Of a DNA stretch of 64,000 bases, positions 1-64,000 are shown one piece after another. Origin of the DNA: Chlorokybus atmophyticus (taxonomy: Eukaryota; Plantae; Mesostigma and Chlorokybus algae); NCBI GenBank assembly GCA_009103225.1, contig RHPI01002262.1, positions 1,060,955-1,124,954 on the forward strand, in the 5' to 3' direction. Numbering within the stretch: the stretch's first letter is position 1; each line of letters opens with the position of its first letter. The translations under genes were made by a program, and so were the position numbers. Under the pieces are notes generated by a model. The model did no database searches. It saw only the letters and a program-made list of their open reading frames with translations, and was not told the origin of the DNA.

Positions 1-2255
1 TTGAGGAATCGAACCAGAGTGTCCAAGATCACACGCGCGAGACACATACCCTGACATCATCACCCGCACCAGAGTGTGTTGGCCGGAGAGACTCGCCTAT
101 CAGTCAAAGCACAGCGCCGGTGCCTCTGAGCAACGCTTCAGAGTGTGCTAGCGATGGCGATGCTAGTATTTGCTCTGAGCCGGCAACGGAAGCAGTCTCC
201 ATTGCAACAGTAGTAGATGATGTCGAAGGTAGTAATATTGATGATGCGAGCGTGCGTGGTGGTGATGGCTCGACTGCCGTCGAGTCCCCATCTGGGCGAC
301 GAGGTTGGGGTACGCCATCGACGAACCCGTTCCCGGCTGCGGGCGTCGCCTCCCCAAAGCCGCACGTGCAAACTTTAAATGCTGCTGCTGATGATGATGA
401 TGATGTTAGTCTGGAGCTAGCGTCGGGCAGGCCAAGCAGTGATGAGGCCACAGATTTGTCCGACAGTCAACCGACTGCAGCCGCAGATGAAGCACAACCG
501 GCGTTTGCATCTCCTGATGGTGAGAAGATAGCCGGTTCACTTGTGTTGTTAACGTGTCTTCTGAGTGTGCTGACCAGGTGTGACATGTGGCTTGTGTGCA
601 GGAGTTGATGCGGTGCAGCCCTCCAGTGTTGCTGAAGAGGCTGATGTTAGTGGTGATGAGGATGAAGATGGATTGCCACTTGCGCGCACGGACGTGCCGG
701 CGCGCGTGGCCATCGATGCGTACTTCTCGTCCGAGATACTCGCGCAGTACGCGTTAGTGGATTCGTTAAGCTCACAGCTTGAGCTTAATGACTTGACGCA
801 CATACGTGTGACGTTGTATACGAGCTCTCTGTATCTGTGCAGGTACCGTGGCGTGTCGTCATGCTGCGTGGCCCTTCTCTGCGACCAACTCAGGTTGACC
901 GACCACTGCGCCGCGCTGAGGAGGTACTTCTTCATGCAGGCGGGAGACTTTGCCGACGCCTTTGCTGAGATGCTCTTCACCAGGGTCAGTGTGTGCGCGC
1001 GGCAACACAAGCAGGCATCAGCTGACTGCATCACAACCAACATAAACCAATTGGGTCCCACAGGCGGCGCATCCTGGAGGTTGGATCAACCCGCAGACGG
1101 GAGAGATATCGGCCATGTTGGATCGGGCCATCCGCGCATCGTCGTGCAGCGGAGACGAGTACGCATCCTTCTTACACGTGGTCGTACACGACAAGGACAC
1201 GCCCGCGGTGCCCGTCACCGCAGATAGTAAGCTTCACCACAAACAAAGTGATGGCATTCGAGTTACGATGCAAGACGTATGCCGTGTGATGTTGTTGTTA
1301 TGTCAGGGGTGAACGCATTTGACTTCATCGGTCTAGAGTATCGCGTTGGCTGGCCACTCGACGCCGTCCTCACGCCCGACGTGTTCGATCAGTACCGCAA
1401 GCTCTTCTCCTTCTTACTCTCGACGAAGGTGGCCATCTTTGCTCTGCACGACGCGTGGACTTCTCTGCAAGACCTCGAGCGTCGCGGAAGGTGCGTACGT
1501 GTGTCATCCAGGCAGAGGGGGAGTGAGTTCTTCTTGTTGTGGTGTTGATGGTTGAGAACTTTGGTGGCTTTGTTCCAGGGATCAAATGAGGCCCCCGAGT
1601 TCATCAAGCAGCAGTCGGAGTAGCAAGTGGGCAAGGCGGTTGCGGCGGCTGCACATGTTTCGGCATCAGCTCGCGCACTTCATGAGTATCCTGCAGGGGT
1701 AAGCGGGACCCAGTATGGTTGACAGCGATCCACTTACGCATACGGGGTCGATGTGTGCGCGCGTGCACACTCACACACGTACCCCACCTCTACCCCAACC
1801 TCACACTGCTTGTTGCACTCGGCAGGTATCTGCACACGCAGCTGCTGGACATCCCATGGGCTGCGTTCCGGCGTCGTCTAGCTGAGAGCCGTCTCGGCGG
1901 CGACGCGGACGTGTCCACCCTGCGCGAGGCGCACCGCGTCTACGTGGAGGACGCGACGCGGCGTTGCCTGCTTCACCCTGAAGCAAAGGCCGTGAAGGCG
2001 GTGGTGGACGAGGCTTTGCAGCGGCTGCTCGACTTCCGCGCCCTCTTGCAACAAGTCCCCGACCCGGCCCTCCTCGCACCCGGGGGCAACGATGATCGCA
2101 TGTATGGGCGCTTCCGTCGCGCACATGTGGCTTTTGATGAAGCCACCAAGCTCATGCACGGGCTCCTGCGCGCACTCGCAGCACGGGGACAGCTCGTCGA
2201 TCTCTACACGCGACTCAACTTCAACCACTACTTTGCCGCTGATGGACTCTCGTGA
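1..2255 (+). CDS. GCP6: Gamma-tubulin complex component 6 (Spc97/Spc98 family), 3' exons; 5' end lies outside the window
   Basis: Spliced exons give LCDQLRLTDHCAALRRYFFMQAGDFAD, FIGLEYRVGWPLDAVLTP..YRKLFSFLLSTKVAIFALHDAW and HQLAHFMSILQG|YLHTQLLDIPW..LREAHRVYVEDATRRCLL, matching the GRIP2 region of plant-type GCP6. A long acidic low-complexity insert upstream is typical of GCP6. GT-AG introns of about 80-130 bp; stop TGA at 2253-2255. Confidence 0.85.
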
Positions 2256-3164
2256 CCCAAACCACAATCACGTTGCGGTCCTTTCCATTTCATGTGTTAC
2301 AAGGCAGGATCAATCGCGTGTACAGCTAGTTATCGATCGGTGTCCAGCCGCAGTCCTTACCATAATGCAATTCATTGTGCGCAGCGGCTTCTCCAGACCT
2401 GTCGCGGATGAGGCGATGGTGACACCCCCTTGTTCCCAACACATTGCTTGTTCATGCCCATTACGTACTCGTATGCGCTCTGCGAAAGATGATTTTTGGG
2501 CATATGTTGATCTACGCATGAGGCAACCATATGTGCATGTCAGACACAACTTGAAAATAATTTATAATGAGTTGCCATTTACATGGATAGGCAGATGAGC
2601 ATGTATACAGCATTGACCACATTTGATTGTTACCTAACAACATGATCAAAGTTCACCTCGTCTGTCCAATTTAACATCACATAAAAAATCAAGATGTTGA
2701 TAAACTCACATATGAGGATAATTCATGCAATATTGACATATTGTTACACATCATATTGCTGTAGCGTCAAAGTTGAGCAATGCTTATGTTTTTCGACAAA
2801 CGTCAGAATGTAAACATGTTCACATACATACAATTACTATGCTTCTATCATCGCATTACTACATACATATGTATTGATATTCTTGTGCGTAATAAATATG
2901 TAGCTCATATTCTTATAAACAAATTGCTGTTGCCAACTAATATTGCATGAATATACGCGTTTTGCATTCATACAATTGTAAAAGCATGTTAATAATAGCT
3001 TGATGTTAATGTGTTGCAACTAGTTTGTTATAGATATACACATGCGTTCACATGTTATGCCTTTATCTTGCTTTGTATCTTAAAAATACGTCTTTACACA
3101 TCAACATGTGTTTTGTATAACCAACCAAGAACTTTAGCTCGTGTCATCTCAATATCTGCTTGGT

Positions 3165-5928
3165 CAGTCTACCCTCATTGTAATTTAAACTCTTTTGGGA
3201 CATCTTCGCAATGGTGACAATTGTTTGTGTGATTAAACTACGCGGGGCAATATTGCTTCTTGATAATCACTATCACACTTTCTGTAAGGACAATTGGTGC
3301 CGGTAGCAAATGTCATCATAATGTCATCATGAGGTTGATTATTATACCTTAATCCATTGATCTATTGAAGTTTTATACAATACCTCATTTGTAACGATAC
3401 TATTTACTTGTTGGTCGGGGCTTGGCAAATCTATGCACAAGCACCAAGAACTTACAGTGGTAGTCTCACTAGCACCATGGTGCAGGGGAAGTTGCAGCAG
3501 CGCACGAAGGAAGGAGAGGATGACCACCAACCTCTCCACACAACTTCAGCCCCAGGCACATCCACGCCCAAGACACCCACATGCACACACACGACACCAC
3601 ACAACACAAGGGATGAGGGGGAGAGCCCTTTCAACAACTACAACCAGGCACCCCACACACAAGTGGCCCTCAGGTGGTGAACACACTTCGATGTCTTGAT
3701 CAATACTAACCCGATCCCTTACTCAAGGCTGCAACTGAGCATATATACCACATGCTGCTCTCCCAAGCACACAGGATGTCCAAGGCCGCCTAGGCCTTGT
3801 CACCATGCGCTGACCTTGTCCTAACATCGGAAGCTACAAACTCCACCTCGGGAGGATTAAACCACCTCGGATTCTTATAGGACAATCCTACCTCGGAATC
3901 ACAAGTTTAGGCTCCCATAGTATCATGGGAGCGTGAACTTGTGTACTAGTACACATGTCCTTGCGGATTGCCCACGTGCACCACTTGCCTTGCGACTGTC
4001 ACACCTGTGGCAAATCGCACTGCCACAGTCCACAACAAGTGGTTTGCCAAGTGATCTTGGCTCACATACTTGTAACTGCCCCTGCACGTGGCAACTTGCA
4101 CTACTACTCGCAATAACAAGAGCTTACATGCCATAAGCATTGACCAGCTCTGTGCTAGCCCTCATCAATGCCTTGTGTAGTTTAACATCTTTCAAGGCAA
4201 CATAGGCTCAAGAGCGGACCGCATGAGAGCACACATATTAAGCACTTACACACGCTAATGAAATGGAAAATCCCACTCAGTCCCTTCTTCCAACATAAGT
4301 AAGGGTCAGAGAATTACCTTTGTCACCCTCATAATCGTGACATCATTATAATAACCAGTTATTACTATAATGATAAGTAACAATGCGATGTAGTGATCAA
4401 TTGTTAATGTACCAAAATGTCCAACTCTTGGCCGATGCATTACATGCAAGCGATACATAACTGCTTTGCTGCTACGATTTATAGAAATCCGTGAGATTGC
4501 CCTCACTCATGGCAGTGACTTTTGCTGCCATAGCCTCATGGTTGGAGCCCCCTTTTTGCACTGGTATCGGATGCTTGAGGTCGTGGGTTTGAATCTTGTT
4601 GGGGGATAGAGCACACGACAGCTTTTTAAAGTGATCAGGGGAATTTAACGCAAATGGGGGACGTCGATAAATCGATTTGCCGCGGGCGTGGGTTCGGACC
4701 TGCGTGCTGAGCTAATTTGACCTCAGCCGCGTAAGCGGTCGTATCCTATGGCAGGTCGCGTCGTAAGACGGTGAGGGTGGCCGGTGCTAGGTCGGTAGAG
4801 TACTGATTGTGGGCTCATACATGCCAATAGGCCGCGGGCGGGTCAGTTGTGGGCGGCCGTATTATGGAGACGCAGGTTGAACCCCCAAAAAGGGAACCTG
4901 GCGGGTCAAGTTGGGGAGGAATGTCACGGATTCGTATACATCGTAGCAGGCCTCGCTTATGGCAACAGCTGTTGCTGCCATATCCAAGTGGTCGGAACCC
5001 CTTTTGTTACATTTGCATATGATTACTTTTGCCAAAGTAGGCATGGGTATAACTTGTGACACTTGACCCTCAGGTTCTACTGCCTGCTCTTGCTGCTGTC
5101 AACTTGCCCGCTATCATCCCCCACCTCCTTGCATGCACTTGGGCAGCGCATGTAGTTTCCGCCCTTACCCGTTGGCAATTGAGAGTGTCTATGTGTTGGA
5201 TTGCTGGCTGTGCGTGTTGAGCTTGCTTGTGAGTGTGCTTGCTGCTTAAAACCTACTGGAAAGCCCATACAATAAAGCAATTGTCTGGTGCAACCCATGT
5301 CATAATGACACAACCTCGCTAGGTAGCATCGCGCTGTAGTGATCAACGGTCACTGTATCGAAGGAGCGACAATTCCTTGAAGACGCAAAATGGGAAGAAG
5401 CTTATGCCGGTAGTCTATGATTGAAGCACACGGACGATCGTGACGAAGCATGGCGACGTAGGTAGGCCGCGAAACGTGGTAAAGCTTGTGTGAACGCATG
5501 CGTAGCTGACCGCAGCGCTAATGACTGCAAATTCAGTGCCGTCAGTCGGCGCTGTTGGTATTGTGACCGACATTGTGACGATAGTAATTTGGAAGCGGCC
5601 GTTATGAAATACAATGGACATCGTACAATTTGCGTCCGTCACGCAATAATAGCCGGTGACAGCGTGGAACAGACCGAACAACGCGCTCAACCAACACTAT
5701 TCCACAGCGCTATATCGCCGTAGGAACCATCATGTCTTATAACCACATCAACGTCAACAACCACAATATGGCTACACATTTCCTCATTCGTCCATCGGCG
5801 GACCACCGATCTTATCGCTGACCGGGCCGGCATAAGCTTTGGCAGGGGGAAGGCCCATTGGCGTCTTGACTGCTTGTGGTTATAATATGCGTCGACACAT
5901 TTGTGGTCACTATAACGAGGGTAGACTG
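3165..5928. mobile_element. Possible degenerate pogo/Tigger-family element
   Basis: CAGTCTACCCTC at 3165 and its reverse complement GAGGGTAGACTG followed by TA ending at 5928. Same TIR start as the pogo at 39607 and similar length (about 2.8 kb). The left TA is absent and I see no transposase remnant. Confidence 0.35.
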
Positions 5929-6882
5929 TATGAAGAGTACGTAACGGTTGACGTCACATCAATGTGAGCCTGCGGTATTTCATAAAGCAACCCCTGCCAT
6001 GCATTACTGCCCTTCGCACAGGTCAATGGACTGCCACGGCTTCTTGGTGGGCCTCACACGAGGCCTCTAAGTGGCTTATAGCCGAGGCGGGGATCTCGTT
6101 GATCACAGCACGTGGTCTCTTACAAGCAGCCTAGCATAAGACTGGCTATGTTCTCACAGCAATGACAACCTGCGAGCCGCGCAGCTTGTGTCCACGTAGT
6201 GGCATCAGAAACCATCGGTGCCCGGTCACAGTATGAAGATCGCGTACCCGCGGCTCCTTGGAACACGATTGACAGCATTACCGCACGTGACCACGCCGTA
6301 AAGGGGAAAAAGGTTTTGCAAACTGCAAGCACTCGTTAGACACGTGCCCCAATCCGCTGATTCATCATTCGTCCCCGCCGCGCACAAGACCGCCAGTCCG
6401 GCGCGCACAAGGGACAGCAAGTTGGCCACGCGTGATCTAAGCGACGGTGCATGGCGCACGGCACTTGGCGCTACTTTCTTGCACAGTGCTCGTTTGCAAG
6501 CACTGCTAGGGCTTATAATGGTATGTCTTGCGCGCCAGGCTGGTTCAACATAGTGCGTGGCACTGCGTGCGGTCAAACCACTCGAAAAGCGAGCTTTCGT
6601 GAGGTCATGAAATCATGCCAATGCTCATTAGGCACTAACCAGGTACCAAGGTCCTCTTGATCTAGCGATGGTGTCCTCAGGGTACCGTACGCTGGACCTT
6701 TTGGACGTATGCAGCGCGTGCATGCTTACAGCCCGGGTGGATGCGCGACGCGTGAGGCCGTGCCTTCACTCTAGGTCGCTTGCTCAATGGTGTTATAATA
6801 CTTGACGCCAGGCAAGCAAAAACCGACGTTGCAAGTGGCAAAGTGTGCGTATGCAGTAGCAGTCGCGTTAACAGCAGCAAGC

Positions 6883-9800
6883 ATGAAGGTTGGACGGCGG
6901 CAACGGCGGTGGCAGGGCGAGGCTGAGGCCTGTCCCATGGCGGCGCTGTGGCTGTGGGTGTTGCTTGTCGTGTCGCAGTCATGCTGGACCACGGCACTGG
7001 CGCAGACGGCGCCGCCGCCACCAGCATGCCAGCCCGTGCTGAGCCCGCCGCCCGGGTGCCCCTCGGCGCAGGTCGCCCTGCCCTTCCGCCTGGAGTGGGT
7101 AGCCGACGAGGGCGGCGCGGTGCGGGACCAGGCCGGCGTCGGCACGGGCTTCACCATCGTAGACCCGGAGACCAACACCACCCCGACTGGCTTGGCAGGC
7201 GCTTACGTGCCAGCCAACCTCCGAATTGCCACGGACCTTGGCAGCCTCAACATCCTATCTAATGCCGGCCAGGCCTACCTCGCCGAAAATGCTCAGATTA
7301 ACCGCCTTGGCGTGGAGGTTGACCCCAGCCAGAAGATCGTCATCACAACAACCCGTGAGTCCATGCTCACATGCTCATGCATTCTCTCAGTCGCATCAAC
7401 TTCTTTGACGCATGGCGCAAGTCTGGTGATCACTTTTCCTGCTTGTGTACATGTGTTTGTGCATGTAACACTCGTGTTCATGCATGCAATTGCAGTGGTG
7501 GATCCGCCGACGGGGTCGTCGTATGAGCAGGGCGGTCTGTGGTTCGGGTTGGGTCAGGACGACTACGTGAAGCTGACTGTGCTTGATGCCCCCTACCCGC
7601 CGTACGGACCCTCCGTTGAGGTGTTGATCGAAGCAGCAGGCCAGCGCATCAACTCCACCATGGGTGAGTTAGAGTCATTGTGTGTCATGTTATGTACTCA
7701 TGCTCGCATGTCTTACACTGTCTGTGTTTTAGCGAGGCCCGGAAAGGCGCCGGTGAGCTTCTCGGGCCAGCAGGTGACGCTTGTGCTTGAGGTGGACCCG
7801 GTGAATGCTACGATCACGAGCAAGTACGCAGTAAATGCGGGGCCCCTGTTGATTGTGGCCGACAAGATGCCTCTCCCCCTCTCCATCCTGCGCACGCCCC
7901 GTCTCGCAGGCATCTTCGCCTCTTCTACAAGAGGCACGGACGCTAACTGGGCCTTTGCATCGTTCTCCATCACAGGAACACCCGTGCCAGCAACCTCTGC
8001 ACCCGTGAGTGTTTGTTTTATTGTCTGTTGGGGTTGTTAGTAAAATTGCTAGCCTTGTTGGGGGTGATGTTGATGGTGGTCATCACGCCTTGGCAAGATC
8101 GTCATTGCATCTCATCTTGAGAAGACAGGCAGTCAGATGTTGCAAGCAAAAACCGGGTCGTTGCAGCTTAGCTGTCTCTGTCAAACTGCTGCGAGTGCTG
8201 TCTTGGTGCTGAGACCACCAATCACATAAGATGTCTCGTGGCTTGGAACAGCTTCCTCCTGAGTGATGTGTCATGCATGCGCGGGACAGTCTGTCAGCAA
8301 GATTGTGGCGTTATGCATGAAGTCTCCATTCGTTTCGTCCAAGCAGCACGGTGATGTGAGTTTGTTGTTGAGTTTGCTGATTACCTGGTAGTTGCCCTGG
8401 TGGGTGGCACCCATACCATGGCAGCTGGCACGCTTGCATGCAGCAGAAAGATAGATGCTCCCAAAGTCTGCTGCGCTGTCTGTATATTGCCGTACTGGTG
8501 GCTCACGCATGTTGCGGCTGAGGGTGTAACCAATTCAGTGTGTGTGCATGGGTGTGTGCATGCGCATGCCTTCACGTCTGTAGCCACAAGTCTTGGCTGG
8601 TGGCCTTTCTGCCTGTACCCCTCCTCTGCTGGTTACCAACTGTGCTTACCACACTGGCTGTTGTGTGCAGCCCCCGCCTCCAGCATGTCCACCCGTTATC
8701 AACCCCGCACCTGGTTGCCCCGCTGTGGTCGTCTCGGTTCCCTTCACACCAAGCTGGTGCGCCGACGCTGGTGGCTCCGTCCGTGATGCGAGCAATGTTG
8801 GGACGGGTTTCACCTTGGTTCAGAGCGGTGCCAACTCGGCATACCTCCCCGGCAACCTGCGCGTGGCTTTCACACCTGCGTGCACGCTGAGCTACACCAC
8901 TACTTCCGGCGGCCTTGGGTACCAGGACAGCCAAGACAACCTCATCGTGGTGGGTGTGTCACAACCCGCCAGCGGCATGGTCGTGCAAACAACCATCTCT
9001 AATCCACCCTCGGGCGCGGGCAATGGTAGCTACGAGCAGGCCGGGTTGTTCATTGGCATCAACCAGAAGATCTACATTGCATTGAAGGTTGTGTCGGGTT
9101 TGGGCGTGACGCTCGCCACGCAGTCGTACTCAGCCAATAGTGCCGTCACATACAAGGCGTACGACCTCAGCACGCACCAGGTGACGATCAGGCTCACATA
9201 CCAGCCCGGACCGAGCACTGTGGTGGCGGACTTCTGGAGGGACGCCGCCGCACCCATCCGCGTGGGAAGCTTCCCCATCCCCACGAGCATAACATCGGGG
9301 TCACGCATCTATGTTGGCCTCCTGGGCTCAACCAACAAAGGACCCGCACCTGTCACGTTTACCTTCAAGTCCTTCAGTATATCCCTTCCGGTGAGTTATA
9401 CCCCAGCATCTAATACCTTGGTCGCCGTGAGCGGGTGCGCGCATGGGCACGTGCATTCATATACCTGTGCTCGAGTCTTTGCGTGTGTTGTATTTGTTGC
9501 GTCTCTCATACTGTTCTGTGCAGGCGATCCCGAGTCCGCCTCCGCCGCCGATAACTCCCCCTCCCCCTCCTCCTCCTCCCCCTTCCCCTCCACCGCTGCC
9601 GCCCACGCCTCCTCCTCCTCCTCCGTCCCCCCCGCCACCAGTGGGTTCATGCCCACCGGTGAAGACGCCCACATCCAACTGCCCTCCCGTGGTTGTGGTC
9701 CTGCCCTACTATATTGAGTACGGCCAGGCTCAGGGCGGTCAGGTGGTCGACGCGGGCGGCCTCGGCACGGGCTTCACCTTTGTGGAGCAGCAGGACTTCT

Positions 9801-12013
9801 CTGTGGGGTACGTGCCCTCGCAGCTGCGCATCTCGAGGCAATACAACTACTTCCGCTACACCGCTACGGTGGGCTCAAGCGACCAGTATACGAACAACCA
9901 GAACAACAAGCTCGGGATTGGCATCCGGCCCCCGAGCGACACCATTGTGCTGCAGACCACGGTGGCAAAGCCTCCAGCCACGCCTGTGGGAGCGTGCTAC
10001 GGCCTCTGGTTCGGGTCCGATCAGGACAACTATGTCACGCTGATGGTGTGCAACAAGGCCACGGTTCAGGTTGTGAGGATGATCAATGAGGACAGCGGGG
10101 CCATAGCGTACTCGACGGCCACCAACGTGGCGGACCTTTCCACGACGAACCTCTACCTGGAGCTCCGGTGCAATCCGCAGACGCAGGAGGTGACGGGCTT
10201 CTTCACGCGCGCCGGCACGCGCACACAGGTGGGAACAGTCATCACGCAGTCCGCGCTGTGGTCGTTCGACGCCGCCACCATCGACCCTGCGGCCGGCACC
10301 AACACCTTCGCTGGCATTGGTGGCTTCACCGCTAAGGCTGCAGACACTGTCACATACACAGTGTACCGCTTCTCCGCAGAGTTCCTGCCATCGCCGCCTC
10401 CCCTTCAGAACCAAGTACGCCTCTCTCGCTGTGTGCGCGTGCACATGCATTCTTGTCACCATTTTGCCAAGCAGTGAGCTTCATTGACCCGTGTCCATGT
10501 TGTGTTATGCGCAGTACCCTTTCATCCGGCACGATTACAGCTTGGACTGGTCACCGACAGGCATGGCGTGGGGGCCAGGTAGGTGTTGATGGTTATGTCA
10601 AAGTGTCTCAGCCATACTGTTCACTTGCAAAGCCTTGACTGGTGTGCATGTGTGTGTCTCGCAGACAACAGGCTTTACGTTGTTGACTACGCGGGCGTGA
10701 TCCGCACAATTACGTTTGACAGCAACTGGGGAATCACGTCCACGGTGTTGAGCAACACGCTGAAGGGCCTGTTGACTCTCGGTATTGTGATCGACCCTTC
10801 GTCTACGGCCTCGAATGTGTCGCTGATCATCTCCCTTTCCAAAGGCACGGGCGGGAAGCGCGACCTGGGCATTGGCAACTCGGGTGTGATCACGCGCATG
10901 TGCTGCGGCCCCACTTTCACTCAAAGAGCGGACATCATCGTGGGTCTCCCACGCTCAAGCGCCGACCATGCCACCAACAGCCTGGTGTGGGGCCCCGACG
11001 GATTGTTGTATTGGTCTCAGGGGTCCAATACGGGCGCGGGCGCGGGCAATGACTATCCCAACAACTTTGGTGTGCGGCCCGAGCAGATTATGACGGCGGG
11101 TATCTACCGAGCCAACATACTGGACCCCGCATGGAACTTGGCGACGCATGGGAACTGCACCACCGCGTACGACGAGCAGACGGGCTTATCCGGCAAGTCT
11201 ATCCCGCCTACGTGCGCTGCCACGCAGTTTGCCGACGGCATACGCAATACGTATCAAGTAATGTGGCACTCCAATGGACACCTGTACTGCGGGGTCAATG
11301 GCTTGGGACTCCCCGCCACGGTTCCGTATAGGCCCTACCCAGACTGCGAGGGCACGCTCACATATCAGTTCCCGCTCGATCCACGTGACCCCGGCTCGCA
11401 ACCGGACTTGTTCCTCATGGTTGAGGAAGGCTTGCATTATGGCCACCCGTCACCCGTCAAGGGTCAGTGTGTCTTCTTCGACGGCAAGTTCCAGAACGTC
11501 ACGATAACAGTAAGTCCATACGCTTATTGTGGGTGGCATGCACGTGCGAGATGACACGAGGTGCGCCTGTTCTTGATTGTGTGGCCTTGTTGTGTGGATG
11601 CAGGACCCCAACTATAGGCCACCTCTGGTCAACATGGGAGATCACAAGTCTCCCAATGGCATTATCGAGTACAAAGCCAACCGCTTCTGCGGCACGCTCA
11701 AGGTGAGTGCTTCGTTCGGTGAAACAACACTGACCCCCTTCACGCCTACGTTCACACATCTGACCCGACATCCTTGTAGGGGGACATACTCATCACGGAG
11801 TACTCGCTGCCGGACGATGTGTTGAGGGTGCGGATGTCCCAAGATGGGAGGGCGGTGGTATCAATGACGCCACTGGTGAACGGGTTCCTGGACCCGCTGC
11901 CCATCCTCGAGACACCCGATGGCACGCTCATTGTGGGCAGCTTTAATCAGCAGTCCCCCAAGCTCGGCAACCTCACCGTCCTCGTCCCCGACGACGCCAA
12001 CCTCAAGTGCTGA
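6883..12013 (+). CDS. Secreted multidomain protein: signal peptide, 3 repeated lectin/ConA-like beta-sandwich domains with Pro-rich linkers, C-terminal glucose/sorbosone dehydrogenase-like beta-propeller
   Basis: Exons approximately 6883-7354, 7496-7663, 7733-8004, 8671-9390, 9524-10414, 10515-10578, 10665-11509, 11604-11702, 11780-12013, with GT-AG junctions (phase checked at several). Hydrophobic leader ALWLWVLLVVSQSC. The motif C.PV..P...CP...GTGFT.V..Y.P..LR occurs three times. Propeller motifs GLPRSSADHATNSLVWGPDGLLYWSQGSN, GIRNTY, YGHP. Start could be ATG 6883 or 6937. Confidence 0.8.
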
Positions 12014-14023
12014 GGGCGCGCTCGATGATGATGATGATGACGATTTGGATGGGTGCGTGCATGCGTGTGGGTGTAGTACACACTCGCAATCAATCGTCTC
12101 TCTCTCTCTGAGGCTGGTGCGCGGGTGTTGCCGTGCGATTCTTTGATGGATTGTGCGCAGATTATTTAATGTAGTTTGTATTATTGATTAGTTGTCTCCC
12201 CCCCTCACCCTACCCTGACGCACATTGACATCCACTTGAGCGGGCCGGCTCTCGCGTGCGTAAAAAGCTGTTGCTAGACGGCCAATTGTGTTTGCTGTGT
12301 ATGCTTGAGCGGCAGATGCAGAGCATTAGCAGTTGAGGGGGAGCTTAGTTGAAGGATTTCTTTAGCTTGTGACAGTTGGATTTGTCTGGTATGGTGGACT
12401 CCATATTAGAATAGTATACATCATTGGTGGTAGCTTGTTGTGCGGTTTGGCAATGTAGATATGTCGCTTGGTGATTATGGTGTGCAGTCTTATTACATTT
12501 TGTGACTTGTGCCAATCATCACGAACTTCTTTTGTACCTTGCATGTAAGCACGTGTACATGTGCATGCTACGCTCATGAGCAATGCACATGTGCATGCTA
12601 GACGCGCACGCATGCACAAGCTCAAGCACTTGCTTTTGCATACCTTAAATTCTGAAATTCGTGCATGCCTTAGGCGACATATTCGGTTTTACCAAACCTC
12701 CCACACCAGCACTGGCCATTTAAAGAAGAGTGTAGAGTGTGGTGGGGTGTGGAAAAAACAGCTATACCGTGGTTGGAATTATCCCAGTGTGTCGAGTGTG
12801 AGAGGGAAGTCTACTGTTTGCAATATTTTCGTCGACTTCTTACCAAAGTGGTTGTGCGCTTTGAGACTCGCAAGGAGTATACCTTGTTGTCATGAATGAA
12901 GGTATTTTGGTAATGCTCAAGAGCAGCTTTGCGTAGCTTCATGCTCGTGTTAATGATTTGTCTGCAATGCAGAAAATGCGTATCATACTCTGTTTTATCA
13001 TGACTCAATGCATGCATATGGCATCGATGTGTAGCCTGTTATTGCATAAGCAAGGGGTATGTATCTGGGGAGACCACCGTGTATGCATGCAGGCCCTCAA
13101 GCGCTTGCGGACGGATCCTGCGAATGCAGCAAACTGAACTAACGCCCAAGGCGGCATATTCAACTTGTTGCTGCGCGACGGCAGTGACACTATTGGCAAC
13201 AGCCTGAGGGATTGCCATCTATATGCCTCGTGCAGCGAACCTCATAAAAGATTCAGACATTCGCTAATAAACCTGCATGCTTGCTAAACAAGCGCGTACT
13301 GTGGTGCCATCAATGCATTGTACATGGCCATTGTATATCAAGGGCCCGGACTGTTTAGCTCTCGCCCTTCTTGTGTTGACACTGAAACAAGCATGCGTTT
13401 GACATTTTGCATGTGCAATGCTTGCGACAGCAATGCTGCGCACACTGCAATGCACAATTGCTTCCAATCCATGACTTTGTTGCGAAATGTCAATCACCAA
13501 GCAACGAGTAACCTCAAAGTATTAACTGGATAGTGATGCATGCATTTCACCGCAAGTCTTCAACCGGAGTGAACAAAGCGAGTGTTATTATTCTGGCACT
13601 ACTGCCATTGCTGCCTTTTCGCCAAGACTGACTTTGAGCCATAACGGGCTCAGCGTCGCGTAAAGCTGCTAGGTGAGGAGCGGTCGGCGCTTGTAGCTTT
13701 GGCAATCGTTATTAGGAGTTATTATTGCTATATGCTCGAGCACTGCGAAGCAGCAGCGACCAGTGACCATTTCGTAGACTGACGCAAACTGTAAACGGAC
13801 GGATGCGATGTGATGGAATGAAATGAACGGTAAGCAGCTGCAATAGCTTAGCGGCAGCACTGATAGTGTCGTTAGCGGAAGCCATGTTTAAAGCTGTTGG
13901 ACTGCAGAATGAGGACAACAGTGCTACAACCATCATGCAGGGAGCTGCTGAAGTGAGTAGCACACCCGCTTATTTATGGTTGGCACACATGCTTTGCTTT
14001 GTTGCTTCCACACAAGTTCTCAC

Positions 14024-14390
14024 TTCAGCTGATCAGTTGCCCCATCTGCAAGCTTGTGTGCCGCGCTTTCCTTTCAGTTGATCAACATGCATACCTTTCA
14101 GCTGCAGGCTTACATGGCAACACTTGTGCAATGTTTGCCAAACAGCCCGTTGCATACCTACACCGATCAGTAGCCCCAGCTGGGGAGCTTGTGTACCGTG
14201 CTTTTGTTTCAGCTGATCATTTGCCCCAGCTGCAAGTTTGTATACCATGCTTTCCTTTCAGCTGATCAGCATGAATACCTTTCAGCTAAAGGCTTACATG
14301 GCAGCACTTGTGCACTGTTTGCCAAACAGCTCAGTGCATACGTAAAAACTGATCAGTTGCCCCAGTTGGGAGCTTGTGTGCTATGCTTGA
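14024..14390. repeat. Diverged tandem duplication, 184-bp unit x2, with internal CAGCTGATCAG sub-repeats
   Basis: TTCAGCTGATCA..GCCCCA starts at 14024 and 14208 and the units are colinear. Confidence 0.8.
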
Positions 14391-15444
14391 GGTTTTAAAT
14401 CCAGTGATATGATTCTTTTTACTGGTGCCTTCACGAATAACTGGTTGTTAAGCTAGTACTGCAGCGCTAGCTCATCGAGTAATTGCTTATTTAGCTAATA
14501 CAACAATGCTACTTTAAAGTGAATCAGCCTTGCGTGACAAGTGATTGGTTATTGACCTAGTAATGCAGTGCTAGCTCAGCTGTAACATATAGCTTGTAAT
14601 GCAAAGCTTGATCATTTAATCAAATTTGGTTTATGGCTGTGCAAGCACATCTGAGCAGCCTACAAAATATAACAAGCAACCGATAGGTGAGTTGCTTAAT
14701 TGCAGCATGATGCTGGACAATTATATACCACGTTACAAATGTGTCAAATTTTGGTGTCCTATCAGCCATGCAGTGTGCTCAGAAGACAGTTAAGCAGCTA
14801 AGGGCAAAATGCAAAGCCGAGCAGAACGTTTTTACCACCTCACTTCGAAAGGCGCAGCTTTCGAAGACAGTGTGTACAGCTCTTCAATTACCCATTATAG
14901 AGCCAGGCTCTCAATGCAAGGCTAACCCTCATTCTGATGGAGGTAGACAGAAAAAGCGGCCCAGTGGTGCCCTGAGACTCCCCGGGTGCGCAATCTTAGT
15001 AGAAACATGTAATTGGCCCCTACATGTGGGACTCCATGCTTGCTGCAGTATACCGACACTTGTTGCGCAGAGAAAAGCATTGCGTTATTAAGAACTGCAC
15101 GCACATTCGAAGAATCAATAATAACCTCTACCGCACGCATTGCCAGGAATAAAAGATGCAGGAGGATCGAGAGTGACTGATGTGATGTTTATTCCCTAGC
15201 ATCCCGTATTGATTGAGATCTACAATGCGTACCATGTCTGCTGCTCAGCTCCTTAACATGCACGGCGTTAAACTGCTTTAAGAAGAATTTTAATGGTGCT
15301 CATTTATTTTGCTACGAGCACCATCTGGAGAAATAGCGCCAGCAATATCTTGCGCAAGCGGCTACTGTAGCATCACATTTGCTCGATTGGTCTTTTTTTA
15401 ACTTGACAACGTGCGCCTAGTGGACGAAAATCTGATAACGACGA

Positions 15445-15876
15445 GTGCGACAATGTTACCATGAGACCAGATTGTTCCAAGGGCAAAACCATAAGTACCC
15501 AGCAGGAGCGTGCTATACTTGTGGTGGGACAATCTCAGAGGGCACAGGTGGCCGAAAGTGCGGGAAGTGCCGAAAGATGGGGACAACGTACGCGGCTTCA
15601 GTGAAGATGATGATGATTGACTGGGTAAGCACGGAGAAAGCAGCAAAACGGTTCCCGCAGTCAGTAGCTGCAGATTATACATCATATATGCAAAGCGATG
15701 ATAACGTAGCATTTATTGCAATCATTAACGGATTGTCCATATCAGACGCTGTAGAGCTAGCGCGCAGAGAGAACCTTGCAGCTAAGCGCAAAGCAAAGGG
15801 CCTTAACCAACCAGAATATAACTCTATACTCTCGTTTAAGGAGATGATGCGGGTGCACTTGGTCAGACGTACTTAA
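15445..15876 (+). CDS. 143-aa ORF with a CxxC..CxxC putative zinc ribbon, function unknown
   Basis: ACYTCGGTISEGTGGRKCGKCRK followed by a helical-looking tail. No family recognised. Confidence 0.3.
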   Translation: MRQCYHETRLFQGQNHKYPAGACYTCGGTISEGTGGRKCGKCRKMGTTYAASVKMMMIDWVSTEKAAKRFPQSVAADYTSYMQSDDNVAFIAIINGLSISDAVELARRENLAAKRKAKGLNQPEYNSILSFKEMMRVHLVRRT

Positions 15877-15954
15877 TACGCTTTGATACTTAGAGGTCTA
15901 CTAGGGGTGCATATTAAGTGTTGGAGTCATGGGTGGGCTCAAAGAAGACATTAA

Positions 15955-16400
15955 CATACGGAATTTTTTCCGCGGATGGCCCTGGTCCGCACATACGGAT
16001 CAGGGTCAAATTGCCCGGGCGGCTTGGGGTCCGGACGAGAGTCGCCCGCCTTGGTCTGCGCGCGGGGACCAGGGCTGGTATAAACAATACGTAATTGTCC
16101 CACAGTCCCCAAAAACCGGACCAGCCCCAAGTGCTTTTAACATGGCGAGCTTAACAGAACCAATGCTGGTCTGCCATGCGTGTTGCTGCATGGACTAAGG
16201 ATGGTCCGCTCTTGGCACGATTATGCTGAGAAAATCACCAGTACTGGTACCGCGTAGCACGACCATCCCTAGATTGCACCGTTGAACCATGCATGGTCCG
16301 TTTGTAATGTGAACGTCAGCCCGGACAGTTCGCACAGATGGTCCCGAGCAATGGGACCAACCATGGCTTTGCCGGTGGGACCATGCCTGGTCCACACCCA
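15955..16400. repeat. GGACC/GGTCC-rich subterminal repeat cluster; putative left end of a large CAC-type DNA transposon
   Basis: Many GGACCA/TGGTCC motifs (for example GAACCATGCATGGTCC, GGACCATGCCTGGTCC). Begins CATACGGAATTTTTTCCGCGGA, which resembles CACACAGGGGTTTTTACGCGCGGA at 60603. Confidence 0.5.
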
Positions 16401-16599
16401 GCAATTGCTGCATTCCAAAACTCACAGCATTAGTCCACGCTTGCATCCAAAGACTAGCATTGGTGCACGACACCCGCTGGCATCCTGCACCAATGCTACT
16501 CTGTGACCCATGCACCAGCTATTCACATAAACGAATTGTAAACAATTGTATTATATGGTGCGTGCCTGGCAACCAGCATAATGTCAAATAGCTATGCTA

Positions 16600-17720
16600 A
16601 TTGCAACAGCATTTTCGTAACTACTACTCTCCAGCGCTCATGGACCACCTATAATGAGGTTGAGGCGCACGCTGCTCACACCATGTGGTCTAGGCACGCA
16701 CACCTTCCTTCTTGCACAGTACTTGCGTTTGTAGAGGGCCTGTCAGCTGAACAAGTGCACGCCGTGTGCGCCAACATCTGTTGTTGACGTACACACTGCG
16801 CGCACTCTTTGTAAGAGCCACACAGCAAGCTGTGAAACACATTGTACATTCCTTAAAGGTAGCAACTTTGCACAAATCTGATACCTATCAGTCTTGCAAT
16901 AATGTCCTACATGGCTCCCATCGCCCCATGATGCGGAACCTCTTGGACACGGGCGTTTCACTTTCAGCCGGCATGCCTGCATTCATATAGAGTAGTGAGT
17001 ACGTACAAGCACATACACAGAGCAACCGCTCATACATGGCACTATTAGCTTACAGCTTACCTGCCTACGAGCATATTCTATAGACTGTTGTGTGACACTG
17101 TGCACTGGTCACAGCTGTCATGCCCACGAGCGCTCTTTTGTTTGAGCGATCTATGCGCTCAAAACATACCTGGCCGTTTCCTCGTGTTCATCCCGCTTAG
17201 CTGACCACCCACTTCTCTTTGATTGCAAACCGCACAACCACTTGCATAATACGCTTTGTTGGAAAGCTGACCATGGGCCTGGTCGCAAAAGGGAAGAGGT
17301 GCCACGCTCTCCATTAGCGCCACCTCCCTCTTCCGCCAGAATTCTCATTGCCGGCCAACTTGCGCACTGATACGTGTTTGCTCAGTGCCACGGCACACAG
17401 CCGCCAGCACCTGCAGCTTCTCATCATCCACTGAATTCTCGCGGGCGGTGCCGTGCATGGGCACACCATAAGCACAATCAGCAATAAATCGAACAAGAAA
17501 CTTATGGGACACAGCTAACAAACCTGATTGCCTTGATGATGCTGCGCATCCAGTTCTTCAAATACTCTCACCTGGTATTTGCCCATCCGAACGTGCCTAT
17601 TGAATCTGCATTCCCCGTTTTCATAGACGCAGTTTTCATAGACGCCTGGTATTTGCCCATCTGGCTCATGAACACAAGTGGCCACTCAACCGTTACGCTC
17701 TACGCATGCACTCCATTAGT
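16600..17720 (-). pseudogene. Decayed intron-containing gene of unknown function (possible transposon cargo)
   Basis: Exon VPMHGTARENSVDDEKLQVLAAVCRGTEQTRISAQVGRQ*EFWRKREVALMES..YYASGCAVCNQR ends at a GTATG donor with one TGA. A Cys-rich exon lies near 16700-16830. Confidence 0.35.
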
Positions 17721-18453
17721 TGCGAGTGTCATAGGCGATTCACTTGTGCACACTTTAGCCATCTACACGCAACGCATGTCTCGGACTTATTGGCATGCAG
17801 TGACAAAAACATAGACTGTGCACTGACTGACAATTTAAACTTACCTTTAGCTCGGCGCGTGTGTAATAATCCGGTGTCTTGCCATTGTCGCAAATTTTTC
17901 ACGGTGACTGACTAAGGACTGAGGAACTGACTGGTGCCTGAGCCTGCCTGAGCCTGCCTGTCGCTACCTGAAATATAACTTGTGGACTGTTGGGTTTGCC
18001 GTTGGCTTAAATGGACTGACGCAGACGGCCGCGGGCCGAAAGTGGTTGTCAGTGGCACTATCCGGCCGAGAGTTGTCAACTAGTTACCCTTTGGTCGATG
18101 TGCATAGACGGCCGTTAGCCGGTAGTCACGGACAGCTGACAGCAATAGCCGACAGTTTCTTTGCCGTTACACTGCTGTTAATATGTGACCCTTGCCGTTT
18201 GACAAAAGTTGGCAATTCTTGCCGTAAGCCAACACTAACATGCCATGCAGCTTGTACAAACCTAGTACTAATTGTTTGGTCTTGCACCTATAAGCCCACA
18301 ATATATACAATGTACCGGCAGTGGTGAGAGTATGTCCACTTGCAACTGAGCAGCCAACTTGCGCATGAAACTAAACTGCCCTATAACATTGAGTCTAGCT
18401 GTCGGACTCATGCGCAGCTTGTCAACCCGTGGTGCCTGCCTCAAAACTCCTCC

Positions 18454-19280
18454 TCAAACCCCCTCCTCCTGTTCCTCACACGACAAGTGTTCTGCTTCAA
18501 CGCCGGAGTCATCTTCATCCGCTGCCTCGCTCGCTGACAGTACAGCGGCTATTTCGTCCTTCAGCTTGAATGTCAGCGCCTCGCCGTGCACGCGCATGCG
18601 CTTGATGGTTGCTTTGAGAGTGACCACCTGCATTTGGTAATGCTGTAAGAGTGGCGTTACGGTAACTGAGGACTAGCCCATCAGCATACACATGCTTACC
18701 TTGTTTTCCGCTTTGTTGCACTCCGCCAGGCAGACAATCAGCCTGCCGCGCTGCTCTCGGTTCACTCTGACCAACATGGCAATCTGCAAGCATACTGCTT
18801 AATTACCGCTGGAAACATTAAACTAGGTCATGGATTACCCGCTCATGGTACTCCGCAGCTTCTCTTTTGCGACTTGTGAGCTCCCGCAAGTAGACATAAG
18901 CTGTGCATTTGCGGGATTGGTCATGGTGTTCATATGCATGACACTGGAGGTTGTGCGTGAGGGTGTGCATGTGGTATTGACGGTGTATGTCAAGTGCAAG
19001 ATACTTGAGGCTGTGCATGTGCAAGATAAAAGAACCCTAGCATGTGGCATTGACAGTGCATCGTAACCCACCTTGGTTATGCCAGTCTTGTTTGGTCCCT
19101 TCAATCATGTCGCCGTGGTCGCAGCTGCTGGTGGGTCGGATTTTCTTAAAGGCAGTATTGTGGTGTGCCTTCGCCCACTCGGAGGGGGAAGCCCTATAAG
19201 ATATCGCCCGAGTCACTGTTGTCATTGGCTGTGCCCTTGGTAGGCATGGTGGGGTTTGACACCGAGGACACACCTCCGGC
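18454..19280 (-). pseudogene. Spliced helical/coiled-coil gene remnant, divergent from the Plavaka transposase
   Basis: Three exons join in phase through GT-AG introns: AYVYLRELTSRKREAAEYHER|IAMLVRVNREQRGRLIVCLAECNKAENK|VVTLKATIKRMRVHGEALTFKLKDEIAAVL..EEQEEGV*. The 5' extent is uncertain. Confidence 0.45.
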
Positions 19281-19475
19281 ACCCTGCCCGCCCTGTGCGA
19301 ACATGGAATTTATCCCGGACCTCGACCACAATGCCCACTACGCCCCTGGCAGCGCCGCCAACGATCCTCCAAACGCCACATACCCTCGGCATCACGCCTC
19401 TGTAAGGGCATAGCTTGGCGGAGCTATCAATGGTGTTTTCATGCGCAGGGGGACTGACATTGCCAGAGTTGTCAA

Positions 19476-19685
19476 TGGTACGAACTGCCATTGCCACTGT
19501 ACAAAGGTACCATTTTAATGGTACCTTTTGGCAAAGGCATCTTCGTACAATGCCTATACCTTTTGGCAAAGGCATCTTCGTACCATTGAAACGGTTCAAT
19601 CAGAATATATATGTATATAAAAATATCCAGAGACTCACCCTGGACGTGCAATGGCTCGATCGTACCATTATAATGGTACGACGGA
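19476..19685. promoter_or_regulatory. GTAC-core motif array upstream of the transposase
   Basis: 8 GTAC in about 205 bp (CGTACCAT/ATGGTACG-like), including a direct repeat CCTTTTGGCAAAGGCATCTTCGTAC. Regulatory role is inferred. Confidence 0.5.
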
Positions 19686-19841
19686 GCCAGTGACTGGCGG
19701 CCAAGTTTCCCGCCTCTGGCATGCAAGGGTAGCGGTGGCGGTGGCGGTGGCGGCGGCGGCGGCGGCGGCGGCGGGTGTGCGTGTTGCTGGATATGATGCA
19801 GGTTACATTGGCGACACCTGTGTCGACGTTAGTAGTGAGAT

Positions 19842-22800
19842 ATGGGAGTCCTTTGTCCGTATTGCCACATGCGCTTCGCCACACGCAGCTCGGTCTACAT
19901 GCACATTATTAGCAGCAGGGTGTGCAAGCAGATCAAGCTGTATGTCGGCCAGCGTCCATTACAGTACGATGCGGGTCATGTTGAACCGGGGAGTTCGATC
20001 CAGGATGCTCACATGCTTGATGCTGAAGGATTCCTTCAGGAGACACACGCACAGCAGCAACAGGAGGAGGAGGAAGTGAACGAGGGCTTTCGATGTGTGC
20101 GTGTGCCTGAGAAACCTGTGGCACGCCAACATGGAAGTGGAGGCGTCCCTTCGCACGCGTCGGAATCCAGGTGGTATGGCTCGGAGCATGCTCTTGCAGT
20201 GGCATTCGTGCAGTGCAACAACGGCCAAGGCCTGTCGGCCTCCGACATGGGGCGGATCATCAAGTGCATCCGAAATGCACACTTCCTGACGGAAGAGCTC
20301 CAGTGGGAGACCGGTGTGCATGTGGCCAGCTACCTCCGGACCACGATTGCTTTCTCTCAGTCTGAGGTGTGTTCACGGTGTGCGGTGCATGTGCTTCAAC
20401 CATCAGAGCCATGTCACATATGCACATGCGAGTGTGCTGCCGTATCAGAACTACGTGACGGCTGACCTGCGCAAGCCTGGAGACCCTGAGGATCAGGACA
20501 TCTGCGTCACATATATGCCGGCCAAGGTCTGTGAAATGCAGTACCTAATGCAGTATCGATGCAGTATCTATTCTAAGGCCATCATAATAAGTAATGCTCT
20601 TGGTCGGAGCAGGTATGGCTCGCGCGGTTGTATGGCAATCCACATGCCACCAATGGCTTCAATCTTCAGTACAGTGGTGACGAGCACAGCTTTGGCCATC
20701 CTTCCACGGGCGATTGGTGGAAGGATGTGGAGGTGGATTTAAGGAGAGAGGTGGGGAAAGCGTCCTACTTGGCGCCTGCCATTCTGTACAGTAACAAGAC
20801 CACGCTGGACAGCGCGAGCAAGCGCTCTAGCTACCCTCTGATGGCATCGCTTGCCAACTACAGTTGGGACATGTATGCTAGCAACATGGGGGTTGTTATG
20901 ATAGCGCTTCTACCGGTGGTTCACGCAGTGGCCGGGCATCCCACCTGGGCGCAGGGCAAGGAATCGTTCTCCATTCGAAAACGTGAGATTTTTCATGACG
21001 CTTTAAATGTAGTGTTAGGCGATGTGAAGCGGGCGAGTTGAGAAGGTCTGCAGCTCATCGACCCGAATGGCATCGAGCGTCGTGTGTTTCCCGCGCCTGC
21101 CAACTACATCAGCAATTTGCAGGTAGTGGGCATGAATGGTTGTAACCGGATGCAGCCTGCCAGCAAACAGTGCATGGAGGATGTTGTCAGTAGAACATCT
21201 GAGTTTGTTGTGTTGTAGGAGACTGCCACACTCGCACGCACTGTGTCGGGCAACCAAACACGACATCCTTGCGATATTTGTCTCGTCACCAAATCAGATC
21301 TGTTGGAGATGGACGAGGACTGGGAATTGAGAACCGAGGCCTTCTACACACAAGCAATACGTCAGCTGTGGGCGGACCTGCATGGCGGTGTTAGGAAAGC
21401 ACGCCAGGCAGCCAAGGCTTTCAAAGAGCAGCACTCCATGCATGTCGTGGAGGTAATGGTCAAATTATCGGCATTCGTGAGGATGAATGGCTTTCCGTGA
21501 AACCAGGCAATGTGGTTTTGCAACAGATTGCACTGTGGGGTTGGCGACAGTTGCGGGTGCCGGGAGCTGACTGCTACTCTCGTCTTGCCCCTGACGCAAT
21601 GCATGTGCTGGGAGGCATCTTTGACCAGCTGCTTGCTGCTGTGTACGACACCGCGAAGGAACGAATGCGTCCATCCACGAGACAGATTCTGCAGGCCAGG
21701 CACGTCTTTGGTGTTGCTTTTGTGTTTAACACAAAAGCCAACGACACGTGCTCACAAGCAGATGTGCACAGGCTGAATGCAAGGCGTCTCTACGGGTTTC
21801 GCACGTCAAGGCACCCACAAGCACAGTATATTTCTTCCTGTCCGACCACTCCTTTCAGGTGGTGGAAAAAGTGGCGGTGCTGCAGCTGCTGCCGGTCCTC
21901 GCAGACGGTTTGCTGCTCGACAGTGAAGGCAACGATTTCTTCACCATTGCTGCCGCATCGCTTGCCCAGTGGAACAAGAAGTTGTTCAAGGCGCATGAAC
22001 ACACAAGAGAGACCCTGACCACAGCCGACAACGAGCTGGCTGCTTTCAACGCTGCAGTGTTGCATCCGCTACTGTCGTCATATTCTGCACAGACGTCAGG
22101 TTGGAAGATCGAGAAGATGCATCAGCTCACTCATTTTGGGCCGGCAATTGTCAGCAGTGGACACCCGGATTGGTTCAGCGCCAACCGCATGGACCAGACG
22201 CACGCCCAAAATATCAAACGGCGGGCGCGTGGTGGCAACAACCGGGACTACCAGGCACGTATCGTGAAGGCATGAAGCTGTGCGGAATATGTGAGAGAGG
22301 ATGGCATGGTCGTGGATCCCGAGATGCGCTCGGTCATGGCGCAGGCGCGGCAGCAGTGCTGTAATGTCATGGAGAAGACGGACAAGTTGATACGGTTGGA
22401 TGTGCTGACAAGGAGGAAGTCCATGCCGTACTGGAGCGGATCTACGCGTAGCCGCCAAGTCGCCTTGAAGACTCCATTTGCCGACAAGCTGCCTGCTACC
22501 GTGCACAGCTGGTTGAGGAGGGAACAACTGGAGCTGGCCAACGGGTGGCGTGCTGTTCGCGTGGTGAACGGAGGCGCAGCGGTGTACATGACATCAAGAG
22601 TCAGCATGGCGCGCACAACTAGGATGTTCCATGGGCGGCCTTACACGTGAGTTGAAAGGTGATGAGGACGGTGTGAACGTGACATGGTGGGCTCAGGCAC
22701 TCCTTTTTCTGCGCGTGGTGGTGTGGGGTGGTAGCGGCGAGCGCGTGTGGAAGGAGGTCGTGTTTGTCCGCTGGTACACGAAGCTGGATGTGACGAGCGA

Positions 22801-22972
22801 CACAAAGTGCATCGCTCTGGAATGGGAAAAGCGTCGAGGCGGTCCGCATCTCGATGTCGTGACTCTGGAGCAAGTAAAAGGCATTGTCCAGCTGCTCCCC
22901 GTGTTTGACAAGAACAGCGCCCGTGTACAAGAGGGCAAGTATTGGGTGAACGTTCACTGCACTTCCACGTGA
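19842..22972 (+). mobile_element. Plavaka-family (CACTA/CMC-related) transposase, intron-containing pseudogene
   Basis: N-terminal C2H2 finger CPYCHMRF..HIISSRVC. Core motifs HPSTGDWW, APAILYS(N)KTTLD..SYPLMASLAN, REIFHDALNVVL, ERRVFPRL, CDICLVTKSDL, PDAMHVL.GIFDQLL, WKIEKMHQLTHFGPAIVSSGHPDWFSAN, C-terminal VFVRWY..VKGIVQLLP. Several stops and frameshifts. Confidence 0.85.
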
Positions 22973-23175
22973 CACATGTACTTGTCTCACTACTATGAGT
23001 TTGGAGCATATCAGTCAGTTAGGCATTGCTAATCGTATGCTAAGACTTTTGCATGTGGACGTGTACAATACCGGGCAGCTGGCACTGCACAACTGTCACC
23101 ACAATTGAATGTGCCATGCAGCATTCAACAATCAGTCCGCCGTGTGGCATTAAGCATCAATACAGTGCACCACAC

Positions 23176-24900
23176 TCAAGCCTCATGGTTCCATGACACA
23201 GGAGGGTAGTCACAGCCCATATCCATTGTTTCAAGCATGAGATGCCCTATGCACTCCGCTATTGCGGGAGGAATTGCATTCGCTATGGAAACGGCCGAGG
23301 TCATCCATGGCACTCCCAGCGCTGTTTGCCACGCAACAATGCCGCCCCTGGTGCTTGGAAGGCCATAGACTGGGTACATCTGCTGTGGCGCGTTTGATCT
23401 CACAATTGTCTTCTTCGCGCTAGCGGACAGGTGCGGCGATAGCAGTCCAACTGCCTTGCCCGCGTGCGAGCAGCGTGCTGGTGGGGTAGCTACCACTGGC
23501 TGTGTCTCGAACAGACGGTGTCGGAAAGTTGATAGGCCAAACATCGTGCTACAAGGGGACAGATTGGGTCTGAATGAGGAAGCTGCTCCTGGCACATTCT
23601 CAATCACAAACTTGACCTGGCTTGCAAGCAGCAGACGTCGGACGAGCGGTATCATATCCTGGTGTCTCCAGGATGTGCCATGTGCCGCCCGTTGAGGTGC
23701 CGGGATAGCACTTGAATAGACCTGGCATGGTGGACTGGCCCAGATGAGCTCATACTCGCTCAGCTCTCCTGCACTCAGGGTGCATACATCGCGGTGTATA
23801 AAGGGCAGCGGGTATTAAGAGGAGGGACTTATGTCCATCCCGGTCACGTCAAAGCCTGCGTGGTATAGACCGACACTGGCACCGCCACCGCCGCAGAATA
23901 AGTCGAGTGCCCTTGGTCTGCGTGTGCGTCCAAACTTGTTGTCAAATGGCGTGTATGTGGTCAAGGCTGGCCGTGGTGCTGGCCAGGGACCAACAATAAT
24001 GCCGTCCGGGCTTACTTTACGACTGACGTTCTCCCCTTCGGCGCGCAGAACATGGCGTGCCCCGTCAACTGATGTGTACGCGAATACGTTGTGCCCTTTG
24101 AAGTTGATGGTTTGTGGTCGATCACCGTCATTGAATACTATACGGTGCTGCCCTGCAAAGACATTTTTCATTGCACCATGCATATATGATGCGTCCTCAA
24201 TCTCGCACGCCACGAAGCGATGCTGACCTGACGCTTGCTTGAATGTTTCCACGACGCCCGCATACCATTCCCCATCCAGCGGCCAATGCACCACGACACT
24301 CACACCGATCAGCTGCTCGCATCCCAACTTACTGCGTTCCGCAGCCGATGCAGTGCGCTGTCCAACGGTCGATGGTCTGCCTCCTCTACAGCGGCCAGGG
24401 GATGGAACTGCCCACGCCCACACCGTGGAAGACTGCTATGAATGCAACAACAGCTTCAACATGCATGAAATAAGCATACGCCCAACATAACATGCGGTGA
24501 TACGTCACGGTCCACTCTGCCGAATTACCTCCACAGCATCCACCACCTGTCCCCTAATCACATGTCCCGGTGTTGTCCATGTGAAGAAGCGCATGGGTTC
24601 CCCTCGCCACTCGAAGCATGAGCGCGAGCATGATTCGCACACGCACTGCACGCAATGGAAAAACTCGGGTTCCTTGCACAGCACTTGGCCGAGGCGGCAG
24701 CCAAGCACGTCGCCATTGTGTGGTGTGATGCCAGCAAGCAGCACTAAAATCGTGGCACACTGTCTGCACTCGCTGGCATTCGGTCAAGTGTGCTTGCATT
24801 TACTGCCTACGGCCATTGGCACATACGTACGCATTGCATTGTGGGCACACCAAGCATGGTCTCTCCTAGGTGAGGGGGATTCAACTGCTGCCGACATCAT
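23176..24900 (-). pseudogene. Cys-rich domain + Tudor domain + C5 cytosine DNA methyltransferase fusion gene
   Basis: Motif I ALDLFCGGGG (about 23881-23910), II GFDVTGMDI, IV IWASPPCQ (Cys 23725-23727), VI VIENVPG, VIII RHRLFET, X ANAIPPAIAECIG, all in one frame with a single TAA at 23815-23817. Tudor LIGVSVVVHWPLDGEWYAGVVETFKQAS|GQHRIVFNDGD is split by a 75-bp GT-AG intron (24227-24153). Upstream CRQC..C..C..FFHCVQC.C..C exon with a TGA. Start codon uncertain. Confidence 0.85.
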
Positions 24901-25019
24901 GCAAAATAGGAATCGGCACGGCTGCCCACAAACTGAGCGAGACTGTAGGGTATGGGCATCAATTTAGGGTTGCTAGCTTACGAACCCTAAATGGGTCAAA
25001 CTTCAAGTGAAGCACGACT

Positions 25020-25100
25020 GTACCAAGGACGCTATTGCAAACCCATGCATGGTACTACATCAACATGAATGGTACTTCATCTGTCAATGGTACTACAGTA
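25020..25100. promoter_or_regulatory. GTAC array upstream of the methyltransferase gene, with paired telo-box-like motifs just downstream
   Basis: 5 GTAC in about 80 bp (ATGGTACT three times). ATTTAGGGTT (24962-24971) and AACCCTAAAT (24983-24992) form an inverted pair. Confidence 0.45.
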
Positions 25101-25390
25101 CAAGGACACTCGCATACCACGATCTACCACGATCGTAGAGTAATACTGTGATGTCATGCCATGGAACCTAGAGCGCTGTTCAAACTTATTGCTGTCAACC
25201 ACGCTCCAAACCAGCGAGGTTTGCAAGCCATGCACTGACTCATGCGCCGGGCAGTCATCATACACATGTACAACCAATGCTTCTGACAACAGCAGATCTC
25301 TGGTGCACCATGCGTCATGCTGCAACTATACATGTACCTACATGGTTCACAGGAAGCCAACACAATACTACAATACATGCACAATTGGCA

Positions 25391-28300
25391 TTAAGGTGGG
25401 GGCCAAATTACCGCCGACACGTTGGCGTCTTGCATTAGGCATGGCAACCAAAAAGGGTGAGGTTGCTTGCAGAATGGACACGCTTGTATATTCTTTGATT
25501 TATTTGCCACAGTCTTCTGATGTGCTATGATGCAGACATGGCACATCGCTTTCTTGTAACAGGGCGTCTCCCCATCCGCTGGGGGGGAGGGCTCTTCAAT
25601 GCGACAAATCAGCACACATGGTGCACGCGGGTGTGCAAGCTGCCTCTGCCACCAAACTCTGTTATCGCGTCGCAGGCGTANCAGGCGTAGCGACTCCCAT
25701 CCGAATGGCGCAGCATAACGCTTCACTGCCTGCTTGATCACCTGTTGCCCATCTGCCGCCATACACCACCTGCTGGTTTTGGTGGTCTCGTCAAGCATGC
25801 GTTCATCCAGGCCCTCGACATGGCTGTCGTCACTCGTGTACTCCCCCGCATCATCATTTTCTTCGAGCTTCCACAGAATCAGCTTGACGTGCCGTATGAC
25901 ATACAGCCACTGCCAGCCAAAGCATGCCAAGTACAGCTCGAATGATTTTACTTGCCACCCGGTATGTTTGCTCAGGTAGTGGCACACATCTCGACCCGCA
26001 TTAGTCGACATCGACAGGTACATCTGCTGCAGCAGGTCGAAGTTCTGCTCCGCAAATAGCTCTTGCACATTGCCGGGTTGCTGCGGCAGCAACAACACCA
26101 TCATATCGAGGACGGCGAGGGGCAACAACGTACTACGGATGGCCATATCGTGTATGGGTTCCAACCATGGCCAATCCCCAAAGGTCTGTTTAGACCGCAC
26201 TCTCCGCGTTTGCTCCCACTTATTGCATACTTTCGTCACCCACTCCGAGGCATGCCGCATGCGGTGATGCAGCGCGTCTTGGGCGTACTGTAGGGTGATC
26301 AACTCCTTTGCACTACGAGTCAACCCCTCAAAGCGTCTGCGCGTCGGTGCTTTGAGCTTAGGCAGCTCGTGCCGCACCGGCTGTCTCTCCGGACGATGCT
26401 GAGCAGCCACTTGACGCTGTAAACCCGCCTGTGCCTACTCAGGACACACAGTCAGCCCCAGTGAGGCTTCAAGGCGCTGTGCTTCTTCTAATGTTGTAAC
26501 GATTCCTTTACCTTTCCATTTTTGGTCCTGTCAGCGTCCTTTGTTCAAATAACCTTCTTCTTTGTTTTTTGTCACCCTGCACATCCTGGCAGGCGCTCTC
26601 CGTGGCACTGTCACTCAGAGGAGGTAAGGCGTTATCTTCTTGCTCCACAGCCTTGCGCTTGTTGATTGCCTCCCGTTCCTCCACGACCTCATGTTGCTTC
26701 ATAAGGTCGAGCATGAAGCCTTTGTCTTTCAGCGCAGCTTTCTGGACACCTCGATCAATCTCTTTACCAACAAGACAGAATGGAATTAATGTGGCAAGCT
26801 TAGAGGGAGAGGGCGAGCTGCAGCTGCTTCTTGATGGAGATGCCTCCGGATGGTCAGAGTGCCGTGGCAAGTGAGTCTCCGCGGCAGGAAGGGAGGGTGC
26901 TGAATTGGGATTGTGAGCATGTGGTTGTGGTTGAGGGGAGGCAGGATGTGCAGAACACTCGGCTACTTTTTGCATAGCACACGAAGGCGAGGCCTGAGGC
27001 GTTGGCGCAGCACTCTGGGTCACAGCCGGTGGTAGCGGGGAATTGGCAACGCCATTCCGCCACTCTCCGATTAGGTGTGTTACCTCCGGTGGCACTTCAT
27101 GCATAGGCCACGACCACTGTTCCGTGCTTGCAGGCTTGAGAAGCCAAAAGCGAGCTTCTGGCTCATCAGGAGCAGTGTTGCCCACCATCAGGACTGAGTT
27201 GGGGGCTTCTTTATTTCCAACCCAAGCTGCGCTGCCGGGCCGTAGCACCCACTCCCCTATACTCGCGCTGAACGGTCACGCAGGCAATCAATAAGCTCAG
27301 CTTGTTGGCAAACATGGTCATCTGCAGGTGCTCGATGTACACATTTTTTCTCCGCACAATCTGTCGCACCTTGGCCATGGCTAGGTCAATGTTGCAATTG
27401 ACATCAGCCAACATGGTCGCAGGCAGTTTGTTGTAACACTGCGCCATCTCTCCCGCGGCACCAGTGGCTCTGCAGAAGTCTAGGATTCTGCTCGCCACGC
27501 CTGCATCGACAGCCTTGGCGGTGATTTTGCGGAGCGTGTGCCCCCTGCCGTCGTCGTCCATGGTGTCCAGCATGGCCCAAAATCTGCTCGAGCTGGGGCA
27601 CTTGTGATCATCCAGGTCACTTTGCGCTATAAATGGCCTGGCGCAAAATACACAATGGTAGAAGCAATTACCATCCGTTGGCGCATTGAAGTGGTCCCAT
27701 GAGGCGAGCTGGCCACCTAGCATGAGTGATGGCCGTATGCGGTTGCGACCAGCTCCTCTGATGACCCGCTGGCAGGTGGTGACCCCTGCTGCATGCGCAT
27801 ACAGCACTCAAATGGTGTGTCTAACTGTGGACGGCAAGAGTCACAGTGACTGATAAAGTACCTGAGTTTGGGGCAGACTGCCGGCTACAACTTGCAGCGG
27901 GTGGGGTAAGGTAGGTGCAGAAGCCACATCGGTTGTTGCATTGTGATGTGGTCTCGCCGGTGGCGGCAAGAAGGATTGTTGCCCCGCAATCACCGGTGCT
28001 GCTTGTGGAGGAGATGGCAGTGCATGAAGGACTGGTGCCGCGGAAAGTGGTTGCGCTCTGGCTGCGAGGGGAGCAGGAGCTACAGGTGAGACCACTTGTG
28101 TATGCAGCAAGGGGGGCTATATACAGGACCCAGGATAAGATGGCTCACAATGTTGCAAAGGACGAATATAAGCTTATGCAGTGCCTGACGCATTTTACCA
28201 AGGCACGAGCATAAAAGACAGCGACTTACCTCAATGGCCCGTGGGCTGCATGGAGCAGGGGAAGCCATGGGGGTTGACAAGGTGGTATTGGGTGCACTCT

Positions 28301-29430
28301 CCCCGCCACCCTCGATCGTAGACTCGTTACGGAGCTTGTGAGCCATGGGCACATCATGCGCCACTGCCCCAATGGACATGTCGGGATTCAACAGGCCAAC
28401 ATGCATGTTAAACTGATGCCGCATTGTCGCCGCGCCCATCAGCAAGTGGGATTGAAGGACCGGTTGATGGGATTGAATCCAGGCTTGCATAGGAGCTCCA
28501 ACAGGACCTGGTGCACTGTGGTGCTGTCAACCAATCACATGTGGGTTAGCTGCATGCTTGCGACACTGCAATTGCAATAGTCAATTGCGTCACACCGTCA
28601 TCAGTTGGTTGCTTCGAACAGTCACCTACGGCATTGCTGGTTGATGCACGAATGATTGCATGGACTGCGTCATTGCTGGTTGATGCACTATTGGTTGAAT
28701 GCCGGACAAATGGCCACGCGCTCCTGTGCTCAAACCCAGCCTACTTCGTTCGGCACGCGCGCGCGACTTCGCACGCTCACGCACAACCTAGCATGCAAAG
28801 GTAGGCATGCATTGGAGGTGCATGCAGTCAACATGCACAGCGAGATTGGCAACAATATACCGCCGCCCAGCTCTGTCTATCTGCTCTGGCTTCCGCAATG
28901 TCGGCTTGACTGTAGGGTGGGTATGGGTGAATAGTGGAGGCCTGCAGCCACGCTACATATATCACATAGACTGCGCTAAAAAACAAATTGCTCTTGCAAG
29001 GAAATGCATGTGACTGTTGAGCGTACCTCTACATTCCTTTGTGCTTGTTCCCACAGCCGCAATTGGTCCCGCATGGTTCTGACAAGGGGCTCCAAGGACT
29101 GCAGCTCCTGACCCACTCCTTGTTGCAGAAAGCGAGCCACCAAACAGCTCTCTGTGCGAAGATGGTCTTTAATGGCTTGCCTGCTGGTTTGTCCAATGTT
29201 GGTGATGCATGTTGGACAGCATTGCTGACGCCTGTCATGATCCATGACGTGGCGACCGGTAGTAGCTGGCTTCGCTGCTTGAACTCTTATGACCACAACT
29301 TCTCGCAAGATGTGCGCCGTCGCCGCCGCCGCCTCCTCCGACTTCTGGTCCTCCGCCTCCTAGTCGAACCCAGGCCCATCAAGCGTGACATTCGACCCGT
29401 CATTGACCTGGTGCCCGTGCGTGCCATCAT
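25391..29430 (-). pseudogene. Multi-exon gene with an OTU-like cysteine protease motif and a C-terminal RING-like finger
   Basis: HFNAPTDGNCFYHCV (about 27650-27690) resembles the OTU Cys loop DGNC; later KNVYIEHLQMTMFANKLSLLIACV. C-terminal CVLIC..PCYKKAMCHVC..CPFC at about 25465-25620. Donor/acceptor sites link ORFs 28976-29308, 28080-28490, 27841-28110, 27211-27807, 26508-27248 and 25391-26410. Frameshifts present. Confidence 0.55.
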
Positions 29431-29522
29431 CCGGCCATCAATGAAGCGTGTTTGGGTGAGTGCACGCTAACTCCCATTTGGGCTGATCGAGCAATGCCTC
29501 TGTCGTACCATGGATGGTACGA

Positions 29523-29602
29523 CCAACCCCAGCCATTGCCGTACAATGGCTCTGTCGTACCATGGTACGACAGAGCCATTGTACGGCAATGGCTGGGGTT
29601 GG
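29523..29602. repeat. Perfect 80-bp spacerless palindrome inside a GTAC array (29490-29705)
   Basis: CCAACCCCAGCCATTGCCGTACAATGGCTCTGTCGTACCA|TGGTACGACAGAGCCATTGTACGGCAATGGCTGGGGTTGG; the 40-bp arms are exact reverse complements. Confidence 0.95.
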
Positions 29603-31276
29603 ACGAGAGATGCCTCTGTCGAACCATAAATGTTACGACACAACCATTGATACCAATGGTTGTACGAAGCATGGATGGCACGAATGCATAAGTCGTACCA
29701 TCAACCATATGAGCAAGGACGCACTACAAGTGCGACTCTAGTGCGGGACTCTAGACGTTCATAACCGCCTTATTTTCCTTTTTGCGTCTCGTACATTCGG
29801 GCGGGCCAACCGGCGGCGGCAACGCTGGAGGCGGCAGCGCCACTATCAGCTAAACAGGCGGCACCCAACTATCAGTTGGAGAGATGCCTCGTGGTCCATC
29901 CGTAAGTGCACCTCGTCGTGGAGGTCGGCGCCAGTTGTCCACATTGCCCCCACTGTTCAACCAGGCAACCGTTGCCAACCAATCGCAGCAAGACCCCGCG
30001 CTAACGCCCAGCACATCACAACAACTCCACCTGACACCGCAGTTGCAAGGGCAAGCTAGACCGCATGCGTTTTTGATGCACTGTGCACGTTGCTTCTTGC
30101 TCAACTTCTAACTTGGATGCTTGTTTCATGACTAGCACAGTGACTCACTGCATGTGTTCTGGATACACTGTGCACGTTGTTCTTTTTTTGCAACTGTGAG
30201 GGTTGCATCTTTCATGGCTGGCAGCATGACTTATGTGGTTGTGCTTGCAGAGGTTCGATTGGAACCCCCAACCCAAACGCATTTGGCCGTGACGTGGCAA
30301 CCTCGGCCGTCAGCAACCCTTCCCCAAGCAAGTGGAAGATTGGCAACGAGGTAAGCACTGTGTGACACTGTGACATTGTGTGTATGTGTGTAGCGGATTG
30401 TTCATGTGTGGACAGCATTTGCGAGATGCCGTTGTTGAAATTATAAACGGCCACTGAGTAGAGAGCCACGTTTATCTCAAGGAGGACACTATTTGTAGCG
30501 TCATGTGTCAGGTGCTGTGAATGCTTCATGACCGCACTGCACCGTGACACTGACCAACCTGCCCGTGACAGGTAGTTGGCTTCGACCATGACGACGAGGC
30601 CGATGCGGCCAATATCTATGAGGTGTACTGGACTCCCAAGGAGTGCCCCTTCCACTGGAGTGTCGCCTTGAAGAAAGCTACGCAGGTCCGGTCTGAGAAC
30701 GTCACCAAGATCAAGCATGTCCTTGAGAAGGAGTACAAGTGGACACCGTTTAACAGCAACAAGCGCAAGTGAGTTGGGTCCCTCACCACCATGTCTGCTA
30801 TGCAACACTGCCTTCTAACTCAGCCTCCATGTTGAGAAGCAAGCATGCAAGTGAAGAGGGCAAGCAATGACACACAGGAGAAGGCAACACACTTCCCGAT
30901 TTATTACCAACAGACCGCGGGGTTATATACCCGCCAGTCAGTACACAGTTTGTACACACTGCTGGTCTACATGCAACAGCGTCTGATATACTGAACCATA
31001 TCCTACGCTGTAAGATGTGCCACGTAGCTAACTTGATAAGCTTCGTAACAAGCTATGCCACGTCCTATAAGACTGAGTATCCTAGGAGATATGACGATTC
31101 TCCTAGGACCCTTCTCTGCAGTCCGCGCCAGGACCTTCATGTCCGGAGTCTTCGAGGTCCTCCCATCGAGGTCCCTTCTCTTCTCTCTTGTATGCAGGGC
31201 AGGCTGACCGGATGTAGGAATATCTTCAACACTCCCACGCGGGCAGCTTGGCCTCCAACGCTTGGTCTTCTTTCAC

Positions 31277-34200
31277 CTAAGCACATATGCCGAGTCCCTT
31301 GCAACATGCCTTGAACTTCAGCGGTGACAGTGGCTTCGTCATGAAGTCCGCGAGCATGTCTTCCGTATTGCAATATTGGAACTCAACCTCCTTGCGTGTG
31401 ACTCTGTCTCGCACAAAGTGATGCATGACATCAATGTGCTTTGTCCTTGTCGAGGCGATGGGGTGCTTCAGCAACTTGATGGCGCCTTGGTTGTCGCAGT
31501 TGATCGTGATGCACGCCATCGGTTGCTCCAGATCTGCCATCAGCTTGCGAAGCCATAACCCCTCCTTCACTGCAGCCGATGCTGCCATGTACTCCGCTTC
31601 CGAAGTAGATGCAGCTGTTGTGGGTTGCAGCCTACTGTTCCAGCTCACCACGCCTCCATTCAACTTGAAGACGTACGCCGTGGTGGACCTCCTGCTATCG
31701 AGGTCACCTGCAAAGTCTGCGTCGCAATAGCCCTCCATCTCTGTGCTTCCGCAACCAAACTTGATGCCAACACTTGCGCTTCCAGCCACGTAGCGCAATA
31801 CTCCCTTCGCTGCACGCCAGTGCTCCATGCTTGGTGCAGACATGTAGCGCGCAAGCACTCCAACTGCATGTGCGATGTCGGGTCTTGTGCACACTGCTAG
31901 GTAGAGCATACTCCCAACAAGCTCACCATAGGGATACTGAGCCTTGTCGAGTACTTCCTCATCTTTCGCTTTGACGAGGTTGGTGCCGAGTGCCAATGGA
32001 GTAGACTTGGTCTTTGCTTCGTTGAGTCCGAACTTGGTGACAAGTTGCTTCACCATCTGCTCTTGGCTGATCTTGATTGTGCGTGCTGCTCTGTCACGCT
32101 CTATCACCATGCCAAGAAATAACTTGACCTCTCCAAGGTCGCGTACTGCGAATGCTTGCTGCAATCCGTGCTTCGTTTCCTTCAGGTCTTCAACTTGCTT
32201 GGCCGTGACGATGATGTCGTCCACATACACGAGCAAGTAAACCTTCTTCTCTTCATGGATGAAGAGCCCCGGATCCGCTGAGGATGCTTTGTAGCCGAGT
32301 TTCTCCAACTCTTTCGTGAGGCGAATGTGCCACACACGTGGTGCTTGTCGCAGCCCATACAAAGCCTTGATCAACTTGCAAGCCATGCCTGGCTCCCCTT
32401 CTGCGTAGCCTGGTGGTTGCTTGGTGTAGATCTCTTCCTCCAGCTCTCCGTAAAGGAAAGCAGTCTTCACATCAAGGTGGTGACACTCGAGGTCTTCAGC
32501 AGCAACCATGGCGATCAATGTGCGGAAGGTTGCATGCTTACTTGCAGGTGCAAACACTTCATTGAAATCCACACCTTCTTGTTGCAAAAATCCCTTTGCC
32601 ACCAACCTTGCCTTGTAGCGCTCGATGTTGCCTTGACCATCACGCTTCACCTTGAACACCCACTTGACCGGAATGGGCTTCACACCTTGCGGGGGCTTCT
32701 CCAACACCCATGTGTTGTTGGCATGGAGTGATGCAATCTCATCATCCATAGCTCGCTGCCATTGTTCTGCATCTGGTGCTCGCAATGCCTCCTCGTAGGT
32801 GCTTGGTTCTTCACTCTCGTCATTGTGCACACTAGCGATGTGTGCCTTGTAGAAGTCAGGTGCTTGTCTTTCCCTCACTGGGTAGCGTCGAGCTTGCTCC
32901 TGCTGCTTCTGCTTCTCGCCTGCTACAGATGAGCCCTGCTCTTTATTGATGACTGATGCCTCGCCTTCAACCTCTTCTCTGCTTGAAAGCTCTTCAGGTT
33001 GTGCTTTGTCATCTTCATCTTGAGGGTAGAAACCTTCTTCAGCTTCAACTTGTGATGAGCCTTCGTGGAACACGACTTCTCTGCTCACCACAATCTTGCG
33101 CGTGTCCTCCAGTAGGACCTTGTACGCCTTTGAGCCTGGTTCGTAGCCAACGAAGATGCCCTTCTTGCTGACCGGCTCCAACTTGTGTCGCAATTGACTT
33201 GGCACAAGTGCATATGCCACACATCCGAACACACGCATGCCACTCACATCTGGCGCTTCACCGTAAAAGAGCTCCCACGGAGTCTTTTGCTCAGAGCTTA
33301 TCGGTGAACGGTTGCGGATGTAGTTGGCAGTGAGAACGGCCTCTTTCCACAGACTGTCCTCCAACTTGGTGTCATAGAGCATGGCTCGAACACGCTCCAA
33401 CAACGTTCGGTTGAGACGTTCAGCTGCTCCATTCCGCTGCGGAGTGTATGGTGCTGTTGTCTCATGCCGTATGCCTTTGCTGACGAAGAACTCTTTGAGC
33501 TGGGCGTTGATGTACTCCCCTCCTCAATCACTTCTCATTGCTTTCATTTTCTTGCCCGATTGAATCTTAAGCAATGCAATGACTGTACGCACAGCTCCAG
33601 CGACTTCTGACTTTTGAATCAAAGGGAACACGATGGAAAGCTTGCTGTAGTCGTCGAGGAATGTTGCAAAGTACCTTACCCCTCCTTTCGCCACAATCCG
33701 CATAGGCCCGCAAACGTCCATGTGCACAAGCTCGCAGGGATGTTTGCTACTTGAAGAAGATGATGAGAACGGCATGCGATGCTGCTTGGCCAACACACAG
33801 GGTTCACAGAGCGTAGTTGAAGACGCTTGAAAATCTTCCTTGCTCCCAGTAATGCCCTTCACCATGTCTTCAGCGACCAGGCGTGTGAGGTTGCTGTAGC
33901 CCAAATGCCCGAACCTTCGATGCCAAAGCTCAGCCGTCTCCTTCTCCTTCACAATCATGGCCTTGCTGCCATGAGTCTGCTCCACAATGTAGAGCCCTCC
34001 TCGTTGGGTGCCGACCATGTACTCGACCCCATCCATGCGTACGGAGCAGCGTCCCTCCCGGATCACTATCTCAGCTCCCACGCGCTCAGCAACTCTCACA
34101 GAAAACAAGCTTGCAGCAGCTCCAGGTACGTGCAATGTTTCACGCAGTGCCACCTCTCTCTCACCATCACCAATCTTGCATTGAAGCCTCACTTCACCAA

Positions 34201-35158
34201 CTCCTATTGCTTTCAACTCGTGACCACTAAAGCCTTCCACCTTCCTTGTGGTTGACATCTTCCTGTAGTTCTTCATCACCTCCTTGTGCGGTGTGAGATG
34301 CTGGTCACAGCCTGAGTCAATTGCCCATGAAGTTGTATCAAACTTCCTTGAGGCAGTAAATGCAACACCCTTTTCTTTGCGTTGAGCGTTGCTACTGGTG
34401 CCTGCTTCAGATTGGTCTCGTTGGCGCTTACGACAATCCTTTGAGATATGTCCTTTAATACCACAATAGTGGCATGTGAGATTCTTGAACTTTGAGTTGC
34501 TGCCTTTCGCCTTGTTCTTGTCTTCATAGTTGCTTAATTTCTTGTATTTGTCTCGTGTGTAGAAGGCCACAGAGTCCGCTTGCTCTTCCTTCTTTGAGAC
34601 GCGTTGCTCCACAGTGAGCAACTTGGGTAGCACATCGTCTAGGATTAGCTCCGATGACGATGTCTCGAGCAGAGTAGCGACAACTTCGTACGCTAATGGC
34701 AGTCCTGCAACAATCGCCAATACGACCTCCGTCTCTTCCATCTTGTGGCCGACATTGATGAGGTCCGCCCACAGCTCTCTCGCACGTGCAACATACTTTG
34801 TGACCGGCTCGGCCGTCTCTTTATGAAGCGCGCTTAGCTGCTTGCGTAATTGTATCTTTCTGGTGTTGTTCTTGGCTTGGAATACGGCTGCAAGCTTCTC
34901 CCAAGCTTGTCTGCAATCTTCACATGCTGTGAGCATGGGAAAGTGATGTGGCTTGCAGCTAAGCACCATCAATGAATGTGCTTCAACTGAGTGTTCAAGC
35001 CAGATGCTTTCTTCTCCTGCTCTTGGTGCAGATGCCTTCGGGTCAACATACTTCCACATCTTCTTGTGGATAAGTAGTGCCTTCATCTCTACGCACCAAG
35101 TGCTGTAATTGTTTGTGTCCAGCTTTGTGATCAGCCCTTTATTGTAGCTTGCCTCCAT
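31277..35158 (-). CDS. Copia gag-pol (gag, CCHC knuckle, protease, integrase, RT, RNase H) with one in-frame stop
   Basis: CHYCGIKGHISKDC, WAIDSGC, WHRRFGH, HMDVCGP, RSD*GGEY (TGA at 33524-33526 where CGA is expected), YVDDI, ADFMTK. One frame over 1294 codons. Confidence 0.95.
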
Positions 35159-35288
35159 CTTTGTTGCGCCTGCTTTCTTCTTGCAGTTAGCACTTGAGAC
35201 TTGCTTTGATAATCTTCACGTGTTGTGACTTGAGTGACTTTGTTGACTTCAGTAACTTTTTTACACTTCACTCTTCAGCGCCTTCAGT

Positions 35289-35352
35289 CTAACCCTAACC
35301 CTAACCCTAACCCTAACCCTAACCCTAACCCTAACCCTAACCCTAACCCTAA
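35289..35352. repeat. Telomere-type (CCCTAA)10 tract inside the Copia 5' leader
   Basis: CTAA plus 10 exact CCCTAA units between the PBS and the gag start, flanked by GAGTGACTT/CTTCAGTCT leader repeats. Confidence 0.95.
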
Positions 35353-37236
35353 TCCTGGTTTGAGTGACTTCAATGACTTCGGTCTTGAATGACTTCGGTC
35401 TTCACTTCACTTTTCAGCGCCTTCAGTCTCGAGTGACTTCGGTCTTCTCTTCACTCTTCAGTCTTGAGTGACTTCGATCTTCACTTCAATGCACTTTGTC
35501 ACTTTTCTTCACTTCGCTTTCTTTCTCTTTCTCACACTCTTCACGTGTAGTGTGGGCCCATAACCTGTTGAGAAGCAAGCATGCAAGTGATGAGGGCAAG
35601 CAATGGCACACAGGAGAAGGCAACACACTTCCCGATTTATTACCAACAGACCGCGGGGTTATATACCCGCCAGTCAGCACACAGTTTGTACACACTGCTG
35701 GTCTACATGCAACAGCGTCCGATATACTGAACCATATCCTACGCTGTAAGATGTGCCACGTAGCTAACTTGATAAGCTTCGTAACAAGCTATGCCACGTC
35801 CTATAAGACTGAGTATCCTAGGAGATATGACGATTCTCCTAGGACCCTTCTCTGCAGTCCGCGCCAGGACCTTCATGTCCGGAGTCTTCGAGGTCCTCCC
35901 ATCGAGGTCCCTTCTCTTCTCTCTTGTATGCAGGGCAGGCTGACCGGATGTAGGAATATCTTTAACACTCCATACACACGTACTCATCTCGCCTATTGTA
36001 ACCGATGCAATCAGGCACATCGACGCCCTAATGGACCCCGAGACCCAAAAAGCCCAGATGCGCAACGCGCTCCAAAGTAAGTCACAGGCACTATTTTAGC
36101 CTGGTGCAGGCTCAACTTGAACTATATATTTCGTGACCAATGCCTTGTCGAGATGACTGTCGCAGATAAGTCATGGCGGAGATTTGAGGTGACCGACACT
36201 GCAGACCCGGAGCGGAGGAGATACATCCATGAATGGGGCAATCCCATAATCTGGCAAATGATCGTGCAATGCTGGTCTTACGCCGTCACTACACCTGGTC
36301 GCCGGCAGCTGACAGTCAACCACCTCGCATACCTGTTGCTTACGGTGAGCACTCTGAACTCCATCATTAGCAATTCAGGAATGATGTAGCCCCAAACTAC
36401 AGGCTTGCAGACGCGTTGCAGTGAATAGTGGCTTTCGATGCCACTAAGACATGCCTGTAAACTACGCAGGTGGAGCGCATCCTAAAGGGCAAGGATGGAG
36501 ACCCTCTTTTAGCTGCCAGCATAGACACACATGAAGAGTACTTCAGCGAAATCAATACCATGATCATGTCAATGAAGCGGGAGATGAGGCAACGGTACGC
36601 AGCCCTCCAGCCATTCACCCTTGAAACGCCGCACTGCATCTTGTGTCGAATATCTGAAAGATCCCAATCGGCGCCGGCCGCAAGAGACAGCAGCTCGTGA
36701 CCCGCTCGCTGAGGCAGAAGCGGCATTTGATTGGCTGGCACAACCGTTTGAGGAGGAAGAGCAAGCTCCGGCGTCTCCTCCACAGGCCCCAGCGCGTGGT
36801 GCTTTGTTCCGTAATGACGAGACCAGCGATGATAGAGAGGAGCTGTAGCGCAGTTGGTAGTCCGTTTAGCTGGTAGTATACATAGCTACAAGGCTCTTAT
36901 GACTGAGTGTTGTGCGTCTTAAACCAGCTCAGTCAATCGTCATTATGCTCATGCATGTCAATACTTGCATCCCTATGATATACAACAGATCTGCATTCGA
37001 GTCACATAATCGAACTACAAGCCTTCGCAAGTGACTGAGAGACACTGTACACATTTCAGGTACCTGTACATAGCACAGGCACATAACAATGCTGGCAGTC
37101 AGTGACAGTCGCGTGTAGTCAAGCTATGCAACTATGACGACAGTTAGGCATTACTTTCAGTTGTTAAAGAATGCCTCAACTTGTCGATAATTACCTAGTT
37201 GGTGCTTGTGAATTAGGCTTAGTCGCCTGCGCTGAA

Positions 37237-37502
37237 CTGGTGTGTAACCTGCAGGTGCCTGTCACATAGGTTGAGTCACCTAAATAAGACTGATGTGTAA
37301 TATGCAAGTGCCTGCTAATTATGTGTAGTCACTTGTTAAGGCCTGATGTGGAACTTACAGGTGCCTGTACATTATACAAAGTCACCTGTTAAGGCCTGAT
37401 GTGTAACTAACAGGTGCCTGTGAGTTATATACAGTCATTTGTTAGGGCATGATAGGTAACTGACAGGCGCCTGTCAATTAGGCATAGTCAACTGTTAAAG
37501 AC
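37237..37502. repeat. Diverged tandem array, 53-bp unit x5
   Basis: CTGATGTGTAAC..CAGGTGCCTGT..AGTCAC.TGTTAAGG starts at 37237, 37290, 37343, 37396 and about 37449. Confidence 0.85.
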
Positions 37503-37575
37503 TAAATTGTAACAAAAAGGGCCTGATAGCAACGAAAGTTACTATCAGACCCTTTTTAAGGTCCCTGTATCAAGA

Positions 37576-38290
37576 TTACAGGTGGACTGAGCCACGACAG
37601 TCTAGATTAGTGTCCTCAGGCGCACGGCCGTTGCCAATATTTAGTCGGCCGGTAGGGAAAACATATTGCGACGCATGCATGAGACTTTGCGACCTGATAG
37701 GCATGAATGACCGCACGCTGTCATCCTCCACGCAAACCACTGACAGCCAATTGATGATCTGCATGCCGAATGTGCGCCAGGGCTCATCTACCTCGGCAAT
37801 CTTAATGATGGTGGCAATGGCCATGGGTACACATGGGTCTTCACAACTCGAGGATTGCATGTCGATGTCAAAAACTTTGTCTTCGTCGTAATCATTTGCA
37901 TGTCTGTACCTTATTGATAGGCATGATACTGGATAATACAACAGCTGTACGTTCAGCTTGCTTCACTTGCAGTGGAGTTGTCACAGTTCAGGATTGCATT
38001 CACACATTACACACATTGCACTCAGTCTTTACCTGAAATCGAGCCAAGTACCCCGCAGCACGTCTGGATAAAAACCGTCGTTCAAGGGGGACCACACCCA
38101 CAGAACGACTATTTTCAAAGGGCTGTAATCGTCAGGGCCAAGAACTCTTCCCCACACTGCAGACCGGCAACGAGCAGATGTGCCGTGTTCGGCAGTTCGC
38201 TCTGCTTCTTGAGCATGCGCAAGAGCTAGACCCGCTGCTCCCTGAACAGTTCTTGGCGTTCACCCCGTTCGTTTTTATCGCCCTCCCATA
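37576..38290 (-). pseudogene. Spliced gene remnant with a possible Tudor-like segment
   Basis: Exon ..LKIVVLWVWSPLNDGFYPDVLRGTWLDFR| (GTAAAG donor), then LSIRYRHANDYDEDKVFDIDM..VHL*. Confidence 0.35.
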
Positions 38291-38376
38291 AGTCCATTGG
38301 CGTTATATGCAATATGCCCAAATGTGCTCTGCTAAACAAATGTTATGAGCGACATGTCCACAAAACCGCTTTGTCT

Positions 38377-38563
38377 CATAAGCACTGTCCGGTGTCTACA
38401 AGATATGCACTGCATTGCTGCGACTTAAAGACTCAACGGCATTGTTTTGTGTCTACGACTTATGCAATCCATTGCTGCGATCTACAGTGTCATAGGCACT
38501 GTTCAATGTTTACAACTTACGCAATCCACTGCTGCGATCTTAATTCTCATAGGCACTGTCCAG
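38377..38563. repeat. Tandem repeat, 57-bp unit x3.3
   Basis: Units start at 38377, 38434, 38491 and 38548 (CATAGGCACTGT..TATGCAATCCATTGCTGCGATCT). Confidence 0.85.
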
Positions 38564-38894
38564 TACTCTAGCTTGACAAATAGTAACGTGACAACTTGGC
38601 AAACGATGTGTAGCAATTGTGGCACCACGAACCAGTAGTGAAAACAGCTGGATATGCATGAAGACTATCTGACTCCAGCTGAACAGCAACCCATTTATGT
38701 TGAGTGACGTGACAAACTCGCAAACTACGTAATGGCAATTGACCTACAGGAGCGGCAACACTAACCAGCAGCAAAAGCAGCTTGACGGCTATTAAAGCTT
38801 GCTATATGCCTGCAAATTGGCTGATTTAATTTGAACAAAGCAGAGCTATACAGAGCTATACAAAAGGCATTCAAAGCGAACCATTGCAGAAAAC

Positions 38895-39054
38895 AATGGA
38901 GCGCGTAGTGTCGTATGCCAGCCGCAGCAACAACAGCGCTGAGGCCAACTACAGCAGCTACTAAGGGGGAGTGTCTCGCCATAGTATGGGCCATCTCCTT
39001 CTTCCGCCCCTTTTTGTTTGAACGGCAGTTCCACTGAAGTGGCTGATGACCAAC
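38895..39054 (+). mobile_element. Gypsy RNase H fragment (5' half of the copy that resumes at 51274)
   Basis: [46 protein letters not shown], near-identical in motif to the minus-strand copy at about 56130-56310. Confidence 0.85.
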
Positions 39055-40040
39055 TGGACACGGCACACCGCTTGACGTTGAAGGACCATGCATGGTCCTT
39101 TTACGGACCCCGCGGACCATGCATGGTTCGTACCCCGCGGGCCAGGATTGCCTGGTCCGCGGGGGACGGACCGTTCTTGGTCCGTTCGGGGCCCCGCGGC
39201 CCGTGAATGGCTGGCGCGACGACGCGCACCACGCATGATCCGCGCCGCACCGTTCATGGTGCGGTAAGGACCAGTCATGTACGCTGGCCCTTGAATGGTG
39301 CGGTCCTACGGTCCTGTGGCCCTGCTAGCGCGCACCGTACATGGTGCCGCACGGTCCGTGCCGCAGAATGTACGGTACAGTACGGACCAGCGACCGCGGC
39401 CCTGCCGCTATCATGAGTAGGTAGCAACAACCTACTTAAGGTGCTATAGATTGCCTAAATGCCTGATTGCACAAGTGCACTTAACGTGTTAATTGACAAG
39501 CCGCACCGACCGTCGGCTATACACTGTGGACAGCCGCAAATAGTCGGCGGCTGATTGACAGCCGGCCAGCTGTCAAGCTGTAAGGGCTGTCTATGCAATC
39601 AACATACAGTCTACCCTCGCTATTAGAGACCTCTGAATAAGAGATCTCGCGATCTAAGAGACAAAATTTTGGGAACCGATCTATGTCAGCCAAAACGTCT
39701 CCTTTCTAAGAGCAAGAGACCCCGCAGTAAGAGAGTTATAAATGCCGACTTTTCTCTTACAGCGAGGGTAGGTTAGTTGCAATCCATTGCTTGCACTGGT
39801 AGCAGCGGCAGCAGTTTCCCGCCTCAGCAGCAGCCAACTGCGCCGTCTGGTGACGCTGCTGTTGTTGGCAACGGCGGTGGCGGCGGTGGCAAGGGTGGCG
39901 GCGGTGGCAAGATTGGTTATATGTGCAAGTAGCCATGTGTGTGTTAACTTACATTGTGCTCACAGCAACAAACCATCAGCACACTGTGAGAGATGCACAT
40001 GCTGCAGAGTTGTATTGTGCCTGTGCATTGAAACACTGGC

Positions 40041-40700
40041 ATGCATGTGCAGATGACAGGCAATGGCAAAACGCGTGTGCACATGACAGCACTGGAGAAA
40101 AAAAAAGTGTGTGAATTGAAGCGCAAGCATTCAGATCTGCCTGCAACCAGCGATAGGTTTATCAGCAAGGTTGAAAAGTTGTTGAAGAAGCGTGTAAAGC
40201 GCTCAACATTGTGCAAAGTGCTGCACTAGAAGGAGCGCTGGTTGAGTGTTAATAGCACTAATGCTCACGAAGCAAATGCTATGCTCAACAGGAGCGCCAA
40301 ACATACACAGCTAGAGCAGGCGCTCTTTGCCTGGTTTACACAAGTGAGCGCTCACTAGTTAGCACACCTTATGTGTGCTTGCATATGCTTGCCTTATCAA
40401 GTGGTCAAGATCACTAACTGTGCCTGTGGTTATGCCTTCAGAAACGTGCCAAGGGCTTGCGAATCTCAAATGCACTGGTGATTGAGCAGGCGTTGAAATT
40501 GCGTGCAGCATTGCACATTGAGGAAGACACCTTCTAAGCTTCCAGCGGTTGGGTGGACAAGTTTAAGAAAAGGTGTGGCTGTTAGCGTGTGTTATGCTTG
40601 CCTTCAAGCACAAACTGCTCCCTGTGTGCATTCATTAAAGCACACACTTCAACTGAATGCTGTACATTGCAATGCATGCGCTTGCATCCTTACAAGCTGG

Positions 40701-40782
<82 letters not shown>

Positions 40783-42060
40783 CCCAGTGCATGCACTGAC
40801 TGATGGGCTTTACGCAGGTTCAACATCTCATGCAAAAAGACTCACGGTGAGTCTGGAGATGCCGATGCTGAGGGTGTCACCCTGGCGCAGCAGAAGGTCC
40901 CTTTGATTATTCAGGAGCTTGAGGCTGAGGCAGATGATGTGTGCAACTTCGACGAGCTCGGCTTGTATAACCGAGCTGCTTCGGAGAAGAATCTGGCGGT
41001 GGATGGAGAACAAGTCCCAGGTAGAAAGAAACGGAAGGAGCGCGTTACCATATGTCTGGCAGTCAACATCACAGGCACTCTCAAGTTCAAGATGGTGCTC
41101 ATTCACAAGTATGCCAACCCGCGATGCTTTAGGAAGACTTTTAATAAGTCTGCATTTGTGCATTATTACCACAATACCAATGCTTGGATGACCGGCATTG
41201 TCTTTACGGACTGAATGAAACGCGTCAACGGGGAGATGGCTGTTGCTGGTCGGCGCATTGTGATGTTGATGGATAACGCAGCAAGCCACAACATCCCCTC
41301 CGTGAAGCGCGAGCAGATGCATGGGCTGGACGTGGTGAAGCTCAGCAATGTGACGATTGTGTATCTGCCCGCCAACACCACATCCGTTGTTCAACCTCTT
41401 GACCAAGGGATAATCGCTGCCTTCAAATTGCAATATAACAAGTTGTTGGTGCGGTGGATGTTGAGTGCTAGTGATGATGAGGGTGTGAATCTTTCCAAGC
41501 TAAACGCAGACATGAAGCAAGCAATGTTGTGGGCGGTTAATGCTTGGGAGCAGATGGACCCACAGGTCATCCGCTATTGCTGGCGCAAAACCAACATTTT
41601 GCCGGCAACATGGCAGGCGGACATCCGCGCAGCTGATGAGCGTGTTCGTGTGCGCTTGACAAATGAGGTTGATGAGCTTGGCAACCTCATTTCACGCTTG
41701 GAGTTGGGGGAAAGAGAGATGCCTGTGGAGGAGTTTGTCAACGCGGACGGAGAAGAGGAAACAGAGGCAGACCTCACCATGAAAGAGTTGGTAGACATGG
41801 TGTCACCAAGCGAGCCAGAGGTTGTTGAAGAGCCAGCTGAGGATGATGTTGACAACACTCCCCCTCCTTGTTACTTAATGCAAGAGATGCGCGCAGCTAT
41901 GGCCGTTGTCTCTAGGTTTCTATGTGACAATGTTGATGTGTTTGGCGCTGGAGATGTTATGTACTTACAACGCATATTTAATGGAGTAAACAAGATGGTA
42001 GTAGCTAACTTAGCGCGCAGGCAGCAGGCTAATATTAGAGTCTTTTGCAGGCAAGCATGA
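40041..42060 (+). pseudogene. pogo/CENP-B-type transposase (HTH domains + DDE_1), 3 exons, in-frame stops
   Basis: LEQALFAWF, ASSGWVDKFKKR|FNI, VCNFDELGLY, KERVTICLAVN, AWMT, MLMDNAASH, LPANTTSVVQPLDQGIIAAFK. Confidence 0.92.
40702..40780. repeat. (CA)n microsatellite in a transposase intron
   Basis: About 40 uninterrupted CA units. Confidence 0.98.
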
Positions 42061-43466
42061 CTTGCCTTCATTTAGTAAAAGATAGTGCTTAGCATGCACA
42101 TGCGCTGTTTGTTGCTATGCGCATAGCAACACCGCATCCACGCATGTTGTGCATGCAACTAATTGCAGTGCATGTAGGCTCGTGCACAACTTGATGCTTC
42201 CACAGTACGCTCGGCAGTGCCATTGCCGGAGTCCCTCGCTGTAAGAGTACTATCTCTTACTGCGAGCACCCTCTTTGTAAGAGCTTTGTCTCTTACTGCA
42301 AATACCCTCTGTCTAAGAGCCTTGTCTCTTACTTCGAGGTAAGAGACCCTCCGAGTAAGAGACAATTTATCAAGGATATTCATGTCTTTAAGAACGAGGT
42401 TATACTGTACTTTATAGTACCGTACGTGTATTTGCAAAAATTTGTGAACATGCACCATTAACATGTTCCATGCGTTTATTTAAGTATCTACGTATATATG
42501 AACATCATACATGTGTATACGTTAATGTAGTATATGTATATATATCATGTAATATAAGTATGAGCGTGTGCATAAATGGATTTAACTCCTATACGCATAG
42601 ACACGCAGGTTTAAATGGTTATATCAGTAGTATTTTGAGGTGAGCCGCATACGAGGTATGTCTCATATAAATATGCATAAGAAGTATACATAAATGACAT
42701 CACTTATTGTTATAGACTCTGATGAGACTGCAAAATGATTGACAGCCACGACCAAGCATTGTGGCTAACCAGCCAGTAAACACCTACGTTGGTGCCGCAA
42801 TGCGGTTTTAGTATGTATATCATGTACACACACACAAATACATATACATATATGTTTATATATATATTTTACGAATGCTTACATATATAAACGTAGGTGT
42901 GTGTATGCACACGCAAGCAGGATATTAACAACCCCTAACAAGATTACATACCTATGAACAGCCCTCAACAAAGCATTGTAGTTTACAAACCTTGGCAGCC
43001 GCCGAGTTGCGGCTGTCTGTGTCATCAATAATGACCTAAAATACTGTAATACCGTTGATCAATATTGGTACAGCCTATGCACATTGATAGCGCATGCACT
43101 GCCTATGGGCCTGTCAATTTACAACGCCGACTTCCTCAGCCGGTGGGCCCAGAAGGGGCTTGCAAGAAGGATTAGACATCCGCCGTTGCTGCTTTTGGGC
43201 CTTTTAATGGCCACGATGTCAGGGGGGCCGTTGTGAGATCGCGATAAGTGCGTGAAGGTTTGGGAGTATGTGTGCGCTTTTATGTTTTGACTTGTGACCT
43301 CGCGTGCTACATTGGGTCTTAACCAAGCGTGTTTGGCTGTGAGGTCCTGTGCCTCCTTGTGACGCTGTGAGGGCTTCCTCGTTGTGAATTTATGTGAGGG
43401 TTTGTGAGTATGCGTGTACTTGCGTGCATGCTCTGTCGGTGCGCGCGGGATGTGTTTTGAATTGAA

Positions 43467-46400
43467 TTGGGGAGCGGCGGTGGCAACGGCGGCGGCGGCG
43501 GCGGCGGCATGGATCAGTCTGAACAGGGGCAGACTTCCCCTAGTGAGGGGGCTGGTGGGGTCCAGTGTACACAGCACCCATCGCTGCCAGCTCAGGAGGC
43601 TGGCACGGAGGCCAGCACCTCCCCGGGGACTGAGGCGAGGAAGGCTAAGCGGAAGAAGCATGCGGATGCGCAGAAGGCTGTTAGGGTAGCCACAAAGCTG
43701 AAGGAGTCCATGATAAGAGCTCTCCGTCGTGATTGCAACTTGCATGAATCACGTGTGCCATACCATGTTGTATTCAATGCAATAAGCAGTGGCAAGAAGT
43801 GGAGGTACCACGCGGAGAATGACGCTTTCCACCAACTTGAGGTGAGTATGCAGTGTTGGATTGATGGGTAACGTGGTCATGTGGACTGAGCAAGATGAGT
43901 GTGCTTGTAGGGTGACTTTGTGGAGCGTATTGCTGTGCATGCTGCTATGCCAAGTGTAGGTGGAGCCATGCCGCATACCCCAGCCCCTAGTGAGGCTAGC
44001 AGGACACCTGCGTTTCAGAAGGCTCTGATGCGCAATGCTGATGTGAGTAGCTGTATTAAATGAGCAGGTTGTACTCGTTGATTGTATTGTATTGGTAATG
44101 GTGATTATTGGTGTAATTGTGCACGCAGGGCCAGTTGGTGGAGGTCACGCTGCCGGCTGGCTCGGTGGGCTTCACGCCTGACAGGGGGCCTCAGTTTACT
44201 CCTAGGCCAGCACTTGGAGAGCGCACCAATCTGCACCCCTCACAGTCTTCGCAGCAGCACTCTAGCCACTACTGGGGCACATGTGGTTAGGGGTTGGGAT
44301 AGGGTAGGCTTAGCACCCATGCCCGGTAGCGAACTCATGCGTACGTCTGTTGACTTTGCTGGTGCTGCTGTGCAGGCAATGCAGATGAACATGCTTGTGA
44401 TAGATGTGCACAATGGCAGACCATGTGCAACGAGTCTACTGCAGAGTCAATCAGCTTGTGTGCAATCACCAATGCACAAGCCATGCATGTGGAGGAGTTG
44501 CAGGCTTCACTGTCTATGACAAGCAACCAGAGACAAGTGAGAGCATTCAGTTGCAACCAGGCAGTAGTTGTGGCAGTGTACGAGGGTATATATAAGATAT
44601 GTAAAGGCCAGTGTGGTGACTGATATTTGTCAACCCTTAGAGCCTGGACGCTGAGTTACAAAGAAGTGTGGAGGAAACATGCTCCCTACAGACTCAGTTG
44701 GGAAGGTGCCAGATGGAGCTCACAGGTGTGAGTGAGGACCTAGCTTGCAGCAGGTCTATCGTTCAGCGATATCAGTCGCAGCTGTTAAATCCACAGAACC
44801 AGCTACGAGCTGACGGCAGTAGGCAGTCTGCGCTTAGGGCTGGGGTGTGGCGAGAGTCTGTGGCTACCATGCGAGATGCAGCTGAAGCACTGGTGGATGA
44901 GGGGCCAGCTACAGTAGCGTGCAAGGCTGTGGCGAGAGGATTGCAAGACGAGGATGCCGCTCTCTTGCTACAGGAGTGGGCACTGCGTTGTGGTGTCGCC
45001 ACTCGGGTGCTGTCACAGGCATTGCAACGTGTTTTTCGGGCTGTTCTGGAGCAACTGACGGGATCCCCAAGGCTCGGCACTGTGCTGCTGGTGCGAGGCA
45101 CTGACCATGGCCGTGCATTGGCGAAGGCTGTGTATGCTGGCTGGGTGCTGCGGAAGCTCAAAGAGTCAGCTGTAAATACAAATCAAAGTGAGGAGGTTGT
45201 CAATGAGCAACTGCTACGGCATCTTAGCAAGTGCGTTCAACAAGCAGCTGTGGTGCGTGTCAAGGGTAACGCAAAGGGAACACCAGACTGGCGGTCTCTG
45301 GACATGTGAGATGAGTTGGATAGTGGGCAAGAGGACGTGGTGAAGGTGTTGAAGGCCATCACAGGCTTGTGGATTGCGGAGAGAGCTGCTGTGCGGGCTG
45401 GTTGTGATGATGATTGTGTGAAGGATCGCCTGAAAGTCATGCGCAATCAGACAGCAATGATATATGCTAGTGCGCTTTACGCACGCAACCCCAAGGCATA
45501 CTCAAAGTTTCACCTGGTGCTAGCCGACTATGTAGAGGGCTTTTGTGCCAAAACAAAGCTGCTGCACATGATGAATCGTCTTGGGTTATGTGTGAGCCGC
45601 TACACACTCAACAGGTCAGTCCAGCAAGGTGATTATGCTACATGGTGATAACCTGGCAGCTGATGTGACGGCCTGTGCTGACCTGGTGTGCTGTGGACCT
45701 TGTAGGCATGTCACAACGAGAACAACTGCCATGGCAACTGCCCCCTTGCAGTTTGGCCTGCATGCGGACGAGTTAGTAGTGTGCAGTATTGACAACCTCA
45801 ACTTTCAACAGTCACATACACTGATGTATATGGGCAAAGAGTCGTCCCACGGCTTGCATTGCACCACCACACAGGCTATCGTTACATGGCCTCGAGCACG
45901 ACGTGACTTTCAGCCCGAAGTCAGCATGACTAAGGTCAGCAGACAATGAGGGTGCTGTGTTGCAGTGCAAACTACTTGATGGTGCAGGACACCTATTAAC
46001 AGGTGGAGTCGTGGCAGCCTGTGAGATGGCGTACCTTGAGAGAGGCTGGCATCCCAGTATGCATGGACTTGGACCACCAGCGTCCATTTCTGCAAGTGCC
46101 ACGAAGATTCTTGGCGCTGCTATTACCAGACATTGTGGTGTACTTGAATGATGGATAGCAAGAAGCGCTGGACCTGTTTCACGTGGCATTATTTCAGGCA
46201 ATCAACGGCAGGCGCAGGAGTGAAGGCCAGCAGTCACACTCTGAAGCATGAGTATACAGCACTGCGCATGTGTGGTGATCGCCTTGGATCATCCATTCAC
46301 TTCCTTCCCCTCTTGCCAATCAACCCAGACAAACGCGAGCACCTGAAGTTGGCACTCGCAGAAATACAAGCCAAGGTGTTAGACCCCTCTAGCATGAGCA

Positions 46401-49400
46401 GCATGCTGATAGCTGGAAATCAGAAGACACATGCACTCATTCTCGAGATTAAGGCATTGGAGCCAGGTTTCTGGGATTGGGTCCTTCCCATGATAGGTGA
46501 CTGGCATATGCTGTTTAATATGCAGCCTGTGGTGTTAAAGATCTTTTTGGACGCTGGTTTGAATTGCCTAGCCCCAAGTGCTGGCTTTGCCAGTTCTACA
46601 GCACGCAATGCTCTTGTGGACGGGAGGAACTGAAAACGCAACAACTCGTTCCTCATGCAGGGCTTCGAGGCTGAGTATCGTGCACAGCTTAAAGCGTTTG
46701 AGGCTTCCGCTCACTACCAGCGTCACCTAGAGAGGCAGATACTCAACACTCACCCAATCTCTGCAGAGAATGCAGCAATCAGTTACCACACCGAGTTTGT
46801 GGCCTATGGAGCTGCAAGAGCTGAGAGAGACAGCACATGGGCGCTCTGATGGCATTTTACACAGCGTGATTGCCTACCTTATGTTACTTTGTACTTTGCC
46901 ACCAGGACAAGTGATTGGCAGCTTCGTTGTGCGTCCTTGAAGATGCTTGCACCTCTGGCCTTCGCCTGGGACAGGCCACATTATCAGAGGGTGTTTAGCA
47001 GTCACCTGACTGACCTGCGCACTTGGCCTGCTAGTGTTTTGCAACTGCTTGGTGATGGGCACTTTGCAGTGTCCATCAACGGGAGATGGGCTGCAAGCGT
47101 AGCTTGCGAAGAGGCTCATAAAATGGTGATCAACCGTGACCTGAAGCAGTGCATCAGCAGGCCCAGCGAGGAGTACCTGCGTCGCAAGACTCTGCACCTG
47201 ACAACACGAGCTGCTAGCATGAAGAATTTGGACGCTCAAGTGCTACCACCTCCCAGACCACTCCCAGAGTGGGATTACAAGCGGACACTCAGCACAGTGG
47301 CACACATGACCGACACCATCCACAGTGCCGCTCACTTGATGGTTGAACATGACCAGGAGCTGCAGCACCTGGTGCGCGAGGTGGCCGCAGAACCTGGTGC
47401 TGCAGCTGACCTAGCGCGACATTACACACTTGGGATCGAGGGATTCAAGGCTTTCATACAAGACAAGTATTGCAACAACCAAGGCGTGGTCAAAGTCAAG
47501 CGAAACAACCTAAGAACAATGGCAACTATCAGCAAGAAGGGCAATAGTGCAAGAACTGCTAGAAGGGTGGCTAATGACCATGCACAAGCCATGCGGAAGC
47601 TCACATCCAACGACCTACCTCCAGGACACTTGACTGCGAGGTACCTGGAGATACCGTAAGCATTCTTCGATGTGGAAGGCAACATGCGGAAGGGTAACAA
47701 GGCTGCATTTCTGGCCAAGCTTGCAGAGAGCAGTCCAGAAGCCTGTGCTGAGCGCTTTCCCACCGGCACTGAGTGCTATATCACGGAGGGCATGTTCATC
47801 TTACAACAAGTGCCTGCAGACACCATCATTACCTATGGAGACTACCTGCAGCAGTTGGTGAGAATACACCTGCGTCCTTGCTTCGCTGCTGATAGCGTTC
47901 GGGAAGTGCATATCGTATTTGATGACCCGCGGCATGCAATGGGCGTCAAATCAGCCTGCAGGCTAGAAGGGACGCCACTTCTGTTAGTGACACAGACAGG
48001 ATTGTAATAGGATTAGAGAAGGCACTGCCAGGGAGGTGGCGCCAGCTGCTGAACAACCGTAATGCCAAGCGCGAACTGTGCAGCCTGATCACCAAATACT
48101 TGCCAACTCGTGCGGCGCAGTGGTTGCGCAATGGCCAGAAACTTATCCTGGCTGGAGGGAGCGACCACCAGAAATATCAGCAAGGTGCTCGAGTTCTGCA
48201 ACGCATTGAAGACGAAATCAGCATTAGCCAAGACACTTCATTGGACTGCAATCACTGTGAAGCAAACAGTAGGGTGTGGTTCCATGCAGAGAACACACCT
48301 TGCAATCAGGTCGTTATCTATTCACCTGACACGGACATCACAATAGTTGGGTTGGCTGCTATGCAGCAAGGGCTACTGCAGTCCAAACAAGTCTTAGTGC
48401 AGACCAGCCTCGAGAGGGCCTCCTCCACACGTTCACATTTCATCCACCTCAACCCACTTGTACTGGGCCTGCGACAACAACAGCAGTTAAGACACACACC
48501 AAGCCAAGCTGCAAGACATTACATCATGCTTGTTTTCGCTGCCACTGGCAGCGACTATACAAGCTACATTGCAGGCATGGGAAAAGTGTGGCTCTGGCAA
48601 ACAGTGGCAGAAACTGACGCAGAATTTATTTCAAGAGACATGGCACTGCAAATACCTGAAGCAATGCTGTTGCGCTTGCTGGGTTGTGCTTACTTTCTTG
48701 GAAGCATGCAAGACACTTCCAATGCCCCAGCCCAACAGCATTATTTCATGACACATGTGGTGCCCATGCAAGCAAACATGACATACATACACTCACCCTT
48801 TGGTTAGCAGCCATCCACGATGCCACATGGCATACGATTTGGAAAGAAGAGGATAGAATGCCAACTGTAGATGCCATGTTATTTCACTGCAAGCGAGCAT
48901 GCTGGGTGGTGAAGATGTGGCTGCAGGCTCCACGATAGCACCTGATGACAGCACCGTTGTCAGAGCATGGTTTCACACAGCAAGACAAATTGTGGACGGC
49001 ACAGCTAGACACACCAGCGAACATGACAAGCGCTCGAGGACGGAGACTTCTTTTATTGAAGGGGTGTGGCTGTTCGAAGACGGCGTGCAGCAACAACCAA
49101 TGTCGTTGCAAGCGTGCTGGGCTTCCCTGTACTAACAGCTGCAAGTGCACACAATGCAACAACAGACACAAAGCACCTCCAGCACCACCACCACCAGTGG
49201 CACCATCCATGCCCAGAGTGCAGACACAAACCTAGTACCAAGACCGCATGTATGACCTTGATTCCTCGTCGTCCTCCAGCGATGAGGAAGACGAAACCCT
49301 TGAAGATAATGCAGAAGAGGAAGAACAAAACCCAGAACCAGAAGATGAGTATGCAGAAGACGACAGCGCTGCTCAGAGAGACTGGGAGACAAATGCAGCC

Positions 49401-49439
49401 AATGCCCAGGACTGGGTGGGTGAAAACTCTAGACCTTGA
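43467..49439 (+). mobile_element. Academ-type (AcademX-like) transposase pseudogene: transposase core + XPG/FEN1-like nuclease + Cys8 (CXC) finger
   Basis: CSIDNLNF, AG(N)QKTH, LPMIGDWHMLFN, FAVSINGRWAASVACEEAHKMVINRDLK. XPG-like NHCEA(N)SRVWFH, VIYSPDTDI, ATGSDYTSYIAGMGK. C-terminal CGCSKTACSNNQCRCKRAGLPCTNSCKCTQCNN, then an acidic tail. Many stops and frameshifts. Confidence 0.75.
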
Positions 49440-49543
49440 GGACTTAAACTGTTAGCACTAGAGATTCCTGTTATGCAAGTGCTGCCAGCAGATGCTCATC
49501 CATGCAAAAGCATTTAGTATGCACCACTGCATGAGCACCATCA

Positions 49544-49576
<33 letters not shown>

Positions 49577-50323
49577 CNACTTGTTTGCACAAACAACGTC
49601 ACATTATGCACAGTGCAAACTAACATGCACGAAGGTCCGACTATAGTCCTGCACTGCACAACCAACACACGTAGTACACGTAGTACACCTGCCTATAGCT
49701 GTCCCCCCCGAAGACAGGCCGATCGGGGGTACCCCGCATGGCCATAGCCGCCTACACCGCCGCCTCACCCAAAGCAACCACACACAGCCCAGCCGCCACC
49801 CACGCCGCCGCCGCCGCTGCCACCAATACGCACAGCAACAACAAAAACGACCCCAGCTATGGGCGACAGATTTTAAATTCTCCCAAGGCAGCAAACCCTA
49901 ACACGCTGTGCACGCGCAGGCACAGGACGTCACAACACATCACACAAAAACACGTCACAATTCTGACACGAAGAGCACGACGAGTCACAGATTGGCACAC
50001 AATCATGCACACATCATCACAACAGTGCACGCAGAGTCACACATGGCACATCACGTCATTTCATGCATGCGCACACTCCGTCACATCACATCACACACAA
50101 AATCAATGTCACCAACGCAGCCCACGTCACTGAACGCATTGACACCGCCGGTTAATAAATGCCAGTGAAACCCTTATGGGCCCACTGGCTGTCCTGTGCA
50201 ATCTCCGCCGCCGACAGTCGCCAAGCGGCCGTTGGTACAATCTACGATCCAAGTACACTGACCCTAACGGCACGTGCACATGTAGCTTAGTGGTTAGGGT
50301 GTCGTGTTTGTATTCCAAAGGTA

Positions 50324-50811
50324 CAGTCTACCCCCGTTAAAAGACTTCGATGTAAGGGAATAACCTCGTTAAGATCATCGTTTTGCAAAAGACCGATCGT
50401 TTTTCAGGGGAATATCTTCGGCTAGTGGAATAGTTTTATTCGTAATAAGACTAAAGAGAAGGCAGGAAATTTTAAGTGGGGTCAGTCTTATAATGGGGGA
50501 ATACCTTGTTAACAGCATAACTATTTTGCTGATATTCAAATAAACATCACCTTTAACAATAGAAGCCATGTATGATATTATATAATATATACATGAAATA
50601 TGATATTATATAATATATACATGAAATTTACTTTTGCCACGTCAGCATATGATGACGTGGCTTAAGGTTATTAGTCAATACCCCCATTAACAGAATATAT
50701 ATTCTTTAAACGGTAAATGAATATGTATTCTTATTAACGCCAACAGAATAATCCCGTTAGTAAAATGAAAAGCTGAAGGATAAACGTGATTCTTGTAACG
50801 GGGGTAGACTG
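50324..50811. mobile_element. pogo-family MITE (488 bp)
   Basis: Perfect 16-bp TIR CAGTCTACCCCCGTTA, TA on both flanks, AT-rich interior with a 28-bp direct duplication. Confidence 0.92.
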
Positions 50812-51273
50812 TATTGGGTTCGACTCTCAGTGGACGCATGTGTTCTTCACCAATCATTTCTCAGACGCCGCGGCCTCGTGCGCTGAAGCCTGCGGCCCCG
50901 CAGGCCGGGCGTGGCCGGTCCTTCGGCTCAAGATAGAGCACATTTCTTGCATTTGCAACAAAATCTGATGGTTATAAATAAACATTGCGGTCGATGGTCC
51001 GCTGACCAGACTAGTAATGATTGTTAAGTACATTTTCATGAGTAAGTCCCTGGTTCGCTGGCTCGTACCTGGTCCTGACGCGACCGGAAATCGGCCGGAC
51101 CAAACATGGTGCGACCCATGGAAAACTTGGTTCCCTTCACGTGAGGGTTGGATCATGCATGGTCGGACTGTCAATGACAGTCCGACCATATGGTCCACGG
51201 AATTCACTTAGCAGGGGAAAATCACGGTCCGAGGGTACGGACCATTCATGGTCGTTTTACGTCAATCGGTGTG

Positions 51274-53058
51274 CAACCAGCACTAAACAGGCAAGCTGGC
51301 ACGGTGGGCACTCCTGCTGCACGAGTATAACTTTGAGGTGGATCGGGCAGGCCTGTTTAAGCAGGACGCAAACGGCCTATGTCGCAACCCCCACATCAGC
51401 ACCAACCACGCGACAAGAGCCCGACACGAGTTGGGTCCTGCAGCCGCACCTCCAAGTGTAGCGGCCATGTTCACTGTTGCTGCGCTACGTTCAAGACGCA
51501 AAACCCAGGCCACCGAGGCAGCAGACGATGACGTGCCTTCTCTCAGGCCCACCGTCACCGTCATAGACCCCTTGTTGGAGGAAGCGCTCGCCGCCGACCC
51601 TGAGGTAGACTCTGAGGAGTTGGCACCCACCGACACACGACAGGACATCTGGCTTAATAAGCCATCCCTCGCACTGCTCCGGACTGGACAATTTTCAGCA
51701 GACATGAGCGTGCGTGAGAACAACTGCGTCGATCAACGCATTCAGCGCTATCGCTGGGCCGACGACAAGCTGTATCGACGGATACAGAATGAGGACAAGG
51801 TGGTCCCAACACCAGCTGCGCGAGCAGGCATCACCGCTGCCCTTCACACCGAGCTCGGACACTTTGGTGTTAAGCGCACGGCCAGTCTGGTTGGAATTCA
51901 GTACTGGTGGTATGGGGTGCACAAAAAGGTGCGCGAGTTTGTCAGCAATGTGGCATGGTCCGCGCGAGCCTTAACACGCGCAACGCCACCTTGCATCCCC
52001 TCCCCATCTCGGGACTAATCTACCACTGCAGACTGGACATCCTCGGGGACTTATCGCCCTCAGCACGAGGCAATCGCAACATCCTCGTCATGATGGAGCA
52101 CTTCTCCAAGTGGGTAGAGCTGGTGCCCCTGCCCGACGAGAGCAGCGAGGGAGTAGCCCAGGCTTTCCTCTCCCATGTACTTGGACGCTTCGGCAGCTGT
52201 GCTGAAGTCATTACCAACCAAGGTACGGAGTTCAGTGGAGCCTTCGACAAGCATGGACAGGTGCTTCATCGACCATCGCCGTACTTCACGCGACCATCCA
52301 CAAGCCGATGGTCTCGCTGAGCGTACCGTACAAGCCATAAAAAAGGCTTTGCGCAAGTACGTCCTTAACTACGAGAAGAGCATATGGGATGACCACCTCC
52401 AATGGGTAACACTGGGGTACCGGCTGTTTAAGCAGGCAGCATTGCGGGAGTACAACCCGTACTGTGTGATGTTTGAAAGGCAGCTATTGCTCCCTTTCCG
52501 CGCACAGTTGGAGGTCGATAGAGTGGTGGACAATCTTGACAACCCCGGCGAGATGCTGCGTGATCTGATAGCAGCGCGCTGATCGAGCACACTATCCCCA
52601 TAGCCTTCAATAACCTGCGCATTGCTCAGCACCGCGACACGCTTTGCTACGAGCGTGTGCGCAGCGGTATCTACAAGGAGTGCAAATGCCGCTTTCAGCC
52701 AGGAGACTTCGTCTACCGCATGGCGACCACACGCGACACCCTCGACACCTCCGTTAGGCGCGCTGTCTATAAGGTATTGAAGGTGTATCCCACAGGGGTA
52801 CCGGACCTTCTGGGACAACGATGCGAGCGCATGAAGGACAACATGGTAAACGGCGCGCCCTGTCATCCTCCCCACGTTGCTGGCTTTGGCAAGATCCAGC
52901 ACCCGCAACTACTGCAAAGCACCCGCTGCGAAAAAGGTGGCAGTGCCGACAATGACCAGGCGATGCTGTTATGCGAAGGCAACCAAGGCATGCACTGTTA
53001 CTGCATTAACCCTCCATTGGACAAGGTGCCGCTGTGGGAGTATTGGTGCGATAACTGA
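51274..53058 (+). mobile_element. Gypsy pol remnant: RNase H end, integrase, C-terminal PHD finger
   Basis: NQH*TGKLARWALLL.EYNF, LHTELGHFG, LDILGDL, EHFSKWVE, HPQADGLAER, RCEKGGSADNDQAMLLCEGNQGMHCYCINPPLDKVPLWEYWCDN. Frameshifted. Confidence 0.9.
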
Positions 53059-53139
53059 CGCATCAACGGTCCCCGACACAGTCGGTAAAAGCTGAATTCT
53101 GAAGCAGGAGGCTACCCCAGAAAATCATGTGGGGTGGCT

Positions 53140-53816
53140 TGTTGACTGTGTGTACTAAAGCACAGTAGGTACAGTAAGGAGGAGAGCGTCACTAGCTCTA
53201 CTACTAATCAGATGCTCACCTAGGTTCATCCCTGAGCATATGCCTATGTCTAGGGGGGTGTATTTGTTTGTGTTGCTCTAATGCTGCGCGTAGCATCAGC
53301 ATGCCCACGGCATGGGTGCTCGTCTGCAATGTGCCTGGGACGGTGTAACCCTCGACCATGGCAGGCACGACAGCTGTTATGCCAAATACCCTCGCATGCC
53401 AGTCCTCCTCGAGCATGCCTACATCCAACCCCAAGCCCGGGCTACCAGCATGAAGACCGCGCGCACCCTAGCCTATTGCCAGCTACTTTGTACTTCATGT
53501 AGCATGTAGCTAGGGCTACTCTACAGACCTCTGTAGGACCCGTGCGTAGCTGATCAGTTAGGAATCTGTTATTAGCTCATGTGCTATAGCGAGTCTTGCA
53601 GGATTTCTATAGTAGCATACGGCCTCAATGTGACCGTTAGCCTAGTGCCCGCATGGCATCGCACATTCATGATTGACATGTATAAGTAGGAAGACATGTC
53701 ACCAGCCTCGCTAGTGACACTGTGTGTGAGTATTAAGTCTCTAACTTTAACTCTTTAAGAGCTTGCGAAGCGACTTGAACTAGAAGCACACCGTCCCGGT
53801 TGCATCAATCAGGACA
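53140..53816 (+). repeat. Putative 3' LTR of the plus-strand Gypsy
   Basis: Follows GGGGTGGCT and starts TGTTGACT, the same junction as the minus-strand copy at 54253. The right end (..CAGGACA) is a guess. Confidence 0.5.
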
Positions 53817-56800
53817 TAGCATCTTGGAGTTGCTTGTGCATTCACCTCACTGAACAGTGTAACACATTATCCACTTATGTGAAGAACTGTGTATACAGCA
53901 CTACCTATCGTAGCGGCTTGTTTTCTCACGGTGTCACCCTCTTTGCTCAAGTGAGTGCATCGTATTCCATATTAAATAGTGCAGTCTGTATCTTGGGATA
54001 CATTGTCGGGCCTGGCAGGGTCGGGTGCCTCTCCGGGTCGATCCCAACTGTATTGTCATGACAGGGAATGAGGCCAGCCTGGTGGGCTGTCGATTGTGTA
54101 GCTGCACAGTGCGGGAGGCAAAGGATACCCCCCCGCCTGTACCTACTTGTGGTGACAACACATATGATGTTAATGACATGTGATACGATGTGGTGCTGCG
54201 TGCTCTGAGTAATGAAATGCGTTGCTGATAATGCTACCAAGAGCAAGTCAACAAGCCACCCCCCCTGTGAACTGGGGAAGCCTCTGTTCCAGTGAGCAGC
54301 CTTCAGCGGGAATGAGGAGGACCATGGATGCGACAGTCCTCACACCAATATGCCTTCAGGGGCACAGTGTCCTTTGGTGGGTCGAAGCTGTAGCAGTGCA
54401 TGCCGTTGTTGCACCCGTCACACAACATCATGAGTGCGTCATCGTCGGCACTACCGCACTTCTCGCAACGCTTGCTGCGACTGGGTCGAGGGTGCTGAAC
54501 GATGTTGAAGCCTGCGACGTGTGGCAGGTGGCATGGAGCACAGTTCTCCATGTTGTCCTTAAGACGTTCGCCGTTGTTGCCGAGTAAGTCCAAAACTCCA
54601 AAAGGGAACACCTTTAGGACTTTGTAGACGACGCGTTTGACACTGATGTCAAGGGTGTCTTTGGTCTGGGTCATACGGTAAACGTAGTCGCCCGCCTCGA
54701 AGCGACGGCTGCGCTGCTTGTAGAACCCACTGCGGACACGTTCGTAGCGCAGTGTGTCCCGGTGCTGAGCAATGCGGAGGTTGCCCATGGCCATGGGGAT
54801 GACGTGCGCGAACAGGTAGGCGCGCTGATGCATGTCGTGCAGCATAGCCACAGGGTCGTCGAGGTTGTCCAGCACGCGTTCCACTTCCTTCTGAGCGCGG
54901 AAGGGGAGCAAGGGTTCCCTACCAAACAGCAGCTGGTATGGGCTGTACATGCGCAAGGAAGCCTGTTTGAAAAGCCGATAGCCTAGTGCCATCCAGGGGA
55001 GGTAGTCATCTCAGGTGCGTTTCTCGTGGTCGATGACGTACTTGCGCAAGGCCTTCTTGATGGTCTAAACAATACGCTCCGCCAGTCCATCTGCCTGCGG
55101 ATGGTCACGAGAGGTCCGCCGGTGGTCGATGTAGGAGCGATCCATCAAGGTGTCGAACTCGCCGCGGGATTCTGCCCCTTGGTCGGTAATGACTTCAGCA
55201 CATGAGCCGAAGCGACTGAGCACATGGTCGAGGAACGCCTGAGCGGTTCCCCTGCTGCTTTTATCGGGAAAGGGGACCAGCTCAACCCACTTGGAGAAGT
55301 GTTCGATCATGACGAGGATGTACTTGTTGCCACGAGCTGAGGGTGCCAAATCTCCAAGGATGTCCAGTCCCCACCGGTAGAACATGCCGGCTATAGGCAG
55401 CGGATGAAGCGTGCTGGTATGGGTGTTGAGGCTGGCACGCACAAGGTCGCAATGCTCGCAGCTTGCGACAAGAGTGCGAACCCGAGTGTGCATGCCATGC
55501 CACCAGTATTGGGCACTCACCAAGCTAACGGTGCGCTTGACACCGAAATGACCCAGCTTTGTGTGGAGTGCAGAGATGATGCCCTCGCGACGGTGCAGCG
55601 CCGGAACCTCTTTGTCATGGATGTGGACACGCCGGAAGACGAGTCCATCCTCCCATCGGTAGTTCTGGCAGCGCTGACTGACGCGGTCCCGTTCACGCGC
55701 GCTCAGTCCTGCCATATGCTGTCCATGCTGTAGGTAGGCCATGGAGTTCTTGTCCAGCCAGATGTCTTGACGTAGATCCGCCGCTGGGAGTTGGGCATCA
55801 TCGGGTGTGGCCTGCTTAGATGTGTCAGTGTCGACAGGGATGAGCGCTGGCATAGTGTCCGATACTGGCATCGCCGGAACTGCTCCTGTGATGGTGTCTC
55901 GTTCCGAGCGTAGCGCAGCTACGGCAAGCATGGTGGCCACCTGTGGTGGTGGTGCCAACGGACCCAAGTCATGGCGGGCACCGGTGGCGTTGTTGGTGGA
56001 GAGGTGGGGGTTGCGGCTGAGGCCATCCGCGTCCTGGCTGGCCAGGCTTGCCCGATGGGTGATCTCGAAGTCGTACTCCTGTAGCAGCAAGGCCCACCTG
56101 GCCAACTTGCCTGTAAGGTGTTGATTGGTCATGAGCCAGCGCAGCGGCTGGTGGTCGGTGATCAGCGAGAACTGTCTCCCAAATAGGAAGGGTCTGAAGA
56201 AGGAGATGGCCCATACAGCGGCAAGGCACTCGCCCTCGTAACTGCTGTAGTTGGCTTCAGCGCTGTTGTTGCTGCGGTTGGCGTAGGACACCACCCGTTC
56301 CTTCTTGTTATTGTCGAGCTGGACCAAGACAGCACCCATGCCGAGTTTGCTCCAGTCGGTGTGGAGAACAAAGGGCTTGGTGTAGTCTGGTCGCTGCAGA
56401 ATGGGGGCTGATGTGAGCTTGTGCTTCAGGTCCTCAAAAGCCTATTGCTATGCCTCCTTCCAGCTCCACTCTGTCTCTTTCTTGAGGAGTTCGTTGAGGG
56501 GGCGCGCCACCTTAGCGAAGTCTTTGACGAACCTCCTGTAGTAGTTGGCGAGGCCAAGGAAGGCACGCAGTCGAGTCAAATTTGTCGGGGCTGGAATAGA
56601 TGCCAGAGCCTCCACCTTGGCCTGCTGAACGTATACGCCGTTGGGCACGATCATGTGGCCGAGGTAGGGGACCTTGTGGGTGAAGAAGTGCACTTGGCGG
56701 GGTGCACAGTCATCCCTACTGCCTGAACTCTCCTTAGTACCTCCTCGATGTGGAGGAGATGCTCCTCTGCGGTGTGGCTGAAGATCAGGATGTCGTCGAT

Positions 56801-57700
56801 GTAGCACCGCGCGAAGGAGCACCCCTTCACGCCTTGTCCATCACGCGCTGGAACTTTGCTGGCGCGTTCTTCAGCCCGAAAGGCATGACCTTCCAGTGGT
56901 ACAGCTGCCGGTTGCCCCAAAATGCTGTTTTGTGCTTGTCTTCGGGCTTGATCTCGATCTGGTTGTACCCCTGCTGCATGTCCAGAATGCTGAACATGGT
57001 ACACGAGCCGACGTCGTCAAAGATGCCCTCTGCGGTTGGCATTGGGTACCGATCTTGCTTGGTTTTGTTGTTGAGTGGGCAATAATCCCCACACATCCGC
57101 CGTTGTCCAGTTGCCCTCTGAGTCCTTCTTGAGGGGCATGACTGTGGCGGCAGCGAAGTCGGACGTGGATTCCTCAATGAGTCCCGCCTCCAGCAATGCA
57201 TCGCATCGCTGTTCCACCAAGTCTTCCTCCAACTTGGACAGCTTGTACTGTCTTCTGAACACCGTTTCTTCGTCGACGAGGTCGATGTCCATCTGGTACA
57301 CTGAACACTTGCGCAGCTCCTTGACGTCGAAACTAAACCGAGCCTTCCATTTGTTGAGGAGCACCTCCAACTGTTCCTTCACAGGTCATGTAGCCAAGGG
57401 TCCCATGGCGTGATCCCATGATGTGGCGGTTGCCTTCACAGGGATGTCCTCCACTGTGACTGCTGCCTTCTCCTCCATGTGAGCGATCTCTAGGGCGGTG
57501 TGGGCCACGACAGCGTCGGCGAGATTGACTCACCCCCCAGACAGGTGTTCGAGATCCTTGAGAGACACCTGTCGGTCTTGAATGGCGAAGCAGATTTCTA
57601 GTAGCCAAACCATACTATTTTGGTCCATGGCGCGACCTAGGAGTTGCCTCTGTTAACTGTCGATTAGCGCGCAGCTTGTGATGCTGCCCGGAAAGAAACC
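53817..57700 (-). mobile_element. Second Gypsy copy (RT, RNase H, integrase, PHD, partial 3' LTR), tail-to-tail with the first
   Basis: RMCGDYCPLN, SILDMQQGYNQI, KTAFW, VMPFGLKNAPAKFQR, YIDDILIF, HTDWS, YEGECLAAVW, LHTKLGHFG, CEKCGSADDDALMMLCDGCNNGMHCYSFDPPKDTVPLKAYWCEDC. PPT-LTR junction GGGGGGTGGCT|TGTTGACT at 54253. The 5' extent is approximate. Confidence 0.9.
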
Positions 57701-58399
57701 CATGGCGCGTTCGCGCTCACGTGCGTTGGGCTCTTCCAGTCGGTTTGTGGTGCGGTCAAAGACCATGCCGTCCCCGCCATCTCGGAAAGCATAAGAGCCT
57801 AGATATGAGACCATCGTGGGGAGTGCTCTGCGTGGTTCGCCCGGTTGGTTGCATTAATGGAAGTGGGCGTGGTCGTGGCGAGAGACTGGTTGCGATGTTC
57901 TGCCAGCGTCGAGGATGTCATCCACGAACAAGTTGCTGGGACGTGAACTAAGTAGATACTCCGCGGCTGTCAGCTCTTCCACGGCGGCAAGGTTGGTCCA
58001 CTTGGCACTGTCATGCGCGAGCATGTAGTGTCATGTGCATGGTGCCCTCGGGGCTGGCGGCATGGATGGACCTTGGGATTTCGGCTCTCGTAGCCATTTT
58101 ACAAGGTTTATGTGTTGGGTTTTTGTTGGGAACTCCTGTTTGGGTCCTCATGGACGTGAGGGAGGTGTGTTCGAGGCGTATCTACAGTCAGATACCGAGC
58201 TGACAGCATATTTGAGTCATTATAGTATCCCGCGCAGCTGTTTTGGAGTTGTGACTTTGAGAAGCCATAACCTACAGTTGGAGTGGCGGTTTGGCCGTGG
58301 GTTGGCGTCAAAAGATGCGTCTTGAAGTGTACTTGAAGAGGATAGGCTTGGATAAGTCTTTCATAACCGTCTACCGTTACTTATCAACGCCATCATGAC

Positions 58400-59182
58400 T
58401 GTTACTATGCTGGTGCAGATTGACAGTTAGGGTAGTTGGAGAGTTGGTTGGGCTTGGGCTCAACGGTGGTATATAAGGCTTTGCTAAAGTCTGGTATCGC
58501 GGCAGCCGCTGCTTGTGAGACACCTAGCATCCCTAGCAATCTCGTCTTTGGAATCTTCTGCGCATGGTCAACAAATGCCGCCGTGAAGAGCTTACGCGTG
58601 CTAATGTAGCGATGATGATGTAACTCCTGGGATAGGCGCACAAAGAGACTCAGTCAATACGTGAATTGACATTAGTCAACACGTGTAATTGCGCATGCGT
58701 TGCAATATGCGTGAACTACCTTGAGCATGTTGGAAAAGTTCATGAAACTCTGATTGTTCACCACGTTACGCCGCAACATGATCTCGATGGCCTCTTCGAC
58801 ACCATGCCGTTGCGTGAGCACGTAGGGGAAGGCCTCTTGCACGCTTACAGGGAGCTGCGCCATGATCTTGGCATCATAACCAGCAAATGTATGCCCGGTA
58901 CCGTCTAGTATCAACCATAGCGTGGAGACACGTAAAGTTAGAGTGCGAAAGGTCATCTCGCGTAACAAGCTTGATGACGTTCAATACTGAGTGTACTGAC
59001 ATAATACCTTTGCAGCTTTTGCACTTGTAGTCATAACTGTACAGCCAACAAGTCGCGGACAATGTGGTAACCGGCCGCACACTCCCACGCCAATTATCAC
59101 TGTACAGGGGCTTGTCACAGTACGGGCATGGAATCTTCTTCACCTTGTCCGAGCAGAAGATGTGCGGCGCCCAAAACGTCAC
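58400..59182 (-). pseudogene. Spliced fragment resembling the DUF6729-like N-terminal region of DNA transposases
   Basis: FWAPHIF..IPCPYCDKPL...W...RPV..L..TCWLYSYDYKCKSCK| and FAGYDAKIMAQLPVSVQEAFPYVLTQRHGV..MLRR. Recognised from pattern memory only. Confidence 0.45.
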
Positions 59183-59533
59183 TTAAGTCACCGTTGATAT
59201 GAGCGCGGTACATCACAAGTGTTGCATGCAACTGTCACATGTTTATACCATTGTCCCGCGCGGAATCTGATATGCGCACAACTTGAGTGCGCCCAACATC
59301 AAGCCTGAGGGGACTGGTAATGTGAAATCAGACCATACATCTATGTCAACCGCTGGGCATGCCCACTCCCCTTTATCGGCCTGCCAAGTTGCTTGTGGCA
59401 ATAAAGGCTTTATGCCACGCTTCTCTTCTTCCACCGTGACCGTCTTGCGCGTGCGCTAAAGACACCAATTCAACACGTACTTCTCCGCGGTTGAGGCTTC
59501 CTTTGATGAAGCGCCTGTAGCGATTAATGATAC

Positions 59534-59536
<3 letters not shown>

Positions 59537-59578
<42 letters not shown>
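59537..59578. repeat. (TG)n microsatellite abutting the assembly gap
   Basis: 21 TG units, then N. Confidence 0.97.
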
Positions 59579-60223
59579 NNNNNNNNNNNNNNNNNNNNNN
59601 NNNNNNNNNNNNNNNNNNNNNNNNNNNNNNNNNNNNNNNNNNNNNNNNNNNNNNNNNNNNNNNNNNNNNNNNNNNNNNNNNNNNNNNNNNNNNNNNNNNN
59701 NNNNNNNNNNNNNNNNNNNNNNNNNNNNNNNNNNNNNNNNNNNNNNNNNNNNNNNNNNNNNNNNNNNNNNNNNNNNNNNNNNNNNNNNNNNNNNNNNNNN
59801 NNNNNNNNNNNNNNNNNNNNNNNNNNNNNNNNNNNNNNNNNNNNNNNNNNNNNNNNNNNNNNNNNNNNNNNNNNNNNNNNNNNNNNNNNNNNNNNNNNNN
59901 NNNNNNNNNNNNNNNNNNNNNNNNNNNNNNNNNNNNNNNNNNNNNNNNNNNNNNNNNNNNNNNNNNNNNNNNNNNNNNNNNNNNNNNNNNNNNNNNNNNN
60001 NNNNNNNNNNNNNNNNNNNNNNNNNNNNNNNNNNNNNNNNNNNNNNNNNNNNNNNNNNNNNNNNNNNNNNNNNNNNNNNNNNNNNNNNNNNNNNNNNNNN
60101 NNNNNNNNNNNNNNNNNNNNNNNNNNNNNNNNNNNNNNNNNNNNNNNNNNNNNNNNNNNNNNNNNNNNNNNNNNNNNNNNNNNNNNNNNNNNNNNNNNNN
60201 NNNNNNNNNNNNNNNNNNNNNNN
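59579..60223. other. Assembly gap (645 N)
   Basis: Run of n. Confidence 1.
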
Positions 60224-60602
60224 CCAGTCATACATACCTGCTGCTCGGCCGCTCGGCCGCCGCCGCCGCCGCTGCCTCTGCCGCCTCCCCTGCCGCTGGC
60301 CGCTGAGGGTAGGCAGGCCGAGTAGCCGTTAAACGGAATGTGCGCAATGTCTACTCAGTATAGTTGTAGCAATCGTTAAATACATGCATACATTTCATTT
60401 ACAACATCGAGCGGCTACTACAACCGAAGTAGTAAATCGGCGGTCAGGATAGCTCAAAGTAGCTCAAGGATTAGGTCGATCGACGGTAAGAATTAGCTCG
60501 GCGACAGTTGCTCTGAGTTATCGCTGAACGTCCGTTCAGTCCCGAACAGTGCCGCTAGTGTGGCTAGTGTAATAAGTGTATTCATTGCTGTGCGTTACTG
60601 TG

Positions 60603-60937
60603 CACACAGGGGTTTTTACGCGCGGACTAGTCGTACGCGGCCCGCGGACCACGTCTGGTACATTGTAGCGTACCAGTGCCGCGAATGGTGCGGCGTGACC
60701 GAACCAGTGGTCCGGCCCCGGAGCCGGACAGCCTGGTCCCTTTGACCGGACCAGGGTTGGTCGCGTGCTCCGCGGCCAATGCACCAGCATCACTGCTACC
60801 GTACGCGGTCTAACCGGCAGGACTTGGGCTGGTCGCGCCCCCTGCAGCTTGCGAATCAGCACCAGCATCACTGGTACCGTACGCGGTCTAACCGGCAGGA
60901 CTTGGGCTGGTCGCGCCCCCTGCAGCTTGCGAATCAG
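60603..60937. repeat. Another CACAC-type end with GGACC/GGTCC repeats and a 78-bp tandem duplication
   Basis: CACACAGGGGTTTTTACGCGCGGA.., GGACCAGG/CCTGGTCC motifs. Units 60782-60859 and 60860-60937 differ at one base. Confidence 0.65.
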
Positions 60938-61002
60938 CGGAGCACTGTTTTAAAAGGTTCAGCCGCTGTGTACTACGACTTACGAGCCTGGTTCGTACAC
61001 TA

Positions 61003-61427
61003 CAGTTTAACCTTGATAAGTGCATACCATCGGGAACGGGCTTATGTATGCACTTATCGCGTTTATGCATCCTCGTTAAGTGCATAAATTATGCACCCGC
61101 TTTAAGTGCATTCATTATGCACTTAGGCTTGGCATAAATGCATAACCTATGCACTTATGGAGTAAACCTAATCCTGAGTTACGTTGTAACGTGTACGACC
61201 GTAACTATGATACATTGTAATCATAAACTGTCGGTAATTAAAGCGTAATTTACCTTGATAAGTGCATAGACACACCAAAGGTTGGGCATCTCAAGGTATG
61301 CACTTATCGATAAATGCATATGCTCTTAACGCACAGGTCTTCCCCCTGAAGACGTCGGTGATGGCCGCATTTATGCACTAAACGCGGATATGCACTAATC
61401 GAATATGCACTAATGGAGGTTAGACTG
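61003..61427. mobile_element. pogo-family MITE (425 bp) with TATGCAC/GTGCATA internal repeats
   Basis: TA|CAGTTTAACCTTGATAAGTGCATA ... TATGCACTAATGGAGGTTAGACTG|TA. Confidence 0.8.
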
Positions 61428-64000
61428 TAGCGTTCTCCAAGAACCTGACATGGTACGTACCGCGCGTCGTAACTTGCGTTGCTTTGCAGCGACAGTATGC
61501 TGCGATCTGATACACGTCAGCAGAGAATGTACGAACTGTACTTATCCTCTAATGAAACCCTAGTCACTGTGGGTCGCACTGAGGCACTGCTTGTGTTGTT
61601 CTTGAATGTTAGCGGCAAGCAACTGGAGCTGGAGGCGGCGCCGGAGGCGGCGGTGCTGAGGGTATGCCCACCAAGTGCTTACGTATGGTGGTGTTGAAGC
61701 TTCATTGCATTCAAGCTTCAAGCACTATTTGTTGTTTGCTGTTCGGTCTGTAGTCTTAGCTTTAGCATTGGTACAACAGCTGGTACAGCAGCTAGTGCTG
61801 GTGGAAGCGGCTCTTGCTGCCGGTGCTGCTGCCGTTGGTGCACTGTTATGTATTTTTTTGTGTTTATGGTTGTGTTTTTGGTTATGTTTGTGTTTGCGCG
61901 TGTTGCTGCTGCGTTTCCGCACAACAGCACAGTTCCAGCAGCAGCCACGGCAGTATAGAAGGCTGCTGTTCATGTTAAACAGCAGGCACGACTGGGTTGA
62001 TTGCGTGCTTTCACTTGCTTCTTTTGCTTGCGCATGAATCGCTAATCATGAGCGCGCAATCAATCTAGCTGGGTTGACTCAACCCAGCTAAATTGGTACG
62101 AGCGCGCAATCGGATTGGGCGCTCGTACTTTGTCAGTTTGCATGCTGGCTTGCTATTGCTTGCCTCTTTACTTGCCCGCCTGTTTGTGCGTGCATGCTTG
62201 CGTGCATGCCTGCTTTTGCTTTCTAACTTAAGCAGCTGACTGAAGTTGTGATGTGAACCTCATGCAGAGCCTATTTAGCATTTGTGCATCCCGCTTTGGG
62301 ACATGCCGAATGCAAATTGCTGTCGCGGCTGCCCGAAGCCGCTGGCAGTCAACTTCGTTGCGCAGGGCGTTGAAAAGGGGGGATGCCTCGTGCCCTGCCT
62401 TGCGGGAGTTTTCAAAGGTGTGTCTTGTTATGTACACCTGCCAAGCCCAGGAGCATGCACGCTAACACTGTCGCTTGCAGTGCTTCCGTGATCTTAGTGT
62501 ACATGATGAGGACGGAGCACTTCGCTTTTGCTTGTGAGCCTGTGATTACCATATTGGTGTCAGCAATGCAGCTGATGATGTTGTAGCTTTGGCTTCAAGT
62601 GACGTGATAATGTGGATCAGATGCATTGGTTACAATGCGGCTGCGGCATTCTTGGGCCCGACCCAACCCTGGCTTCTGCAAGCAGGTATGAATGTTGTTT
62701 GCACAGACTTCACAACGCCTTTGCACTCTGCCAGATGCTACTATAGTATGCATGCTACCAGCCAGCAGTGAGCCCATGCAAATGGTGAACAGCAGGTGAG
62801 CAAACTTGAAGGGAAGGGCGAGGGGGAGGATACGTGGTTGCATACGCACGCGCATGTGCAAGCGCATGCAGTTCACAGGCTGTTCAGTGCAGCCTTTGAG
62901 GCGGTTGCTATGAACATTGCAGTCTATGAGCCCGCCTCATAGGCACTGTTCAGTGCAGCCTGTGAGGCGGTTGCTGCAGTCCCGCTCAGTGTGTATGTGT
63001 GTGCGCGTGCGCACGCACGTGTGTGTGTGTGTCAAAAGACGTACTCAACCATTGCAACACATACAAGCATGCCCGCACGCGCATGTGAATGCGCACACGT
63101 GCATGCGCTTACGCTTATGCGCAGGTACGCGGACTGTCTCCCAAGCTGGCAGTCAGCAACTGCTTGGGAAGAGAACAGAGAACAAGTTGGTAGTGCACGG
63201 CTTTGCGTATATAGGCACTACCTTGCCCCAGCTGTGTGCACTCTCCACCATCTCTTAAGGTGCGATGAGTGTGTGTGCGCATGCGCATGAGTAAGCGCTT
63301 GCGTGCATGCGCGTGTGCGTGTGTGGATTGATGAGACAATGCTCGTGTGTGAATGTGCACGCACAAGCTTACAATTGGGCTCATAGACGGCACTGTCCAC
63401 ACATGCATTCTCTTTGGCACGCACGCACGCGTTGGGTTATAGACCGCACTATTTAGTGCAGCCTATGAGGCTGCCTCATAGGCCAAACTGACCAGTGCGG
63501 CCTATGAGCCAGCGATGCCAGGTTATGGATTCCAAAAGTCAAAGGCGGCTACATGTGAGCACGTGTATACGTGTGCATGAGGTCCACCCCACAATGCTTG
63601 CATGCACGCGCGCATGCGTGTGCATGTATGTTGTATGCACACCAACTCACGGTGTGCACGTGCGCTACCACACACATATGCGTGCGGCTGTGCTAGGCGT
63701 GTGTAGGCGTGACTGTGCGCATTCACGCACAATGTGCACGCGTCTGAAACAGTCACTGCACAGGTGATTCGGGACGTCGTTGTTGGTGGGGAGCCCGATG
63801 CTGCTCTCTTCTAGAAGCTCTCTTTAAAAGCGCCCGGTCCGAGAGCGGGGGGCGCTGCAATGGATGCATGAATGCATTTGCTGGACCTCAAGGTGAGCGG
63901 AGGGGTAAGAGGAGGAACGCGGGGGAAGGGTGGGAGAATTTGGACGAAGAGATATGGGGGAAGAATGCTGGTGGTCCTTCTGATGAGCAGCTGCAGCATG

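Follow-up and report, generated by a model that had tools for sequence, protein, structure and literature searches.

The Plavaka element, its contents and its copies

The window analyzed here is a 64,000-nucleotide stretch of Chlorokybus atmophyticus DNA (contig RHPI01002262.1), in which a Plavaka-type DNA transposon encloses a transposase gene and a decayed gene for a Tudor domain fused to a C5 DNA methyltransferase (MTase). The features of the element are as follows, with positions counted in the window and the evidence given in brackets.

17886..37673, no strand assigned: Plavaka-type DNA transposon of 19.8 kb, or 14.6 kb minus the nested copia (ends, 3-bp duplication, depth step)
17886..17900, plus strand: left terminal inverted repeat, imperfect (sequence)
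19842..22972, plus strand: Plavaka transposase gene, multi-exon and decayed, whose start is tentatively placed by a weak C2H2 finger exon
25049..25093, plus strand: ATGGTAC motif, three occurrences in front of the methylase gene start (motif picked after the fact)
25394..27807, minus strand: further cargo frames, with a weak likeness to RING at one end and to OTU in one stretch
30830..35972, minus strand: young copia retrotransposon nested in the element (LTRs 99% alike, long open frames)
37657..37673, minus strand: imperfect right terminal inverted repeat, with the 3-bp duplication directly after it (sequence)

CAT stands on both sides of the element and gives a 3-bp duplication at this one insertion, and the right end appears to lie at 37673. 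The similarity of the two arms was marginal, with 5 of 200 shuffles scoring equally high. In the available part of PMC12730594, Plavaka families have target duplications of 2-3 bp. The termini are TGT..ACA with 2 bp in PlavakaA and CATCA..TGATG with 2-3 bp in PlavakaB. The termini found here, TGT..ACG with 3 bp, are near those of PlavakaA in their letters and unlike them in duplication length. The available part of a further report places Plavaka in chlorophytes and streptophytes (bioRxiv 2025.10.09.681428). The transposase was matched by the Plavaka family PF18759 at 20595-21038 with an E-value of 1.3e-13 and a score of 51.3 bits against a cut-off of 26.3, and its C2H2 finger exon was matched at E 0.096. 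In other copies, which are more intact than this one, 8 extra bases reopen the last frame of the transposase, which then holds 234 codons.

We compared contigs of three sequencing runs from two studies (X1, X2 and X3, of which X1 and X2 represent one sample) with the window over positions 15000-31000. The element was approximately 97% alike in runs from the two studies, whereas the flank contigs were only approximately 80-86% alike. In X2, single contigs on the element had a depth of 84-109 and the flank one of 13.8; in X3, the values were 119-142 and 21.1. The contig depths on the unit were 6-8 times those on the flank, a ratio that is not a copy number. The depth changed in a step at approximately 17890, one contig departed from the window at 17887 into a different left flank, and the unit was covered in the runs as far as 31000, the edge of the compared stretch. 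The element is likely repeated. Additionally, one X1 contig spans 22021-24518, from the end of the transposase to the Tudor. The methylase gene lies inside the ends of the element and is accompanied by the transposase in other copies as well, in agreement with the linkage to Plavaka claimed in an earlier note on this DNA. The two genes are arranged tail to tail with 203 bp between their stops, close to the 200 bp given in that note.

The remaining contents of the element were less readily assigned. The RING match in the further cargo frames had an E-value of 0.1, and viral polymerase chains, which we take to be OTU, were matched at E 0.6-1.3. In the Pfam search, 87 of the 88 further frames in or near the element had no match. 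The nested copia is absent at this site from the other copies, as contigs of all three runs leave the window at 30830. Within the copia, eleven telomere-like CTAACC repeats were observed at 35289-35356, between the coding region and an LTR, and a single TGA at 33524-33526 parts two long in-frame frames of 563 and 748 codons; this TGA is either a read-through site or a lesion. Two tandem arrays were also observed, one with a 53-bp unit at 37221-37525, just inside the right end, and one with a 57-bp unit at 38375-38564, outside the element. The stretches at 39600-42100 and 46850-48800 presumably hold further decayed DNA-transposon-like frames.

The Tudor-methyltransferase gene and its lesions

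The methylase gene reads on the minus strand and is composed of the following parts.

23176..23943, minus strand: compact C5 DNA methyltransferase domain of the PHROG 363 family (Pfam, PHROG, motifs, fold model)
23815..23817, minus strand: premature stop codon TAA, located after motif II and before motif III (reading of the frame)
23944..24152, minus strand: second half of the Tudor, which supplies F, D and D of the pocket, plus the open linker that leads to the MTase (spliced reading)
24153..24227, minus strand: predicted 75-nt GT-AG intron within the Tudor (pocket register)
24228..24330, minus strand: first half of the Tudor, with the W and Y cage residues (7DE9 match)
24509..24900, minus strand: predicted first exon, Cys/His-rich, with a TGA at 24784-24786 (frame reading)

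From 24435 to 23176, the minus strand forms a single frame in which the TAA at 23815-23817 is the sole stop. LDLFCGGGG, SPPCQ, IENV, RHRLFE and NAIPP are all located in this frame, and the C5 motif order I, IV (PC), VI (ENV), VIII (RxR) and X is kept when the one stop is read through. With the stop read as X, Pfam DNA_methylase (PF00145) scored 26 bits, above its cut-off of 22 (E 7.5e-6), and the earlier reading of C5-MTase motifs in one frame with one TAA therefore holds. The PHROG 363 profile was matched over the whole domain at E 4.9e-27 (residues 3-233). A model of the MTase domain, built on 108 aligned sequences, had a pLDDT of 88.8 and revealed the C5-MTase fold, with DNMT3A/B, DNMT1 and a prophage MTase as Foldseek matches and a TM score of 0.71 for the best viral fold match. 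Across the 108 aligned relatives, window included, the columns of the catalytic residues PC, EN and R were invariant, while the window enzyme deviated at three near-invariant columns (positions 130, 132 and 228 of A5). The intact form would be predicted to carry out C5 methylation.

The earlier note had placed the enzyme in a compact phage or bacterial family rather than with DNMT1/3, and the PHROG 363, phage and PDB matches support this placement. In particular, no DNMT1/3 chain was found among the 16 PDB matches at E<=10, and the fold matches to DNMT3 showed 12-16% sequence identity. The closest sequence kinship in these matches was not to DNMT1, DNMT3 or CMT, none of their family domains (BAH, PWWP/ADD, chromo) was seen, and no Pfam match to a PWWP domain was found in the window frames. 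The trees described below contained no DNMT rows, and the separation from DNMT1/3 is that seen in the PDB matches and the fold identity. The compact phage and prophage methylases form a broad family, with 2301 matches at approximately 40% identity; one relative had 323 phage records, mostly from actinophages.

Upstream of the MTase, the unspliced query matched the Tudor of Arabidopsis RDM15 (PDB 7DE9, E 1.7e-4). The 53BP1 Tudor was also matched, though weakly, and this match was split in two by a 25-residue gap around the predicted intron. According to the available part of PMC8184781, RDM15 binds H3K4me1 via W616, Y623, Y641, D643 and D645. Splicing out 24227-24153 brought W, Y, F, D and D to the RDM15 pocket offsets, and none of the other in-frame GT-AG pairs spaced 40-150 nt apart, 39 in total with this one, restored the pocket register. 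The earlier note's PDS5-type Tudor is thus upheld by the 7DE9 match and the five pocket positions, and its 75-bp intron stands as a prediction from this single pair. The Tudor and the MTase share one frame, and neither a stop nor a Met occurs from the end of the Tudor to motif I, as expected from the direct fusion that had been claimed; the MTase therefore has no separate start in that frame.

The Tudor was the same in type as that of RDM15 and had the same five pocket positions; in contrast, RDM15 is not an enzyme, and its H3R2 contacts are absent from the window Tudor, in which Pro and Gly occupy the offsets of the H3R2-binding Glu and Gln (ungapped comparison). No Pfam Tudor model scored above its cut-off in the window frames, the Atlas matches were Tudor families yet under the recognition threshold, and folding the unspliced Tudor from its sequence alone gave a pLDDT of 41. 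Because the H3R2 contacts are lost and the Tudor is below the Pfam cut-offs, the histone mark is uncertain. From its pocket, the Tudor is predicted to bind monomethyl-lysine histone tails, probably of the H3K4me1 type.

A Cys-rich exon before the Tudor had also been described; we found the exon to be present, with a TGA at codon 39 that the earlier note had missed and that is the second stop of the gene. The exon matched no family in Pfam and further homology searches. Other copies have one extra base just before the Tudor, and when this base is counted, the Cys-rich exon joins the Tudor frame via a 73-nt intron to give approximately 525 codons, although other splice choices fit too.

The window copy is dead, with two stops and a one-base loss. 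Recoding of TAA/TAG as Gln was ruled out, as the resident copia contains no TAA or TAG and 50 CAA/CAG in 1311 codons and ends with TAG. The standard code applies, and the TAA in the methylase is therefore a real stop. Among the differences listed (40 of 643) is one between this TAA and the other copies, at the third position of the codon; a third-position change alone would still give a stop, and the family may therefore be dead throughout. No intact copy was seen in the contigs of the three runs among the differences listed. Thirty-eight of these differences lie inside the element (again 40 of 643 listed), including 19 C-to-T changes in the window copy. Nine of the 19 are at CG, compared with a background of 21% (p 0.008, among the differences listed), and this excess indicates that the element was CG-methylated, by whichever enzyme.

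The lesions bear on whether the protein was ever used. If the gene were passive cargo, pieces of a Tudor and a methylase would have been picked up as by Pack-type elements and spread without protein use. The two stops and the frameshift of the window copy relative to other copies, the TAA that may be common to those copies, and the fact that no second lineage with a Tudor-methylase fusion was found among 175 loci and 86 candidate proteins are all consistent with such a history. We nevertheless judge it unlikely, as approximately 380 codons from the Tudor to the end of the gene are open but for one stop, the catalytic and pocket residues and a clean intron are kept, and other copies restore the transposase frame. 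Moreover, the window enzyme shows only 40-52% identity to its nearest relatives, which implies long selection on the enzyme, before or after capture, and this also argues against passive cargo. The reading that we prefer is a gene whose protein served the element, as set out in the last section.

Relatives of the methylase and its origin

The window enzyme and its nearest relatives formed a clade with an SH-aLRT value of 95 in a 129-row tree, outside of which P0256, an incomplete sequence, fell. In a 60-row tree, from which two partial rows were omitted and for which 38 outside rows were sampled, the clade had a support of 99/94 and was nested in the phage family. The window enzyme differs from its clade relatives in a variable span, which is 43 aa in the window versus 77-193 aa in 18 of 18 complete clade relatives. 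When 28 relatives were scanned with Pfam, an MBD was above the cut-off in P0002 and P0138 and weak in three more, and an N-terminal CW finger was found in P0144 (E 7.7e-10). In the other subgroup, the insert was weakly MBD-like, and 5 of 13 sequences beat the best shuffle. Since relatives carry an MBD or a CW finger, reader fusion recurs in the clade. As for the small span in the window, either the insert was lost or the window lineage split off before its gain.

Several relatives are of interest in their own right. P0002, P0138, P0141, P0131, P0256 and L146:9890-11092 are compact C5 methylases with an MBD or its remnant in the target-recognition region; the MBD-insert relatives are apparently intact and intronless, and possibly more tractable than the window gene. 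P0121, P0122, P0132 and P0133 are fused to a 2OG-Fe(II) oxygenase or to a second C5 methylase (Pithovirus), or are doubled in tandem. On a metagenome contig dense in genes, an MBD match (E 5.7e-5) was found in a frame of its own (L160:3656-5530) near the clade methylase.

A motif covering only part of the clade gave one match in viral contigs, located in a giant-virus bin. This bin contained VLTF3 (E 5.6e-48) and PolB together with a weak capsid match, and neither an A32 ATPase nor a Plavaka match was detected in it. In metagenomes, 6 of 15 matches to the clade motif were confirmed, of which one was the same contig and two were near-identical, while in prokaryotic genomes none of 11 matches was confirmed. 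The confirmed clade loci were gene-dense, but only one was shown to be viral. Two further motif scans of viral contigs revealed phage-like loci only, and the clade motif was absent from the MTase frames of the first 80 phage-like loci. A pattern for the nearest subgroup of the window had no match in viral contigs, where no relative of the transposase exon was found either. Additionally, no Tudor or transposase relatives were present in the 175 loci, and among longer proteins we found no Tudor homologue in 86 candidates and no Tudor-fused relative of the methylase.

Direct capture of the methylase from a prokaryote, as the earlier note had suggested, is not supported in that form: readers of eukaryotic type (MBD, CW) are already present in the closest relatives, one of which belongs to a giant-virus bin. 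There was therefore probably an intermediate step in a eukaryote or a giant virus. We infer a putative route from phage to giant virus or eukaryotic mobile element, the direction of which is taken from the nesting in the phage family.

The giant-virus relative could also mean that the window gene is an endogenous giant-virus remnant, or a domesticated host gene, that came to lie beside the transposase by chance, and Amoebidium, with its Plavaka-flanked giant repeats and viral DNMTs, offers a parallel (PMC11244446, available part). We consider such an origin highly improbable, because the gene has an intron and sits within inverted ends and a target duplication, no viral marker family was found among the 13 + 88 frames scanned, and the giant-virus bin has no Plavaka match.

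Proposed function and comparison with known systems

The reading that we hold to be somewhat better than an even chance is that the window contains a decayed copy of a Plavaka accessory gene; the intact form likely made one protein, in which the predicted Tudor would guide the phage-family cytosine methylase to chromatin, to the benefit of the element. The compact phage/bacterial-family enzyme would have arrived by way of a giant virus or some other mobile element of eukaryotes, and an exon-borne PDS5-type Tudor would have been added in the eukaryotic nucleus. The Tudor would then dock on H3K4me1-type nucleosomes, where the enzyme would write 5mC de novo, most likely at CG; retrotransposon DNMTs provide an example of de novo CG methylation (PMC5890265, available part). 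A link of H3K4me1 to repressed chromatin has been reported for Chlamydomonas, and its generality is questioned within the available part of the same paper (PMC3664811). By marking its own new copies, the element might gain tuned activity or the look of host chromatin, which is the weakest step of the proposal.

A different benefit is suggested by the ATGGTAC motif. Of its 18 matches in the window, 15 are inside the element and 14 are in three clusters at gene starts; besides the three motifs just upstream of the methylase gene, similar clusters are located at 19475-19679 and 29505-29701. A 43-bp near-perfect palindrome was also observed at 29520-29605, by the last of these clusters. The clusters are possible candidate binding sites for an element protein, and in a VANDAL-like anti-silencing or decoy mechanism the protein would occupy marked nucleosomes or the ATGGTAC clusters and block silencing, with methylation being narrow or secondary. 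The placement of the clusters at gene starts fits this mechanism, as do the inverted-repeat arrays beside accessory genes in red-algal Plavaka (bioRxiv 2025.02.11.637652, available part). However, the choice of the motif was post hoc, its tie to the methylase protein is no closer than to the transposase or other cargo, and the catalytic residues are kept; we find the anti-silencing mechanism improbable and retain the steering of a methylase onto chromatin as the preferred reading.

More broadly, a lineage of chromatin-guided C5 methylases that arose from a compact phage enzyme may move among giant viruses and eukaryotic transposons while swapping its readers (an MBD within the target-recognition region, or a CW finger or Tudor ahead of the enzyme), with the Plavaka Tudor version live in some copies, where it would read H3K4me1 and write 5mC. 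We put this forward tentatively and with more doubt than belief. If intact, copies of the transposon could write their own epigenetic marks, and a live Tudor version would mean that a DNA transposon gives host chromatin its own read-write loop. The proposal predicts that de novo 5mC is linked to a monomethyl-lysine mark, and the MBD-insert relatives, being small, would be natural read-write methylases for maintenance or spreading. The entry of foreign methylases into eukaryotic chromatin has few worked cases (bdelloid N4CMT and retrotransposon DNMTs), and the present case offers a traceable route from phage to giant virus or mobile element and to a nuclear DNA transposon, with a reader gained underway.

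In the literature searched, which leaves most subscription papers outside, we found no description of a Tudor-C5-methylase in Plavaka or of the MBD-insert clade. The earlier note's claim of an undescribed architecture stands for the combination, for which no paper was found, and less so for the concept, given the Plavaka methylase-SET gene of Bostrychia. Each idea appears to have a precedent, while the combination and the clade appear to be undescribed. The papers compared below are cited for their available parts.

The compact phage MTases of PHROG 363 (mycobacteriophage genes and the first domain of Pithovirus LCPAC201) belong to the same family as the window enzyme, with approximately 40% identity and all motifs, and no paper was found that states their target sequence. 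Unlike the window gene, they are approximately 200-250 aa long and have no reader or intron. The retrotransposon DNMTs of Symbiodinium and charophytes (PMC5890265) are transposon-borne C5 methylases like the window gene, as mentioned in the earlier note; they differ in belonging to retroelements and in being mostly Dnmt3-derived, and neither Tudor nor chromodomain occurs in the main text of that paper. Mariner-1_OLpv of a giant virus (PMC3627910) is also a DNA transposon with a C5 methylase, but it is virus-resident and endonuclease-paired like a restriction-modification unit, with no chromatin reader described in the part available. ChloroDNMTs and orphan DNMTs (PMC12344493) are lineage-restricted algal DNMTs, some with a reader, and the orphans are of viral origin; however, the reader of the ChloroDNMTs is PWWP, not Tudor, and the orphans are generally without companion domains. 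MBD has no occurrence in the main text of that paper. Orphan and viral DNMTs were surveyed there and in PMC11244446, and the supplements may contain members of the MBD-insert clade.

Two systems combine a DNA methylase with a chromatin domain, as the window gene does. The bdelloid N4CMT (PMC8885841) joins a prokaryote-derived DNA methylase to a histone reader; it differs in writing 4mC, in using a chromodomain and in being a host gene that silences transposons, whereas the window fusion is a C5 enzyme with a Tudor and is itself transposon-borne. The giant Plavaka elements of Bostrychia (bioRxiv 10.1101/2025.02.11.637652) are similar in size to the present element (17-19 kb) and have several accessory genes and arrays beside the cargo. 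Their PAG2 likewise carries a DNA methylase and a chromatin domain, but there the methylase is of the N6-adenine type (PF01555) and its partner is a SET writer, in contrast to the C5 methylase (PF00145, PHROG 363) and Tudor reader in the window.
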